Below, in pieces: positions 1 through 64,000 of a stretch of 64,000 nt of DNA. Numbering within the stretch: the stretch's first letter is position 1; each line of letters starts with the position of its first letter. Where the stretch lies: contig JAEPNP010000001.1 of NCBI GenBank assembly GCA_017643395.1, positions 267,806-331,805 on the forward strand, read 5' to 3'. Below the pieces are notes generated by a model. That model made no database searches. It was given only the letters and a program-made list of their open reading frames with translations, and was not told the origin of the DNA. Made by a program: the position numbers and the translations under genes. Origin of the DNA: Rhodothermales bacterium. Its GTDB lineage: Bacteria > Bacteroidota > Rhodothermia > Rhodothermales > UBA10348.

Positions 1-175
1 TGGGCGGCAGCCGATAGCATGTGCAAGGTCCGCTGCCAACCCGACAGCCGCTGACCTGATCAGCACTTTGACAATACCGCGTAACTGACTGGACGCGGTT
101 CTGGCGATTGCCCGACGCGGGCCTAGACTGGGGGGGTCGATGGTCCAGGCGTAGGTGGCAATCAACGAAGGAAGA

Positions 176-209
176 GCCCCCGGCAGTTCGGTTGCCGGGG
201 GCTTTTTTT
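176..209 (+). terminator. Rho-independent terminator (plus-strand orientation)
   Basis: Perfect 10-bp GC stem gcccccggca (176-185) / tgccgggggc (193-202), 7-nt loop, then a run of 7 T (203-209). Confidence 0.7.
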
Positions 210-273
210 GTGCACTCGGTCCCGCCTGGCGCATGCGGACCGTGCAGACGCGCGAAGCGCCTGCTCCGCGCCG

Positions 274-2184
274 CTACCGCGACTCCAGCTCGGCTCCGTG
301 CTGCAACTCGTACAGCCTGGCGTACAGCCCCTTCTCTTCGATGAGCTCCGCGTGGGAGCCAGACTCGACCAGCCGGCCCCCGTCCAGCACAAGAATGCGG
401 TCGGCGTTCTGCACCGTGGACAGTCGATGGGCAATGATGATCGTCGCAAGGTCCTCATCCGTACGGAATGAACCCTCGAGCGCCTCCTGGATGATGGCCT
501 CGGACTCGCTGTCCAGACTGGCTGTCGCCTCATCGAGGACCAGCACCCGGGCCTGTTTCAGGATGGCACGGGCGATGGCGATGCGCTGCTTCTGGCCGCC
601 CGAGAGTTTGGTGCCTCGTTCACCTATCTGCGTATCGTACCCCTCGGGCAGCTGCTGAATGAATCCATCGGCGTTGGCGAGGCGAGCAGCTTTCCGGATC
701 TCCTCCTCCGTCGCGCCCGGTCGGGCGTAGCCGATGTTCTCGCGCACACTGCCGGAAAACAGCGTCGGCTCCTGGGGCACCACGGCGATGCCGTCGCGGA
801 GCGCATCGAGATCGATGCCCCGAACGTCCTCTCCGCCTACAATGACTTCGCCGAGTTGCGGGTCATAAAGCCTAGAAAGCAGCTTGGTGACGGTGCTCTT
901 GCCAGCACCCGACGGACCGACCAGAGCAACCGTACGGTTGCGGTCCAGCACAAAGCTGAACTCCCGGAGGACCGGGGCTTCTCCTCCCGGATAGGAGAAC
1001 GTGACATCGCGAAATTCGATGGCGCCCGCAGGCAGGCGTTTGAGGTCACCACCCCGCTCCGGCTCAGCGTCCAGCAGATCCGCCACCCGCTCCAGGGCGG
1101 CCATGCCCGACTGCAGTTGGTTGTTGAAGAACATCACGGACATGATGGGCCGCTGCAACTGGCGCTGATACATGAGAAAGGCAGTGAGCTCACCCACCGT
1201 CAGCGCTTCTCCGACCACCAGCCAGCCTCCGTAGATCAGGATCACGCCGATGCCGTAGGTGGCGGTCAGCGTGATCAGGGCCTCCATCATGCCCACGTCC
1301 TTGCGACGGTCGAGGTTGAATCGCACGTAGGCGCCGTTCTCTTCGCCAAAGCGTTCTGTCTCCTCATTCTCGGCTGCGAAGGACTTCACCACCTGGATGT
1401 TGCCGATCGCTTCGCTCGCGACGGCCGTCATCTCTCCGACCCGGCCACGAATCTTTCGCGATGCCGCCCGCAGTGGGCCCTGGTAGTGACGCGTGATCCA
1501 GGCCAGGAGCGGGGTCACGACCAGATTCACCAGTGCCAGCTTCCAATTCATCACAATGACGATCACCAGCACCACCAGAATGCTGAACAGCTGGCCGGCG
1601 AGGCGGGTCGAGCCCGCCTGAATCATGCCCTCAAGAGCGTTCACGTCCGAGACCACGCGGGAGACCAGCGAGCCGGACCGCTCGTCTGCGAACCTCGATA
1701 CCGGGAGCCGAAGCAGTCGCGAGTAGGCCCGCATCCGGATGTCGCTGATGATGCCCTGAGTGAATGCAAAGCTCAGGTACATCGCCGCGTAGGACACGAA
1801 TGCGCGGATCAGGTAGAAGCCTGCATAGGCCGCGGCCAACCAGCCGAACAGCTCAAGCGAGCCGCTGGGAATGACCGTGTCGAATGCGTATCGCACGAAC
1901 TGCGGCGCGACCGTTCCCAGAGCCGCCGAAGCGCTGATGAGCGCCGACAGGGCCACGACGCGCCCGCGATACGGACGCAGCAGACGATAAAGTTGAGTCA
2001 GACTGCCACTCAGGGCACCCTGTTGATTGGACGCAGTGCTCACGCCGGAAAATCCGAACTGCGGCGGTACCAATCCGGGATCCCGGCCGTGCTGGCCTAC
2101 AGAAAACCCGAAAATGGGGCCTACCGAATATCCTGCAGTCGAAATCAGACAATTCCTACAAGGAGTCGGCATCGCATCCCACAC
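274..2184 (-). CDS. ABC transporter, fused permease/ATP-binding protein (MsbA/multidrug-exporter type)
   Basis: Walker A GPSGAGKST, ABC signature LSGGQKQRIAIARA, Walker B VLVLDEATS, H-loop IIIAHRLST. The N-terminal half is hydrophobic with 6 TM-like segments. The true start is probably the GTG at 2043 (VSTASNQQ...), because the first ~47 aa of the ORF look non-coding. Confidence 0.93.
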   Translation of the reverse strand: MWDAMPTPCRNCLISTAGYSVGPIFGFSVGQHGRDPGLVPPQFGFSGVSTASNQQGALSGSLTQLYRLLRPYRGRVVALSALISASAALGTVAPQFVRYAFDTVIPSGSLELFGWLAAAYAGFYLIRAFVSYAAMYLSFAFTQGIISDIRMRAYSRLLRLPVSRFADERSGSLVSRVVSDVNALEGMIQAGSTRLAGQLFSILVVLVIVIVMNWKLALVNLVVTPLLAWITRHYQGPLRAASRKIRGRVGEMTAVASEAIGNIQVVKSFAAENEETERFGEENGAYVRFNLDRRKDVGMMEALITLTATYGIGVILIYGGWLVVGEALTVGELTAFLMYQRQLQRPIMSVMFFNNQLQSGMAALERVADLLDAEPERGGDLKRLPAGAIEFRDVTFSYPGGEAPVLREFSFVLDRNRTVALVGPSGAGKSTVTKLLSRLYDPQLGEVIVGGEDVRGIDLDALRDGIAVVPQEPTLFSGSVRENIGYARPGATEEEIRKAARLANADGFIQQLPEGYDTQIGERGTKLSGGQKQRIAIARAILKQARVLVLDEATASLDSESEAIIQEALEGSFRTDEDLATIIIAHRLSTVQNADRILVLDGGRLVESGSHAELIEEKGLYARLYELQHGAELESR

Positions 2185-2240
2185 TGGATGCTTTGGACGT
2201 TTCGTACCGTTGGTGAAGAAAAAGCCATTGGGGGTTTGTT

Positions 2241-2432
2241 ATGCCGGCTTTACAAATGAAATCGAGTCATGCTACTCCGCGCTCTTCGGAGCGCAGTTAC
2301 CACCTGTCCTGCCAGCGATGTGGGGGCATCCTGCAGGTCTTCGGCCGACTGCTGTCTGCGACGCTGGGCACCCGGTGCTCACAGTGCGGAATGGCTACAA
2401 GGGTTCCAAACCCGCTTTCGAAGCGCAACTGA
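2241..2432 (+). CDS. Candidate small zinc-ribbon protein (63 aa); could instead be part of a non-coding leader
   Basis: The ORF has two CxxC pairs 18 aa apart (CQRCGG...CSQCG). Third-position GC is high in the central part. An intrinsic terminator lies about 70 nt downstream. I recognise no homology. Confidence 0.3.
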   Translation: MPALQMKSSHATPRSSERSYHLSCQRCGGILQVFGRLLSATLGTRCSQCGMATRVPNPLSKRN

Positions 2433-2499
2433 GCGTCGGCCGAGCCGGGGGGGCTCGGTCCCGCGATACACGTCCTCCCTTAACCGGGAGGTTGCGCCA

Positions 2500-2535
2500 G
2501 GCCCCCGGCAGAGATTGCTGCCGGGGGCCTTTTTT
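2500..2535 (+). terminator. Rho-independent terminator
   Basis: 12-bp perfect stem ggcccccggcag (2500-2511) / ctgccgggggcc (2518-2529), 6-nt loop, then T6 (2530-2535). Confidence 0.75.
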
Positions 2536-2603
2536 CTATCGCTCCGCATGTGTTTTGGCGGTGCGAATCTTCACTTCAGGAATCAGCAGATATCTATTGA
2601 ATC

Positions 2604-4280
2604 ATGTCATTGTCATTATCGCCTGCCCGCCTCCCGCGGTATGCCGCGCTTGTGCGCCTTCTGGCCAAATACGGAAGTCAGGACTGGGCCAAGGGAGCGG
2701 GCCTGGAGGGCTCGCTTCGGGATGAAGAGGATCTCCCTGGAGATTCAAAGCCCGCTGAACTCGCCGCCGATCTGGAAGAACTCGGCCCCACATTCATCAA
2801 ACTGGGGCAATTGCTTTCGTCGCGGGTAGACTTGCTGCCTCAGCCGTATGTCGAAGCGCTTCAGCGCCTGCAGGATGAGGTGAAGCCCATTCCCTTCGAG
2901 GAGGTGGAGCGGATTGTCTGTGAGTCGCTGGGCGTGCGACTCTCGAAAGCCTTTGGGCGCTTCGAGGAGACACCGCTGGCGGCTGCCTCACTCGGACAGG
3001 TGCATCGTGCTACGCTTCGCGACGGACGCGAAGTCGTGGTCAAAGTGCAGCGGCCCGGGATTCGTGAGACCATCCTCAAGGACCTCGATGCGCTGGCTGA
3101 CGTCGCCGATCTGATTGATGAGCGATTGGACGCCGCACGTGGACTCGCGGTGACAGGCATGCTCAATGAGTTCCGGGACACGCTGGTGCGCGAATTGGAC
3201 TTCCGCCTTGAGGCAAACAATCTCGACACCATGCGCGACCTGGTCGCCGGATCGAGCGAGGTGATCGTACCGGAACCCATTCACGACTATTGCTCGGATA
3301 CGGTCCTGACCATGGACTACGTGGATGGCACAAAAATCACCGACGTTTCGCCGGTTGCGCTCCTGGAGGTAGACCGCAAGGGACTGTGCGCGGCGCTCGC
3401 CGACGTGTATCTCGACGGCATGCTCGCGCACGGCTTCTACCACACGGATCCGCATCCTGGGAACGTGTTTCTCACCCGGGATGGGAAGTTGGCGTTGCTC
3501 GACCTCGGTCAGGTGGCGCGACTCGATCCTACCCAGCGGGAGGGGCTCCTTCGGCTGCTTCTCGCCGCCAGCGAAGGCCAGGGCCACGAAGCCGCCCAGG
3601 CGGGTCTGGCGCTGGGCACTCCGCTGGAGTGGTTTGACCGGGACAAATACACCCGGGAGGTGTCGGCTCTGGTTGTCCGGCATCGGGATGCGACTCTGGA
3701 AGCCATGAGCCCCGGCGTCGTGGCGGTCCAGCTGGCGAGGGTTTCCGCGGAAAACGGTCTGCGACCTTCGCCGGAGCTCTCAATTCTTGGCAAGACGCTG
3801 CTGCAGCTGGATCAGGTCACGCGTCTTCTCGATCCGACATTTGATCCGGGAGCGGCGATTCGGCGTAGGGCCAATCGCCTGATGAAGCAGACCATGATCT
3901 CGAGCTTATCGCCGGGGAACGTCTTCCGAACGCTCCTGGAGGCTCAGGATCTTGTACGAGAGGCGCCTAATCGCGTCAACGCGATCCTGAAAGATCTTGC
4001 CGAGCGCGAGTTTGAGGTACGGGTGCGCGCCTTTGACGAAGTCCGCCTTCTGGCCAACCTGAACCGCATCTCGGACAGAATCTCGCTGGCCATCGTGGTC
4101 GCTGCGCTTGTGATCGGCGCTGCGCTCCTGATGCGGGTCGAGACCAGCTTCACGCTGCTGGGCTACCCAGGCATTGCGATGGTGGTATTTCTGCTGGCAG
4201 CGACCTGCGGGTTTGTGCTCATCGTCCATCTGTTCAGGGGTGCAGATCGCAACCCACGAGACAGGGCGCGGCCGGCCTGA
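2604..4280 (+). CDS. ABC1/UbiB (AarF) atypical kinase family protein
   Basis: ABC1 motifs: AASLGQVHRA, KVQRPG, HTDPHPGNVF, LLDLGQV. Two C-terminal TM helices. 558 aa, typical for the family. Confidence 0.9.
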   Translation: MSLSLSPARLPRYAALVRLLAKYGSQDWAKGAGLEGSLRDEEDLPGDSKPAELAADLEELGPTFIKLGQLLSSRVDLLPQPYVEALQRLQDEVKPIPFEEVERIVCESLGVRLSKAFGRFEETPLAAASLGQVHRATLRDGREVVVKVQRPGIRETILKDLDALADVADLIDERLDAARGLAVTGMLNEFRDTLVRELDFRLEANNLDTMRDLVAGSSEVIVPEPIHDYCSDTVLTMDYVDGTKITDVSPVALLEVDRKGLCAALADVYLDGMLAHGFYHTDPHPGNVFLTRDGKLALLDLGQVARLDPTQREGLLRLLLAASEGQGHEAAQAGLALGTPLEWFDRDKYTREVSALVVRHRDATLEAMSPGVVAVQLARVSAENGLRPSPELSILGKTLLQLDQVTRLLDPTFDPGAAIRRRANRLMKQTMISSLSPGNVFRTLLEAQDLVREAPNRVNAILKDLAEREFEVRVRAFDEVRLLANLNRISDRISLAIVVAALVIGAALLMRVETSFTLLGYPGIAMVVFLLAATCGFVLIVHLFRGADRNPRDRARPA

Positions 4281-4480
4281 GGGCCTGGCCCCTGGCGGCC
4301 GGCATCCCCGTCCCCGGTGGCATTAGTTGCGACGGAAATCTGCTGTCCACTAGTGGCCCATCAGCGTGATCTATTCGGGCGATGCGGTCAGTGCGGGAGA
4401 AAAAATCTGTAGCGCTGTTAGTTGCCGGCGACCGCCGCCCTGCGGTTACATTCCTGAGCACTCGATCAGGTGATCTGGCT

Positions 4481-5215
4481 ATGCAGAATCCGTTTGCTCC
4501 CGGTGTCGGCGGCGTGCTCAGTGCTGACATTGCCGTACCCGAACACGAGGCAGAGCTTCGGTTCTACGCTAGAATCCTGACAACCGGAGGCTCCCCGCTC
4601 TGGCGGAAGGACCTGATGAACAATAGGGGCATGCCGATCATCGGGCTGGGTAAGCGCATGCCAGAGTACAAGGCCCTGCCGATGCAGTGGATGCCGCACC
4701 TCCAGGTGGCGGATGTGGGGGCCTGTGCTTCGCGAGCTGTTGAGCTTGGGGGCAGTGAGTTGATGCACGGCCGGGACGCTGAGGGACGGAGTCAGTGGGC
4801 TGTACTGACGGATCCGAGCGGGGAAGCATTTGGGTTGGTCCCGGTGATTGAGGCTGAGCTAGCCGTCGTCGAGGGGACGGGGCGTATCTCGTCCCTGACG
4901 CTTGTGGCTGCGGATGTCCCCGCGACGAGCCTGTTCTACCAGGAAGTCGTCGGGTGGTCGGCGGCTCAGGGTGCCGATGGCATATTTCGCATTGTGCGGC
5001 CCGATGGTGGGACGTCCGCTGAAATCCTGGTTTCGGGCGATGGGGCTCAGGGTGTCCCGTCGGTCTGGCTGATCGGATTGCCTGTTGGCGACCTGGACGA
5101 GAGCCTCCGTCGCACGGGAGAGGGGGGCGGCGAAGTTGTGTGGCGCTCCGTCCCGACGGATCGCGCCGTGGTAAGGGACCCGGTTGGCGTTTGCCTGGTG
5201 ATCGAAGGCAGGTGA
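4481..5215 (+). CDS. VOC (glyoxalase/bleomycin-resistance fold) family protein, two-domain
   Basis: Two repeated beta-alpha-beta-beta-beta-like halves, ending ...WAVLTDPSGEAFGLV and ...RAVVRDPVGVCLVI, typical of VOC modules. Start chosen at the ATG at 4481 (MQNPFAP). Confidence 0.6.
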   Translation: MQNPFAPGVGGVLSADIAVPEHEAELRFYARILTTGGSPLWRKDLMNNRGMPIIGLGKRMPEYKALPMQWMPHLQVADVGACASRAVELGGSELMHGRDAEGRSQWAVLTDPSGEAFGLVPVIEAELAVVEGTGRISSLTLVAADVPATSLFYQEVVGWSAAQGADGIFRIVRPDGGTSAEILVSGDGAQGVPSVWLIGLPVGDLDESLRRTGEGGGEVVWRSVPTDRAVVRDPVGVCLVIEGR

Positions 5216-5236
5216 GCCGGAGTCACTTGAGACCCC

Positions 5237-6496
5237 TTAGAGGGTCACGGCTGCGCGACTGGCTCGAAAAGCAGGGAGCACAAACTCCTCCAAGATCGTC
5301 GCAGTGTGGTCCTTCGAGACGTAGCTACCTCCCGTTAACACGACAACTGCGCTCTGATCCGGGAAGACGACGATCCTCTGCCCTCCCCAACCGAAGGCCC
5401 AGAACGCGGGGAATCGCGAGCCAGAGTGAGAGTACTCGTGGGTCCACCACGCGTAGGAGTAGCCTCGCTGACCCCACGTGTTGTCTCCAGGCGGAATAGA
5501 GCGCAGGAAGTAGTTGAACCAACTGTTGTTGGGCCCGGCGTAGGAGGCGGCACTACGCCCGATCCACCCCTCGGAGAGAATACGCTGGCCGTTCCAAACG
5601 CCGCCGTTGAGGTAAGCGACCCCGAACTTGATCATTTCCCTGGAAGTCAAGCGTTGATCCCCGGCCGCATAAACCACGCCGCTATCTCCGATCCAGCCCC
5701 ATTCAGGGGGGTCTATGCCCATCGGCGAGAACAGGTACTCGCCTGCAAACGCTTCGATATCCAGGTTTGTGGCGCTCCTGACGATCTCGCCTAGCAGGAT
5801 GCTGTTGCCGCCGCTGTAGGTGAAGTCGGTTCCTGGTTCACTGATCAGAGGTTTTGCCAGGATGCATGCCACCGGATCCTCGCAGTCCATCCAGAGAGCG
5901 ATCACGTCATTTCGCTCGTCGGAATACGATGTGCGCCATTCATCCCATTCCAACCCCGAGGTCATGGTGAGCAGATGCTCAATGGTTATCTGGCGTTTTC
6001 CATCGGTTTTGAGGTGCTGGTGTCTTGGCAGGTAGTCAAATATGGACTGATCCACGCTTTCGATGAACCCCCGATCAACAGCAATACCGACGCAGGCAGA
6101 GGTAATGCTCTTTCCTGCAGAATGGATGTTGTGCTCGGTATCCCACCCCCATTCCACCAAGGCCCCCTGGAAATCGGGCCCGTCCCACTGGTAGTCGTGA
6201 CCGACGAAATACTCCTCGACGACCAGTTTGCTGTCCTTGTAGATGAGCAGGGAGTGAATCTCGCCGTACTTGCCCTTACCAATGCCATCGACGGCACGTC
6301 CAACCGGCACTGGATCCATCCTGACCTCCTCCAGAGTGCCGACTTCAAGGCCATCTTGGCGGTTCTCAGGTTCGCTGATGGTGTACAGGCTGGATGGAGG
6401 TGAACCACAACCAGTCAGCAGGATCGCACAGATCGCGGCGGCTGGAATGGCTGCAACACTCCAGGATGCGCGTAGTCGAGTCGCGAGGTCGTTCAC
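5237..6496 (-). CDS. Serine hydrolase, beta-lactamase (class C/PBP4-like) family lipoprotein
   Basis: Lipobox LLTGC at the N-terminus. SxxK motif (SAGKS). 419 aa, with general similarity to beta-lactamase-related serine hydrolases. Confidence 0.85.
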   Translation of the reverse strand: MNDLATRLRASWSVAAIPAAAICAILLTGCGSPPSSLYTISEPENRQDGLEVGTLEEVRMDPVPVGRAVDGIGKGKYGEIHSLLIYKDSKLVVEEYFVGHDYQWDGPDFQGALVEWGWDTEHNIHSAGKSITSACVGIAVDRGFIESVDQSIFDYLPRHQHLKTDGKRQITIEHLLTMTSGLEWDEWRTSYSDERNDVIALWMDCEDPVACILAKPLISEPGTDFTYSGGNSILLGEIVRSATNLDIEAFAGEYLFSPMGIDPPEWGWIGDSGVVYAAGDQRLTSREMIKFGVAYLNGGVWNGQRILSEGWIGRSAASYAGPNNSWFNYFLRSIPPGDNTWGQRGYSYAWWTHEYSHSGSRFPAFWAFGWGGQRIVVFPDQSAVVVLTGGSYVSKDHTATILEEFVLPAFRASRAAVTL

Positions 6497-6553
6497 CTGT
6501 CAGAAGGGCGGATTGGTCCGGGCCGGATTCCCGGCCGATTCTCACCAGTCACC

Positions 6554-6931
6554 TCAGGTAGCGATGGCGGTGCCGGAGCCGGCTATTACCTGCCATTCGC
6601 CCCCCTTCGACCGGGCCCAAACGCGGATGTAACGGAAGTCTCCCTTGAAGGGGTTCCGCTGCCATGTGCCGGTAAGGTGGACTCGGGTAGTCGTGACAAA
6701 GTTCGAGCCCACCCTGGCGATGTGGTCCTCAGAGTAGTCGGCCGCCGCAATGCTGATGGTCCCGGTGCGGTGGGACTCCAGGTCTGCCTGTTTCGTGAGA
6801 ACGGCGCCCGAGGGGATGACGAAGACCAGATCCTGATGGATCAAGTCTTCCAGGTCGGGTATCGAACTCTGGGCGATGGCCGCCCGGATTTGGAGTTCGC
6901 GTTGCCAGACTTCGTGCTCTGTGGCGTTCAT
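6554..6931 (-). CDS. SnoaL-like / DUF4440 (NTF2-fold) protein
   Basis: 125 aa with the NTF2-like pattern (...FVIPSGAVL...; ...YIRVWARSKGGEWQVIA). Confidence 0.6.
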   Translation of the reverse strand: MNATEHEVWQRELQIRAAIAQSSIPDLEDLIHQDLVFVIPSGAVLTKQADLESHRTGTISIAAADYSEDHIARVGSNFVTTTRVHLTGTWQRNPFKGDFRYIRVWARSKGGEWQVIAGSGTAIAT

Positions 6932-6943
6932 TGGGTTATCTGG

Positions 6944-7642
6944 TCAGACGCGGATCAGGATCGAGGTAAAGAAGTGCTGCTGACTCGGTTCGACATCCAG
7001 CCGTGAGAGAGACGCGTCCATTGGGATCGTGCCGAAGTCTTCCGCGCTGAGGTCAACCCCGTTCAGTTTTCGGAACGATGTGCGAATCCCAACCCGCTCG
7101 TGGAAGGCCCACTCCAGACCGGCGGTAAGCTGAACGGCCCCATAGCGCTTTGGTCCGGAGCCGTTGGCAAACTCCTCCAGGGGCACGCCATCCAATCTCA
7201 CCGACTGGTGGTTTGCAGAGTAACCGACGGCTCCGTAGGCAAGGATCGACTTGGTGAGCAGCACACCTGCCCGCACATCCAGCCCAACGCTCGCCCCTCG
7301 CAGTACGTCCATCTCCGAAAAACCGATCACCGCCGGATCGAACGTATATGGATCCGGATCCGGGGCGTCGGTGAACATCAGTTCCGCTCCCAGCAACAGG
7401 CGATCGCGAAGATGGTTGTAGCCGACGGCTGCTCCGTAACCCACTCCTCCTCGGCCGGCAGGGTCATCCACCCCATCGAACGTGATTTGGGTGTTGTAGC
7501 TCATCGCTCCGCCCTCAACGCCGATGTAGAAACCCCGGAAGTCGCTGGACTCTTGCCCAATCGCGATCGACGGAATTAGGAGGGCCAATAGCGCCAGCGA
7601 GGCGAGTCGGAATGCCGGAGTGCTGCGTGGTAAGCGAGTCAT
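6944..7642 (-). CDS. Outer-membrane beta-barrel (porin/OmpA-like barrel) protein
   Basis: Signal peptide, alternating amphipathic beta-strand pattern, G/Y-rich turns, aromatic-rich C-terminal strand. Confidence 0.7.
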   Translation of the reverse strand: MTRLPRSTPAFRLASLALLALLIPSIAIGQESSDFRGFYIGVEGGAMSYNTQITFDGVDDPAGRGGVGYGAAVGYNHLRDRLLLGAELMFTDAPDPDPYTFDPAVIGFSEMDVLRGASVGLDVRAGVLLTKSILAYGAVGYSANHQSVRLDGVPLEEFANGSGPKRYGAVQLTAGLEWAFHERVGIRTSFRKLNGVDLSAEDFGTIPMDASLSRLDVEPSQQHFFTSILIRV

Positions 7643-7919
7643 GGTTAGAAGTTGTCGGCCACAATCCGGTCCACATCGACAATGAGGTCCCGACGAGGTT
7701 GTGTCGATGGTCTCATCTCAGGATGCTGTCTTGTTGGGGAGTCGCGCGAGTTCTATTTAGATGCTGGCGCCGACCGATGCCATTCGAATCGGGCGAGCGA
7801 CGGAGGGGGAGATCCAATCGCCGCTGGCAAAAGCCGGCGGTTTCGCATACGCAATCATTCAGGATCCGGTGGGTGCTTCGGGCTCGTTCCCGGGTACCTC
7901 CGACCGGACACCCAGCAGC

Positions 7920-8282
7920 ATGACCCACTATGTCGACGGTTTCGCTTTCCCTGTCCTTCGTGCCCACCTGGACGAATACGAGCGCGTAGCAAGCTTGATC
8001 GCGGGGGTCTGGAAGGAGCATGGTGCCCTGGACTACGCCGAGTGGCTTGGAGACGACCTGAACGTGGAAGGCACTCGCCCCTTTACGGATGCCCTTGGCG
8101 TCACTGAGGACGAAGTCGTCGTGTTCGGCTGGATCACGTTCGAGTCACGAGAGGCGCGTGATCGCATCCACAACAAGGTGGCCACCGACCCCCGTGTGAC
8201 GGAATGGATGGAATCCGCCGATATCGGTTTCGACCCGAGTCGCATGGCGTATGGCGGGTTCAAGCCGCTGATTCGCCGCTGA
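7920..8282 (+). CDS. DUF1428 family protein
   Basis: MTHYVDGFAFPV... and ...VVFGWITFESREARDRIHNKV match my memory of the DUF1428 (YbaA-like) family. Start chosen at the ATG at 7920. Confidence 0.7.
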   Translation: MTHYVDGFAFPVLRAHLDEYERVASLIAGVWKEHGALDYAEWLGDDLNVEGTRPFTDALGVTEDEVVVFGWITFESREARDRIHNKVATDPRVTEWMESADIGFDPSRMAYGGFKPLIRR

Positions 8283-8354
8283 TGGGCTAGCACGCTGCCC
8301 CATGGGTTCTGTGAAGGCAGGGCGCCTCGTGCCGCCGGACCGCCGCCCCCCGCC

Positions 8355-8573
8355 TCACGACTCAGTATGTATCCAGTCGCGGGCCTTCTCGCGGCGTTTC
8401 TCGTCCGCGACGTACTTGTCGGCACCCCACTTGAGAAGCTTCTTGGTGCGAGGGGCCGTGAACAGGTAGGAGGCCGCGGCAAATCCGCCGGCGATGCCCA
8501 GGACGGTGCCGATCATGCCGGGCAGAGTGAATGCCCCGGCGATCAGGGCTACGGTGAGGATGAGCTTGCGCAT
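8355..8573 (-). CDS. Small membrane protein (hypothetical)
   Basis: 72 aa with two hydrophobic helices and then a basic tail. High third-position GC. Confidence 0.45.
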   Translation of the reverse strand: MRKLILTVALIAGAFTLPGMIGTVLGIAGGFAAASYLFTAPRTKKLLKWGADKYVADEKRREKARDWIHTES

Positions 8574-8642
8574 GGAATCAGGGGCTGATTCTCCCGCCTA
8601 CGGGGTCAACCCCGAGAGGTGACGCCCGAGGTCGCCATCCCA

Positions 8643-9830
8643 TCACGATTCCTCGTTTGGCCAGCCCTCCGAGCGACTGAGTGCATCAAGGATTTCCTGG
8701 TTCAGGTCGCCCCCCCGCGCCCCATTCGTGAACACCACAGCCCCATCCCCGCTCTCGAGGTAGACGATGAAGTAGGCCCGGTAGGATTCGTTGGCTCCCC
8801 CATGACGGTAGAACCGGGTCGAGCCCTCACCGCCCAGCTGCGGCCCTAGCCCGTAGGAGCCGGGCGCGACCTCGGTCATCAGGTCCCGGGCAAGTTCCTG
8901 CGACAGGAAACTGTCCGACTCTCCCAACCATGCATCTCGAAAAGCGATGAGCATCCTGGCGTATTCGGTCGGGGTAGTCCAGAGTCCCGACGCCGCTGAT
9001 TCCGGGAACGCCTCCCAGCCTCGGGGGAGCGCTGAAGGGTTGCCGCGGCGATCATGTGCCCGCGCGATGTTGCCATGGGCTGCCGGAAGGGGTTGCACGT
9101 AGGTGCTCCGGTCCATGCCTAGCGGCTCGAACACCCAGGTCCGCGCCGCTTCCGCGAAGCTGGTGCCCGTGACATCTTCGATGATCAGTTGTTGGACCGT
9201 TGTGCCGCCTCCAGAATAGCGCCACAGCGTTCCCGGCTCCGTATCGACAACGATCGCCCGGCTCTTGGCAGGACCATCGCCGTTCAGGATTTGCACCGTG
9301 GTCGGCAGATCCTCACCGGGTTGGAAGTCGGCAAAACCATGCACTGTGGTCCCGGCCGTATGAGACATCAACCGGCGGAGGGTAACCGGGCTGTCTTCGC
9401 TGTAGGCATTCTCCGGGATGGACCACGACGTGAGGTAGCCGTCCACGTCGTCGTCGAGGCTGACCCGGCCTGCGTCTGCAAGGCGCAGGCTTGTCGCCGC
9501 GGCGCCGACCTTGCTCAGCGAGCCGACTGAAAACACGGTCTCCGCGTCCACCTGCTCCGAAGTACCGGACAGTTTTACACCGAAGCCCTCAGCCCAGGCG
9601 AGGTCCCCGTCGCGCAGCACGGCCACGCTGACACCGGGAACGCCATAGTGCTCCATGCGCTCGACCAGCGATGCGGGCTCGCCGCCTTCCTCCGGCCTCA
9701 AATCGTAGATGAGTGTATCGGCCCCCGCGCCAACGCCGACGCCGACACCCTCATGGAGGGACGGCTTGCACGCGAAAACAAGAAGGATGGCCGGCACAAG
9801 GCCACACAGCACGGGAAAGGATCGGGTCAT
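8643..9830 (-). CDS. Serine hydrolase, beta-lactamase family lipoprotein
   Basis: Start at the ATG at 9830 (MTRSFPVLCG...). Lipobox LVFAC. SxxK motif (SLSKV). The ORF-track N-terminal extension overlaps the upstream gene and is rejected. Confidence 0.85.
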   Translation of the reverse strand: MTRSFPVLCGLVPAILLVFACKPSLHEGVGVGVGAGADTLIYDLRPEEGGEPASLVERMEHYGVPGVSVAVLRDGDLAWAEGFGVKLSGTSEQVDAETVFSVGSLSKVGAAATSLRLADAGRVSLDDDVDGYLTSWSIPENAYSEDSPVTLRRLMSHTAGTTVHGFADFQPGEDLPTTVQILNGDGPAKSRAIVVDTEPGTLWRYSGGGTTVQQLIIEDVTGTSFAEAARTWVFEPLGMDRSTYVQPLPAAHGNIARAHDRRGNPSALPRGWEAFPESAASGLWTTPTEYARMLIAFRDAWLGESDSFLSQELARDLMTEVAPGSYGLGPQLGGEGSTRFYRHGGANESYRAYFIVYLESGDGAVVFTNGARGGDLNQEILDALSRSEGWPNEES

Positions 9831-9838
9831 GGGTATTC

Positions 9839-11065
9839 TCATGATGTCGCGAGCCGAAACGGCTGCCGTTTCAGGTACACCAGCGAGCGCCAGAGCCATT
9901 CCAGTGGACCAAAACGGAAGTGGCGCAACCAGAGCGGCGAGATGGCCAGCTGGAACGCCCAGATGGCGAGGACGATGACCGCCTGCGTGACCCGGTCCAC
10001 CTGGCCAAAGAGCCCAAAACCGTGGCCGTAGAAGAGGGTGGTGCAGATCACCGTTTGCAGGATGTAGTTGGAGAAAGCGGTCCGCCCCACAGCGGCCAGC
10101 GGCCGTGTCAGTCGTGTCAGATTGGCCCGGCAGACCAGCATCACACCACCCACCCATCCAAGGCTGACCAGGACGCTGGCCCAGTAGTTGAACTGGAGGC
10201 CGTAGAAGAAGAAATACGGCGCTTCCCAATCGTTGGCGAAGTTGTATCGGATCCCGTAGGCGATGACGGGGAGACCTACCACAACGGCTACGACGATCAG
10301 CGCCACGTAGAACCGGGTCGTGCGTGCTGCGCTGAACACGCCGAGCTTAAACAGCGCCATGCCCAGCAGCATCAGACCTGAGACCCGCCAGAAGGCCCAA
10401 AACAGGAGGGTGTTGGTCTGCATTTCCAGGGCCTTGGGTACACGATGGCTCATCTGCTCAAGCCATCCCCCCTGAAAGGCGGCAATCTCGGCGGCCTTCA
10501 CCGCGTCAGACGGCTTGAGGTCGGCGTTGATTTCGGCGAGCACCTCCGGCGGCCAGAACGGCACGGAAGCCCCGGCTCCCAGCATGATGCCCGAGGTCAC
10601 CCCCAGCGACACCAGCCCCCACACGATTAACCACGGCGCCGAGACCCGGCGAAACAGGTACACCACCATCCCGCACACGCCGTACCAGTAGAGAATGTCG
10701 CCGTACCAGAGGAGGTGTGCGTGCAGCAGCCCGAAAACGATCAGCCATCCCACGCGCCGGTAGTGGAGACCGGCCGACGGGCGCCCGCGAGCCTCAGCCC
10801 GCTGGTCGGCAAGCACGATGCCGGCCCCGAAGAGCATCGAGAATATGGCCATGAATTTTAGGTCGCCCAAGAGGTGCGTGAGCCGCCACACCCAGCCATT
10901 GAGGCCGACCAGTTCTCCATAGGCCGTCGGATCGAAGTACGTGGCCTCGGGCATCGAGAACGAGCCAATGTTCATCGTCAGAATGCCCAGGAGCGCAAAC
11001 CCCCGCAGCACGTCGAGCGAGAGGATCCGCTGCTTCTCTGAAACCGGTGCCAGCCTTGTTTCCAT
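9839..11065 (-). CDS. DUF418 (YeiB-like) polytopic membrane protein
   Basis: N-terminal R(I)xSLDxLRGFALLGI motif, about 10 TM segments, and C-terminal ...GPLEWLWRSL typical of DUF418/DUF1624. Confidence 0.8.
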   Translation of the reverse strand: METRLAPVSEKQRILSLDVLRGFALLGILTMNIGSFSMPEATYFDPTAYGELVGLNGWVWRLTHLLGDLKFMAIFSMLFGAGIVLADQRAEARGRPSAGLHYRRVGWLIVFGLLHAHLLWYGDILYWYGVCGMVVYLFRRVSAPWLIVWGLVSLGVTSGIMLGAGASVPFWPPEVLAEINADLKPSDAVKAAEIAAFQGGWLEQMSHRVPKALEMQTNTLLFWAFWRVSGLMLLGMALFKLGVFSAARTTRFYVALIVVAVVVGLPVIAYGIRYNFANDWEAPYFFFYGLQFNYWASVLVSLGWVGGVMLVCRANLTRLTRPLAAVGRTAFSNYILQTVICTTLFYGHGFGLFGQVDRVTQAVIVLAIWAFQLAISPLWLRHFRFGPLEWLWRSLVYLKRQPFRLATS

Positions 11066-11077
11066 GATTCCCGCCGC

Positions 11078-12109
11078 TCAGTCTTGTGCGATCCATGCCA
11101 GCGCGCGCTGGACAACGGGATCATTCTCCAGGTCATCCAGGCGCCACTCCCCTTCGACCTGCTCGTCCGGGAGCACGATGCCCTCGTGCACATAGCCTGA
11201 GCGGTCGGCGAAGTACGCAGTGGAGAGGTTCAGTGCGAGCGCCGGCGTGATCTGGTGCCATGCGTTGTTGGTCGCGTAGCCTTCGGCGGTGGGATCGCCA
11301 AACAGTCGGGCGCGCTCCCACCCTGCAAATGCCACCGCGGTAATCTGGCCTGAACTGAGCGTCGCCGGGCCGATGAGGACAGCGATCGGCCCCAACTCCC
11401 TGGCCTCGGGGCATCGCCGTTCTACCGTCGCCGCTGAATAACCGTCGATGGAAAGCACACCGTCAACGATGGACCAGCCGAACTGGGCCTCGCCTGACGA
11501 GCCCACCGAGCGGGCAACAACCCCATCGCCCAGCAGATCACCGAGGCCCGACAGCATGGGGTGGATATTGCCGCCCTCGTTGACGCGCAGATCGACAATC
11601 CATCCGTTCCCCGCCTCGGCCGCCAGGTCGCAGACGACGTCGCGCAGAGCTCGGGCGCCTTCGTTGATCGGGTCTGGGCCAATCGGCCCATAGGCCGGTA
11701 CGTACACGTATCCGACACCGCCCGGCAGCATGCGGCCCTCAGGTTGATTCGCTCGCTCGCGGCTAAGCATGATGAGCGAGCGCACGTCACGCACAACAGG
11801 TCGGGAGGGCGGCCGGCGATAAGCGATTCCGGTTCCAGCGTAGTAGATCGCGCTGTGCACATCGTCCAGTGCCTCGAACACGAGCCGGAAGGCATCAAGA
11901 GCCTCGGCGAACGTCCCTGCAGCATCGACTGCAGATCTGAACGTCTTGTCGGTCTCCGTCCAGTCGACCCTGTCGCGAAACAGCGACTGCTCCTGGATGA
12001 TGGCATAGACGGAGTCTATCACCGCCCTTGATGTATCCGGCGGGACAGTCTGTGCGGAAGCGACCTTGAACGATGCGGTCACAACGCACACGAGAAAGAA
12101 CCTTGTCAT
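11078..12109 (-). CDS. S41-like (tail-specific/C-terminal processing) peptidase family protein
   Basis: Signal peptide. The motifs IVDLRVNEGGN and ...LIGPATLSSG resemble the S41 catalytic-core pattern. Confidence 0.6.
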   Translation of the reverse strand: MTRFFLVCVVTASFKVASAQTVPPDTSRAVIDSVYAIIQEQSLFRDRVDWTETDKTFRSAVDAAGTFAEALDAFRLVFEALDDVHSAIYYAGTGIAYRRPPSRPVVRDVRSLIMLSRERANQPEGRMLPGGVGYVYVPAYGPIGPDPINEGARALRDVVCDLAAEAGNGWIVDLRVNEGGNIHPMLSGLGDLLGDGVVARSVGSSGEAQFGWSIVDGVLSIDGYSAATVERRCPEARELGPIAVLIGPATLSSGQITAVAFAGWERARLFGDPTAEGYATNNAWHQITPALALNLSTAYFADRSGYVHEGIVLPDEQVEGEWRLDDLENDPVVQRALAWIAQD

Positions 12110-12132
12110 GGGAGATCGGCGGTTGGAGGAGC

Positions 12133-14595
12133 CTATTCCAACGCCTGATTGATGCGGACGAGCGCATCGTCCAGGTGGATACGTGTCATTCTGTCCTGTA
12201 CGCCGGCGGACATCGCGGCCTCCAGTTCCCGCTTGAGTTGGAGCAGCTGATCACGGATGAGCGGCCGGATGTCAGATTGACCGATGTGGAGATCGGCGTT
12301 CAGGGGAGGATCGTCATTCCTGCCCACGCGCAGGTTTCCCGAGCGCGGGGGGCTCCAGTGCTCTGACTCAGCCTCGTGTAGGAGGTAGTGTGCCTGTGCG
12401 AGATAGGCACGCTGGAGATTGCGGCGGTAGGTGTCGATGGGCGAACCGGACGCGATCTCGCGCCAGACGATGCCACGCGCATCGTCCAGCATATCGGCCG
12501 GTCGATACGTCTCGTCTCCGAGGAACGCTTCGTGCTCGATCATGCGCGCAAGCCGTGCATGGTTGAGCAGGCGCTGGACGGCCAACTCCTGGTACGCCCG
12601 AATGCGCTCCACAACCCCGACGTGCTCGATGCGACGAAGTTGGTCAAGCTGCAGGGCCCAATCGGGTGTCTGAAGCACGTGCTCGTCCAGGAATTGCATG
12701 GCCTTGCGCTGGTAGTCGGCTTCGATGGGCGTATACACCCAGCCATCCTCTCCATACCGTTTGTAATGGGTCCACGACCCACCCACCGCGGCTGCTGCGT
12801 GCTCGGCGTAGCGATTCCACTGTGTGAGGAGCTGGAGGTGGTGCGTTTCCAGTTCGTAGTAATCGTCTCCAGGTGAAAGGACCCAGTCCATGAGGTTGTC
12901 TGCGGCGTGCCGCAGGTTTCTCATTCCCCACTCGGCGGCTTCGACCGGATCGTCCGATATGCCTTCCGTCATTCTCTTGGGGTCCCACTCCACGTCCATA
13001 CCGAACAGTGCGCCGGCAGATCGGAACCAGGGCAGGTGGGCACGCTCTACAATCCAGCGATTCAGCGTCTCGAACTCCTCATGGGGTGTGGTGGCCTCCG
13101 GGATCGGCCGGTAGCCCCACATAACCGCGAACTTGTCCCAGAGCCCTATGCGCCGCTCCGGAGGCACGTTGTCGCCGGGCTGAGCGACGTAGTTGTAGCG
13201 CGTGCGGCCAACCGACGAACCGGAGTGTCCCATGCGCTCCACAAACTCGCGACTCCGCAGCGAGTCGACCGGGAAGACGAAGTTGGCCATCTGGTTGTGC
13301 GGAAGTCCGACAGAGTGGGCCGTCTCGTGAGAGATGACGTAGCGGATGGCCTCGCCCATGTCTTCCTGGGAGAGTTGGTCCGTCTGGAAGGAGGCATTGG
13401 CTGCGCCCACCTGCGTCAGCAGCCACCAGCGCAGTCGCTCGTCCAGGCCGTGGTACATGTTCGTGTGCGCCCGAATCACTTCTCCGGAACGCGGGTCGAC
13501 CACGTCTCCTCCCGAATTCGCGGATCGCACGGTGGTCGGCACGTACCGGATGACGGAGTAGCGCGCATCCAGAAGCGAAAACTCGGGGTCTTCTTCGGGT
13601 GTCGGGGCAAGTCGTGCCTGAATGGCATTCCTGAAGCCCGCGAGCTCAAAGGCCTCCTGCCACTCCTCAACCCCCGCGATGTAGTACGGAATCCACTCCT
13701 CGGGAGTCGCCGGATCGATGTACCAGACCCAGGGACGCACGGGATCCACGAGTTCCCCGCGGGCCCATGCTTCGGGGTCAGACGGCTCCATTCGGTACCG
13801 TCGGATGTAGCGCTCCGGGCGCACTCCCTGGAAGTCACTCGAGAAGTCGGTCCGGTCGATGCCGATGTAGGTGACCCGTTCATCCTCCAGCCGAGGCATC
13901 ATCGGCTCCTCGGGCAAAAGGATCATCGAGTGATTCACCTCGAAGGAAACGGCCCCTCCGCGGCCGGCGGACGGAGGCGAGTGGGCCTCGTAGGTCTGGA
14001 CGACACGGACTTCCACGTTGATCGGGAAGCTCCTGGTGAACTCCAGCCAGCTGCGGTCAGCGTCAAATGAGCGCACGTTGAACCGGGTGCGCGTGTTGCG
14101 AGGCATGGAGAACGCCGCGTGATCGCGAAGGTACAGGTCCGACACGTCCACCACGGATGTGCCGTCGCCCCTCGTGAGGATAGGAAGGGCAGCAATGACA
14201 CTGGGAAACGAGGAATTCTCTACGGCCAGGCTGACCCGGTCGTCGGGGTCGGCCGTCTTGGAGTGCGACACTCCGCGCAGCAGGATGCGATCGTCCCGGC
14301 GCTCCCAGCGGACCAGGAGGTTGCCGGCCATCATCCCTCCCACGCTGGCATAACCGTCCTGCGTTTTGTCATAGCGGCTCATGATGAGCATGTCCCGGCC
14401 CAGGATGGCGTCCGGGATTTCGAACAGGATCTTGCCGTCAACCTGATGGACATGGAAGAGCCCATCGTCAGACTCAGCCGACGAGGTCACCACACTTGTG
14501 TATTCGGCGTCCTGGGCGGCTGCCGGATGAGCGCCGAGAAGAATCGCGACGGTCAGGATAGCGGCCAGGCGGAGGGGGCGAGCGTTATAGGCCAT
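12133..14595 (-). CDS. Secreted zinc-dependent metalloprotease (DUF5117/DUF4953-type)
   Basis: HExxH zinc site (HETAHSVGLPHN). Signal peptide after the ATG at 14595 (MAYNARPLRLAAILTV...). About 820 aa. Confidence 0.85.
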   Translation of the reverse strand: MAYNARPLRLAAILTVAILLGAHPAAAQDAEYTSVVTSSAESDDGLFHVHQVDGKILFEIPDAILGRDMLIMSRYDKTQDGYASVGGMMAGNLLVRWERRDDRILLRGVSHSKTADPDDRVSLAVENSSFPSVIAALPILTRGDGTSVVDVSDLYLRDHAAFSMPRNTRTRFNVRSFDADRSWLEFTRSFPINVEVRVVQTYEAHSPPSAGRGGAVSFEVNHSMILLPEEPMMPRLEDERVTYIGIDRTDFSSDFQGVRPERYIRRYRMEPSDPEAWARGELVDPVRPWVWYIDPATPEEWIPYYIAGVEEWQEAFELAGFRNAIQARLAPTPEEDPEFSLLDARYSVIRYVPTTVRSANSGGDVVDPRSGEVIRAHTNMYHGLDERLRWWLLTQVGAANASFQTDQLSQEDMGEAIRYVISHETAHSVGLPHNQMANFVFPVDSLRSREFVERMGHSGSSVGRTRYNYVAQPGDNVPPERRIGLWDKFAVMWGYRPIPEATTPHEEFETLNRWIVERAHLPWFRSAGALFGMDVEWDPKRMTEGISDDPVEAAEWGMRNLRHAADNLMDWVLSPGDDYYELETHHLQLLTQWNRYAEHAAAAVGGSWTHYKRYGEDGWVYTPIEADYQRKAMQFLDEHVLQTPDWALQLDQLRRIEHVGVVERIRAYQELAVQRLLNHARLARMIEHEAFLGDETYRPADMLDDARGIVWREIASGSPIDTYRRNLQRAYLAQAHYLLHEAESEHWSPPRSGNLRVGRNDDPPLNADLHIGQSDIRPLIRDQLLQLKRELEAAMSAGVQDRMTRIHLDDALVRINQALE

Positions 14596-14846
14596 GCGGG
14601 AACGGCTGGGGCTTTTGGAGGGATGGCGTACGGAGTGTAGCGAGCCGCCCTCAGACGGCACAACCCGAACTCACCCGATCTACCAAAGCCCCAACCAGTT
14701 TTTTGGCAGGGAGTCGGTGCGTGCCAATCCGGTATATTCGCCTCTCCTAGGACTGCGGCCTACCATTCTCGCAAGCGACTTCGCATCCTGATTCACACCC
14801 GGCCTTCCATCGCGGTATTGCTGAATTCGATCCTGACCGTCGTGGA

Positions 14847-17597
14847 ATGGCGGCAGAATCCTGGTCATCCCCCATTGCCATGGTTCCGGGAGGGGTAGCC
14901 CAACTTCAATTGTTGGCCACCAAGTATCACGTCCAGGGGGACCCATTGGTGATGATTCCGCGACCGCATCTTCGGTCGCGACTGGATGTGAGCCTATCGA
15001 CATCCCACGTGCTCGTTCGTGCCCCGGCCGGATACGGCAAGAGCACGTTGCTTGCTGACTGGTACCGGAAAGGGGCCCACCCCGTAAAGGATCGCGTCTG
15101 GATCTCCCTCGATCCCGAGGATCAGGCGCGGTCGCAGTTCTGGGCCTATTTCATGGGTGCCTTCCGCGACGAAGACAGCACGGTCGGGGACCTGGCGTTC
15201 TCCCTGTTGCACGGTTCCGAGCCTGTGCCCCTGCAGACCATCCTGGCTTCATTCGTGAATGACCTGGTGGCTGCTCGAATCGAACGCACGGTCATTCTTG
15301 ATGACCTGCATCTGGTCGAAAACGAAGAAACGCTTGCCGGGCTGTTGTTCCTGATTGAACGGCTACCCGAGTCCGTTCGGCTGATTCTGGGTACCCGTTC
15401 GGAACCGGCCATTCCGCTGGCGAGGATGCGATCGTCGGGCAAGCTCCGAGACCTTGGAGTCGGAGATCTGGAGTTCGACAAGGCGGAAGCCGAATCCTAC
15501 CTGGAGGAGTTTCTGCGCTTTCAGCAGGGGGCGCGTGGAGCCCGACGGGAGGTCACCCTCAACCCCGACGTGGTCAACGTCCTGTCCCGGCAGACAGAAG
15601 GCTGGATTGCCGGTTTGCAAATGGCTGCATTGTCTGTGCAGACTGGTGAGGGCAATTCAGGGACGATCGATGGGTTCTCTGGCTCTACCCGGGAGGTCTA
15701 TGACTTCCTGCTGGAAGAGGTGCTGGAACAGCAGTCTCCTGAAACCCGGGAGTTTCTGCTGGCGACTTCCATCCTGCCATTCCTGTCGGGTCCGCTGTGT
15801 GACAGCGTCACGGGCGGCAGTGGTTCAGCAGACCTTCTGGAATCGCTCCACCGAGCCAACCTGTTTGTCGTCCCGCTGGACGATGTCGCGCATCGGTATC
15901 GATACCACCACCTGTTTTCAGAAGTCCTGCAGGCGCGCTTGCAGCGACAGTTGCCCGGTCTGCAACCCGCCTTCCATCGGAGGGCCGCTTCCTGGTTCTC
16001 TGACCAGGGAGACCTTGCCCGAGCGATTCCACATGCGCTCGAATCCGGCGATGTCCAACTGTCCGCGGATCTGGTAGAGCTTTTCTGGCGCGAAACAGAC
16101 CGGCGGTTCCAGCCCCGAATCTGGCTGGACAAGGCCCGCCAGCTTCCCGGATTCGTTTTTGAGGACCGTCCGGTATTGAATCTGGGAATGGGCTGGGCGC
16201 TGCTGGATACCAGCGAGATCGATGACGGCGAACGCTACCTCGATCAAGCAAGGTCGCTTCTCGATCATCCCAGCCCGAAGGTGTCCGACCAGGAGACGTT
16301 CGAATCTCTTGAAGCCTTCCTTTCGGCCGCCTATGCGTTTGTTGGGCAAGCCCGCGGCGACTGGGAGGCCACGAAGCGCCACGCCGAGCGAGCGTTGGAG
16401 CTGTTGCCGGATCACGAATCAGCCTATCGCGGGATACCGCTGGTGATTCTTGGACTGGCCCGTTTGCGCACTGGCCAGTTGGAGCAAGCGTTCCCCTACT
16501 TCTCCGATGCCGCCGATCAATTCCAGCGTGCCGGGGATACCCTCTTTCATCACGCCTCGCTCTACATGCGCGGAGAAATCCGTCTCATGCAGGGATATCT
16601 GGCAGAGGCACGCGTGCACCTGGAGTCCGCCTGTTCAGTGATAGAGGCCGGCTCGAGCGGGCCCTCCTACAGACTGACCCAAACCCAGCTGGCTTTGGTG
16701 CAGGCAGTCCTTGAGGAGGGGGATGCCGAAGGAGCCCGTGCCAGGTTGATCCCGATCATGGAACGGGAGGTAAAGGCGCCAGATCTGAAACGAAGACTGT
16801 TGGTGCTTGAGGCCGGGATCCTGGAGATGGAGGGCCACCCGGCGAAGTCCCTTGAGGTCCTCGTCCGGGCCGATCAATATCCGCCATCACCGCGGACACC
16901 GGAACCCGTCTCCGTGTCTCTGTTGCGAGCCCGGCTGCTGGCGAAACGTGGGGACTATCGCCAGGCGGCGGCCCTCGTTGCAGATCATGGTGCGGACAAC
17001 GAGCCCGAGAAGCCAGCTGACTGGACTCTCCACGGTGCAATGAGGCTGTTGATGCACCTGGATTTGGAGTCAGGCATCGGGCTGAATGAGCGGGATGCGA
17101 TTTCGACGCGATGCGCTCAAGAGGCGGACGATGCCGAGAAGGATGGCAGGCTGATCGACGTGGTCGAGTGGCTCCTCCTGGCAACGGCCGTACTCTCGAA
17201 ATCATCCCGGACCGAGGCCGAGCAGCACGCCAGACGGGCCATTCGACTCGCGACGAAACACCACATGGTGCGTTGCTGCGCGACCACGATACACGACTCC
17301 GATGTTTTTCGAGAGGTGCTCGCTGAGGCTGACGACGAGTTCTCGCGACGCGTTCTCTACTTCCTTGGCGCCTCGGTACAGGAAACCGACGCGAGCGGCC
17401 CTGACGCCCTGTCGGAGCGCGAAACGGAGATTCTCGGACTGATCGTTGATGGATTGAAGAACCAGGAGATTGCAGATCGCCTGTTCATCAGCGTGGCCAC
17501 CGTCAAGCGGCACATAGCCAATGTATACGGGAAGATGGGGGTCCGTAACCGGACAGCGGCCATCAAGGAAGCCAGGATGAAAGGCTGGTTGCGATAG
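14847..17597 (+). CDS. LuxR-family transcriptional regulator, MalT-like (STAND ATPase + TPR-like + HTH)
   Basis: N-terminal LLATKYHV..RPHL, P-loop APAGYGKSTLL, long helical-repeat middle, C-terminal LuxR HTH (LSERETEILGLIVDGLKNQEIADRLFISVATVKRHIANVYGKMGV). Confidence 0.9.
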   Translation: MAAESWSSPIAMVPGGVAQLQLLATKYHVQGDPLVMIPRPHLRSRLDVSLSTSHVLVRAPAGYGKSTLLADWYRKGAHPVKDRVWISLDPEDQARSQFWAYFMGAFRDEDSTVGDLAFSLLHGSEPVPLQTILASFVNDLVAARIERTVILDDLHLVENEETLAGLLFLIERLPESVRLILGTRSEPAIPLARMRSSGKLRDLGVGDLEFDKAEAESYLEEFLRFQQGARGARREVTLNPDVVNVLSRQTEGWIAGLQMAALSVQTGEGNSGTIDGFSGSTREVYDFLLEEVLEQQSPETREFLLATSILPFLSGPLCDSVTGGSGSADLLESLHRANLFVVPLDDVAHRYRYHHLFSEVLQARLQRQLPGLQPAFHRRAASWFSDQGDLARAIPHALESGDVQLSADLVELFWRETDRRFQPRIWLDKARQLPGFVFEDRPVLNLGMGWALLDTSEIDDGERYLDQARSLLDHPSPKVSDQETFESLEAFLSAAYAFVGQARGDWEATKRHAERALELLPDHESAYRGIPLVILGLARLRTGQLEQAFPYFSDAADQFQRAGDTLFHHASLYMRGEIRLMQGYLAEARVHLESACSVIEAGSSGPSYRLTQTQLALVQAVLEEGDAEGARARLIPIMEREVKAPDLKRRLLVLEAGILEMEGHPAKSLEVLVRADQYPPSPRTPEPVSVSLLRARLLAKRGDYRQAAALVADHGADNEPEKPADWTLHGAMRLLMHLDLESGIGLNERDAISTRCAQEADDAEKDGRLIDVVEWLLLATAVLSKSSRTEAEQHARRAIRLATKHHMVRCCATTIHDSDVFREVLAEADDEFSRRVLYFLGASVQETDASGPDALSERETEILGLIVDGLKNQEIADRLFISVATVKRHIANVYGKMGVRNRTAAIKEARMKGWLR

Positions 17598-17707
17598 GAG
17601 ACGGGTGCAGACAATCGTGGAGGCTTTTACACCCCCGGTTGCACCTTTTGGCTGATTCGAGCCCCTGGTAGGCAGAGATAGGTTGCCGACGCTGATGGTC
17701 CGAAAGG

Positions 17708-17733
17708 GTTGTCAGCATCTCGCATCTGACAAC
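17708..17733. promoter_or_regulatory. Perfect 8-bp inverted repeat upstream of the beta-barrel gene (candidate operator or 5'-UTR hairpin)
   Basis: GTTGTCAG-N10-CTGACAAC, ending 16 nt before the ATG at 17750 and downstream of the LuxR-type regulator gene. Confidence 0.3.
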
Positions 17734-17749
17734 TGACTCCAACGGAATC

Positions 17750-18424
17750 ATGACTGCAACCAACTACAACTCTCCCTTCGGGCGGCAAGGAACACGGCTC
17801 ATGGCAGTGCTTGCCCTTTTCATGTTCACAAGCACCGTTCAGGCCAGGCAGGACGATCAGCGAAATCCCGTCGCGGAGACGGACGCAGGGACGCACGGCT
17901 TCCTCATGCACGCCCGCACGGGTGCCCTGGGGGTCGGCTACAAAGGCGACCACGATGGAAGCGGTGCCAGTGGCGGATTCAGGCTTGGCTATGCCTTGAA
18001 TGAACACTGGTCGCTCTTCGTGGGACTCGAGGGTTCCAGCGGTGTGGAAGGAGGTGGCGACTTTGACGGCTTGCCCGACAACGCCGACTACGCTTTCGGA
18101 TTCGTGGACTTCGGTGCACGGTATCACTTCCGCCCCCAGCATCGCTGGATGCCATTCGCAGAAGCTGCCTTCTCGGTCATGGGTCTGTCCTATGATGGTG
18201 ATCTGCGCGTTGACAACAAGGAAGTGACCTACGGAGGATTCGGCGCATCCCTGGCGGGTGGTGTGAGCTACTTCGTACTTCCGAAACTGGCCATCGAGGG
18301 ATCCACCATCTTCACGCCCGGCGCCATGCTCTTCAAGGAGATCGGCAGCTCCGATACCGACATCAATCTGGGCACGGCAGGGGTCAGGCTGAGTCTTGGG
18401 CTCTCCTGGTACCCGTTCCGGTAG
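17750..18424 (+). CDS. Outer-membrane beta-barrel (porin family) protein
   Basis: Signal peptide (...FMFTSTVQA), alternating beta-strand pattern, C-terminal ...LSLGLSWYPFR with terminal aromatic residues. Confidence 0.7.
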   Translation: MTATNYNSPFGRQGTRLMAVLALFMFTSTVQARQDDQRNPVAETDAGTHGFLMHARTGALGVGYKGDHDGSGASGGFRLGYALNEHWSLFVGLEGSSGVEGGGDFDGLPDNADYAFGFVDFGARYHFRPQHRWMPFAEAAFSVMGLSYDGDLRVDNKEVTYGGFGASLAGGVSYFVLPKLAIEGSTIFTPGAMLFKEIGSSDTDINLGTAGVRLSLGLSWYPFR

Positions 18425-18523
18425 TCCCTTTCAGGCAACATTACGCCTGTGGATGTCCGATCCATCCTGCGAAAGCAGGGTGCCCGGTTCAGGCACGTGA
18501 GTGACGAATTGGGAGAGTCGGAT

Positions 18524-18559
18524 GCGAGGCCGGCAGTGCATCAGCGCTGCCGGCCTCGC
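18524..18559. terminator. GC-rich hairpin between convergent genes (possible bidirectional terminator)
   Basis: 13-bp perfect stem gcgaggccggcag (18524-18536) / ctgccggcctcgc (18547-18559). Only a weak T tract follows (ctgtttg). Confidence 0.4.
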
Positions 18560-18616
18560 GCGCTGTTTGCGGAGTTTAGGGATCGGGATCGATGGTCCCA
18601 GCGCGGACTCAACCCA

Positions 18617-21013
18617 TCAATCATTTCTGAGCGACTCAACCGGAGCCACACGTGCCGCCCCCAGGGACTGCCAAGCCGTCGTCCCCAGGGCGAGCAGCAA
18701 CACGGATCCGGCCGCGATCAGGAAACTCAAACCCGAGACCCCGGTGTTGTAGGCAAACCCGGCAAGCCATCGGTCGGCCACGATGTACGCCACGGGTGCG
18801 GCGACAAGCATCGCACATGCGACGAGCGCCACGTACTGCTGCGACAGCAGCATCACAATGTCGGTGGCGGTAGCGCCCAGGGCCTTCCGGATGCCCACCT
18901 CCTTTCTGCGCTGTTGGGTAGACAGCGCTACTACGCCGAACAGCCCGATGCACGAAATGAAGATGGCGAGCGCAGCAAACCCCTGAAGGACGTTGCGCAG
19001 ACGCCGCTCCTGCACATACATGGCGTCGATGTTCTCGTCCATGAAGTAGAAGCTTGCCGGCGTCTCCGGACTGAGCCTCGCCCACGTGGTCTGGATATGG
19101 TCGATGGCCCCCGAAATGTCATGGGGGCTGATTCGGGCGATGACCCGGGAGCCGGAGTTGATACCTCCTGCCAGGATGAGTGGCTCAACCGATGCGTGGA
19201 GCGACTCGAAATGGGAGTTCTCAATCACCCCGACGACGTTCCAGACTCGCTCGCTACCCCTGTCCAGTTCGGTCACCTGTTTCGCAATGGCACCATCTGT
19301 CCAGCCGAACGCCCGAACAGCAGCCTCATTGACCAGGATTGCCTGCTGGTCGCCCGCGACGAAGTCGCGACCTTCAGTCACGCGCATCTGCAGGGTGCTG
19401 ACGAAGTCCTGCTCGACCCTCAGGAACGGCACGTTCTGCACATTCTCCCGGTCGACCCCTTGGGGTACCACGGAGCGACGCGCGAGATGTCGCCCCGCAG
19501 GGACACGCGAGGTCACCGTCACACTGGTCACGCTGGGACTTGCCGTCAGCTCCCGCTTCAACACATCGAAAGAGGCCCCGCTCCCCGTCAACACCAGAAG
19601 TTGATCCTGCTCGAACCCGAGCTCCCTGTGCTCGATGTAGTCGAGCTGATTCAGGATGTTCAGAAGGATCACGAGAAGGATGGCCGAGGCCGCGAACTGT
19701 CCCACAGACAACGCTGTGCGGAGCGAGAGCAAACGCGCTCTCCCCATCGAAACAGTTCCTTTCACGGCCTTCACAGGGCTAAATCGCGATATCACGAACG
19801 CCGGGTAGAGGCCTGACAGGACTCCCGTGACCAGCCATACGCCACCCAGGAACACCAGGATTGAGGGATTGGCGAGCACGTCCAGGAACAGCGGTATCCC
19901 TATCGCAGACCGGAAATACGGAAGCGTGAGGGCCACCAGGGCCAGGGCGACAAGAACCGCCCCAAAGCTCAGCACCAGGGACTCGCTGAGGTATTGCCGG
20001 ACCAGTTGGCCCCGTCCAGCCCCCAATGCCTTGCGCACGCCGACCTCCCTGACCCTGCGGAAGGACTGGGCGGTCGTCACGTTTACGAAGTTGATGCAGG
20101 CGATGAGCAGGATGAGCAGCGCCACGCCCGCAAACACGTAGAGGTACATCATGCTGCCGTTCGCACCAAGCTCATCGATTCGGTGCGAGCGCAGATGGAT
20201 GTCCGGAAGGTGCTGGAGCGAGAAGGCCAGGCTGCCGTGCATCGCAATGGGCGCGTGGTTGTCAACAAACGCAGCGAGTTTGCTCTCCAGCGACAGGGCA
20301 GCACGCTTGTCGGGAAGCAACACGTATGTCCACGCCCCCAGCATGCCGGTTTCCCACCGCGGCGGCCCCTGGTTCCACCCGTTCAGCTCCGAGTCAAACG
20401 GAACCAGGAAATCGAAGTCGAAATGAGACTGCGCAGGAGGAGTCTCCACGACACCAGTCACCACCAGGTCACCCGTTCGACCAAGCAGGGTGGCCTTGAT
20501 TGTCTTGTCGATGGGGTCCGCGCCGCGGAAGTACCTCAGTGCCGCCCGCTCTGTGATGACGACGCCGTTCGGAGCGCGCAGCGCGCTCGCCGGGTCTCCG
20601 GCGCGAAACGGGATCGTGAACACATCGAAGACACTCGCGTCCGTGAAGTAGAACCTGGGCTCGGTATACAGCCCGTCTGCGTACCGGACACTCGCTCCGT
20701 TGGTAGCCCTGAATAGCCGCGCGACTTCTTCGATCTCAGGGAAATTGGCGGAGAGGGTTGGCCCCGTCGGGAACGGAGCGTTGGACATCGACTCAACGGA
20801 ATCGCCCACCTGCCGCTCTGACACGACTCGAAAAATGCGGTCGGCATTGCTGTGGTGACGGTCAAAGCTGAGCTCGTACTGCAGGAAGAGGGCGATCAGC
20901 AGACAGCACCCGATCCCTAAACCAAGCCCGAGGATGTTGATCCCGGTGTAGATCCTGCCCCGCCGGAGAGAGCGGACCGCGGTCTTGAGATAATTGGGCA
21001 AGAGAGATGGCAT
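18617..21013 (-). CDS. ABC transporter permease, FtsX/MacB-like (duplicated FtsX domains)
   Basis: 798 aa. N-terminal TM plus large periplasmic domain plus 3 TM, and this unit is repeated twice. Characteristic ...GIRKALGA... motif in both halves. Confidence 0.9.
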   Translation of the reverse strand: MPSLLPNYLKTAVRSLRRGRIYTGINILGLGLGIGCCLLIALFLQYELSFDRHHSNADRIFRVVSERQVGDSVESMSNAPFPTGPTLSANFPEIEEVARLFRATNGASVRYADGLYTEPRFYFTDASVFDVFTIPFRAGDPASALRAPNGVVITERAALRYFRGADPIDKTIKATLLGRTGDLVVTGVVETPPAQSHFDFDFLVPFDSELNGWNQGPPRWETGMLGAWTYVLLPDKRAALSLESKLAAFVDNHAPIAMHGSLAFSLQHLPDIHLRSHRIDELGANGSMMYLYVFAGVALLILLIACINFVNVTTAQSFRRVREVGVRKALGAGRGQLVRQYLSESLVLSFGAVLVALALVALTLPYFRSAIGIPLFLDVLANPSILVFLGGVWLVTGVLSGLYPAFVISRFSPVKAVKGTVSMGRARLLSLRTALSVGQFAASAILLVILLNILNQLDYIEHRELGFEQDQLLVLTGSGASFDVLKRELTASPSVTSVTVTSRVPAGRHLARRSVVPQGVDRENVQNVPFLRVEQDFVSTLQMRVTEGRDFVAGDQQAILVNEAAVRAFGWTDGAIAKQVTELDRGSERVWNVVGVIENSHFESLHASVEPLILAGGINSGSRVIARISPHDISGAIDHIQTTWARLSPETPASFYFMDENIDAMYVQERRLRNVLQGFAALAIFISCIGLFGVVALSTQQRRKEVGIRKALGATATDIVMLLSQQYVALVACAMLVAAPVAYIVADRWLAGFAYNTGVSGLSFLIAAGSVLLLALGTTAWQSLGAARVAPVESLRND

Positions 21014-21044
21014 GAGGGTTGCCGCTTCTATTCCGTCTCGATTC

Positions 21045-21266
21045 CTACCGGAAAGGGGGGCCTTCGCGTGTGGTGAAGTAGGTCCGGCCGTCCAAGAACG
21101 TCACCGTCTCGTGGATGAGCGCATGCTGGCCCGGCTCAGCGATCGGACCTTCACCTTCGGCGACGACGGAATAGGCCAGCCCGGATTCGGTAGTCGGCGG
21201 ACCGGGACTCGCACAGCCGGTGACGACCAGAAGAGCGATGCAGGTAAGCAAGAGAAGACGAGTCAT
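21045..21266 (-). pseudogene. Truncated FKBP-type peptidyl-prolyl isomerase-like lipoprotein (5' remnant)
   Basis: Lipobox VVTGC, then GLAYSVVAEGEGPIAEPGQHALIHETVTFLDGRTYFTTREGPPF, which resembles the first half of an FKBP domain. The ORF stops where the FKBP PFxFxLG... region would continue. Confidence 0.4.
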
Positions 21267-21275
21267 GGCAGGGGG

Positions 21276-22196
21276 TTAAGGAGTGGTGTCGTGGGCGAGT
21301 CGAAAGCCGTCTCCGCTCTCTCGGTACGAGCGGTCATGGTGAAAGCGGGCCGCGGAGCGCAGGTTGACGGGAGCGTTCAGCCAGGAGCCGCCGCGAAGCA
21401 CAAACTCGACGCACGTGGCCTCGTCGTCTTCGGTCCAGCAGTCCTGAACCATTTCCCAGACGTTCCCATGCATGTCGTAGAGTCCGAAGCCGTTCGGCGG
21501 GAAGCTCATGACCGGGTCGGTGGAGGCACGCCCTCCGCATTCACCGGACACGTAGCCGTAACGAGCCTGCGAGCAGTCGGCGGTCTCTCCCCACGAAAAG
21601 CGGCTGGTGGTACCCGCGCGGGCAGCATACTCCCACTCCATTTCGGAGGGCAGCCGGTAGTCCCGACCCGTGAGTTGGTTCAGCCACGGTAGAAACTGAT
21701 TCACCACGTCGTCTCGACTCACCTCGATGACCGGCCGCTGGCCCTTGCCCCAACCGTTGTCACCTCCGTCGGCGTCGTTGTCGGGGCAGGCACCAGCGTC
21801 GATGCAGGTCTGGTAAAGCTCCCAGGTCGCCTCAGTCTCCGCAAGGTAGAAGGGGGCTACGTTCGCCGTTGTCTGCCGCTGCTGGGCTGCTCTATCTGCC
21901 CACTCGTCATCGGCACAAGGCTCATCCTCCAGGCCGCACCCCATCAAGAAAGTCCCGCCGGGGATGGCTTTCATCGTGAAGGATACGCCGTGGACTGTCT
22001 CGACATAGTCTGTTGGGCGGGACGAGCCTGGTTGGTTGGTGTTGCCTTCCGGTGGGTTGGATTTGGCGGGGCTGGTGGTGCCCTCGGGCTCTTGGGCAGG
22101 GGGTTCAGGGTTGCTTTCGAAGCCGTAGGTCAGAGCCAGGAGCGCGACGAAAGCGGCGGCGGCGAGTAGTACAAAGGCCTTCTGCGGACGGGTCAT
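21276..22196 (-). CDS. Formylglycine-generating enzyme (SUMF1/FGE) family protein
   Basis: Motifs YRLPSEMEWEYAARAG, GLYDMHGNVWEMVQDCW, RGGSW. N-terminal TM/signal segment. Confidence 0.9.
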   Translation of the reverse strand: MTRPQKAFVLLAAAAFVALLALTYGFESNPEPPAQEPEGTTSPAKSNPPEGNTNQPGSSRPTDYVETVHGVSFTMKAIPGGTFLMGCGLEDEPCADDEWADRAAQQRQTTANVAPFYLAETEATWELYQTCIDAGACPDNDADGGDNGWGKGQRPVIEVSRDDVVNQFLPWLNQLTGRDYRLPSEMEWEYAARAGTTSRFSWGETADCSQARYGYVSGECGGRASTDPVMSFPPNGFGLYDMHGNVWEMVQDCWTEDDEATCVEFVLRGGSWLNAPVNLRSAARFHHDRSYRESGDGFRLAHDTTP

Positions 22197-22274
22197 TAGT
22201 TACTGGTTATCCATCCTGGCTGAACGCGACGGAGATCGACGGAAAGCTTTGACATGGCCGCTTCCTAGGGCTGG

Positions 22275-22598
22275 TCATCCCGCCACAAGAGCCACTTCAC
22301 CGGCCCCTAGTCTGACGAGGGCGCTCTCGATGGCCGGTACGACAGGAAGGAGGTCTTCATACCGGTTGGAGGAGGCACTAACAACAATCAGCCGAAGATC
22401 GAGTCCGGACATATCCTGTTGATACTCAATTCCTCGATCCAAGGTAACCAGCGCGTCGAATTCGTCGGCCGCCGCTTGCAACAGCGCTCCGTTTTCGACT
22501 CCGGCCCAACCGCGCTCTTGAACAGTAGTCACGAAATGAGGCGGACTGAAGCGATGCTTGAGCTTTCGCGGGACATTCTCGTCCAGCAGGACGCGCAC
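22275..22598 (-). CDS. DUF5615 (PIN-like, Mut7-C-type) putative toxin
   Basis: GTG start. N-terminal VLLDENVPRKL motif. 107 aa. Its start shares 1 nt with the stop of the upstream DUF433 gene. Confidence 0.75.
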   Translation of the reverse strand: MRVLLDENVPRKLKHRFSPPHFVTTVQERGWAGVENGALLQAAADEFDALVTLDRGIEYQQDMSGLDLRLIVVSASSNRYEDLLPVVPAIESALVRLGAGEVALVAG

Positions 22599-22831
22599 TA
22601 GGCCGCCTCAGCGTCCTTTGGAGTCAGATCCAACGCATCGTTGAGAGCCAAGGTAAGGAATGCCTCTGCCTGGGCCCGAGATACGCTCGGGAAATCATCG
22701 AGGAACGCCTCTATGCTTACCCCCGCTCTGAGGTGCTGAACGAGCGTATCAACCGGGACGCGGGTGCCAGTGAAAACCGGGACACCGCTGAGAATCCCGG
22801 GGTGGGAGTGGTAGATGTCTGCACGGTCCAT
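22598..22831 (-). CDS. DUF433 domain protein (putative antitoxin)
   Basis: HPGILSGVPVFTGTRVPVDTLV matches the DUF433 core (G.P.I.GTR.PV). 77 aa. Confidence 0.8.
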   Translation of the reverse strand: MDRADIYHSHPGILSGVPVFTGTRVPVDTLVQHLRAGVSIEAFLDDFPSVSRAQAEAFLTLALNDALDLTPKDAEAA

Positions 22832-23002
22832 AGCCGAAGCCCGATTTTGGATCTTATACGCGGTCTAAACCGTCGCGATCCACTCTGCGAATCCGTGCGG
22901 CTCGCGGCTGGGCATTGATCGGTGGACGTGGGTTTCACCCACCGGCCCGCCTAGGTCATCAAAGTGGCGATTCCACGGGTCGCCGGGCAAATCACCTAGC
23001 AC

Positions 23003-23485
23003 TCAAAGCGAGGACTTCCAAGACCAGGCCCTACTACTGACAACCTCCACGGGCACGCCGTTCAAAGTTGCCGGATGGAAGCGACTCGTAGCAAGGCCCC
23101 TGACAAAGGCATCCGTGATCTCCTGAAGGTCGTTCCTGGTGACTTTGATCTCTCGCACGCAACCGTTGACGTCAACCAGGAATTCAGCCTCCGAGAATAG
23201 CTCCACTCCGCCAGTTCGGATTCTGGTGTCGAGGTCGACGCGATCTCTCAGGTCGGCAACGCTGCCGATCAACCTCGGCTCGGTGTGGTCGCCTGCACTC
23301 AACTCCTGCTCTGCCGGACGCGGCCCTGGTACGTACGCGCCACAGGGCTCAAGGTCAGCATAGGGTGACTTCGTCGATGCACAGCCGAGCGCGCCTCCAC
23401 TGAACAGCGAGAAGCCCAGGAGCACCAGGACCAGATGGTCGGCGGCGGCCTTCCGAGGATGTGCTCGTGGTGTGGAGGTTCGCAT
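23003..23485 (-). CDS. Lipoprotein with TonB-C-terminal-like domain (hypothetical)
   Basis: Lipobox ALGC. The C-terminal ~70 aa (FLVDVNGCVREIKV...FHPATLNGVPVEV) resembles a TonB_C fold pattern. Confidence 0.45.
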   Translation of the reverse strand: MRTSTPRAHPRKAAADHLVLVLLGFSLFSGGALGCASTKSPYADLEPCGAYVPGPRPAEQELSAGDHTEPRLIGSVADLRDRVDLDTRIRTGGVELFSEAEFLVDVNGCVREIKVTRNDLQEITDAFVRGLATSRFHPATLNGVPVEVVSSRAWSWKSSL

Positions 23486-23716
23486 TGGGTGTTGCGACTA
23501 CGGGGTGAAGGGCCGATCCGTCATTCGAACGCGACGAAGATCGTGCTGGCAGAGGAGCGAGGCCAGACGCCAATTTCTGCCCACGCGCGCAGCTGGAGAT
23601 CACGACCTCGTGTCCATCGTACAGACTGAAGTGGCGCAATGCCTGATCGGGAAGTCCACGGGTTCGAACCCTACCTTCACCCCTTCCCTGTGCCTCCTGA
23701 TCTGAGGGTACGTCCC

Positions 23717-24577
23717 ATGACCGCTCAGCTGGAACCAGTTCTTACACAACACCTCTTCGGGCCTCTCCACGAGGAGCTGATGTCGCTCTTGAGAAGCCTG
23801 GGCGAGGAGCAGTGGACCGCTCGGACCTTGGCTGGAGAGTGGCAGGTCCGCGATGTGGCGGCACACTTGCTCGACGGCCAGGTGCGCCGCCTCTCTCTAC
23901 AGCGGGACCAGCTGCGGCTTGAAGCCGACACCCGTGGGGGAGATAGCTACGAGGACCTGGTCCAATTCCTGAACCGCCTTAACCACATGTGGGTCGATGC
24001 ATTTCGACGGGTCTCACCGACCCTGCTCATCGGGATGCTTGATCAAATTGGACCTCAGCTCGCCAAGTTTTACGAGTCACTTGATCCGATGGCTCCAGCC
24101 TTCTTTCCTGTGGCCTGGGCTGGCCAGCAGGAGTCGCTTTGCTGGATGGACGTCGGGAGAGACTACACGGAACTATGGCACCACCAGGCTCAAATTCGCG
24201 ATGCCGTCGGTGCTCCTCCTCTGCTCTCCCAAGAGTGGCTCACGCCGCTCTTGGAACTGAGCGTTCATGCTATCCCTGTGTCCCTGTCCGGTGCCCCAGC
24301 GACCGCCGGAACGACGGTCACCTTCACGGTGCTAGGGGACACCGGAGGGTCTTGGACGGCCACCGCCGCAGGCCGTACCTGGGCGCTGGAGGCGGGAAGG
24401 CCCGACTCACCGTCCGCCGAGGTCCGCCTCAGCCCTGACGATGCTTGGCGCCTGTTCTACAACGCACTACCCATGGACACCGCTTTGGAGAGAGCCGAGG
24501 TGCACGGGGATCCAGACCTTGCCCGGCGACTGCTCGGCGCTCGGAGCGTCATGGTTTCAAGGCGGTCAACTCCGTAG
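23717..24577 (+). CDS. DinB/MDMPI (maleylpyruvate isomerase N-terminal-like) family protein
   Basis: N-terminal four-helix pattern (W.VRDVAAHLLDG ... ELWHHQAQI) with His residues typical of the DinB_2/TIGR03083 family. Start chosen at the ATG at 23717. Confidence 0.6.
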   Translation: MTAQLEPVLTQHLFGPLHEELMSLLRSLGEEQWTARTLAGEWQVRDVAAHLLDGQVRRLSLQRDQLRLEADTRGGDSYEDLVQFLNRLNHMWVDAFRRVSPTLLIGMLDQIGPQLAKFYESLDPMAPAFFPVAWAGQQESLCWMDVGRDYTELWHHQAQIRDAVGAPPLLSQEWLTPLLELSVHAIPVSLSGAPATAGTTVTFTVLGDTGGSWTATAAGRTWALEAGRPDSPSAEVRLSPDDAWRLFYNALPMDTALERAEVHGDPDLARRLLGARSVMVSRRSTP

Positions 24578-24867
24578 TGAGAGGCGCCGCCCGTGCCTGA
24601 ATTAGGATCTGCGGCATGCGGCTGCTCAGCAAGCCGCACCGTCGCGTTGCTGTCGTCAGAAAGGGAGCGACAGATATGGCGCAATTGCTGAGGGGAGTCC
24701 GGTGCGCTCAGAAGCCTTGACCGGGGCAACTCATGTCGGCAGCCGACCAACTCATGGGTCACGGCGCACCGTCGCCGAAATGACGCACTGCACATAGAGG
24801 CGACCCTCAGGCTAAGCATCGGGTCCCGGCGCCCCATGTACAGATGGGCGATCGTCGCCTCGGCGAA

Positions 24868-25050
24868 CTACTTCTTGTGCTTCGTCGGGTCTACGAGCAC
24901 GTAGCCTTGACCTGGCTTCTCAGTCGGGGGAAGTGGCTTGCCTTTAGTGCTGGTCACCTCACGGCCCTGATCGCCGCCCCGAGGGCCGATAACCTTGTAC
25001 TGGCCGCTTTTTGGTGCAGGAGTTCCTGGAGAAATCTTCTTACTACCCAT
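24868..25050 (-). CDS. YjzC-like small protein
   Basis: 60 aa. PGTPAPKSGQYKVIGPRGG...EVTSTKGKPLPPT resembles YjzC-family proteins. Start at the ATG at 25050. Confidence 0.45.
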   Translation of the reverse strand: MGSKKISPGTPAPKSGQYKVIGPRGGDQGREVTSTKGKPLPPTEKPGQGYVLVDPTKHKK

Positions 25051-25227
25051 CTTTGTGACGATTGAGATCAGTTTCCGACATGACCTCGCACACATACTTC
25101 ACACAGTATCGGGTGTTTCCAAACCGTAGTTCAGATTCGCCACATAGACATTCATCGATTCGTTACGTGCACAGAGCAGATTGGGCATCGAGCCGCCCAT
25201 CGGAGCGAACCCCGCTCAGATGGCTTG

Positions 25228-25869
25228 CTAGTTGTGCAGGTCTCCAAACCAGAACTGGGTGCCTGGATAGCACGTGTACTGCTCGGACCTAAGAGACTGG
25301 ACTTGGAAACCGTTGGAAAAGCGAATGTCCTCGAAAGCCAGGCTGTACTTGAAGATCAAGACCTCTTCGCGACTCTCGCCTCGGTACGCCCTCTCATAGC
25401 GGGCATCCTCAAAACGTACCTCGCCTGAGGTCAGTTGGTGGTGAATTGGATCAAGACGGTGGGCCCAGTTGAGGAAGTCTTGCTGTCGCATCCCCATCCA
25501 CTCAGGGACGGATACCGTATCCGGTAGCTCGAGTAGCGCGAAATCCCGCATCGTGACGACGGGTACTTCAGGACACTCCACTCGCGCTCCCAAGAAGAGT
25601 TGGGTGTCTTCGGCGTGGTACCACAGAAGGTTGAATGCAAAGAGACCGGATGTCTCCGCATTTCGTACCTCGCGAGCACCGAACCGACCCGAGAACTGAT
25701 CGACAACGGAAACGGTGTCCACGCCGGTCGCCTGAGGAATGATTATGGTCCTGGGCTCCGGAATTGGGTCGCTGCTGTCCTGAGCACCGGGGATACCGAT
25801 GTCGGTGCCAGGATCCTGCACGGAACACGATGCGATGATCGTGGCGATGAGCAATGTCCGAAGGGTCAT
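25228..25869 (-). CDS. Hypothetical lipoprotein
   Basis: Start at the ATG at 25869 (MTLRTLLIATIIASCS; lipobox). No recognisable domain. Confidence 0.5.
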   Translation of the reverse strand: MTLRTLLIATIIASCSVQDPGTDIGIPGAQDSSDPIPEPRTIIIPQATGVDTVSVVDQFSGRFGAREVRNAETSGLFAFNLLWYHAEDTQLFLGARVECPEVPVVTMRDFALLELPDTVSVPEWMGMRQQDFLNWAHRLDPIHHQLTSGEVRFEDARYERAYRGESREEVLIFKYSLAFEDIRFSNGFQVQSLRSEQYTCYPGTQFWFGDLHN

Positions 25870-26065
25870 TCCGTGTTTTTCCCGTGAGGGTGCTGAATCG
25901 GCCATGGAGAATGCTTCAGCCAACCGGGCTTCGCCCCGGTTGAGCCAGCGTAGCAGTCCCGACGCCTGAGCGCAATAAGGCGAAACGCCCTTTCCGACCT
26001 CCGGGCGAGGGCTCGCGAAGGGATTTCACTCGGGGGATGCCGCCTTTCACTAAGTGGACCAATCG

Positions 26066-26515
26066 TCAGGACCCAGACGCCAGAGGAAAGTTGTACACCA
26101 CGGCACGGTCCGCCTCTTCCTGACCAGAAAGAGATTCGTACAGTGCACGCGCCGCGTGATTCGTCGTCTCGGTGGCCACCCATGCGTTCTTACAGCCAAT
26201 TGACCGCGCGTGGCTGAGAAGCCTCCGAATCAGCTTGCTCGCGATACCGCGACGCTGATGGGTTTCTGCAACTCCAACCTCGAGCACGAACAGTTCGGGT
26301 GGTTTGTCCGGGTGCACGTAGTCGATTCCCGAGGCAAACCCGACGACAACGGTCTCTTCTGTGGCCACGACGATGTGGTGGCGGGGGTCCTGGAGGAACT
26401 CGTCGGCTAGACGCTCTACCACCGGATTGTCGAAGACATCGGGGTCCACTGAACGAAGGACATCCCCATCGCCGTCCGCCAGCAATCGAATCTGGATCTC
26501 TTTGGAGTCCTCCAT
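26066..26515 (-). CDS. GNAT family N-acetyltransferase
   Basis: Acetyl-CoA binding motif A (HQRRGIASKLIRRLL). 149 aa. Confidence 0.85.
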   Translation of the reverse strand: MEDSKEIQIRLLADGDGDVLRSVDPDVFDNPVVERLADEFLQDPRHHIVVATEETVVVGFASGIDYVHPDKPPELFVLEVGVAETHQRRGIASKLIRRLLSHARSIGCKNAWVATETTNHAARALYESLSGQEEADRAVVYNFPLASGS

Positions 26516-26605
26516 GGTGCGGCGTAGCGAGTGGTCTCGAATCGGTGGCAGATGGTCGGCCGACTCAGCCGAATTCTACGCAAGCGCGGAATGTGTTTGT
26601 CGAGC

Positions 26606-27325
26606 TCAAGCAGCACCCCCCGCTTGCGTCGAACGTTTTCGAACGAGCACTACAGAAGCTACCACAAACCAAGCCGACGTCAGGATTGCAGTTGCGGCCC
26701 AGGTGCCGCTGGTAAAGGGACCCGGACGAAAGGGGCCCATGATCCAAGCAACCAGCGGCCAAAGGCCGACGAGGAATCCGCCAGGGACCAGAACAAAGCG
26801 AATCAGGCGAGCTTGCTCCCCCGCCGTCCGCGCTGCCGCTGAGATCGATGCGATTCCGACTCCAATGAGCAGCCAGCTGACGAGTCCAAGCCGAATGACG
26901 ATTTCCTGATTGGAGCGGAAGGCATGGACGGCATCGATGGAGGACCCGGCTGCAAGGATTGCTTCAGCCTGAAGAGGCGCCACGAAGCCATCCAGAACGA
27001 ATACGACAGCCCACGTCGCAGCGCCCATCGATAGCGACAGGAGCGCCAACATTGACCAATTGGATTGCCGTTCCAGCGAAAAGCGATCTGCCAGTCCGAC
27101 CGTTCCGAGTGCCCAGAGAATCGGTCCAGCAAGGATGCCACTGTGGATTTCCCGCCAGCCGACGTGGTCCGCAACGTGACGCGCGAAGGCACGAAAGTAC
27201 TCCGGCGACCCAACCGGCCCTAGTGAGGAGCCCGTTGACGGGTGCTGCGCACCACCCCATAGGAAGACGACAGCGCCCGTCGTCAGCAATAACGCGCAGG
27301 CTGCGGCAAAGAGGTTCTTGTTCAT
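26606..27325 (-). CDS. Polytopic membrane protein (hypothetical), divergent from the TetR gene
   Basis: About 6-7 hydrophobic helices. High third-position GC. Shares a 122-nt control region with the TetR gene. Confidence 0.6.
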   Translation of the reverse strand: MNKNLFAAACALLLTTGAVVFLWGGAQHPSTGSSLGPVGSPEYFRAFARHVADHVGWREIHSGILAGPILWALGTVGLADRFSLERQSNWSMLALLSLSMGAATWAVVFVLDGFVAPLQAEAILAAGSSIDAVHAFRSNQEIVIRLGLVSWLLIGVGIASISAAARTAGEQARLIRFVLVPGGFLVGLWPLVAWIMGPFRPGPFTSGTWAATAILTSAWFVVASVVLVRKRSTQAGGAA

Positions 27326-27393
27326 CAGATACTGGTGGGTTTTGTCGAACCACGAATGATCGAACAGTTGACTGTGAAGCCGACTGACCCAAT

Positions 27394-27435
27394 CTTGACG
27401 GCGTCAAGTTAGAACTGAATCTTGCCAGTGTCAAG
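27394..27435. promoter_or_regulatory. Two tandem operator-like palindromes in the TetR/membrane-protein divergent intergenic region
   Basis: aatCTTGACggcGTCAAG (27394-27408, perfect 6-3-6) and aatCTTGCCagtGTCAAG (27421-27435, one mismatch). Their centres are 27 nt apart. The second ends 12 nt before the TetR ATG. Confidence 0.5.
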
Positions 27436-27447
27436 ATCCTCTGAATC

Positions 27448-28044
27448 ATGACCTCAAAATCCTATCATCACGGCGATCTCCGTCGGACCCTTGTGGAGGT
27501 GGCGCTGGATATCGCGCGCGAACTGGGCGCGGATCAGGTTTCTCTTCGGCGTGTAGCTCGGCGGGCTGGCGTGAGCCATGCGGCTCCCTATCACCACTTC
27601 TCAGACAGAGCTGCACTTATCGCTGCCGTTGCGGAAGAGGGATTCCGTTCCCTGGCAGAGGCTGTTCTGGCGATCGAGCGCTCTATTGACAATCCAGTCG
27701 AGCGTCTGCAGGAAGCTGGCGTTGCATACGTCGTTTTTGCCGTGAACAATCCCGAGCAGTTTCGGCTGATGTTTAGCCGCGAGATTGCTGATACGACGCC
27801 CTACCCGGCACTGAACGCTGCAGCTTCGGAGGCGAGAGGGGTGCTCGAGCGAGCGGTTGATGCGTGCAACAGGGCAGCCCTCACACCTTCGTCAGAGGAG
27901 TTTGGGGTAGCAGCGGCCTGGGCGCTCGTCCATGGCCTTGCTACGCTGATAATAGACGGACAGCTCGGAGCCGAGGTCATGTCACCAGGTCTTGCAGCAG
28001 CACTCAGCCGAGAGGCCATCCACTCGTTTTGGCGAGGGCTGTAG
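27448..28044 (+). CDS. TetR/AcrR family transcriptional regulator
   Basis: N-terminal HTH (VSLRRVARRAGVSHAAPYHHF) and a helical C-terminal ligand domain. 198 aa. Confidence 0.9.
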   Translation: MTSKSYHHGDLRRTLVEVALDIARELGADQVSLRRVARRAGVSHAAPYHHFSDRAALIAAVAEEGFRSLAEAVLAIERSIDNPVERLQEAGVAYVVFAVNNPEQFRLMFSREIADTTPYPALNAAASEARGVLERAVDACNRAALTPSSEEFGVAAAWALVHGLATLIIDGQLGAEVMSPGLAAALSREAIHSFWRGL

Positions 28045-28068
28045 GCCCGAGGCCAACCTGATCACCGA

Positions 28069-28473
28069 CTAGTTGAGGGGCTCACCGAACAGGATGCGGT
28101 GTCCATCGCAAGTCTGCACCACGAATTCCCGATGACCGTGTGAGCGATCCCCAATCGGAACGACGATCTCCGCCCCGCGCGACAAGAACTCGTCGTGGAG
28201 CTCATCCACTCCTTCGGTCATCACGTGGAGAAACCATGAGTGATTGCCCGTCTCTCCAGCGTCGACTTCGTCAGGACACTCGCCGAGCATGAGCAGGACC
28301 GCGCCACGAGACAAGAAGCTCCACCCGGGCGCTTCGATTGGGTCCCGTTCGAAGCCGAGCACTTCGACGAAGTACTCGGTCGACGCTTCGAGGTCGCGGA
28401 CAGCTAGCACGGAACGAGGACGAAGCAACTCAGCCATGATCAGCACATTCGGTTTTTCGGGGCCGGTGGCCAT
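28069..28473 (-). CDS. VOC/glyoxalase/bleomycin-resistance family protein
   Basis: 134 aa. LAVRDLEASTEYFVEVLGF... and ...REFVVQTCDGHRILFGE are typical VOC termini. Confidence 0.8.
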   Translation of the reverse strand: MATGPEKPNVLIMAELLRPRSVLAVRDLEASTEYFVEVLGFERDPIEAPGWSFLSRGAVLLMLGECPDEVDAGETGNHSWFLHVMTEGVDELHDEFLSRGAEIVVPIGDRSHGHREFVVQTCDGHRILFGEPLN

Positions 28474-28490
28474 GGGCAGACCGCGGCATG

Positions 28491-30641
28491 CTACCGCGCC
28501 AGGTGTCGGTCAAAGAACTCGATCATCTTGCCAAACAGGTAGCGATCGTAGTGCCGCTCACGACTCCATCCGTGCGTAGCCCCGGGAGCAAACGCAAAGT
28601 CAAAGTCCTTGCCCTGCCGAATTAGCTCTTCAGCCAACACCGCGGTTGTCTTGAACGGGACCACATGGTCCTGCATCCCGTGGATGAACAGGAGGTGATC
28701 CTCCAGATTCGCTGCGTACTTGAGCGCCTTTCTTTCGAAGACCTTCGGGTGGGTCTGGGGGCGACGAACGATCGCGACGTCGTCGGTGCCAAAAAAGAAC
28801 GGGTCGACCGCCGCAGCAGCAGCCACACCCGCCTGGAACAGGCCTGGCTTCATCAGCAAGGAGTAGACGGAGAGTGTGCCGCCGTAGCTGCTGCCCCAAA
28901 TGCCAATACGATCGGGATCGACATAGTCGAGTGACTCCAAGTAGGCCACGGCGCTTGCGTAGTCCTCGATGTCCTGGTCCGCGAAGCCCAGCAGGAACTC
29001 CTCACGGAACGCCCGGCCGTAGCCGTCGCTGCCGCGGGAATCGACCTGCACGATCACATACCCCTTCTTGACCAGCAGTTGCTGCACGAGGCTGTAGTTG
29101 CCGGACCAGCGGTTTCTAGCGGTGTTCGAGTACACCGGCCCAAACAACACCGGGTACCTGGTGCCCGGCTGCATCTCGGCAGGCTTCAGAATCCGGGCAC
29201 GCAGCGTGTAGTCGTCGACAAGACTGGGGAAGCTGACGTATTCCGCAGCCGTCCACGTTCGCTCCGAGAAGGTGGGCAGCGGCGAGTGTGTCACACGCGT
29301 CGCGTCACCACCGTCGTTGCTCACCACATACAACTCGTTCGGCGACGTGTCGCTACTGTGCATGAAGGCGAGGTGCTGGCCGTCTGGTGAAGGGTAGCCC
29401 GCGTTCCGGCCAGCAAGGCGCGTCACCTGCTCGGGGTCGCCATCGGACATTTTCAGGCGATAGACATGCTGCTCGTGCGCACCGTTGCCGTTGCCTGCGT
29501 AGAACAGCGCCTCCCCGGCAACACTGGGGGCAGAGAGCACATCGTAAGAAGGATCGGTTAGCAGCCGGGGCAGATCCCTGGATGGCGAGGCATCGATCGT
29601 ATAGAGGCCGTAGCGATCACCCATGTCGCTCAGAAACACGACGCTCTTGCCATCCGGATGCCAGGCAGACGCGAACGATGTGTACATGCGGCTCTCCCGA
29701 ACACCTCGCCAGATCTCGCGGGGCTCGCCTTCACCGGGTGCAACGACAAAAAGCTTGCGCTCGACCGCGGTGTCGGACGCGATGTCGATGAGCAGCGCAC
29801 CGCTCGGTGACCAGTTGAAGTCGATAACCTGATTGGCGTCCGGGTTGGGCAGATCCAGGTATTTGATGGCCCCGCTTTGCACGTCGAGCAGTCCCACCCT
29901 GCGAATCTCGTTCGCATCGCCCGGGTAGCCTCGGCGGACCTCGTTCGGATTGGTTTCGTCAGCGAGATAGTCCGGGAATGGCACCTTGCGCATCGCCCGT
30001 CGATCCACGACGTGGATCGCGATGGTCGTGCCATCCGGGGACCACTTGTAGGTCGGTCCGCTCCAGATGCCGGGGCCTATTTCGCGTTCTGCCCGGCTGT
30101 AGCGCCCCCTGGGCAGACTCGAGAGGCTCGGGATGCCGATGTCGGTGAGCTGGCGATTCTGTTTGGAGGCGAAGTCGGCAAGCCACAGGTCCCCGTCGCG
30201 GATGTAGGCCGCCTGGCTGGCGTCTGGCGACAGGGAGAGGCTGCGTGCGCCTGCCTCGAGAGGCATGAACCGGACGTCGTCTCCCTGGCTCAACGAGGTC
30301 TGCCAGAGATCGTTGCCCCGCAGACTGACGATGGCGTCCGCGTCGGTCCAGACGATGTCGCGCACTGACGGGGATTCGGCTGCGGACACAAGTCGGATGT
30401 CCTGTCCATCGCTCGAGGAAATCCACAGGCCTCGTCCGGGTATTCCTGGCTCATTCCAGGAGAACGCAAAATGCTCGCTGTCCGGTGCCCAGGCTGGCCT
30501 GGACGGGGTCGTTCCCGTCAGCTTGGGCGTCGCGAACAGGTCGTCCAGAGTCAGTTCACCGTGCTGGGCAACGATTGTCCTGGGCATCGCGATAAGGATG
30601 CCTACGAGTAGGCAGGCTCGCCAAAGTGGCACCATGTGCAT
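28491..30641 (-). CDS. S9 family peptidase (DPP-IV/prolyl oligopeptidase type)
   Basis: Signal peptide. N-terminal beta-propeller-like region. Catalytic GxSxG (GIWGSSYGG) with downstream Asp/His region (...HGMQDHVV..., ...GATHGW). Confidence 0.9.
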   Translation of the reverse strand: MHMVPLWRACLLVGILIAMPRTIVAQHGELTLDDLFATPKLTGTTPSRPAWAPDSEHFAFSWNEPGIPGRGLWISSSDGQDIRLVSAAESPSVRDIVWTDADAIVSLRGNDLWQTSLSQGDDVRFMPLEAGARSLSLSPDASQAAYIRDGDLWLADFASKQNRQLTDIGIPSLSSLPRGRYSRAEREIGPGIWSGPTYKWSPDGTTIAIHVVDRRAMRKVPFPDYLADETNPNEVRRGYPGDANEIRRVGLLDVQSGAIKYLDLPNPDANQVIDFNWSPSGALLIDIASDTAVERKLFVVAPGEGEPREIWRGVRESRMYTSFASAWHPDGKSVVFLSDMGDRYGLYTIDASPSRDLPRLLTDPSYDVLSAPSVAGEALFYAGNGNGAHEQHVYRLKMSDGDPEQVTRLAGRNAGYPSPDGQHLAFMHSSDTSPNELYVVSNDGGDATRVTHSPLPTFSERTWTAAEYVSFPSLVDDYTLRARILKPAEMQPGTRYPVLFGPVYSNTARNRWSGNYSLVQQLLVKKGYVIVQVDSRGSDGYGRAFREEFLLGFADQDIEDYASAVAYLESLDYVDPDRIGIWGSSYGGTLSVYSLLMKPGLFQAGVAAAAAVDPFFFGTDDVAIVRRPQTHPKVFERKALKYAANLEDHLLFIHGMQDHVVPFKTTAVLAEELIRQGKDFDFAFAPGATHGWSRERHYDRYLFGKMIEFFDRHLAR

Positions 30642-30749
30642 GTCTTTGTCCTTGTACTGTCGTCAAGGTACTCAGGCGCGCGGGCGCCGACCTCGCCAAG
30701 CTCATCGCGGAGAGCAGTACATTTCTCTACCTCGCGGCGCGACTGCCTC

Positions 30750-32450
30750 ATGAAACTCGTCAGTACCCAGCTATCCTACTTCTTTAGCGACAAGCGAACC
30801 CAGCGCAATGTGCGGGCGCTGCTGAAGTACGTGGCCTTCGTGGCGGTGGTGGTCGTGGTGTTCGCCGAGCTGTTCCACCTGATCATGGTGCATGTGGAGG
30901 GGCAGGAGCACTCGTGGTTCACCGGTCTCTACTGGACGCTGACGGTGATGAGCACGCTCGGTTTCGGCGACATCACCTTCCAGAGCGACATCGGGCGCGT
31001 CTTCAGCATGGTGGTGCTGATGTCCGGCGTGGTGCTGCTATTGATCGTCCTGCCCTTTGCGTTCATCCGCTTCTTCTATGCGCCCTGGCTGGAGGCGCAG
31101 ATCCGGCATCGCGCGCCAGAGCGGGTACCCCCCGGCACGACGGGGCACGTCATCATCTGTGACTACGAAACGATTGCCCCGGGGCTGATTGAGCGCCTGA
31201 AGAGCAAAGACATCCCCTACTTCGTCCTCGAACCCGATCCGACGCTCGCCTCAAACCGGTATCTCGACGGGATCTCCGTAGTCGTTGGTGAGCTCGATAA
31301 CAGGGCGACCTACGAGTCCCTGAACCTGGATCGGGCCCGCATGGTGATTGCCAACAGGGCGGACACCGTCAACACCAGCATCATCCTTACGGTTCGGGAG
31401 GTGGCCCCGGAGGTTCCCATTGTAGCCACGGCTGGCAGGGAGCACTCCGTAGATGTGCTCAAGCTCAGCGGGGCCGATCATGTGCTGTGCCTGAAGAGGT
31501 TTCTGGGCGAGCAGCTCGCCAGCCGTGTCGCTGCCTCTCATGCGCGTTCGCATGTGATCGGCAACCTCAAAGATCTCCTGATCGCCGAATTGCCGCTGCA
31601 TCGCACACCGCTCGCCGGACGCACCATCCGGGAGACTCGGCTGCGGGAGATCTCCGGGGTCAGCATTATCGGGGTGTGGGAAAAAGGCCGGATGACGCCG
31701 TCGCGACCGGATACTCAGCTCACCCATTCCAGCGTCCTGGTCATCATCGGTACGCAGGCGCAACTCGACAAGCTGGACGAGCTGCTCTTCATCTACAACG
31801 TGAATGAGAACCCGGTGTTGATCATCGGTGGTGGCGTTGTCGGGAGGGCAGCTGCGAGGGCGTTGCAGCGACAGGACATTCCCGTGCACGTGGTGGAGCA
31901 AAACCCCGTCATCTGTGACCGTGCCCGCCCCCATTGCAAGGCCGTATTCACGGGCGACGCCGAGGACTATGATTTGCTCGTGGAGGCTGGCGTCCTGAAA
32001 GCTCCCTCCGTGCTACTGACGACGCACGACGATGCGATGAACATCTTCCTTACCTCGTACTGTCGGCAGCTCAACCCGGAATTGCGCCTGGTCAGTCGCA
32101 TTACGCACGAACGCAACCTGGAGGCCATCCACCGCGCCGGAGCAGACTTTGTGTTGAGCTATGCCTCGCTCGGCGTGGAGTCGATTACTTCAATTGTGGA
32201 GGGCAAGGACCTCATTATGCTCGGTGAGGGCGTTGACCTGTTCTCGGTTCCGCTGCCGGCGTCGCTGCATGGGAAGTCGCTGGCGGAGACGGGAATTGGG
32301 GCGCGGACGGGGCTGAATGTGGTTGCTATTCAGGATGGTGGGGAGGTTCGGACGAATCCGCCGGCGTCTACGGTGCTTGAGCCGGGTACGGAGCTGCTGA
32401 TGCTTGGTAGTAATCAGCAGCGGCAGGAGTTTTTGAGCGTGTTTGGGTAG
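30750..32450 (+). CDS. Potassium channel protein with two RCK/TrkA-N domains
   Basis: Selectivity filter TLGFGD. 2-TM pore module. Two Rossmann-like RCK domains (GHVIICDY..., VLIIGGGVVGR) with TrkA-C-like segments. Start at the ATG at 30750. Confidence 0.88.
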   Translation: MKLVSTQLSYFFSDKRTQRNVRALLKYVAFVAVVVVVFAELFHLIMVHVEGQEHSWFTGLYWTLTVMSTLGFGDITFQSDIGRVFSMVVLMSGVVLLLIVLPFAFIRFFYAPWLEAQIRHRAPERVPPGTTGHVIICDYETIAPGLIERLKSKDIPYFVLEPDPTLASNRYLDGISVVVGELDNRATYESLNLDRARMVIANRADTVNTSIILTVREVAPEVPIVATAGREHSVDVLKLSGADHVLCLKRFLGEQLASRVAASHARSHVIGNLKDLLIAELPLHRTPLAGRTIRETRLREISGVSIIGVWEKGRMTPSRPDTQLTHSSVLVIIGTQAQLDKLDELLFIYNVNENPVLIIGGGVVGRAAARALQRQDIPVHVVEQNPVICDRARPHCKAVFTGDAEDYDLLVEAGVLKAPSVLLTTHDDAMNIFLTSYCRQLNPELRLVSRITHERNLEAIHRAGADFVLSYASLGVESITSIVEGKDLIMLGEGVDLFSVPLPASLHGKSLAETGIGARTGLNVVAIQDGGEVRTNPPASTVLEPGTELLMLGSNQQRQEFLSVFG

Positions 32451-32706
32451 GCGGGGCTGGCTGCCGACCGGTTACCTCCTGCTGAGTTTTAACGATGAAC
32501 CGTTGATGTTCGTTCTTAACCGCTGTCCCGGGCACTTCTCTGATGCAGTTGAGCCGGGGTTCCACTCTAGGGCCGTGCAATGGGGAAGACCGCTTACAGG
32601 TGGCGACATACTCCGCTGGTCTAGGTCGTTGACGAGCAGCAGGCATGGCAGCCTGACGCTCGTCCCCGACCAGCGCTTCAGCACCACTACAAACAACCAT
32701 GGCTTG

Positions 32707-33654
32707 CTAGCTCAGTCCCCCTGAATGACGCCATCCCGCCACGCGCAACTCGCGTTCAACATATCGCCGATGGCCCATCCGCCTCTGAAGCTCCCGCTCC
32801 AGCGCGGCGATCGGATACAGATTCTGTGGAGCCCTGGGATCCTTGTGAGGTTCCGCCGCGAAGCGGGGGAGTGCCGTACACGAAAAATCAGCGAGAGTTG
32901 CGGCTGTAGAGGACTTCATGTCACCTGAGGCCTCACAGCGGATGATCCCACTCCACGGATTCCCAGCCAAACTTGGCATGGGCAATCGAGCGTACCAGGT
33001 GTATCGTGTAAACTGCTCGCCGATCAGGAAGATGGGCGTTCGTTGTCCGACTTCCAGCTCGGGAATCACGGCTGACAAGTCACTCTCCAAGTAGGCCACG
33101 CGGTGGGTCTTGACGTACCCAATTGCCGGTTGTACGTCCCGCCCGCTTCCAATTGGACCGTCGAACACCACGACCGCATCTTCCTCCAAGGAGATATTCC
33201 GGGCCACATCCGCCTCAATTGCCCGCATATCTACTTGAAGTGCGGACATCAAGGAATCGACGTCGTCGGCCTGTACCGCCCGGGGCGAGTAAACACCAAC
33301 ACTTGACCGCAAGTCGGTGGGTCCAGCACGAGCGATAAGTCGTCTCTCGACGCGAGTGCTACAAATCTCAGCGGAGTCGCCACACCTGGCGACGCCGGCG
33401 GCGAAACTTGCGCATATCCCGGGGCGCGTTTCCCCGTCTTCAAGCGTTATCCAGACTCTCGCATCAATGCGTCGAACCCCATCGATGAAATAGACGACAC
33501 GAGGCGGCCGCTGCATCTCGGGTGCGATCGGCCGCCACTCTCCCCGAGTCATCTCAACCTCCACATCAACAACCGAACTGGTCGGCTGCTCAAGTGCCTC
33601 GGCTCCCAAAGGGCTTCCATATTCCGGAGCCCATGGCTCCACGGCGATCTTCAT
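32707..33654 (-). CDS. NurA-like nuclease (putative)
   Basis: 315 aa. N-terminal acidic motif YFIDGVRRID, comparable to the NurA IDGS catalytic Asp motif. The start codon lies 1 nt after the rad50-like stop (TGAAATG). It is the last gene of the herA-mre11-rad50 cassette. Confidence 0.6.
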   Translation of the reverse strand: MKIAVEPWAPEYGSPLGAEALEQPTSSVVDVEVEMTRGEWRPIAPEMQRPPRVVYFIDGVRRIDARVWITLEDGETRPGICASFAAGVARCGDSAEICSTRVERRLIARAGPTDLRSSVGVYSPRAVQADDVDSLMSALQVDMRAIEADVARNISLEEDAVVVFDGPIGSGRDVQPAIGYVKTHRVAYLESDLSAVIPELEVGQRTPIFLIGEQFTRYTWYARLPMPSLAGNPWSGIIRCEASGDMKSSTAATLADFSCTALPRFAAEPHKDPRAPQNLYPIAALERELQRRMGHRRYVERELRVAGWRHSGGLS

Positions 33655-33655
33655 T

Positions 33656-36049
33656 TCAGACAGCCATTTTCGTAATCGACGACACGTTTCCCTCCTTGTA
33701 GAGTTCGAAACGCACCGGCATCCGTTCGGCTAGATCTTGGACGTGGGTAATGAGTCCGATCATGCGACCCCCAGCGCCCAATTCCTCCAGGGCGCTAGCG
33801 ACGGTATCAAGTGTTTCCGGGTCTAGTGTCCCAAACCCTTCGTCCAGGAAAAGCGCCTCTAGGTTTGCCCCTCCGCGCACACCCAACTCTGCGACCTGGT
33901 CGGCAAGGGCCAGTGCCAGTGACACCGAAGCGAGGAACGTCTCCCCGCCGGACAGCGACTTCGCCGACCGCCTCTCATCTGCGTTCAGATGATCGATCAC
34001 GACGAACTCGTTCTGGTCCCCAACCTCCAAAGAATAGGCTCCTGAAGACAACTCTCTAAGGGTCTTGCTGGCCCCGAGGACGAGCGCCTTAAGAGCGCGC
34101 TTAATCATCCACCCTTCGAAGTACTTCGCACCGAGGAGCCGCGAGAGTTCTCGAGCGGTCCGCCCAGCGGAATCCTCTTGTCTTGCCCGGTCTTGAAGTT
34201 GACAGGCTTTCTCAAGCTGCGCCTGGAGATCCGCGGCAGCCTTTTCAGCTTTCGCATAGGCGCTCTGAACGGCACCGATGGGGTTCTCTCCTTCCTTTAC
34301 TTCGACACCGGTACGCGCGAGGCTTTCCTTAAGCCCCTTGAGGATACCCTCCATCTCGGCCTGCTTGGATCGCCTCATCTCTTCTAAGGCGTCAAGTTTC
34401 GGCCTGAGTCGCTTCGCCGCTGCGATTGCCCACTGCTCCAGACCCTTCCATGAGGCCAGGAGATCGCCCTCGACGCGATCTGGCGGATCGAGGCCAGCCC
34501 GGGAGGCATCACCCCGAGCCTCCTTCCACTTCTCCCATGCCGCGACCACCATTCCCGCTTGAAGCCCGGCTTTCTCCTGAGCGACCTGCCTTTTTCGCTC
34601 GATAGCGCCCTCCGAAGCGATGGCAGACCTTACCCGGGCATCCAGGTCGTCAACTCGCGCGAGGTCCTTTGCGAGCACTTCCAACTCAGGGGTCTTTTCG
34701 AGCTGCTTTGCTAGATCCTTGAAGCGCTTCTCGGCCTCTTGAAAGCGGGCCTCAGATCGAGCGGCAGACTTCTCAATCTTGCCCAGATTATCTGTTGCTG
34801 CCTTGAGGTCCGCCTTAGCCTTCTTGACGACTTCACCCAGCGCCGCCAGGTCGGCCGTCCCAGAATGGTCCGGTAAGTCAACCACAACCTGAAGACAAAC
34901 CGGACACGGCTCGCCTGGAACTAAAGACCTTGCGAGATGCGCTGCTTGATGACGGTTTTGAGCCGATCGGAGGTCACTCTCAGAGCGGGTCAATCTGTCT
35001 TCGGCTTGCGCCAAGGCCTCACTAGCCGTTTCCAGCCTCGTTTTTCCGTCCTTGGAATCAGCCTTGAGCTCGACCAGCTGCGCAGCCACTGTCGCTGCCT
35101 CCTCTCGTCGGCTAAGCTGGACCTTGAGATCGCCTCGGTCAGGGAGTTCCTGTCTCTCCTCGTTCAACGCCGAGCGCTCAAGGCGAACCTTTTTCAGTTC
35201 CTCCGCTAGCTTATCGACCTTCAGGTTGGCTTCATCCAATTGTCCGGCAGCGACCGTCGCAGCCGCTGGAATTCTCAGCTTAGCCACGATGTCGGACTGA
35301 GTAGCGAGTGTCTCTGACTTCCTCGCTATCTCTTTTAGTTCGTCTCGCAACTGTTCAAGTTCGTCCCCTGCCTTCGCAGCCGCTAGCTGAGTGGCCTTCA
35401 GCGCTTTGAGCACCTCTTCCGATCTCTTGAGCGCGTCCGGTGTGACACCTTGGTAATCCTCTTCTAGACGCCGCTGTGCGATCTCGAATTCCGACCTGTG
35501 CCCGTCCGCCCGCCGGGAAGCCTCCCGTCGCAGGTCCTCGTAGAGCCCAAGCCCCAGCAGACTGATCAACAGATCTTGGCGCTCCGCCGGATTCGCGTGC
35601 ATGAACTTCTGGAACTCGCCCTGAGGCAACACCACGCAACGAGTAAAGTCCTCATAATTCAGGCCAATGATGCTCGTTATTGCGTTCTCGATGTCGCGAG
35701 TGCTATCGGCTAGGACCTGCACGCCCTGTTCCAATCGCGCCTCCTTGGTGGTGGCCCTTTCAGGTGAGAGCATTCGCACAACCCTCGTAGCTGTGTATTC
35801 CTTACCACCAGCATCGAACCTGAGGCAAACCCGGGCCTCATTGCGCCCCTTACTCACGATGGCGGTCGTGGCCTGCTTACCGTAGCGCGGGACCGCGCCG
35901 TACAACGCAAACGTCATGGCGTCGATAATGCTCGATTTCCCGGATCCCGTGGGACCGCTTAGAACGAACAGGTCGGCGTCCTCGAAATCGATCTCTACCT
36001 CATCTCTGAAAGAAGCAAAGCCGTGGATGGTTAGGTTCTTAGGGCGCAT
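33656..36049 (-). CDS. Rad50/SbcC-like SMC-family ATPase
   Basis: Walker A GPTGSGKSS, long coiled-coil, central zinc hook CPVC (34895-34906), signature SLSGGETF, Walker B LFLDEGFGTLD, H-loop LITHV. The ATG at 36049 overlaps the mre11-like stop by 11 nt. Confidence 0.9.
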   Translation of the reverse strand: MRPKNLTIHGFASFRDEVEIDFEDADLFVLSGPTGSGKSSIIDAMTFALYGAVPRYGKQATTAIVSKGRNEARVCLRFDAGGKEYTATRVVRMLSPERATTKEARLEQGVQVLADSTRDIENAITSIIGLNYEDFTRCVVLPQGEFQKFMHANPAERQDLLISLLGLGLYEDLRREASRRADGHRSEFEIAQRRLEEDYQGVTPDALKRSEEVLKALKATQLAAAKAGDELEQLRDELKEIARKSETLATQSDIVAKLRIPAAATVAAGQLDEANLKVDKLAEELKKVRLERSALNEERQELPDRGDLKVQLSRREEAATVAAQLVELKADSKDGKTRLETASEALAQAEDRLTRSESDLRSAQNRHQAAHLARSLVPGEPCPVCLQVVVDLPDHSGTADLAALGEVVKKAKADLKAATDNLGKIEKSAARSEARFQEAEKRFKDLAKQLEKTPELEVLAKDLARVDDLDARVRSAIASEGAIERKRQVAQEKAGLQAGMVVAAWEKWKEARGDASRAGLDPPDRVEGDLLASWKGLEQWAIAAAKRLRPKLDALEEMRRSKQAEMEGILKGLKESLARTGVEVKEGENPIGAVQSAYAKAEKAAADLQAQLEKACQLQDRARQEDSAGRTARELSRLLGAKYFEGWMIKRALKALVLGASKTLRELSSGAYSLEVGDQNEFVVIDHLNADERRSAKSLSGGETFLASVSLALALADQVAELGVRGGANLEALFLDEGFGTLDPETLDTVASALEELGAGGRMIGLITHVQDLAERMPVRFELYKEGNVSSITKMAV

Positions 36050-37199
36050 GCGAGTCCTCCAGAAGCTCATCGAACAACGATATTATCTCCTCATTCTCGA
36101 TGTCCGATTCGGCTAGGTACTGAGCAAATAGCTCACGAGGCGACCCATACAGATCCTCGATATTGGTTCTTGAATCCTCCTTGGCTTCTCGGTCATTCTG
36201 GTCTTCCAGCGTTACCTCTACGACACCTGAATGAATTTCGCGAACCTCGTCAGCCAAGCCTGGTCTTCGGGCCTCAGCCAGCCGTACGCGAACGAAGGCG
36301 TCCCCAAGGCCATCCGCATGCAGTCTGAATTGCTCGACAGTGCCCTTCCAGGTGAGCAATGCGCGTCCTGACGTCAATGGGACTCGGGTGACCCGAGCGG
36401 GCCTTCCCGGCTTGGCCTCAATGGAGAGAACACATTTTTCCGCTGATTTATCTCCAAAGTCCATGTACAGTGGCGATCCCGGGTACCAAACGGGTGCACC
36501 CGCATCGATGCGCTGCACCCCGTGTAGGTGACCGAGCCCGACATAGTGCGTGTTGGTAGGGAAGACTGCCGCCGGGACCACGTAGTCCAGAATTGACTGC
36601 GACTCCCTCTCTCCCCCGACTCTGGCACCTCCTTGCGTTGTTACATGAGCGGCAACCAGGTTGACCGTTTCTTTGTCAAAGTCTTTCGTCAGAGCCTCGA
36701 CAATCTGACGATATCGATCGCGATACTTACCCTCGTGCTGGCTTGAGTCAAGGTTCATCAGGTCATCAGCCTTGACGATTGTGCGTCTAGAGAGAAACGG
36801 GATGCTGGCAATGACTGCGCGTTCACCTGTACGCTCAACCGTCAATTCGACAACCCCTCCATCCTTGGGTCGCGACGCAACCCAACTCGCGGTGACGTTG
36901 GCAAGCCTTAGCAACGGCGCCACGGCCCGCAGTCGTTTCGGGCTATCGTGGTTGCCCGCCACTACGTGTACGTGGGCACCGGTTGAGGCTAGTTTCATGA
37001 GGGCCTCGTACACGATTTCTTCGGACTCCGGACTTGGAGCCCCGGCGTGGAATTGATCTCCCGTCACAAGGATCAGGTCGGCGTTGTGCTCCGCAGCGAT
37101 GGCAACGATCTCCTCCAGAACAGCACGATGCTCGTCGGCTCGGGAGCGACCACGCATGCCCTGTCCGACATGCCAATCAGCCGTGTGAATTATCCTCAT
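36039..37199 (-). CDS. Mre11/SbcD-like calcineurin-fold nuclease
   Basis: Phosphoesterase motifs HTADWH, VTGDQFH, VAGNHD, AAH, GLGHLH. 386 aa. Confidence 0.92.
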   Translation of the reverse strand: MRIIHTADWHVGQGMRGRSRADEHRAVLEEIVAIAAEHNADLILVTGDQFHAGAPSPESEEIVYEALMKLASTGAHVHVVAGNHDSPKRLRAVAPLLRLANVTASWVASRPKDGGVVELTVERTGERAVIASIPFLSRRTIVKADDLMNLDSSQHEGKYRDRYRQIVEALTKDFDKETVNLVAAHVTTQGGARVGGERESQSILDYVVPAAVFPTNTHYVGLGHLHGVQRIDAGAPVWYPGSPLYMDFGDKSAEKCVLSIEAKPGRPARVTRVPLTSGRALLTWKGTVEQFRLHADGLGDAFVRVRLAEARRPGLADEVREIHSGVVEVTLEDQNDREAKEDSRTNIEDLYGSPRELFAQYLAESDIENEEIISLFDELLEDSHAP

Positions 37200-37211
37200 G
37201 GCGGACTGCGT

Positions 37212-38906
37212 CTAGGCGTCCTCAAGCCCTTCAAATGGGTCCGAGTCGGCTGCAGGCGATCTAGGTGCGACCTCTGAAGGTCTGGTGGCCCAAGCAGGGA
37301 ACGGAAACCCGATGACGAGCGGGATTGGAAGTTCGGGCTGCGATAGAATCATCGTTCCCGGTTTGGCAATCGTGGCTCGCTGACGATGTGTGGGCGGAAG
37401 AAACCCGTATTCGCTGCGCTGGGCCTCCGCGCTATCCAGGCGGCCTACTACCCTTATTGCAGAGTTGGCGATTACCCGACGTTCGACTTCACTTGCAGTT
37501 TGCTGCGCTCCTAGCAGGATTATTCCTAAGGAGCGCCCCCGTTCTGCGACGTCAAGAAGAATCTCCTTGATCGGACTCGAGCCCTCTCGAGGAGCGTACT
37601 TGTTCAGCTCATCGAGCACTACGAACAGTAGGGGCCGGGCTTGACCTGTCCGTTCCTTCTCCTCAAAGGCGCGTTGTAGAGTTACCCCGACGACAAAGCG
37701 CTTTGCTCGATCGTGAAGGTTGTGAATATCGATCACGGTTACCTGCGATTGTCGCTCGATACGGTGGTTCTCGGGGTGGGGTATGTCGCCGCGAATGAGA
37801 TGCCCGATATGCCTTCGCGCTGAATGGAGACGGCGAATGAAGGCATTAATTGTTCCTTGACCGATGGACTGACCGGCCCAAGTCTGCCGGGTATTGTCAT
37901 CCTCCAGACGCTGATGTATAAACTCAATCAATTGGTCGAAGGTGCGGAATTCGCGGCCATCGATAGATACTCCACCGCCTACCTGGGGATTGGCCCTTTC
38001 TCGAAGCTGCGCAGCGACGTTGTGGACTACAATTGTGTACTGCTGACGGTCATCCCCCGCGTCGGCGAAAAGGAAGGGGAGCAACTGGTCTTCACAGAAC
38101 GCTGATAGCGTCCAAAAGAAGGAACCGATTTCTTTGTCCCGACTGCTGACGTCAGGAGCAGCATCGGGATGTCCGGGCCGAGGTGGCGCCCAAAACTCCA
38201 CGCTCCCGAAGGCTCCCGGCATCAACCCGATTTCGCTGTACCGGGCCTCCTCATTGGCATCCAGTCTTGAGTTCGGCTGATCAAGGAACAGCAAATCCTC
38301 CCCCTTCACATTGAAGATAATAGCCTTCGAATTCATGGCCTCAGCCCCCAGCGCGTCATTGAAGAGGCTGTAAAGGAGAAAGGTGGCGTAGGTTGTCTTC
38401 GTGGCGACACCGGAAACGCCGCTAATGTTGACATGCGCCCCCCGGCGCCCATCCAGAAACTCGAGGTTTACGAATACTGGCTGGCCGTCTCGGGAAGATC
38501 CAGCGATGAGGCGCTCCTCCATCCCATCGAAGAACAGCGCCTGATCACGGTCGTCACCCACAGCAAGTCGTACCGCTTCACCCGGTCGCGGTGGAACAAA
38601 CAGCTCCGGCTCGATGCGAGTGGTGAGGACCTCCGCAACCTCGGTCACCTCGGCCGGAAGCACGCCCTCCTCGATCAGATAGACGTCACTATCAAAGCGC
38701 GCACCCTCGTGCCGAGCGATGACCTGGGTGACGATGCCATATAGACTTACGGGTTCGGCCTCTCCGGGGAGGTGCCTCTCAAGTGCGACGACGTCGTCTA
38801 GCTGCAGGTACTTGTCCTTCGGCAAGGCAACCCAAAATGAGAGTGGACTTGCGTCCTCTGTGCCAAGGACTCGCGCGCGAATGTCGGTGGTCGATTCGTT
38901 GGTCAA
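37212..38906 (-). CDS. HerA-like (DUF87/FtsK-HerA superfamily) ATPase
   Basis: N-terminal HAS-barrel-like region. Atypical P-loop ISGVSGVATKTT. Walker B LLFVVLDELNKYAP. Arginine-finger region GAQQTASEV. 12 nt upstream of the mre11-like gene. Confidence 0.8.
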   Translation of the reverse strand: MTNESTTDIRARVLGTEDASPLSFWVALPKDKYLQLDDVVALERHLPGEAEPVSLYGIVTQVIARHEGARFDSDVYLIEEGVLPAEVTEVAEVLTTRIEPELFVPPRPGEAVRLAVGDDRDQALFFDGMEERLIAGSSRDGQPVFVNLEFLDGRRGAHVNISGVSGVATKTTYATFLLYSLFNDALGAEAMNSKAIIFNVKGEDLLFLDQPNSRLDANEEARYSEIGLMPGAFGSVEFWAPPRPGHPDAAPDVSSRDKEIGSFFWTLSAFCEDQLLPFLFADAGDDRQQYTIVVHNVAAQLRERANPQVGGGVSIDGREFRTFDQLIEFIHQRLEDDNTRQTWAGQSIGQGTINAFIRRLHSARRHIGHLIRGDIPHPENHRIERQSQVTVIDIHNLHDRAKRFVVGVTLQRAFEEKERTGQARPLLFVVLDELNKYAPREGSSPIKEILLDVAERGRSLGIILLGAQQTASEVERRVIANSAIRVVGRLDSAEAQRSEYGFLPPTHRQRATIAKPGTMILSQPELPIPLVIGFPFPAWATRPSEVAPRSPAADSDPFEGLEDA

Positions 38907-38966
38907 CTTCTCAGGTTCGTCTCGTTCTTAAAGGATCACGTCGCTTGCGGACTGCTGCATAGCCTG

Positions 38967-39599
38967 CTATCTGCCCGTACCGCAGCCGTCCAGATACTCC
39001 CGAATTTGGTGCTCGACCGACTGCAGCTGCATGCCCTCTAGACCATTGAGCAAATCGTGTAGCATTGAGGCAAGACCCTCGGCGCCCGTACTCAGCTTGG
39101 TACGTCGCCAGACTTTCTCGACTTGAACTGCCGCGTACTCGCGGGTGAGCGTATGCTCGTGCTCGTTGGACCGGTTCTGCAGGCGCAGAGCTCTCGACCA
39201 ACAAACAATGGAGAGGACATGATAGACGACCGCCTCTTTCGCCCTTCCTTCGCGCTGGAGGTGCAGTCTCATCTTATCGTAGATCTGATACGAGTCCATC
39301 AGAATCATGTCTTTCGACCTCATTTGACCCGGGTATCCGCTTGATAGCAGCTCCTGGTATTCCGCCCAGGCCTCCTCAGCCCTTCCGTCCAACTGAAGCA
39401 GCATGGGGACCCTCAGAAAGTGCTTAACCGAATACTGCGTGGAAGTGCGCTCCATCAGACTGTGTGCCTCGCGTAGAGCCGCGATAGCCCTACCATACTG
39501 CTTGGCCTTTTTTAGCTGCGTTGCGGCCTTGCCCAAATCGTAGATCTGGTCTTCCACCGGGGCTTGGTGCCGTTTCTTAAAGAGATCAGAAAGTCCCAT
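38967..39599 (-). CDS. Hypothetical all-helical (TPR-like) protein
   Basis: 210 aa, predicted helical, with repeated GRA..A...Y/L hairpin-like segments. No catalytic motif recognised. Lies between the Gabija-like pair and the herA cassette. Confidence 0.5.
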   Translation of the reverse strand: MGLSDLFKKRHQAPVEDQIYDLGKAATQLKKAKQYGRAIAALREAHSLMERTSTQYSVKHFLRVPMLLQLDGRAEEAWAEYQELLSSGYPGQMRSKDMILMDSYQIYDKMRLHLQREGRAKEAVVYHVLSIVCWSRALRLQNRSNEHEHTLTREYAAVQVEKVWRRTKLSTGAEGLASMLHDLLNGLEGMQLQSVEHQIREYLDGCGTGR

Positions 39600-39766
39600 A
39601 GCTAGAATCCTTACCTGTGGCTCAGTCTAATGTGACATAGGCCTGAAGCGTATCCAACAAGCCGCCTCTATTTAGTAAAGGGTCGCCAAGCGCCTATGTC
39701 GCGGGGCATTGAGTTGCGCAGCGCTGTTTTTGCTCGACGCAGAATGCAGCGAGGCGGCTAGTCTGA

Positions 39767-41815
39767 TCAAGCGCACCAGGAAGACACCCCGTTCTTGATC
39801 TCCCCAACCGACCAGCCGCGCTGCCTCAAGCTTGCCACCCGGAGACTCATCGCCTCATCATCCCCCAAAGCATCTCGGGGAACGGCAAGACAGACAAGGT
39901 GACTGGGACGAGTCATTGCAACATAGGTCAGTTGCAGGCGAGCCCGATCTTGTACACCTGCGCCGGCCAAGTTCACCTTTTCGCCGAGTAACCACGGCAA
40001 CATCCTTTTCGCTGAATGGCCGTTGCGATAGGTGTTCAAGAGTAAGGTAGCCAGATGGGTCTGGCCCTTTACCGAGTGCACCGATCCGAGGCGTATGTCG
40101 ACGCTTCGTCCTGTGGCATTCTCCACGCGGTAAACGTTCGGACCCAGATCCCCTGGCACCGCTCCAGCCAGGGACGCGAGCAACGGATCGGGTGGGTCCG
40201 AATTGAGGAAATGGTCGTTTGGCTCAGGCGCCGCACCAGAAGCGTCGAGAGCAGCCGCCACTTGCAGTATGTCAGCCTGCCTCTGAGCCCACGATGCGAT
40301 CGTCGGAGCCTCCAAATCGAGGAGATATGTCTTTAGTAGGCGGCGGTACGCGGAAGCCGCGGCATCGTTGTCGGCAAGCGCATCGACAATCGATCGGTGA
40401 CTCGGCACTCGCCGCCCAAGAGATGTGGCCCCACCGCGGCGTCGCGCCAACCGAACAAGACCCGCTGCAAGTTTTTGGACTGCAGAGGCAAGGTCTCCCC
40501 TATCCCGCACGGAGGCTTGCGCCACCCGGACATATTGTAGAAGCGTTCCGGGATGCGGATCGCTGCGCCCTACCTCGGCCTTGTAGCCGCTCCAGTAGTG
40601 GGAAACGGTCTTCGGGAAATGGGGGTGGTCAACGGTCACGTCGCTCGCGTCTTTATGGACGGCGCCGACGGCAACGACGTCACCCTCGGCGAGCGCTTCG
40701 TTTTCAAACGAGGAGAGCACGTGAAGGCCGTAGGCATTCAGGACTCCCTTGGCCTCGGGCGGATCAAATACAAATATTGCGTTCTGGCAACTGTGTGGTG
40801 CCCCTCTCACTGCTCGCGGGCCGACTCCCTCGAGGCCCCCTGGGCCTACTGCATGGACCGCAAAGGGGGATGCGAGCTTCGCGATCTCCGGTCCAAAGCG
40901 GAAGGTCTTAGAAATCTCCAGGTGCGTTGAAGAAGCTGGAAACCCACCAAGAGATTCAGTTTTGGCTCTGGAATCGTCGAAAATGCTCTGATTCGGATCA
41001 CCGACCCGCTGCAGGGCGACAGCGGAGTTTGCTCTCGGAAACACAGCCTCTACAATGCCCATTTGGAGAGCTGAGGTGTCCTGCACTTCGTCCACCATGA
41101 CCAGCGGAAACCGGCTCTGTAGCCAGGTTGAGACGCTTGGGCAATCCTCAAGCAGCGCCTTGGCCCAGACAAACATCTCGTCATAGCAGAAGTATCCTGC
41201 TTCGGACGACTTTCCTACGGCCTTCTTGGCGATTTCGTAGGTCGCAGTGCCTGGTTTAGACGGAAAGTCTCCATTGACAAGTTTGACTTGGAGCTCGCGA
41301 TCCTTTAGACGCACGCTCTCGAACTCGCGATGAGACCTCCTTAGGTAGGAGCTGACCATCTCGTATTCCCAGATGCTAATCGAACGGCGCCGGTACAAAT
41401 TGGTCGCGTCATCATCGACGGTCGCCGCGGGATAGCCATTCGAGTTCAGCCACGGAAGTGCAAGAAACCGGTTTACAAATCCATGGATTGTATCAATAAA
41501 GTGTGGGTGGGATAGCAGCTGCTGCCCGACTACCGTCCCCCGCAAACGCAACTGGATTTCCTCACGCGCTGCGTTCGTATGGGACAGGACGCAGATGCCC
41601 TTCGTTCGGTGTGGCCACTTCCGGGCAAGGATTGCCAGCTTTGCGACGATTAGCGTCGTCTTCCCGCTCCCCGGACATGCAGACAGGTCGATCGTCTGCC
41701 GTGCCCGCAGGAACTCCCGACGGGACTCGTCGAAGCCGTGTAGGCCCATCACGCGACAGACCCATGCGACATCCTCCTCGTCAACCCTTGGGACAAGGGA
41801 CCCAGGATTAGTCAT
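39767..41815 (-). CDS. gajB: UvrD/Rep-like SF1 helicase (GajB-like)
   Basis: Motif I CPGSGKTT, motif II VMVDEVQDT, motif III VGDPNQSIF, motif V/VI SVHSVKGQT and YVAMTRPSHLV. The ATG at 41815 overlaps the upstream stop by 8 nt (ATGACTAA). Confidence 0.82.
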   Translation of the reverse strand: MTNPGSLVPRVDEEDVAWVCRVMGLHGFDESRREFLRARQTIDLSACPGSGKTTLIVAKLAILARKWPHRTKGICVLSHTNAAREEIQLRLRGTVVGQQLLSHPHFIDTIHGFVNRFLALPWLNSNGYPAATVDDDATNLYRRRSISIWEYEMVSSYLRRSHREFESVRLKDRELQVKLVNGDFPSKPGTATYEIAKKAVGKSSEAGYFCYDEMFVWAKALLEDCPSVSTWLQSRFPLVMVDEVQDTSALQMGIVEAVFPRANSAVALQRVGDPNQSIFDDSRAKTESLGGFPASSTHLEISKTFRFGPEIAKLASPFAVHAVGPGGLEGVGPRAVRGAPHSCQNAIFVFDPPEAKGVLNAYGLHVLSSFENEALAEGDVVAVGAVHKDASDVTVDHPHFPKTVSHYWSGYKAEVGRSDPHPGTLLQYVRVAQASVRDRGDLASAVQKLAAGLVRLARRRGGATSLGRRVPSHRSIVDALADNDAAASAYRRLLKTYLLDLEAPTIASWAQRQADILQVAAALDASGAAPEPNDHFLNSDPPDPLLASLAGAVPGDLGPNVYRVENATGRSVDIRLGSVHSVKGQTHLATLLLNTYRNGHSAKRMLPWLLGEKVNLAGAGVQDRARLQLTYVAMTRPSHLVCLAVPRDALGDDEAMSLRVASLRQRGWSVGEIKNGVSSWCA

Positions 41816-43850
41816 TTGCGTCCACCTCAGGCTTCTCCTGGTCGATGGGCGCACTAGGTGCGACATCTCCTGTAGCGTAAGCTATGGCATCGACCACGTA
41901 GCGCGGCAACTTTCCAGCAAATGCCTGGCGATCGAAGTCGTCGCCTTCTCCTTGGGCAGAGAGAGCGTTGGCTAGATATTGAGCGGCGATTGCTTTGGAT
42001 GCGCCACCCGAGGTGAAGAGCCGATAAACGTGGGTGCAAAGCACCTCATCATTGCCTTTCGACTTCGCCTGGAGTTCTCCGAAGCTGGTTGTCGCGGCTG
42101 CTTGGACATCATCTACGGACTTCGTCCCGCCCGTGATCAAGCCGTCTTTCTGCGCTAGTTTGGCAGCAACGTAGACATCCTCGGCCAACCCGCAATATGC
42201 AAGGTCGTACTCGAGCGTCCAGAAGTCCGCAACGAACGTACGGACCGACTGGCCATCGGAGGCTCGGATGCTTTCGCGCCACTCGGCGAGCGCTTGATCT
42301 TTAGACTTGTCCTCGTCGCCAAAGTCGCGCATTGCCTTCCAGCGACGCTTTGGACTTGTCCAGACATCGTCTGTCTCGTCAGCAACCAGGCCAAGAATTA
42401 CAGGCGCGCAGTCAGGCATGACGTCCATGTCCGCTAGGCAGGCGACAGGGACGGAGATATGCGGCACTGACCCATCAGCCCGCTGAAAAATCCTGCTGAA
42501 CCGCCTAAGCCCGGTTCCGCCGACATTGACTATGGAAACTCCGTGCTCTGTGAGGTCTGTTCCCAAGAGCCGGGCAATCGTCGGAAGCAATAAAGCCTCT
42601 GCGTCTCCTTCGACGATGATGACCCCGTGCGCAAACAAGAGGTTCGCCTTTGTCACGTCCAGAAACCGTTCAAGGAAGCGATAGTCGCTGGCGTCGAGCC
42701 GGGTCTGGCCTTCTGCGAGCGAGTAGGCACGCGCGCCCTCTAGCACGACGAGGTTCTTGAGCGGTATCGTCGATGCAAGGTTTGGACTGTGGGTCGAAAG
42801 GACGACCTGAACCTTCCGCGGGGACTCGCTGACCTCGCCACCTGCCGCTTTCGCGAGGAAGTCCATCAACCGGAGTTGACGCTGGGGATGAAGGTGTGCC
42901 TCGGGTTCTTCGATGAGCAATAGAGGTAGACCATCGGGTTCCCGTCCCAGAAGGAGCAACTCGCAGGCCATGTACAGAATGTTGTTCGAGCCAAGACCGT
43001 AATGACCACGTGCGCTCAGTGTTGACGCGTCAAATAGGCCGATCTCAAGTCGCTCCAAGATTCTCCGGAGACGTATCTGGTCGCTCCCCTCTTCAATGAA
43101 ATCAATCCGGCCCTTCAGGCGATCTCCTCTCAAAAAGAGGGAGGAGAGGTACATCGTGTTGATCGCGTCCTGGGCTCCACTTACCCCTTGATGAGTGTTC
43201 ACGCTGTGTCGGAGATAGTCAGCCAGCCCAAGGAGGCTCAGCTTGCCCACGGTGTCCGGATCGGCCGGGAGAAGCTGCTCGTCGAAGGCCTCACCTTCAC
43301 TTATTCCGGGTACGTTCGCAAGTATCTGGGACAGCCTTGAGCCACGGCCCGACGACATCTCTCGCGCAGCGTCGCGAAGCGGCCGGAGATACGCGCTAGA
43401 AAGCTGTTCCCGCACAGATTGCTCGAAGGCGGGCCCCGTGCCATCGACGCCACTGCGAACCGATACGTCAACCCACCTACGGGCGCCCGGGGAATTGCTC
43501 CGCCTACGCGCGGACCAGTTGACGAGAAGACAGACTTCGCCGCTTTCGTACGTCAGATACTCAACGAGTGCACCCTTCTCCTCATCGTCGAGACCGCTTA
43601 AGCGACACTGAATCGATATGTCGCCCGCCTGCTCGCCGAGCTCATTAATGTGAAAGTCCTCGGGCTGGACACGGATATAGCTCGCGTCACGCGTTAGGAG
43701 CGCATAACGAATGGCGTCGATCACTGCAGACTTGCCACAATCGTTGCGCCCGACCAGCGCGGTCACCCCATTACTAAGTGATAGTTCGAGCCTTTGATCA
43801 CCCTCGCCGAACTGACGAAAGTTGCGCAGCCTTACTCGTGACAGGTACAT
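41808..43850 (-). CDS. gajA: OLD-family ATP-dependent endonuclease (ABC-type ATPase + Toprim; GajA-like)
   Basis: N-terminal RLRNFRQF and Walker A GRNDCGKSAV. Walker B/D-loop LLLIEEPEAHLHP. Toprim motifs IIVEGDAEALLLP and ADMDVMPD, plus WTLEYDL. Confidence 0.86.
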   Translation of the reverse strand: MYLSRVRLRNFRQFGEGDQRLELSLSNGVTALVGRNDCGKSAVIDAIRYALLTRDASYIRVQPEDFHINELGEQAGDISIQCRLSGLDDEEKGALVEYLTYESGEVCLLVNWSARRRSNSPGARRWVDVSVRSGVDGTGPAFEQSVREQLSSAYLRPLRDAAREMSSGRGSRLSQILANVPGISEGEAFDEQLLPADPDTVGKLSLLGLADYLRHSVNTHQGVSGAQDAINTMYLSSLFLRGDRLKGRIDFIEEGSDQIRLRRILERLEIGLFDASTLSARGHYGLGSNNILYMACELLLLGREPDGLPLLLIEEPEAHLHPQRQLRLMDFLAKAAGGEVSESPRKVQVVLSTHSPNLASTIPLKNLVVLEGARAYSLAEGQTRLDASDYRFLERFLDVTKANLLFAHGVIIVEGDAEALLLPTIARLLGTDLTEHGVSIVNVGGTGLRRFSRIFQRADGSVPHISVPVACLADMDVMPDCAPVILGLVADETDDVWTSPKRRWKAMRDFGDEDKSKDQALAEWRESIRASDGQSVRTFVADFWTLEYDLAYCGLAEDVYVAAKLAQKDGLITGGTKSVDDVQAAATTSFGELQAKSKGNDEVLCTHVYRLFTSGGASKAIAAQYLANALSAQGEGDDFDRQAFAGKLPRYVVDAIAYATGDVAPSAPIDQEKPEVDAND

Positions 43851-44280
43851 GCCAATCTGTTAGCCTTCTGTGAGCACTCGTATGGGGATGGAACGATCAT
43901 ATCGCAAGCATCCTGTGTAAACGCTGCATCGCCGTCGAATAAAGTCCCCGTCCTCGGTCTCCGACGAGCCCTTCGAAAGCTCTACGTAGCGTCTTGATGT
44001 GCGGACGAAGCCGCCAAGGCAGCGTACATCCCACGCTTGGGGGTGGTCAATGGCAGTTAGACACTATTCTGAACCGGCCGGAGCGCAGCCGACTCGATTG
44101 AGGTTCGGCGATAGGAAAGAGATGTCCCAGCCATCCGCCATTCACATCGTTACTTGAAATGGCGGTGTCTCGGCCTCAAAGATGAGTTAATCCGGCAGTC
44201 TTGCTTCGCGTAAACGTTGTCAGGCCGCGGGTGCGCCAGTCCCAGCCAGAGAGCCACTGGCCATGCACACCCCCCACCCC

Positions 44281-44320
44281 AAAGAAAACGCCGCGACCCC
44301 AATCCTCTGGAGCCGCGGCG
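44281..44320 (-). terminator. Probable tmRNA terminator
   Basis: On the minus strand: 7-bp GC stem cgccgcg/cgcggcg (44314-44320 / 44289-44295) with an 18-nt loop, followed by TTTTCTTT (44288-44281), about 43 nt after the tmRNA 3' end. Confidence 0.45.
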
Positions 44321-44362
44321 CTAAACCGTTCTTTGCTTCATCCGCTAACAGCGGAGATCGCT

Positions 44363-44729
44363 TGGAGATGGCGGGAGTCGAACCCGCGTCCGAATGGATG
44401 CCCAGTCAGACATCTACGCTCATAGTCGACCTATTGGAGTTCTCGCCCGCGGGCCATTGCCAGTCGACAAGGCGACCCGAAGGCACAGTCTGATAGAGTT
44501 TCGCGCCTCAGTACTCAGACGGCGTCTGAGGCGCTAGACCATTAAGCATGATGCCTCATGACCCACCAATGGTCAGGTGAGCTAGAGACAGATAGCGGGA
44601 CTAAGCCGCCATCGCGTACGAGTAATCGTTCGCAGTTGCAGTGTTCATGGGATTATTAACGAGCATCACCATGAATGGCTCGAAGCGCAGCCTGCTACAC
44701 ATTCCACCCGTCGAAACCGTGACATCCCC
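44363..44729 (-). ncRNA. ssrA: tmRNA (SsrA)
   Basis: The 5' end GGGGAUG pairs with the 3' CAUCUCC plus discriminator A (G3:U wobble). T-arm GCGGG-UUCGACU-CCCGC. Internal tag reading frame GCG AAC GAU UAC UCG UAC GCG AUG GCG GCU UAG = ANDYSYAMAA* (44601-44633). CCA is not encoded. Confidence 0.92.
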
Positions 44730-44798
44730 GAGAAAGAACAGGAGGCGTGAGCCTCTACCATGAGTACGGTATCGACCCTGCCGGTGTTTCGGAAAGCC

Positions 44799-45245
44799 CT
44801 ACCGAGCCCCCGCCAGTCGGTCCCGCTGCTGGGCCGTGCCCATGTACGTCAGCCCCTCGGCCTCGAGCGCATCGGACAGATCCCCGACCACCGCTCGCGC
44901 CCACCCTTTCCGCACATACGGCACCTTGCGCCGCGTACCCTGAAAGAACTTGCGATAGGGATTGACGAACACCCGGACGTGGTCGCCGGCCATGGGCACC
45001 ACCTCTAGTTCGATCTCCACCGAATACAGCCCCCAGGATCTGAAGCTCCGGGGCTCCGTGGCAATCGCGTTGGCGGTCACGGCAGGTACGGTGGTCCATC
45101 CGGCTTCCCCGAGCGCACGGTCGATGCGGGCAAAGACATCATCGCCGGTAGGAGTGTCATCCTCAAAGTCCCGATACAACGGACTCAGGGACGGCGCGCA
45201 GCCGGCCAGAATCACCAGGGCCAACAGGGTTAGCAGGTACCTCAT
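44799..45245 (-). CDS. Hypothetical lipoprotein
   Basis: Lipobox ILAGC. 148 aa. High third-position GC. Confidence 0.55.
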   Translation of the reverse strand: MRYLLTLLALVILAGCAPSLSPLYRDFEDDTPTGDDVFARIDRALGEAGWTTVPAVTANAIATEPRSFRSWGLYSVEIELEVVPMAGDHVRVFVNPYRKFFQGTRRKVPYVRKGWARAVVGDLSDALEAEGLTYMGTAQQRDRLAGAR

Positions 45246-45311
45246 GGCAAGAAGATCGGGACCGACCCAACGCCAAACCCGCCAACCGTGCCCAGCGGGC
45301 GTGCCGGCCCG

Positions 45312-45758
45312 TCAGTCCGCCACTACCCGAACCTCGACCGCGGGACTCTCGCCTTTGTCCGCCGCGGTGCCGATCAACCGATACGTGTTCGGCTCGAGCC
45401 GCCGGACCACACCGTCCACGGCAACGGAACCATCAAACTCGAAGCTCTCCGTGCGCCGATCGCCCGGAAGCACCTCCCGATCGCGCACCAAGTCCATCGT
45501 ACAGATGCGCCCCGCAACCGGATGCCGCTGCCCGGCCTCCGTCAGCACCCAGAGGCTGAGCGCGCACGAACTGCTGCCCATGCCGAGACTGACGGGCACG
45601 CCCGACATGTTGTGAGCCGATACCTGCACGATGCCGGGATTGGACTCGGACACGTCGGATCGATTCACACTGGTCGTGACCGTCAGCGCGCCGCGCTCCA
45701 GGGGATCCAGCGCGCACGCCGTCAGCCCAAGCAGCAGCACGATTGACAGCCGGCCCAT
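45312..45758 (-). CDS. Hypothetical lipoprotein (all-beta, possibly protease-inhibitor-like)
   Basis: Lipobox GLTAC. 148 aa. Beta-sandwich-like alternating pattern. Confidence 0.5.
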   Translation of the reverse strand: MGRLSIVLLLGLTACALDPLERGALTVTTSVNRSDVSESNPGIVQVSAHNMSGVPVSLGMGSSSCALSLWVLTEAGQRHPVAGRICTMDLVRDREVLPGDRRTESFEFDGSVAVDGVVRRLEPNTYRLIGTAADKGESPAVEVRVVAD

Positions 45759-45762
45759 GGCC

Positions 45763-46560
45763 TCAGGCTACCGCCTCGTAGCTCGTCACCCGCCCCAGGA
45801 AGTCCAGCAGGATCTGATTGAACTGATCCGGCCGCTCCATCATCGGCGCATGCCCGCACTCGTCAATCCACGCCAGCTCCGAGCCGCGAATCAGCTCGTT
45901 GAACTGCACGGCCACATCCGGCGGGGTGATTTCGTCTTCCCGGCCCCAGATCAGGAGGGTGGGCACCTGGATGTTGTGCAGGTCATCGCGCACGTTCTCA
46001 GCCTTCACCGAACGCGCCATGCGAATTAGGCGCAGCGCCCGACCACGATCATTGACCACGTCATAGACGTCATCGACCAGCTGCGGCGTGGCATGCTTGG
46101 GATCGAAGAACGTCACAGCGGTGCGCTCGCGCAGATACTCCCGGTCCTTGCGCCGCATGATCGACTGCCCCATGTCCACCTCATACAGCCCGGACGCGCC
46201 CGCGAGCATCAGACCGCGCACCCGCTCGGGGTGATTGATGGTCAGCATAAGGGCGATGTGACCTCCGAGGGAGTTACCGCAGACGACGGCCGGACCCAGG
46301 TTCAGCGCATCCATGAACCGGACTACAAAGTCCACCAGGCTCGGCACACTGGTCTCCTTGACGGGCATCTGGTACACCGGCAGAATCGGCACGAGCACCC
46401 GGTATCCCTCACGGGCCAGCTTGCCGATGGTATGCTCCCAGTTGCTGACCTCGCCCAGCATGCCGTGCAGCAGCAGGATCGGACCCTTGCCATGGGCAGG
46501 GCCTTCGTCCGCATACTGATAGCCTGCGGTGGTGTGGATGGTGTAGTCGGTGTGCGTCAT
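45763..46560 (-). CDS. Alpha/beta hydrolase
   Basis: HG oxyanion motif ILLLHGM. Nucleophile elbow GNSLGG. C-terminal ...CGHAPMMERP. Start at the ATG at 46560; the ORF-track 105-aa N-terminal extension is rejected. Confidence 0.85.
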   Translation of the reverse strand: MTHTDYTIHTTAGYQYADEGPAHGKGPILLLHGMLGEVSNWEHTIGKLAREGYRVLVPILPVYQMPVKETSVPSLVDFVVRFMDALNLGPAVVCGNSLGGHIALMLTINHPERVRGLMLAGASGLYEVDMGQSIMRRKDREYLRERTAVTFFDPKHATPQLVDDVYDVVNDRGRALRLIRMARSVKAENVRDDLHNIQVPTLLIWGREDEITPPDVAVQFNELIRGSELAWIDECGHAPMMERPDQFNQILLDFLGRVTSYEAVA

Positions 46561-46797
46561 GATGAGAAGGGGGGGCCTGCGACTACGGAGTCCCTGCCGA
46601 TCAAGATGAGAATATAGCAAAACAACCTCATTTCGGGATTTCCTGAGCGCAATCCACGTTGGATTCTTTGAGGTCGAGATTTGCCGTTCTGGAAACAGGC
46701 TCGGCAACCCCTCTTCACTGCAAATATGCTTGTTGAAGTGCCTCCAGAGCGGTATTTTCTCGTTCTGCCAAAGATTTTTTACCAAACCTGAAGCGAT

Positions 46798-46893
46798 ATG
46801 CCCTGCGGCCGCAAGCGCAAGCGACACAAGATCGCCACGCACAAGCGCAAGAAGCGCCTTCGTAAGAACCGGCACAAGAAGAAGAACCGGTAG
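46798..46893 (+). CDS. Small basic protein, bS22-like / AURKAIP1-COX24 domain type (31 aa)
   Basis: MPCGRKRKRHKIATHKRKKRLRKNRHKKKNR*. Below the ORF-track size cutoff. It matches my memory of a conserved Bacteroidota micro-protein. Preceded by AT-rich, promoter-like sequence. Confidence 0.65.
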   Translation: MPCGRKRKRHKIATHKRKKRLRKNRHKKKNR

Positions 46894-46995
46894 TCTGATG
46901 GCCGGAATCGTCCGGCCGTCCTCTGGTCTTTAACGCTCCCGAACCGGATCTTCGCGTCACGGTTCAACAGCGGAGTGTACTAGTCAGCCGATCCC

Positions 46996-47316
46996 ATGAG
47001 TGACAACGGAATAGGGTCTAGCGCCCGTGCCTGGCTTTGGGGAATCCTTGTCGGCGGAGCCGCCGGATTCACCCTGGGCCTGATCACGGCCCCGGAAGAG
47101 GGCCGAAAGGTCCGCCGCCGCCTTGCCTACCAGTTGGATCACCTGGGAGACCGCGTTTCCGAACTCCTGGACGAGTTTCTGAACGCCGATGAGAGCGGCG
47201 AGGCTCGCCGCGACGGTGACGCCCTCGTTGCGGATGCCGAGGAGAAAGCGCAACAGATTCGCGCTGACATAGACAACCTCCTCGGTGAGATGCGGGAGCA
47301 CCGCAAAACCGGCTGA
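46996..47316 (+). CDS. YtxH domain-containing protein
   Basis: N-terminal TM (GILVGGAAGFTLGLITAPEEG) followed by a charged helical region, as is typical for YtxH. Confidence 0.75.
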   Translation: MSDNGIGSSARAWLWGILVGGAAGFTLGLITAPEEGRKVRRRLAYQLDHLGDRVSELLDEFLNADESGEARRDGDALVADAEEKAQQIRADIDNLLGEMREHRKTG

Positions 47317-48122
47317 TGCCCGATTTCTCGATTCTGTTGCCTGCCTCTGGTCCCAAGACCGAAGGCGGCAATCCCTTCGCTCCGGACATGTTCGACTATC
47401 GTTCGTCGAACACGTTCAACTACTTCCACGCGCTGAACGCGGATCGGCGCTCCCTGATTGATGCCCTGCACGCGGCAATGGACGGCGGCGTGAAAGACCC
47501 GGACGCGCTGTTTGGCCGACTCCCGGACGGTATCGACGGTGAGGAGGTCAACCGCAGCATCTACAAGGCCCCGCTGATGTCGGCCCTGGATCGCTACGGC
47601 CCGGGCGTGATGTACAAGGCGATGGACTTTCCGGGGCTTCCCACGGGTGCGCAACGCCGGTTGCTCGAAGAAGGCATCATCCTTTCCGGGCTCTTCGGCC
47701 TGCTCCGACCCGACGACCTCATTCCGCGCTACATGCTGGGCATTGATGCCAATGTACCGGGCATGGGTCCAGTCATGGAGTACTGGAAGCCGCGCATCAC
47801 GCCGGCCCTCAATGAGACGGTCAGCAAGCGCCTTCTCTGGAATCTGCTCCCCGAGTCGTTCGACGACGCGTGGGACAACGAGATGACCTACAAGGCCATG
47901 GTGCGGGTGACCTTCCTGCGCAACATGGGTGGCGAAATGAAAGTGGTGGAGGATCAGGTCCCGCTGCGCGGCCGCCTGGTCAACTTCATCGTGCGCGAGA
48001 CCCTGGAAGAGCTGGAGCCCCTGCTTTCCTGGCGTCACCCGGACGGCTACACGTATGACGAGGAGCGCTCGTCGTACGACAAGCCGACCCGCACCCACCA
48101 CATCGCCATGGTGCGCCACTAG
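47316..48122 (+). CDS. yaaA: YaaA (DUF328/UPF0246) peroxide-stress family protein
   Basis: N-terminal ILLPASGPK... Core SGLFGLLRPDDLIPRYML resembles the YaaA signature (SGLYG.LRP.D...YRLEM). The start overlaps the ytxH stop by 1 nt. Confidence 0.78.
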   Translation: MPDFSILLPASGPKTEGGNPFAPDMFDYRSSNTFNYFHALNADRRSLIDALHAAMDGGVKDPDALFGRLPDGIDGEEVNRSIYKAPLMSALDRYGPGVMYKAMDFPGLPTGAQRRLLEEGIILSGLFGLLRPDDLIPRYMLGIDANVPGMGPVMEYWKPRITPALNETVSKRLLWNLLPESFDDAWDNEMTYKAMVRVTFLRNMGGEMKVVEDQVPLRGRLVNFIVRETLEELEPLLSWRHPDGYTYDEERSSYDKPTRTHHIAMVRH

Positions 48123-48124
48123 TC

Positions 48125-48772
48125 GTGTCCGCTCCGGCCCCACCCGTCTGCGTCGGGCTCGCCGGAGGATCCGGCTCAGGAAAATCGACGGTCATGGCGC
48201 GCCTGCTGGATGCCGTGGGCCCGGAGAGTCTGGCAGTCCTGGATCACGACGCCTACTACTACGATCTGTCTCATCTGACGGTCGCGGAACGCGCCGGCCA
48301 GAACTTTGACCATCCCGACTCGCTGGAAACGAGCCTGCTCTGCACTCACCTGGATGAGCTGAAGGCCGGCCGCGCCATCCAGAAGCCGATCTACGACTTT
48401 ACGACCCATGCGCGCACCGGCGAGACGGTGCGGATTGAGCCCCGACCGGTGGTGCTGGTGGAGGGCATCCTGGTGCTCGCCGAACCTGAATTGGTCGATC
48501 GATTGGACCTGCGGGTTTTCGTGCGCGCCGATGACGACATCCGCCTGGTGCGCCGCATACGCCGGGACATTGCCGAGCGCGGCCGCTCCGTAGAGAACGT
48601 GCTCTCCCAGTATGAGCGCACCGTGCGGCCGATGTACCAGAAGTTCGTCGCACCGTCCATGCGCCACGCAGACGTCATCGTGCCGCGTGGTGGTCACAAT
48701 CAGCCGGCGATCGATGTGCTGATCGGCTACCTGAAAGGGGTGGCCGAGGGCCACGCGACTCCCGCAGGCTGA
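48125..48772 (+). CDS. udk: Uridine kinase
   Basis: P-loop GGSGSGKST, DHPDSLE, YDF..H.R, RRIRRDI.ERGRS. GTG start. Confidence 0.92.
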   Translation: MSAPAPPVCVGLAGGSGSGKSTVMARLLDAVGPESLAVLDHDAYYYDLSHLTVAERAGQNFDHPDSLETSLLCTHLDELKAGRAIQKPIYDFTTHARTGETVRIEPRPVVLVEGILVLAEPELVDRLDLRVFVRADDDIRLVRRIRRDIAERGRSVENVLSQYERTVRPMYQKFVAPSMRHADVIVPRGGHNQPAIDVLIGYLKGVAEGHATPAG

Positions 48773-48852
48773 CCCTGCCCGTCCAGCCGCGGCTGACGCG
48801 GCGAGCCCCCGGCAGCTGACCCGCGACCAGGCGGCCGACCCGCGCCCGCACC

Positions 48853-49572
48853 CTACCCCGCGTTCAGCGCATCCAGCGCCGCGATCCCCCGCAGCACCAG
48901 GTGCGGATCCAGCACATGCACGCCGGCCAGGTGGCCGGCCAGGAATCCGGCCCAACCGCCGGTGAGCACCACCGTCGCATCGCCCACTTCGTCTCGCAGC
49001 CGGTCCAGCATGCCGCCCACGGCGTCGACAAACCCCCAGTACACGCCCGACCGCAGCGCCTCCCGCGTGCTCACGCCGATGGCCGTGCCCTCCAGTGGCG
49101 CATCCACCTCAGGCAACTGCGCGGTACCCAGATTCAGCGCTGACGCCATGAGTCCAGGCCCCGGCGCAATCGCCCCGCCGCGGTAGGTGCGCTCCGCATC
49201 AACCACCTCATACGTCACCGCCGTGCCGGCATCCACGGCAATCACGGCCCGGCCCTCCCGGCCGTACTCCAGGAGCGCGCCGGCCGCCGCCGCGATGCGA
49301 TCGTTGCCGAGGGTCTGCGGCGTCTCGTAGCCCATCGCAAATGGCAGCTTGACCTGCCAGGAGACCTCGAAAACCCCGCGTCCCTCCAACGCAACGCGGA
49401 CAGCCTTCGCAGCATCCGGCACCACCGAGGCGAAGGCCACCCGGTCGAAGTCGCGGGCCGCCAGGGAAGCCGCCACATCCGTTGTCGCCACCCGGTCCAC
49501 CATCCAGGATCCGTGCGCATCTTGCCGGCCGATCTTGCACCACGAGTTGCCGATGTCGACGGTCAGTGTCAT
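48853..49572 (-). CDS. coaX: Type III pantothenate kinase
   Basis: LTVDIGNS phosphate-1 motif, DAGTAVT, GNDR. The ATG at 49572 forms an ATGA overlap with the birA stop. Confidence 0.9.
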   Translation of the reverse strand: MTLTVDIGNSWCKIGRQDAHGSWMVDRVATTDVAASLAARDFDRVAFASVVPDAAKAVRVALEGRGVFEVSWQVKLPFAMGYETPQTLGNDRIAAAAGALLEYGREGRAVIAVDAGTAVTYEVVDAERTYRGGAIAPGPGLMASALNLGTAQLPEVDAPLEGTAIGVSTREALRSGVYWGFVDAVGGMLDRLRDEVGDATVVLTGGWAGFLAGHLAGVHVLDPHLVLRGIAALDALNAG

Positions 49573-50360
49573 GAGGCTACCCATCGCTCAGATCCCAGGG
49601 ACACGTCCCCCGCCGAGAATTGCCGCAGCGTGCCGCCCACTTCCATCTCCAGAGCGCCCGATCCGAGCACTCCCGCCAGTCGTCCCCTCACCGTCTTGCC
49701 ATCGGCCAGTCGGAGGGAAATGGTCCGGCCAAACCCGGAGAGGGCCGCGCGATAGTCGTCCAGCAGGGTCACCCGATCATGCTCAAGCTGATGCAGGCGA
49801 GATTCCAACGCCTCGAGAAGCGAGGCCAGAAGGACCGGCCGGGGAATGACTGCCGCCGCAGACTGCCGCAGGGAAATCGCGGTCTGCTCCAGGGCACGCG
49901 GCATCACCTCCTGATTCACGTTGATGCCAATGCCGACAACGGCCCACCGGCTGTCGGCGGAGCGCACACCTTCCACCAGCACACCGGCGCACTTCATGCC
50001 GGCCAACAGCACATCATTCGGCCACTTGAGCGCCAGCTCGTGACGTACAAGCGGAGTCACCGCGTCCACCACGGCAAGCCCCGAAGCAAGGGGCAGCAGC
50101 CCCATCGAAGCATCCGGAACGTCCGGTCGCACGATCACCGAGAACAGCAGCGACTCGCCTTCGCCCCCCTCCCACCGCCGGCCGAGCCGGCCTCGACCTG
50201 CCGTCTGGCTATCCGCCACCACCACTGCGCCGGAAGGGCCGCCGGATTCTGCCCACTCCATCGCCCGCACATTGGTGGAATCCGTGGACTCGAACGTACG
50301 AATCTGCTGCCCTACGTAGTTGGTCTGCAGCAAGCGCCTGGTGGTCTCAACCCAATTCAT
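49569..50360 (-). CDS. birA: Biotin--[acetyl-CoA-carboxylase] ligase
   Basis: GRGRLGRRW biotin-binding loop and KWPNDV motif. Start at the ATG at 50360 (MNWVETTRRLL). Confidence 0.88.
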   Translation of the reverse strand: MNWVETTRRLLQTNYVGQQIRTFESTDSTNVRAMEWAESGGPSGAVVVADSQTAGRGRLGRRWEGGEGESLLFSVIVRPDVPDASMGLLPLASGLAVVDAVTPLVRHELALKWPNDVLLAGMKCAGVLVEGVRSADSRWAVVGIGINVNQEVMPRALEQTAISLRQSAAAVIPRPVLLASLLEALESRLHQLEHDRVTLLDDYRAALSGFGRTISLRLADGKTVRGRLAGVLGSGALEMEVGGTLRQFSAGDVSLGSERWVAS

Positions 50361-50486
50361 CGGGCGACCTCGCGGCGCGTCAGGGTGGCTACAATGTTGT
50401 ACGTTCCGGGACGCCCGAGGCCGCGCTTCGGGGCAACCGCCGCGGGGGCACGGTTCTTGTCCCCGATCGGCCGGCCCCGATCCCCC

Positions 50487-51149
50487 ATGAAACGCCTTCT
50501 GACCATACTCATCCTGTTGCTCTCCGTGCAGACGGTAGACGCGCAGATTGTACGCCCGCCGGAACTCAGGCTCCAGTTCCACCGGGCGGAGCGTGCCTGG
50601 CGTACCGGCGCGTCCCTGCATGAGGCCAAGCGCCGCCTGGATCAGGTGATTGCCGAGCTGCCGGAGGACACTGAAGCCCTGCTGCTGCGAGGCAAGGTAC
50701 TCCTGATGCTGGACGATGCCGAAGGCGCCATGGAGGACGCCCAGGCCACGGTCGGCCTGGAGCCCGAAAACGGCGAGGCATGGCTACTGTTTGCCGAGGC
50801 CGCGCGCACGGCCGGCGCTGTCGACACCGCGCTATCGGCCTTGAAAGAGGCCGGCGATCTGATTCAGGGAGGCGCCGATCTGCACGTGCGCCTGTCCATC
50901 AATGCCCGCATGCTCGGGGACCTGGATCAGGCGGAGGCTTTTGCACGCGTGGCACGCACCCAGGACCCGGGGTCGCCAGCGGCGCACCTCCAGTTGGCCC
51001 GCGTATTCGTCGCCAAGAACCGGACCGATGCGGCCGCGACGGTGTTGGCCGGCGCCCTCGAAAACGGCGTGCTCTCTCCTGCGGACGTGATCTCGGATCG
51101 GGAGCTTCAGCCGCTCACCGCCCTGCCCGCTCTGGCAGCCTGGTTCTAA
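50487..51149 (+). CDS. Secreted TPR-repeat protein
   Basis: Signal peptide MKRLLTILILLLSVQTVDA. Several 34-aa A/L-rich repeat units. Only the last 220 aa of the 509-aa track ORF are taken as coding. Confidence 0.7.
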   Translation: MKRLLTILILLLSVQTVDAQIVRPPELRLQFHRAERAWRTGASLHEAKRRLDQVIAELPEDTEALLLRGKVLLMLDDAEGAMEDAQATVGLEPENGEAWLLFAEAARTAGAVDTALSALKEAGDLIQGGADLHVRLSINARMLGDLDQAEAFARVARTQDPGSPAAHLQLARVFVAKNRTDAAATVLAGALENGVLSPADVISDRELQPLTALPALAAWF

Positions 51150-51991
51150 CCCGCTTCGCCGCCAACCATCGCCGGCTCTGAGGCCATGGACGGCGGAGTG
51201 CCCGGACTGCGCACCTCGTAGTAGGTGGACACCGTGCGAAACTTGTTGTCCGTCTTGAACGGCGTGCGGATGTGCGTCTGGAAGCGCGCATTGTGCGGCA
51301 CCAGTTCGCCGGTATGCGTGCGCCGCATGTGCACATAGAACTGGCTCTCTTCCCGGAAGAGCAAGGCGAGGTCGATGCGCTCCAGGTACATCGCGAGCAA
51401 CTCGTTCGTGCTCACGTCCACGTAGTGGCGCACGCGCCGGATGTTTTCACCGTCCCCGTGCAACGGGCGGGCGCGCACTTCGATGATGCGGGCCTGGGTG
51501 TCCCACAGCAGCGTATCGCCGATCGTCTCCCACTCGAATTTTTCCCGGTTGCGACCCTGCAGGTACGGAGGGTCCTCGGGCAGCAGGTAGGGCACCAGAT
51601 CCACGGGGTCCATCGCCCCGATATTGCTCGATGTGAAGCGTTGGAACAGGCCAAAGTCGAACGTGCCGGCCGAGTCCTCCGCCTGGGTGTCCACCATGCG
51701 CGCGCCGCCATCGAGTTCACTGCGATGCACGTTTTCCCGGAACGCCACCAGGAAGTCGTCGGTGTCGAACTGCTCGGTGCGGCTGTACCGGGTGTAGGAG
51801 TAGTCGGAGAGCTTGGTGAACGCCGCGCGGAACGCCGTGTCGTCTACGCCGCTCAGCAGCGTGGCCACGGAGTCGACTTGCGCGCTTTCCTCGGCGCCCA
51901 GGTTGAACTGATCGCCGGTGCATCCGGTCGCCGTTGCCAGCAGCACGGCGACGGCGCAGGCGCGGACCAAGTTGAGCGTCATCCGGTTCAT
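51146..51991 (-). CDS. Hypothetical lipoprotein
   Basis: Lipobox ATGC. 281 aa. No recognised domain. Confidence 0.55.
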   Translation of the reverse strand: MNRMTLNLVRACAVAVLLATATGCTGDQFNLGAEESAQVDSVATLLSGVDDTAFRAAFTKLSDYSYTRYSRTEQFDTDDFLVAFRENVHRSELDGGARMVDTQAEDSAGTFDFGLFQRFTSSNIGAMDPVDLVPYLLPEDPPYLQGRNREKFEWETIGDTLLWDTQARIIEVRARPLHGDGENIRRVRHYVDVSTNELLAMYLERIDLALLFREESQFYVHMRRTHTGELVPHNARFQTHIRTPFKTDNKFRTVSTYYEVRSPGTPPSMASEPAMVGGEAG

Positions 51992-52038
51992 CGGGGCCGA
52001 TACGCGTGGTTCACTTCCTTGATTCCCCTGCCAGACAC

Positions 52039-52860
52039 ATGGCCGACACCGCCCACCAGGTCCTCGACGTAGCCATCTCCGCCGCCCGCCAGGCAGGAGC
52101 GCTGATCCGGAAGGAATCCGGAAGCGTCACCCCGGAGGGGATTTCGGCGAAAGGGGTACACGATCTGGTCACGCATGTGGACAAGGCCTCGCAATCCCTC
52201 ATCGTATCGGCCATAAACCGCTATTTCCCAAGTCATCTTGTGCTTGCGGAAGAAGATGAGCAGCATGACCTGACTCCGGCGGCGCCCGAAGGCCGCTGGC
52301 GATGGATCATCGACCCCATCGACGGGACCACCAATTTCATGCACGGCGTGCCGCCGTACGCGGTCTCCATTGGCGTGCAGCGGGGTGCGCAGACGGAGGT
52401 TGGGGTCGTGTACGATGTGTCCCGCGACGAGCTCTTCACGGCGGTGCGCGGAGAGGGCCTCCGGGTGAATGGGGCGCCTGCGGAGGTGTCCGGAACGGAC
52501 AAACTGGACGATGCGCTCATCACCACGGGTTTTCCGTATCGCGAGTTTGCCCACATCGACCAGTATCTGGCCGTGCTCAAGGCGTTCATGCGCGATGCGC
52601 GGGGCGTGCGCCGACCGGGGTCGGCCTCCGTGGACCTGGCCTGGGTCGCCAGCGGGCGGTTCGACGGGTTCTTCGAAACGGGGCTGTCCCCCTGGGACGT
52701 GGCGGCAGGCATGCTGCTGGTTCAGGAAGGTGGCGGCCAGGTGACGGATTATTCGGGCTCGCCGGACGCGACGTTTGCGCGACAGGTGATCGCGTCGAAC
52801 GGGCGGATTCACGACACCATGCGGGAGATGGTGCAGCCGATGCGGCTGGTGCGGGGCTAG
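52039..52860 (+). CDS. suhB: Inositol monophosphatase family protein
   Basis: Motifs LAEE, WIIDPIDGTTNF, GSASVDLAWVASG. Confidence 0.9.
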   Translation: MADTAHQVLDVAISAARQAGALIRKESGSVTPEGISAKGVHDLVTHVDKASQSLIVSAINRYFPSHLVLAEEDEQHDLTPAAPEGRWRWIIDPIDGTTNFMHGVPPYAVSIGVQRGAQTEVGVVYDVSRDELFTAVRGEGLRVNGAPAEVSGTDKLDDALITTGFPYREFAHIDQYLAVLKAFMRDARGVRRPGSASVDLAWVASGRFDGFFETGLSPWDVAAGMLLVQEGGGQVTDYSGSPDATFARQVIASNGRIHDTMREMVQPMRLVRG

Positions 52861-52977
52861 GCCGGCGCCGCGGAGCCGGACCGCCGCGCCCCCCATCGCC
52901 CGGTTTCCACCACCTTTCATCCGCCATGCCGCCGCGCGCCGTATTCTTGGCGTTCGTTCACCCACCAGCCCCTGGCC

Positions 52978-53799
52978 ATGACCGGACACGGACTCCTCGC
53001 AGGCAAAACCGGCGTCATTTTTGGCGCGCTGAACGATTCTTCGATCGCCTGGAAGATCGCTGAAGCGGTCTACCGGGAGGGCGGCCGCTTTCTGCTGTCC
53101 AACGCTCCGGTGGCCAAACGCCTCGGCGGCCTGGATGCCCTGGCCGACGCCACCGAAAGTCGCATCGTCTGGGCAGACGCCACGAACGACGACGACCTCG
53201 AGGCACTCTTCAACGAGGCCAAGGAGGAGTTCGGCGGCGTGGACTTCATTGTGCACTCCATCGGCATGGGCCTCAACGTGCGCAAGAATCGCCAGTACGA
53301 GGACCTGAAGTACGAGTGGTACCACAAGACCCTCGACATCTCGGCCATCTCGCTGCACCGCACGGTCCGCGCCGCGGACGCCACCGGTGCACTGAAGGAC
53401 GGCGGCTCCGTGGTCGCGCTCTCCTACATCGGCGCCCAGCGCATCTTCTCCAAGTACTCCGAGATGGGCGACGCCAAGGCGCTGCTCGAGAGCATCGTGC
53501 GTTCGTACGGCTCCCGCCTCGGCAAGCGCGGCATCCGCATCAACAGCATCTCGCAGAGCCCGACCAAGACCACGGCCGGGTCCGGCATCTCCGGATTCGA
53601 CTCCATGTTCGAATTCGCCGAACGCCTCTCTCCACTCGGAAACGCGGACGCCGACTCCTGCGCCGACTACACGGTCATGCTGCTGAGTGACTACACCCGC
53701 ATGGTCACCATGCAGACCCTGTTCCACGACGGCGGCTTCAGCACGATGGGCATCTCGGATGAGCTGATCGACACGATTGCCGAGGCGCTCGGCGGCTGA
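52978..53799 (+). CDS. fabI: Enoyl-[acyl-carrier-protein] reductase (FabI-type SDR)
   Basis: GKTGVIFGALNDSSIAWKIA nucleotide-binding region. HSIG. Active-site Y-x6-K (YSEMGDAK). INSISQSP. Confidence 0.9.
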   Translation: MTGHGLLAGKTGVIFGALNDSSIAWKIAEAVYREGGRFLLSNAPVAKRLGGLDALADATESRIVWADATNDDDLEALFNEAKEEFGGVDFIVHSIGMGLNVRKNRQYEDLKYEWYHKTLDISAISLHRTVRAADATGALKDGGSVVALSYIGAQRIFSKYSEMGDAKALLESIVRSYGSRLGKRGIRINSISQSPTKTTAGSGISGFDSMFEFAERLSPLGNADADSCADYTVMLLSDYTRMVTMQTLFHDGGFSTMGISDELIDTIAEALGG

Positions 53800-53800
53800 C

Positions 53801-54532
53801 GTGGTCCGACTGTTTGCGTCCGACATAGACGGCTGCCTTTCTGAACCCTTCGTCCCGTTTGTACTGGACGACTTCGCCGAACTCAGGCGACTGACCCGGC
53901 TGCCTGGTGCGCCTGCGTTCACGCTCTGCACCGGCAGACCGCTCGGCTATGCCGAGGCCACCGCGCAGGCCCTCGATGTGCGGCTCCCGTTCCTCTTTGA
54001 GGCCGGGGCCGGCATGTACGACCTCACCACCGGCCGCCGGGCCTGGCACCCGGACTTCGGACCGGAGCAGGAACGCGCGATCGCCGCGATCCAGGAGCAC
54101 CTCGAGTCGGTGGTGCGCGGTACCGACATGTCCGTGGACCGCGGAAAACACACCCAGGCCGGCGTGATCGGCGCCGATACCGACGACATCCTGCGGGCCC
54201 GCGACCAGATCCAGGCCTATGTCACCGATCACCACGCTGAGTTCGTAGTGGCCCACACGCCCATTTCAGTAGACATCATGCACCGCGCGCTCACCAAGCG
54301 TGAAGGCCTGCTCTGGCTGGGCCGCGAACTCGGCATCGATATCGCCGACATGGCCTTCATCGGCGATACCGGCGGCGACAAGGGGGCACTCGAATTGGTC
54401 GGAACCTCTTTTGCGCCGGCGAATGCTACCGGGCCCGTCAAGCGCGCCGTGCACCACGTTCTGCCAGGAACAGCCAGCAAGGCCGTGCTTGCGGCCTACC
54501 AGGCATGCATCGCGTCGTCCTCATCCCCCTGA
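53801..54532 (+). CDS. HAD-superfamily hydrolase (IIB/Cof-like)
   Basis: Motif I SDIDGCL, motif III/IV ...FIGDTGGDKGAL. GTG start at 53801, just after the fabI stop. The alternative ATG at 53777 would overlap fabI. Confidence 0.7.
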   Translation: MVRLFASDIDGCLSEPFVPFVLDDFAELRRLTRLPGAPAFTLCTGRPLGYAEATAQALDVRLPFLFEAGAGMYDLTTGRRAWHPDFGPEQERAIAAIQEHLESVVRGTDMSVDRGKHTQAGVIGADTDDILRARDQIQAYVTDHHAEFVVAHTPISVDIMHRALTKREGLLWLGRELGIDIADMAFIGDTGGDKGALELVGTSFAPANATGPVKRAVHHVLPGTASKAVLAAYQACIASSSSP

Positions 54533-55245
54533 TCCTTGCTGCCCTGCCCCTACAGGTGTGGGGGCAGGACGCGCCGGACGATTCCGAGCTCTTCTACGCG
54601 GTTCGGTCCGAGGCGATGATCTATCAGCTCTCGGACACCACCCGTCCCTACGTGGCCCTGAAGCTGCGAGAACCGGTATTTCGGGTCGAAGGGGATTCTG
54701 CCTGGATGACCGTACGTACGGGCGATGGGGCCCGCGGACTCATGCGCACCAGCGACGTCTCCAACGTATGGATTCGCATCTCCAAGAAGTCCCAGACGCT
54801 GTACGTGTACCGGGGCGGAGAGCTGGTGCAGCGCATGCCGGCGGACCTGGGGTACAACTTCTTTGCCGACAAGATCAAACGCGGCGCCCCCGATGAGCCG
54901 GACCACTGGCGCACCCCCAACGGCGTCTTCCATGTGGTGATGAAGAACGCCAACAGCCAGTACCATCGGGCGTTCGTGCTCAACTACCCCAACCGGGAGG
55001 ATGCGGAGCGCGGTCTGCGCGACTCCCTGATCACCACCCAGCAGTACCGCGACATCCTTGCGGCGGACCGGGTCTTCCGCATGCCGCCCATGAATACGCC
55101 CCTCGGAGGCTGGATTGAAATCCACGGGGACGGCACCGGCAGACGCGCCAACTGGACCCAGGGCTGCGTGGCCATCGAAAATCACATCATCGATCGACTC
55201 TGGGAGCTGGTTCACGTTGGAACCCCCGTGGTCATCGAACCGTGA
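54505..55245 (+). CDS. L,D-transpeptidase (YkuD) family protein
   Basis: Signal peptide. SH3-like N-terminal region. Catalytic IEIHGDG...TQGCVAIEN (His/Cys motif). Confidence 0.85.
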   Translation: MHRVVLIPLILAALPLQVWGQDAPDDSELFYAVRSEAMIYQLSDTTRPYVALKLREPVFRVEGDSAWMTVRTGDGARGLMRTSDVSNVWIRISKKSQTLYVYRGGELVQRMPADLGYNFFADKIKRGAPDEPDHWRTPNGVFHVVMKNANSQYHRAFVLNYPNREDAERGLRDSLITTQQYRDILAADRVFRMPPMNTPLGGWIEIHGDGTGRRANWTQGCVAIENHIIDRLWELVHVGTPVVIEP

Positions 55246-55252
55246 ACCGGGT

Positions 55253-56620
55253 ATGCGATCCCCCCTCCTGCTACTTGGTGCACTCCTGACGCTTGTCGCG
55301 CCGGCCTCGGCGCAGCAAACGGCGGCCTACACGTGGGTCCCCGTGCTCGGGGACGGCCCCGTGTACGTCGTGCGCATTGAAGGCCTGATCGACAACGGAC
55401 TGGCGACCTACCTCAATCGTGCGCTGGCCGATGCGGAAGAGGCCGAGGCCTCGGCAGTGGTCTTCCACATGGACACGTTTGGTGGCCTGGTGGACGCCGC
55501 GGACGAGATTCGGCAGGCCATCCTGGACACGCCGATCATCACCATTTCGTTCATCGACAAGAATGCGGCCAGTGCCGGCGCGCTGATTTCCTACGCCGCA
55601 GACCGCATCGTCATGTCCCCCGGATCGTCCATTGGAGCGGCGACCGTGGTGGAAGGCATGGGCGGCGAGGCCGCGCCCGACAAGTACCAGAGCTACATGC
55701 GCGGGCTGATGCGGGCCACCGCGGAGGCCAACGGCCGCGACCCCGACATCGCCGAAGCCATGGTGGACGAGACCCTGGAGGTACCGGGGGTGTCGGAGGC
55801 CGGCAAGGTGCTGACGCTTTCAGCGTCCGAAGCGCTTGAGGTCGGTGTGGCCGATGCGGTCATCGACAATCTGGACCGGGTCCTGGAAGCCCTGGAGGTG
55901 ACCGAAGACCGCGTGGTTTCCCACAACGCGACGCGGGTGGAGGCTCTGCTGCGATTCCTGGGATCGCCGGTCATGCAGTCGATCCTGATGCTCATGATGC
56001 TTGGGGGCCTGTATTTCGAGCTGCAGACGCCCGGCGTAGGCTTTGCCGGCGCGATGGCCCTGCTCGGTGCGGCGATGTTCTTCGGACCGCACTACATCAT
56101 GGGCCTGGTGGAATCCTGGGAGCTGATCCTGTTTGTGCTCGGGGTCGGCCTGTTATTGGTGGAGATCTTTGTCCTGCCGGGATTCGGCGTGGCCGGGCTT
56201 TCCGGCGCTGCCCTGGTGATCGTATCGCTGGGCTTTTCGCTGGTCGGCAACGTGGGGCTGGACTTCCCGAGCCTGGTCTGGATGAATGAGGCCATCTGGA
56301 CCCTGGCCATCACGCTGGTGCTGGCCGTAGTGCTCATGTTCTCTCTGGCGCGATGGCTGCCGAGTTCGGAGCGGTTCTCGCGCCTGGTGCTGGCACCGGA
56401 GTTGTCCAGCGCGGCCGGCTTCACGTCGGCGGACACAGACGATACGCTGCTCGGCAAGGTGGGACGGGCCCTTACGCCGCTGCGTCCAGCGGGTGTGGCC
56501 AGCTTCGACGACCAGCGCGTCGATGTGGTGACAGCGGGCGAGTACATCGACGCAGGCGCGACGGTGCGCGTGGTCAGCGCCCGTGGCGCAAGGGTCGAGG
56601 TACGGGAGGTCGCGGGTTAA
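55253..56620 (+). CDS. NfeD family membrane-bound ClpP-class serine protease
   Basis: Signal peptide. ClpP/crotonase-like domain (...DTFGGLVDAA..., NAASAGALIS). 4-5 TM helices. C-terminal OB-fold (GKVGRALTPLRPAGVASFDDQRVDVV). Confidence 0.85.
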   Translation: MRSPLLLLGALLTLVAPASAQQTAAYTWVPVLGDGPVYVVRIEGLIDNGLATYLNRALADAEEAEASAVVFHMDTFGGLVDAADEIRQAILDTPIITISFIDKNAASAGALISYAADRIVMSPGSSIGAATVVEGMGGEAAPDKYQSYMRGLMRATAEANGRDPDIAEAMVDETLEVPGVSEAGKVLTLSASEALEVGVADAVIDNLDRVLEALEVTEDRVVSHNATRVEALLRFLGSPVMQSILMLMMLGGLYFELQTPGVGFAGAMALLGAAMFFGPHYIMGLVESWELILFVLGVGLLLVEIFVLPGFGVAGLSGAALVIVSLGFSLVGNVGLDFPSLVWMNEAIWTLAITLVLAVVLMFSLARWLPSSERFSRLVLAPELSSAAGFTSADTDDTLLGKVGRALTPLRPAGVASFDDQRVDVVTAGEYIDAGATVRVVSARGARVEVREVAG

Positions 56621-56684
56621 TTTTCCCCGCGTGCAACAAAGCCCTTCCGGCTCGTAGACTGCGTCTTACCCTAAGTCCGACCGC

Positions 56685-57188
56685 GTGGAACTCGTAATCC
56701 CCATCGCCCTCATCCTGTTGGGTCTCGCCCTGATCGCGGCGGAGGTCTACCTGGTGCCGGGAATCAACATTTTCGGCATCGTGGGGCTGGTTCTCATTGT
56801 GTTCGCGGTCGGCTACGTCTTCACCGAGTCCGGCCCGATGGGTGGCATGGTGACCCTGCTCGGAGCCGGCGCGGCATGCGGCCTGATGTTCTGGGGCATG
56901 TGGCAATCGGGGGCCTGGGAGCGGTTTGTCCTGTCCACCAGCCTTGGGCGAGGCTCCGGGGGCGGCGAGCGTGAGTCCGAGCAGCGCTCCACGTACCTTG
57001 GCAAGCAGGGATTGGCCCTTACCCCGCTGCGGCCCACCGGTGTCGTCGAGATTGAAGGCAAGCGCATCGAAGTGGTCACCGAAGGCGAGTTCATCTCTTC
57101 GGGGAGCTGGGTGCGCGTGGTAGCCATGGATCGCCGGCGCTTCTTCGTGCGCCTGGCAGACACGGCGCTGGAGACCCCCGCCACCTGA
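56685..57188 (+). CDS. NfeD family protein (short form: TM + OB-fold)
   Basis: Three TM helices, then GKQGLALTPLRPTGVVEIEGKRIEVVTEGEFI (NfeD C-terminal OB). GTG start. Confidence 0.75.
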   Translation: MELVIPIALILLGLALIAAEVYLVPGINIFGIVGLVLIVFAVGYVFTESGPMGGMVTLLGAGAACGLMFWGMWQSGAWERFVLSTSLGRGSGGGERESEQRSTYLGKQGLALTPLRPTGVVEIEGKRIEVVTEGEFISSGSWVRVVAMDRRRFFVRLADTALETPAT

Positions 57189-57321
57189 GCTCGGCACGGC
57201 CTGGCGGGTTGCGGGAAGGCCGGCTCCTCGACGCGCGGCGCAACTTTTCTTCCGTCCACGGGTCCATTTTGTGCCCCTTTGCGGGTCCATCGCACGCTTG
57301 TAGCACCTGCCTTCCGCGCCT

Positions 57322-58044
57322 GTGCGCCTCTGGTACCCTCTGCTCTTGTTCGCCCTGCTGCTCCCGATAGCAGGTTGTTCAGAGCCGGAGCCTGTCGATC
57401 TGAGTCTGCCGGAGGTCTGGCAGTCGGATCTCGGCGTGCGCTGGTGGATCTCCGGGACCGACACCTCCCGTGCGTTTCGGGACCTGGAAACCCTCCAGTC
57501 GATGGGTGTCGACGAAAAGCCCATCGTTTATGATGCTACCGTGGCCCTTACCGCAGCGGCCAACGTGAGTCAGGACCGGTTGGTGCGATATGTGAAGCAG
57601 AGCCTGCTGCCGCTCTTCCGGAACCAGCCGGATGTGGTTGACTCCCTGTTTGATGCCTACGTGACGCCCAAAATCCTCCGAGAGGGTACTTCTGGAGATC
57701 CGGGAGCCGACGTCGCGCGCTTCAAGCGGGATGGATTCCGCATCATCTACCGGCACTACCACGAGCCGCGCACGATTCTGAAGCTGGGCGAGGACATCCC
57801 CATTTCCATTCCGGATTCCCTCAAGGTCACCGCCGGGGGGCGCGCGGTGTCGTTCCAGGTTTATGTGAACGAGGAGGGCGTGCCCGCCGCCATCGAGCAG
57901 CTTTCCGGCGTTCATCCGGTGCTGGACCGCATCGCCCTCCTGAGCACCATCGAGATGCGCTGGCAGCCCGCCTATCTGCTGCGCGGCCGCAAGTCGGAGG
58001 CCATCCCGTCGTGGGTGCGCTTCCGGATTCGTTTCCCGTCCTAG
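57322..58044 (+). CDS. Hypothetical lipoprotein
   Basis: GTG start. Lipobox IAGC. 240 aa. Confidence 0.5.
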   Translation: MRLWYPLLLFALLLPIAGCSEPEPVDLSLPEVWQSDLGVRWWISGTDTSRAFRDLETLQSMGVDEKPIVYDATVALTAAANVSQDRLVRYVKQSLLPLFRNQPDVVDSLFDAYVTPKILREGTSGDPGADVARFKRDGFRIIYRHYHEPRTILKLGEDIPISIPDSLKVTAGGRAVSFQVYVNEEGVPAAIEQLSGVHPVLDRIALLSTIEMRWQPAYLLRGRKSEAIPSWVRFRIRFPS

Positions 58045-58203
58045 AAGCCTGATGAATAAGTAGAGTGCGCCAGGCTGCGCGCGCCGGGATGTCAGATGCT
58101 AGGCGTCGTGACGAGGAATAGCAGCGCTATTCGGAGGAGCGACAACGACGCAGATGGCGTTCCGCCGCCGCAGAATGGTGTGCTGGACTTGTTCAACAGG
58201 CTT

Positions 58204-59532
58204 CTAAACTCCCGCCGCGATCGCCCCGGCAATGGTGGCGGTCATCATGTTGGCGAGCGTACCGGCGAGCACAGCCTTGAGTCCCAACGCGGCCAGTTCA
58301 CCCGTTCTGGACGGCGCCAGTGGCCCAATGCCCCCGATCTGGATGGCGATGGACGACAGGTTGGCGAACCCGCAAAGCGCAAATGTGGCCATGATGGTGG
58401 CCTTGCTGCCGAGCGTGCCCTCGGCGATCGCGCCTGCCATCTCGAGGTAGGCCACAAATTCGTTGACGATCACTTTGGTACCGAGAAGGCTGCCGAACTG
58501 CACGGCATCCGCCCATGGCACGCCAATCAGCCACGCCACCGGAGCCACGGTCCAGCCGAGTAGCTGCTGCAGTGTCAGCTCAGCGCCAAAGAAGCCCGCA
58601 CCCCAGCCCAGGATGTAGTTGATCATGGCGATCATGGCCAGGAAGGCGATAAGCATGCCGCCCACGTTGATGGCCAGCTTGACCCCATCGACCGCGCCAC
58701 TCGCGATGGCATCGATGGAGTTGGCTGCCGTCTTCTCGGTGGGGATGCTGACCTTGCCTCTGGTGACGGGCTCGCCGATCTCGGGGATGATGATCTTGGC
58801 CAGGATCAGCGCGGCGGGCGCCGCCATGACACTGGCACCCAGCAGGTGCTCGGCAAAGATGAGGCGCCCCTCGGCCAGCTCCAGGCCCCGCGCCGCCGCG
58901 TAGGGGTCGCCGAGCATCTGGATGTAAGCGGCCATGACGCCACCGGCGATCGTGGCCATACCGCCCGTCATGATGGCCATCAGCTCGGAGTATGTCATCT
59001 TCTCCAGGTACGGCCGGATCACCAGCGGCGCCTCCGTCTGCCCGACGAAGATGTTGGCCGTCACCGAGAGAGATTCGGCGCCGGACGTGCCGAGAAACTT
59101 GGACACCGCCCACGCCATGTACTGCACCACCTTCTGCATGACGCCCAGGTGGTAGAGCAGCGCCATCAGGGAGCCGAAGAAGATGATTGTCGGCAGTACC
59201 TGGAAGGCAAAGAAATTGCCCAGGCTGCCATCTGTGCCCGGGCTCAGTGCCAGCGGACCGAATATGAACTCGGCTCCTTCCGTGGTGAACTCCAGCACCA
59301 CGACAAAGAAGGAACTGACCCACGAAAAGAAAGCCTTGGGCCATGCCAGGGGCGCGAAGACCTCGCCCATGGCGGCCCCTTTCAACAGGAAGATTGCCAG
59401 CACCAGCTGCAGTCCCAGGCCAGCGGCCACCATGCGCCAGTTGACGCTGCGGCGGTTGTTGGACATGGCCAGGGCGATGCCCAGAATGACCGTAATGCCG
59501 AGCAGGCCGCGAAGGATGGATTCCAGACTCAT
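58204..59532 (-). CDS. nupC: NupC/NupG (CNT) family nucleoside transporter
   Basis: Typical CNT N-terminus (LRGLLGI.VILGIA...S.NRR.INW) and conserved C-terminal domain (G.KV..NEFVAY, CGFAN.SSI.I). Start at the ATG at 59532. Confidence 0.9.
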   Translation of the reverse strand: MSLESILRGLLGITVILGIALAMSNNRRSVNWRMVAAGLGLQLVLAIFLLKGAAMGEVFAPLAWPKAFFSWVSSFFVVVLEFTTEGAEFIFGPLALSPGTDGSLGNFFAFQVLPTIIFFGSLMALLYHLGVMQKVVQYMAWAVSKFLGTSGAESLSVTANIFVGQTEAPLVIRPYLEKMTYSELMAIMTGGMATIAGGVMAAYIQMLGDPYAAARGLELAEGRLIFAEHLLGASVMAAPAALILAKIIIPEIGEPVTRGKVSIPTEKTAANSIDAIASGAVDGVKLAINVGGMLIAFLAMIAMINYILGWGAGFFGAELTLQQLLGWTVAPVAWLIGVPWADAVQFGSLLGTKVIVNEFVAYLEMAGAIAEGTLGSKATIMATFALCGFANLSSIAIQIGGIGPLAPSRTGELAALGLKAVLAGTLANMMTATIAGAIAAGV

Positions 59533-59675
59533 GGGTGGGGTGGTTTGGGCTGGGGGCGCAGCGACCCGCGAATATACACGCTTGTGGAAAGCTGGCCGGC
59601 TTCGGTTGAAACCCCCTCCGCCCAGGGCGATTCCATGTGGTCTGGTCCCGAGCCCCTTCGAACCCGCCCGACTGA

Positions 59676-62051
59676 ATGAAGCAGTACAGCCTCCTCCCTG
59701 ATCTCGACAAGCCGTCTGAACTGGCCACCAGCGACATCCTGGATGGCCTGAACGAGGCCCAGCAGGAGGCGGCATCGACCACGGAGGGCCCGCTGCTGAT
59801 CATTGCCGGCCCCGGTTCGGGAAAGACGCGCACGCTGACGCACCGGATCGCCTATCTGCTGGCGTCCGGCAAGGCGCGGCCGCATCAGATCCTGGCCATC
59901 ACCTTCACGAACAAGGCGGCCCGCGAGATGCGGCACCGGGTGTTCGAGCTGATCGGCGATGAGGCCAAAGGCATGACCATCGGCACCTTCCACGCCACGT
60001 TTGCGCGCGTGCTGCGCAAGGAAGGAAAGCACATCGGATACACGTCCGACTTCTCGATCTACGACTCGGACGACACGCAGCGGGCGCTGAGGGAACTGCT
60101 GAACCAGCACAACATCGATCCGAAGCAGTTTTCGCCGCGGGCCATGTACGGCCTGATTTCCAGCGCCAAGAACCGGCTGGTCAAACCCAGCGAGTACGCC
60201 AGGCTGGCGATCGGCCCCGCCCAGGAGAAAGCGGCAAAGATCTACGGACCGTACCAGGATCTGCTCAGGCGATCCAACGCCATGGATTTCGATGACCTGC
60301 TGCTGAAGCCCATCGAACTCTATCGCAATCACCCGGAGATTCTGGAGAAGTACCGCGGCTTCTGGCGCTACATCCACATCGACGAATACCAGGACACCAA
60401 CCACGCGCAGTACACGCTGGCCAAACTGCTGGCGGACGGCCACCAGAACCTGTGTGTGGTGGGTGACGATGCGCAGTCCATCTACGCCTTCCGCGGTGCG
60501 GACATCGGCAACATCCTGTCCTTTCAGCGGGACTATCCGGAGGCCAAGACGGTGCGGCTCGAGCAGAACTATCGCTCGACCAAGTCCATCGTGGCGCTGG
60601 CCGATGCCATCATCAAGGGCAATACGCGGCAGCTGGAGAAGAAACTCTGGACCGACAATGACGAGGGTTCGCCCATCATTGTCATGGAGGCGCTATCGGA
60701 GCGGGATGAGGCGCAAAAGATCGAACGGCGGATTCGCGACCTGTGCCTGCGGCATGGCATCCGCTACAAGGACGTGGCCGTGCTCTATCGCACGAATGCG
60801 CAAAGCCGCTCCATTGAGGAGGCCCTGCGACGTGAGGATGTGCCCTACCGCATTGTCGGCGGCGTGTCGTTCTACCAGCGCAAGGAGATCAAGGACGCCA
60901 TCAGCTACATGCGACTGGTGGTCAACCCGCACGACAACGGCAGCCTGAAGCGGGTGATCAACTATCCCACGCGCGGCATCGGCAACAAGAGTCAGGATCT
61001 GCTCTTCTCCTGGGCCGAAGGAGCCGGACTGACCGGCTGGGAGGCGCTCGGTCGCCTGGATGAAGTGCCCGGTCTCTCCAGCAGGGCCCGCAATGCGATG
61101 GGCTCCTTCCGGGACATGATCCAGGGCTTCATCGACAAGGGTGAGTCCGAACCGGCCGGGGATCTGGTGCGCACGATTGTGAACGAGGCCGGGCTGAGCC
61201 ATGAACTCATGCGCGAGCATACGCCGGAGAACCTGGTGCGTCGGGAAAACCTGGAAGAGCTCATCTCAGCCGTCAAGGAGTTCACGGATAACCCCGAGAC
61301 CCCGGACACCGTATCTGCCTTCCTGCAGGAAGTGTCCCTGCTGACGGACGCCGACAGCGGGACCGACTTCGATGACAAGGTCACGCTGATGACCATGCAC
61401 GCGTCGAAGGGGCTGGAGTACAAGACCGTGTTCGTCACCGGCCTGGAGGAAGGGCTGTTTCCGCTGTCGGGCGCGGCGCAGGACCCGGAGGAGCTGGAGG
61501 AAGAGCGGCGCCTGTTCTATGTGGGCGCGACCCGCGCCGAGCGGTACCTGTACCTGTCGTATGCGCGGAGCCGGTACCGGTACGGCGAGCATCAGTCCGG
61601 CGTGCGCAGCCGATTCCTGGATGAGCTTGGCGAGGGCCTGCTGCAGACCGAGGCCGGCGGCACGTTTTCTCCCAAGCAGGACCGCTTCAAGGCCAAAGGT
61701 GGCAAAGGGTCCTACACCGAGATGGACCCGTTCTACTATCGGCGTCCGCTGGGTGGGCAGAAGGGGCCGTCCGAGAAGGGCCGCACGCACGATACCCGCG
61801 GAATGCGAGGCGGGACGCGGAGATCGGCGCAGAGCGCATCGCCCGCACCCGCCGGCCGACGGATTGTATATGACGCCGAGCATTCCGGCGACCTGGCAGC
61901 CGGCATGCAGGTAGAGCACGGCACGTTCGGCGAAGGCCGCATTGTGGCCATCGAGGGCAACGGGCCCCAGGCGAAGGCGGTGGTGTTCTTCAACGAGGTC
62001 GGTGAGAAGAAGCTGATGCTGCGGTTCGCCAACCTGCAACGCATTGGATGA
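59676..62051 (+). CDS. pcrA: ATP-dependent DNA helicase PcrA/UvrD
   Basis: Motifs AGPGSGKT, TFTNKAAREM, IDEYQDTN, VGDDAQSIYAFRGA, YRS, TMHASKGLEY, YVGATRA. C-terminal Tudor-like tail. Confidence 0.93.
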   Translation: MKQYSLLPDLDKPSELATSDILDGLNEAQQEAASTTEGPLLIIAGPGSGKTRTLTHRIAYLLASGKARPHQILAITFTNKAAREMRHRVFELIGDEAKGMTIGTFHATFARVLRKEGKHIGYTSDFSIYDSDDTQRALRELLNQHNIDPKQFSPRAMYGLISSAKNRLVKPSEYARLAIGPAQEKAAKIYGPYQDLLRRSNAMDFDDLLLKPIELYRNHPEILEKYRGFWRYIHIDEYQDTNHAQYTLAKLLADGHQNLCVVGDDAQSIYAFRGADIGNILSFQRDYPEAKTVRLEQNYRSTKSIVALADAIIKGNTRQLEKKLWTDNDEGSPIIVMEALSERDEAQKIERRIRDLCLRHGIRYKDVAVLYRTNAQSRSIEEALRREDVPYRIVGGVSFYQRKEIKDAISYMRLVVNPHDNGSLKRVINYPTRGIGNKSQDLLFSWAEGAGLTGWEALGRLDEVPGLSSRARNAMGSFRDMIQGFIDKGESEPAGDLVRTIVNEAGLSHELMREHTPENLVRRENLEELISAVKEFTDNPETPDTVSAFLQEVSLLTDADSGTDFDDKVTLMTMHASKGLEYKTVFVTGLEEGLFPLSGAAQDPEELEEERRLFYVGATRAERYLYLSYARSRYRYGEHQSGVRSRFLDELGEGLLQTEAGGTFSPKQDRFKAKGGKGSYTEMDPFYYRRPLGGQKGPSEKGRTHDTRGMRGGTRRSAQSASPAPAGRRIVYDAEHSGDLAAGMQVEHGTFGEGRIVAIEGNGPQAKAVVFFNEVGEKKLMLRFANLQRIG

Positions 62052-63073
62052 TCATGCGCGCTTCCCTGCTGCTGCTCCTGTTTCTGGTCGGCTGTGCCGG
62101 CGACTCCCGCGACCTGCTTGTGGTGTATTCGCCGCACGGCAAGGAAATGCTGGGCGAGTACGAGTTGGCGTTTGAGGCGCGGTATCCGAGCGTGGACGTG
62201 CGCTGGATCGACATGGGCGGACAGGATGCGTATGACCGTATTCGCACCGAGGCCGCCAACCCGCAGGCCAGCATCTGGTGGGGCGGCGACAGCCCGACAT
62301 TTTCCAAGGCGGCGGCCGAGGGGCTGCTCGAACCCTATCGCCCGTCATGGGCCGATGCCGTGCCCGAGGGCTCGCGGGATGCCGAGGATCGGTGGTATGC
62401 AACGTACCTGACGCCCGAGGTGATCATGTACAACTCGCGAACGGTCGAGGAGGGTGAGCGACCCGTGGACTGGGACGACCTGCTCGAGCCTGAGTGGAAT
62501 GACCGCATCATCATTCGGTACCCGCTGGCGTCGTCAACCATGCGCACCATCTGGGGCGCGCTGATCATGCGGCAGCCGACGGTGCAGGACGGCTACAACT
62601 GGCTCGCGCGATTGGACGTGAACACCAAGACCTACACCGCCGACCCCACGCAGCTGTACCTGAAGCTGGCGCGTGAGGAGGGCGACGTGTCGCTATGGAA
62701 TCTGCCCGATACGCAGATTCAGTCGTCGCTGAATGGCTATCCGTTCGGATTCGCGGTGCCGAGTTCCGGCACCCCCATTCTGAACGATGGGATCGCGCTT
62801 GTTCGTGGAGGCTCGAATCCCGACATGGCGCGCGCGTTCTACGAGTTTGTGACGTCGGACTCGGCGTTGGTGCAGCAGGCCGAGACCTACTTCCGCATCC
62901 CGGTTCGGCAGGATATCGGGGCGGAGCGGCTGCCGGAATGGATGGCATCGCCGATCGTGCCGATGGATGTCGACTGGGGTCGGCTGGAGATTGAGGGTGC
63001 GCTCTGGATGGAGCACTGGGACCAGCGGATTAAGGGGCGCGGGGCGGAGTATCTGGAGGAGTTGGGGGGTTGA
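62048..63073 (+). CDS. ABC transporter periplasmic solute-binding lipoprotein (iron(III)/polyamine-type family 1)
   Basis: Lipobox LVGC. SBP_bac_1-like pattern (VVYSPHG..., WWGGDS). ATGA overlap with the pcrA stop. Confidence 0.72.
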   Translation: MIMRASLLLLLFLVGCAGDSRDLLVVYSPHGKEMLGEYELAFEARYPSVDVRWIDMGGQDAYDRIRTEAANPQASIWWGGDSPTFSKAAAEGLLEPYRPSWADAVPEGSRDAEDRWYATYLTPEVIMYNSRTVEEGERPVDWDDLLEPEWNDRIIIRYPLASSTMRTIWGALIMRQPTVQDGYNWLARLDVNTKTYTADPTQLYLKLAREEGDVSLWNLPDTQIQSSLNGYPFGFAVPSSGTPILNDGIALVRGGSNPDMARAFYEFVTSDSALVQQAETYFRIPVRQDIGAERLPEWMASPIVPMDVDWGRLEIEGALWMEHWDQRIKGRGAEYLEELGG

Positions 63074-64000
63074 GCCGGCTTTTGTTGCTCGTGCTCGCGA
63101 GTGTTTTTGCTGGCGAAGCATCGGGACAGGTTTCGCTGTCAAAGAGCCGACTTCCTTCAGGCTCCATGAGCTCGATTACGGCTCGCATCGTGGATGCTGA
63201 CGGGGCCCATCTGCCAGACGCCAGCTTGTTGCTCACGTGGAGAGGCATCCCGTACATCGGACAGACTGCCGCCGATTCGACGGGATACTTCAGGTACCGG
63301 AGCTATGCGGACTCAGGCGCTGTAGCTCGGCTCATGGCCACGCACGCCGGTTACGAGACGGTGACGCACCTGGAATCGGTGCACTCGGGAGACTCGCTGG
63401 TGATCGAGATCACTCTGCCTCGTCTGGGGGCACTGGATGACCCCCGACGAGGCGTCGAGCGGTCGGTCTCCTTTTCTCTGTTATCGACACCGAACCCGCT
63501 GGAAACGGTCGAAGAAGGTTGGCTCACTGGCGTCGTGGCTCCGGGTGACGCAGCAATTCAGGCTTATCGCGTGCTGCTGAGAGATCACGTCGGGCAGCAG
63601 TGGTCTTCGACGCTGGACGAGGAAGGTCGGTTTGCGTTCAGACTGCCGTCGGGAGTCTATCGCTACGTGCTTTTTGCGGGCCATGGATCGGCGTTTGAGA
63701 CCAGTCTCACGGTGACACGCGGCGATTCCCTCGCTGTGTCCATCGCGGCTTCCTATCCGCCCTGGACACATTCGAGTTGGAATTACCCCTTGAACCGCGG
63801 GATGCGCACGCTCGAGGAATTCGATGTCCCGGGTGCATTGGGAGTGGTCACGGGAGCGGTCAGCGCCGACAACGGATATCCCCCGAATGTGACGAGGACA
63901 GGCGAAAGTCTTGTCTTCTTCCGAAGCCAGGACGGTGTCCTTCAGGCACTGGCGAGAACCGGCGAAGACGGATCGTTTGTAGTCGGTCTGCAGCCCGGCA
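63070..64000 (+). CDS. Secreted protein with repeated carboxypeptidase-regulatory-like (CarboxypepD_reg) domains, 3'-partial
   Basis: Open frame from the TTG at 63070 to the window edge (not in the ORF track). Signal peptide LLLLVLASVFAGEASGQ. Three units of the type I.G.V.D..G..L..A.V........T...G.F.....PG.Y. Confidence 0.5.
   Translation, partial: MSRLLLLVLASVFAGEASGQVSLSKSRLPSGSMSSITARIVDADGAHLPDASLLLTWRGIPYIGQTAADSTGYFRYRSYADSGAVARLMATHAGYETVTHLESVHSGDSLVIEITLPRLGALDDPRRGVERSVSFSLLSTPNPLETVEEGWLTGVVAPGDAAIQAYRVLLRDHVGQQWSSTLDEEGRFAFRLPSGVYRYVLFAGHGSAFETSLTVTRGDSLAVSIAASYPPWTHSSWNYPLNRGMRTLEEFDVPGALGVVTGAVSADNGYPPNVTRTGESLVFFRSQDGVLQALARTGEDGSFVVGLQPG

Follow-up and report, generated by a model that had tools for sequence, protein, structure and literature searches.

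The DNA analysed here, a stretch of 64,000 nucleotides from a Rhodothermales bacterium (hereafter the window), carries four tightly coupled minus-strand genes that display the herA-mre11-rad50-nurA order of an archaeal repair operon and lie downstream of a Gabija anti-phage system. This raises the question of whether they constitute a new defense system directed against mobile genetic elements (MGEs), as a preliminary description of this DNA had suggested, or a laterally acquired repair module, and the latter is supported at least as well as the former.

Organization and composition of the locus

The cassette occupies positions 32707-38906, with coordinates as first reported, and comprises the following genes:

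herA, 37212..38906, minus strand: 564 aa, TTG start; predicted HerA/FtsK-family hexameric dsDNA translocase
mre11/sbcD, 36039..37199, minus strand: 386 aa; predicted Mn-dependent phosphoesterase nuclease
rad50/sbcC, 33656..36049, minus strand: 797 aa; short SMC-like ABC ATPase with a CPVC zinc hook
nurA, 32707..33654, minus strand: 315 aa; predicted RNase-H-like 5'-3' exo/endonuclease

The gene identities, order, strand and junctions given in the preliminary description are borne out by the ORFs, motifs and profiles: herA and mre11 are separated by 12 nt, mre11 and rad50 overlap by 11 nt, rad50 and nurA are 1 nt apart, and the catalytic motifs read from the translations are intact in all four products. 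The 797 aa of Rad50 are counted from an internal Met, as in the public annotation, with the longest ORF beginning at 36070. The same annotation places the start of herA 27 codons too late and cuts NurA to 180 aa with loss of its catalytic Asp, so that such cassettes are easily overlooked.

The neighborhood of the cassette includes:

orf210, 38967..39599, minus strand: helical, possibly TPR-like orphan between gajB and herA; co-directional, outside the conserved cassette
gajB, 39767..41866, minus strand: Gabija UvrD-like helicase (PADLOC GajB, E = 1.1e-167; Pfam UvrD-helicase); start at 41752 in the public annotation
gajA, 41808..43850, minus strand: Gabija OLD-family ATPase-TOPRIM nuclease (PADLOC GajA, E = 1.6e-192; Pfam AAA_15/AAA_21/OLD-like_TOPRIM)
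ssrA (tmRNA), 44363..44729, minus strand: detected by ARAGORN; tag ANDYSYAMAA; flanks the block
co-directional seven-gene block (Gabija, orf210 and cassette), 32707..43850, minus strand: compositionally foreign; abuts the 3' side of ssrA

The Gabija and ssrA context is therefore as described earlier. The Gabija definition (GajA plus GajB) is satisfied by 39767-43850 alone, and the four genes of the cassette are not Gabija components. As had been anticipated, PADLOC-DB v2 calls Gabija and does not call the cassette, for which it returned weak HerA/mad8 and LmuB-type P-loop matches and none for NurA. The orf210 product has no match in Pfam, NCBIfam or PADLOC and no homologue at any related locus; its AF2 model is all-helical (pLDDT 65), and its top Foldseek matches are TPR domains with E >= 0.05. 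No intrinsic terminators are predicted between the genes of the block, and a terminator-like hairpin lies by ssrA at 44322-44287.

The clearly lower GC content ascribed to this region is seen at third codon positions: GC3 is 0.60-0.65 in the six long genes of the block versus 0.748 +/- 0.064 in 24 other long ORFs of the window (Mann-Whitney p = 3e-4), and the values for the window's copy and the rest are 0.63 and 0.75, whereas the bulk GC of the island is only modestly lower (0.58 versus 0.615-0.644). The window's copy is thus compositionally foreign by its GC3. An integrated mobile element at ssrA was considered and rejected, as there is neither an integrase among the called genes of the window nor a direct repeat duplicating the ssrA 3' end in the 31.5-45.5 kb region.

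Affinities of the encoded proteins

Pfam searches with the window's own HerA and NurA recovered no match, and their affinities emerged from profiles of their homologues. The HerA-homologue profile matched Deinococcus radiodurans HerA (7F6D_B/7WRW/7WRX) over its full length (E = 3.9e-179, residues 6-549). The protein displays a HAS-barrel, a RecA-like core of the ASCE ATPase type and a helix-bundle, and its translation contains an SGVATKT P-loop and a VVLDE motif. The conserved Walker A Lys/Thr, catalytic acidic residue, Walker B Asp-Glu and pore Arg are all present, with K170/T171, D204, D432/E433 and R440 being invariant (alignment A1) and aligning with K175/T176, D220, D487/E488 and R495 of the D. 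radiodurans protein, drHerA (PMC9960219). Likewise, the NurA-homologue profile matched D. radiodurans NurA (7F6D_H; E = 1.9e-40) and Thermotoga maritima NurA (1ZUP, TM1739; E = 4.4e-15), and some of the homologues contain the Pfam NurA domain (PF09376). In NurA, W8, D58 (the catalytic Asp, in the FIDG motif) and K182 and R274 (the expected phosphate-binding Lys/Arg) are invariant (alignment A2) and align with W8, D53, K201 and R309 of drNurA, which are required for its activity (PMC9960219). By these sequence criteria, the window's HerA and NurA are orthologous to the subunits of the end-resection complex of D. radiodurans, which has been characterized both biochemically and structurally.

Mre11 retains the five phosphoesterase motifs (D8-x-H10, G47-D48, N83-H84, H185 and H224-x-H226), matches the Pfam Metallophos (4.9e-15) and SbcD_C models and passes the NCBIfam sbcd model TIGR00619 with 177 bits (cutoff 77.65). 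Rad50 has all the expected elements, namely Walker A (GPTGSGKS), Q-loop, zinc hook (CPVC), signature (SLSGGE), Walker B (FLDEGFG) and H-loop, and matches the Pfam models AAA_23 (2.4e-24), SMC_N and SbcC_Walker_B. Its best NCBIfam match is sbcc (TIGR00618), at 281 bits, below the curated full-length cutoff of 478.5 because its coiled coil is short; SbcC (1.4e-83) is a far better match than LmuB (7.7e-31). The bacterial models outscore their archaeal counterparts for both proteins (184 bits with sbcd_Bac versus at most 55 for the archaeal Mre11 models, and 281 versus at most 125 for the archaeal Rad50 models), and profile comparison places Mre11 and Rad50 in the SbcD and SbcC families.

A recent archaeal origin of the proteins was also considered and is rejected by these lower archaeal scores and by the PDB matches at E <= 1 in the homologue-profile searches, among which there were no archaeal HerA or NurA structures. 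Hence, of the archaeal character earlier attributed to the cassette, the gene order stands, while all four proteins are of the bacterial type.

Distribution of the operon in bacteria

The gene set had been regarded as rare in bacteria, which proved incorrect. At least 563 species-representative genomes, most of them in Actinomycetota, carry this HerA, and herA-mre11-rad50-nurA occur on one strand and in the same order at 54 of 57 surveyed loci, these being GTDB species representatives with enough sequence around herA. The same operon order is found in Actinomycetota, Gammaproteobacteria, Acidobacteriota, Gemmatimonadota, Chloroflexota and Bacteroidota, and no fifth conserved gene was found at the related cassette loci. 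The four-gene operon with Mre11-Rad50 is accordingly the usual bacterial form of NurA-HerA, in hundreds of species.

Conservation at a syntenic core locus had been named as evidence against a defense role, and such a locus exists in the Acidimicrobiia, where the operon is commonest and has gpsA, ychF, an aminotransferase and transporters as its neighbors; across Acidimicrobiia and Glycomyces the core-like syntenic flanks comprise these genes and RibD_C. HerA is 62-71% identical between phyla, which is far above typical defense proteins and fits a housekeeping function. Family-wide, most loci have no defense gene inside 5 kb, and defense genes account for roughly 4% of 412 near-flank proteins. 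Phage and viral contigs yielded no cassette and plasmids only a few, implying modest mobility. Upstream of herA, a LexA box was found in 0 of 87 cases and a PafBC-type motif in 1-2 of 87.

The bacterial type of the proteins, their wide spread and the synteny in Acidimicrobiia together show that the cassette is neither an exotic archaeal import nor an undescribed machine. HerA and NurA have a characterized counterpart in Deinococcus, and the type of machine, the herA-sbcD-sbcC linkage in a bacterium (PMC5448004, on Oceanithermus) and the idea that HerA-NurA may destroy foreign DNA (PMC12977600) are already known.

A clade repeatedly found in defense islands

The new part of the finding is that the lineage seen in the window repeatedly sits among anti-phage defense genes. 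In the HerA tree the window's copy falls in a monophyletic clade, seven of whose nine independent contexts hold bona fide defense genes within about 5 kb, the corresponding figure elsewhere being about 10-19 of 70 (Fisher p = 2e-4 to 5e-3). An enrichment near defense genes, for which a survey had been proposed earlier, is seen in this clade and not family-wide. The defense genes concerned differ between contexts: Gabija in the window, Shango plus PDC-S21 (locus L085), Old (L093), PRTase, a GmrSD fragment and HicAB (L094), PDC-S37/Hhe (L095), DISARM DrmD/DrmMI (L096), and a DruE-like gene plus PDC-S68 (L097). The nearest relatives of the window's copy (HerA 74-89% identical) have flanks that differ from one to the next. 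The nine contexts may all derive from related hosts.

Such varied defense neighborhoods are the classical signature by which defense systems are discovered, and they are poorly explained by incidental placement of a repair operon. The same applies to Gabija, which adjoins the cassette in 3 of about 95 loci; these fall in three separate HerA clades, Gabija runs in the direction of the cassette in each, and one gap measures only about 20 nt. L096 and L097 further possess CapH/CapP-like HTH plus M78 regulator pairs upstream of herA. Copies are also eroded by insertion sequences (IS), with an IS inside rad50 (L002), remnants (L086 and L095) and fragmented genes (L097), a sign of dispensability. 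Comparison of the island-clade and core-type proteins revealed no domain gained or lost. The repeated residence in defense islands hints at a defense role; accessory genes of whatever function gather in the same hot spots as defense genes.

Functional interpretation

Taken together, the sequence affinities indicate that the operon joins an SbcCD-type Mre11-Rad50 to a Deinococcus-type HerA-NurA, probably making a machine that uses ATP to work on free dsDNA ends. By orthology to the characterized proteins, Mre11-Rad50 would bind, tether, nick or open blocked and hairpin ends, the hexameric HerA ring would thread and pump dsDNA, and a NurA dimer on its HAS-barrel face would melt the duplex and digest the 5' strand or both. 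The four might act in series, with Mre11-Rad50 recognizing and cleaning the end before long-range resection or degradation by HerA6-NurA2; this physical pairing is a prediction for the window, in line with the co-operonic linkage at the 54 loci.

We consider it about an even bet (a probability of roughly 0.5) that the window's cassette was acquired laterally, as an accessory copy of this widespread operon, and has a RecBCD-like dual role. Its lineage would move horizontally and settle in defense islands, as its contexts suggest. On the host side any free DNA end would be processed for recombinational repair of the chromosome, and on the immunity side the machine would complete the destruction of invader DNA that is linear or already cut by a nuclease, for instance where Gabija next door or, beside the relatives, RM, DISARM or Old had nicked or cut it. 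The dual role, the most likely reading although it is built on likeness to RecBCD and guilt by association, has a narrower variant that we regard as less likely than not and advance tentatively: that the mobile clade has been recruited to immunity as a degradative "finisher" of, or a stand-alone barrier against, linear or nuclease-cut invader DNA. Its activity in this capacity may be linked to that of OLD-family/Gabija nucleases.

That the cassette is purely a recombinational-repair module for end resection at double-strand breaks, an acquired operon placed incidentally beside Gabija and ssrA in a variable hot spot, is somewhat doubtful. The orthology to end-resection enzymes, the housekeeping synteny, the scarcity of defense neighbors family-wide and the high sequence conservation all favor it, as does the archaeal four-gene operon, which homologous recombination repair requires (PMC4351679). 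In Thermus, hepA (herA) mutants are UV- and heat-sensitive and transform about 10-fold worse (PMC5448004), phenotypes that argue for recombination or repair and against a DNA-entry barrier in that organism. Against repair alone stand the differing islands of the window's clade, the three Gabija adjacencies, the near-absence of LexA and PafBC-type motifs upstream of herA and the behavior of Deinococcus: in vitro, dsDNA ends are resected or degraded by drNurA-HerA, yet mutants lacking nurA-herA withstand UV and MMC about 10-fold better rather than worse. Since the knock-out is not damage-sensitive, a pure repair role, and with it the in-vivo role of bacterial NurA-HerA, has been called "controversial" (PMC9960219).

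The same knock-out is compatible with a dedicated, stand-alone defense system that would act apart from host repair and destroy the linear or replicating DNA of invaders, a reading that we judge rather unlikely. It too draws on the clade's islands, the co-directional Gabija genes, the regulator pairs and the frequent IS erosion, on the foreign GC3 common to the cassette and Gabija, and on the part that HerA ATPases play as scaffolds in SIR2-HerA and DUF4297-HerA. However, the cassette has no element for self/non-self discrimination, sensor domain or domain change specific to its clade; in Acidimicrobiia the operon is core-like and syntenic beside housekeeping genes, HerA is extremely conserved, mobility is modest and the Thermus DNA-uptake data point the opposite way. 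Its absence from PADLOC models also counts against this reading, but equally just means that it is undescribed. Finally, it is very improbable that the cassette is a DNA-transfer module of a mobile element in which a HerA-like pump and NurA make and export DNA, as in transjugation by Thermus thermophilus ICETh1. That element encodes three proteins needed for donation, namely TdtA of the HerA/FtsK family, a nuclease resembling NurA and a type IIG enzyme, and sits in a tRNA gene 3' end (PMC5365140), much as the window's block abuts the small-RNA gene ssrA. The window's HerA, however, is the HepA/drHerA orthologue and not the TdtA paralogue, no integrase, att repeats or conjugation genes are present, Mre11-Rad50 has no place in the model, and many lineages carry the operon on the chromosome at a syntenic position.

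The four-gene operon as the usual form and the defense-island clade reframe the question of what NurA-HerA does and make it testable. Were the finisher or defense role true, the RecBCD paradigm would extend to a second, archaeal-style end-processing machine, and recruitment to immunity would explain what bacterial NurA-HerA does in the cell, a gap made paradoxical by knock-outs that show no sensitivity to DNA damage; were it false, the finding would be an ordinary accessory repair operon.

Comparison with known systems

The closest characterized relative is Deinococcus NurA-HerA (PDB 7F6D, 7WRW and 7WRX; PMC9960219), with which the window's proteins agree in domain arrangement, in the unusual SGVATKT P-loop and in the residues for catalysis and for the DNA pore. 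In Deinococcus and Thermus, nurA and herA form a pair without adjacent mre11-rad50 (PMC9960219; PMC5448004), whereas in the window herA and nurA bracket mre11-rad50 in one operon inside a defense island.

The archaeal operon of Sulfolobus and Pyrococcus (PMC4351679, PMC2288612) combines the same four functions in one operon and in the same order, herA, mre11, rad50, nurA, as listed for Sulfolobus (PMC4351679), and the division of labor is presumed to be alike, with Mre11-Rad50 attending to the DNA end and HerA-NurA driving resection. Nevertheless, the bacterial SbcD/SbcC models score 2-3 times above the archaeal Mre11/Rad50 models, and bacterial and archaeal NurA-HerA are less than 20-27% identical (PMC9960219; PMC5448004). 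The archaeal operon is essential, in contrast to the often IS-eroded bacterial one. For archaeal HerA-NurA a mode of foreign-DNA destruction has already been proposed (PMC12977600). In Oceanithermus profundus a hepA(herA)-sbcD-sbcC cluster, with a HerA of the same family followed by SbcD and SbcC, was noted in 2017 in one genome; this is the sole earlier bacterial mention of the linkage found in the literature, made with neither a survey nor a link to defense islands, in a passage that does not give the place of nurA (PMC5448004).

SIR2-HerA and DUF4297-HerA also combine a HerA-family hexamer with an effector nuclease in defense islands, and Lamassu/Gabija-type ABC-ATPase systems have an SMC-like ATPase in such islands. 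The similarity to the former is marginal (PADLOC HerA, E = 4e-8 to 4e-3; PDB, E = 1.5e-3 to 0.08), and no SIR2, DUF4297 or LmuA partner is found at the window's cassette.

Likeness to E. coli-type SbcCD and to RecBCD/AddAB lies in the ATP-dependent processing and degradation of dsDNA ends. Both SbcCD and RecBCD/AddAB have side roles against foreign linear DNA. Compared with E. coli-type SbcCD, the window's Rad50 is short, falling under the full-length sbcc cutoff. We know of no Chi-like control for the HerA-NurA machine, and its long-range motor, as opposed to the SF1 helicase-nuclease of RecBCD/AddAB, would consist of a ring translocase and an RNase-H-like nuclease.

Gene content and affinities of the cassette

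Features of the cassette and its surroundings in the window
32707-33654, minus strand: nurA, ORF of 315 aa
33656-36070, minus strand: rad50, 804-aa ORF with an internal Met at 36049 that gives the 797-aa protein of the public annotation
36039-37199, minus strand: mre11, ORF of 386 aa
37212-38906, minus strand: herA, ORF of 564 aa with a TTG start
38967-39599, minus strand: orf210, an orphan 210-aa ORF between gajB and herA, upstream of and co-directional with the cassette
39767-43850, minus strand: gajA and gajB (Gabija), upstream and co-directional
44363-44729, minus strand: ssrA (tmRNA), beyond gajA, tag peptide ANDYSYAMAA
Downstream of the cassette: a TrkA-type K+ channel and an S9 peptidase

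The four minus-strand genes, junction distances and motifs of the preliminary description were all found in the ORFs of the window and their translations. From herA to nurA, 12 nt separate the first two genes, the next two overlap by 11 nt and the last two are 1 nt apart; the translations contain the Mre11 motifs D8-x-H10, G47-D48, N83-H84, H185 and H224-x-H226, the Rad50 motifs GPTGSGKS, CPVC, SLSGGE and FLDEGFG, a FIDG motif in NurA and a VVLDE motif in HerA. The public annotation cuts NurA to 180 aa, with loss of W8 and the catalytic D58, and places the HerA start 27 codons too late; because conservation in the homologue alignments begins already at NurA E6/W8 and HerA R12, the long ORFs are the correct ones. 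Such truncations cause these cassettes to escape domain searches. Counterparts 100% identical to the window proteins are present in the Rhodothermales MAG GCA_017642665.1.

Mre11 passes the sbcd model with 177 bits (cutoff 77.65), and bacterial models score two- to three-fold above the archaeal ones for both Mre11 (184 versus 55 bits) and Rad50 (281 versus 125 bits), which on profile scores makes the pair bacterial SbcD/SbcC-type proteins. The window HerA and NurA ORFs themselves have no family match in Pfam or NCBIfam. A profile of HerA homologues recovered the crystal and cryo-EM chains of Deinococcus radiodurans HerA (7F6D/7WRW/7WRX) over their full length with E = 3.9e-179, and the equivalent NurA profile recovered D. 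radiodurans NurA (7F6D_H, 1.9e-40) and Thermotoga maritima NurA (1ZUP, 4.4e-15). The functional residues K175/T176, D220, D487/E488 and R495 of D. radiodurans HerA, and W8, D53, K201 and R309 of its NurA (PMC9960219), align with K170/T171, D204, D432/E433 and R440 of the window HerA and with W8, D58, K182 and R274 of the window NurA, all invariant in the respective alignments. The HerA P-loop SGVATKT was considered as a degenerate version and this was rejected, as D. radiodurans HerA has the identical P-loop and binds ADP in the crystal. All four enzymes are predicted to be active. Thus, judged from sequence, HerA and NurA are orthologues of the biochemically characterised bacterial end-resection complex and not of the archaeal proteins, and the archaeal framing of the cassette in the preliminary description was overstated for all four genes.

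Spread and gene order across bacteria

More than 8000 HerA relatives at about 70% identity occur in the protein database, and a scan of GTDB species representatives confirmed this HerA at no fewer than 563 loci. Among the matches listed from these, Acidimicrobiia and other Actinomycetota dominate, including cultured Glycomyces and Micromonospora, alongside Gammaproteobacteria, Acidobacteriota, Gemmatimonadota, Dehalococcoidia and Bacteroidota. Gene order was surveyed in the best 80 of the at least 563 loci, 57 of which had enough downstream sequence; herA-mre11-rad50-nurA lie in this order on one strand in 54 of the 57, and 41 are compact. Hence the prior views that bacteria normally carry only sbcCD, and that NurA-HerA pairs are found mostly in Deinococcus-Thermus, both understate the bacterial distribution, and within this HerA family the four genes together look like the normal bacterial arrangement. 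Measured against the window, median identity is 65% for HerA, 45% for Mre11, 37% for Rad50 and 42% for NurA. In loci L005-L084 HerA is unusually conserved, at 62-70% identity over at least six phyla, with its operon partners at 32-55%. The HerA tree broadly follows the phyla, suggesting mostly vertical descent with a few transfers.

Clustering of all flanking ORFs revealed no fifth conserved gene. The genes found inside the cassette in some Actinomycetota (DAO, thioredoxin/DsbA, pyridine-nucleotide oxidoreductase, PhoX, an ECF sigma factor) belong to metabolism and are unrelated, with nothing systematic about them. In a Nitriliruptorales MAG a 695-aa ORF fusing a PrsW protease to an EndoU nuclease, reminiscent of polymorphic toxins, lies between mre11 and rad50 (L014:5259-7346, minus strand). 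A LexA box (GAAC-N4-GTTC) precedes herA in 0 of 87 loci and a PafBC/RecA-NDp-like motif in 1-2 of 87, so regulation offers no handle.

The cassette was recovered on no IMG/VR viral contig, and phages possess only distant HerA paralogues; a phage-borne origin was rejected on these grounds. Plasmid matches number six, in large replicons of Streptomyces and Nonomuraea and in cyanobacterial plasmids, a number too small to make a case for carriage on plasmids. A 451-kb Streptomyces plasmid and the cyanobacterial plasmids of Sphaerospermopsis and Nostoc (NZ_CP134205.1, AP018315.1, NZ_CP091916.1) encode HerA homologues of this family at 40-60% identity. A metagenome scan with a single HerA protein as query gave three loci, none of them close.

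Core-like lineages and a defence-island clade

Analysis of gene neighborhoods indicates that the cassette is both a core gene set and an island gene set, depending on lineage. In about 10-12 Acidimicrobiia species it shares housekeeping neighbours on both sides (gpsA, the ychF GTPase, an aminotransferase, EamA/MFS transporters and GSDH), and synteny is also kept among four Glycomyces species, where the herA start is overlapped by a RibD_C gene. Family-wide, PADLOC scans took in 412 near-flank proteins (up to 5 kb away) of about 70 loci, not counting 86 such proteins of L073-L084; strong matches make up ~4% of them and fall in roughly 10, at most 19, of the ~70 loci (one Gabija, PglX, a type I RM, Dpd-like genes, Hhe/PDC-S37 and a few PDC families), so that the family as a whole does not count as a defence-island gene set.

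The closest relatives of the window's copy, picked by sequence similarity only (HerA 74-89% and NurA 57-84% identical), make up one monophyletic clade in a neighbour-joining tree of HerA, and every member lies in a different neighborhood.

Neighborhoods of island-clade relatives
L085: complete Shango SngA/B/C (E = 8e-64, 6e-173, 3.5e-267) and PDC-S21
L086: remnant flanked by IS
L091: CI-like repressor; short contig
L093: Old nuclease, upstream
L094: PRTase, GmrSD fragment, HicAB and rve fragment
L095: PDC-S37/Hhe; cassette reduced by IS to rad50-C and nurA
L096: CapP-like HTH and M78 pair and HNH upstream; DISARM DrmD (3e-194) and DrmMI/type IIG (E = 0) downstream
L097: PDC-S68 (2e-169) and a DruE-like helicase; cassette genes fragmented

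Bona fide defence genes lie within ~5 kb in 7 of the 9 independent contexts of this clade, the window counted, against 10-19 of 70 elsewhere (Fisher p = 2e-4 to 5e-3). The enrichment near defence genes that the preliminary description proposed to look for is seen in this clade and not across the family; its proposal of an undescribed anti-MGE system has partial support as a hypothesis, with its novelty overstated.

In the window's closest cassette relative the Shango genes and the PDC-S21 candidate are located on its flanks, at L085:902-1951 and 9078-14538. The XRE-HTH and M78-peptidase pair (CapP-like, PADLOC 2e-16) precedes herA in two loci (L096:2812-3835, L097:286-2620), in the second of which it is interrupted by an ISL3 transposase; the pair is similar to switches that respond to DNA damage (CapH/CapP or DdrO/PprI). 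Decay of the cassette is repeated: a transposase lies within rad50 at L002:13385-15163, remnants of rad50-C and nurA are flanked by IS elements in L086/L087 (L086:7972-12477) and at L095:7225-9992, and herA, mre11 and rad50 are in pieces at L097:3596-8652, on a 2x-coverage contig where the fragments may be assembly errors.

In the window the Gabija system and ssrA were confirmed beside the cassette, the former by PADLOC (GajB 1.1e-167, GajA 1.6e-192). GC3 of the entire block of Gabija, orf210 and cassette is 0.60-0.65, as against 0.748 +/- 0.064 in the 24 other long ORFs of the window (Mann-Whitney p = 3e-4). Orf210 has no family match and no homologue in ~95 related loci, making it unique to the window; its AF2 model is all-helical and of low confidence (pLDDT 65), with weak TPR-like fold matches (E >= 0.05). 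A strong terminator-like hairpin of 16 pairs (44322-44287) lies just after the tmRNA, followed by ~440 nt of non-coding sequence before gajA. A search at ssrA for the marks of an integrated island, namely direct repeats of att type matching the 3' end of ssrA and an integrase, found neither. At the K+-channel orthologue (83% identical) of the closest available relative, used for an empty-site comparison, neither cassette nor Gabija is present, but synteny is broken on both sides.

Gabija is adjacent to and co-directional with the cassette in three phylogenetically separate HerA clades (window 39767-43850, L002:18319-21683, L015:16138-18887). In L002, where rad50 carries the IS and a type II RM pair lies upstream, it begins 131 nt after nurA; in L015 gajA starts ~20 nt after nurA, and this divergent Gabija was missed by tblastn with the window GajA/GajB and recovered by PADLOC and phmmer. 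The adjacency may reflect functional coupling or a coincidence of hot spots.

Potential mechanism and physiological role

The translational coupling of the operon is inferred to make its four products work one after another at free DNA ends. By orthology, Mre11-Rad50 would bind the ends and nick or open them, activities that belong to established SbcCD/MR biochemistry. The HerA hexamer would take in dsDNA from an end, threading it, and pass it on to the NurA dimer for duplex melting and digestion of the 5' strand or of both strands (again by orthology; PMC9960219; PMC12977600). In Sulfolobus, Mre11 is reported to contact HerA.

Resistance to UV and MMC is ~10-fold higher in Deinococcus nurA-herA mutants, and the authors term the role of the complex controversial (PMC9960219); Thermus hepA mutants are UV- and heat-sensitive with 10-fold worse transformation (PMC5448004); the archaeal four-gene operon is essential (PMC4351679), and a mode of destroying foreign DNA has been proposed for archaeal HerA-NurA (PMC12977600). 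In some lineages the synteny is core-like, in the window's clade the cassette resides in defence islands, and its domains do not change between the two; this favors a RecBCD-like dual role, namely a generic end-processing engine of which a mobile clade is kept beside nuclease-based defence systems (probability about 0.5). What keeps the clade there would be its ability to degrade invader DNA that has been cut and to mend collateral breaks. More tentatively, the clade might have been recruited as an anti-MGE or "finisher" component, a possible but rather doubtful reading that would explain the enigmatic role of bacterial NurA-HerA.

A pure repair module, at home among the housekeeping genes of Acidimicrobiia and placed only incidentally near the defence genes of the island clade, is unlikely. 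A dedicated defence system, as the seven contexts might suggest, is still less probable. A module for DNA donation of the ICE type, as in Thermus ICETh1, is very improbable, since ICETh1 uses another HerA paralogue (PMC5365140) and the window's block has no integrase.

Relationship to known systems

PMC5448004 remarks that sbcD-sbcC lie downstream of hepA/herA in Oceanithermus profundus; besides this remark, no prior mention of a bacterial herA-sbcD-sbcC linkage was found in the searchable literature. New relative to that literature are how widespread and constant the four-gene operon is in bacteria, a clade that resides in defence islands and is eroded by IS elements, and the recurrent adjacency of this clade to Gabija/OLD nucleases; a defence role is hypothetical. 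The cassette is not a member of the SIR2-HerA, DUF4297-HerA, Lamassu or Gabija systems. It displays every testable defining feature of the bacterial NurA-HerA and SbcCD families, to which it belongs, and with the archaeal operon it has gene order alone in common.
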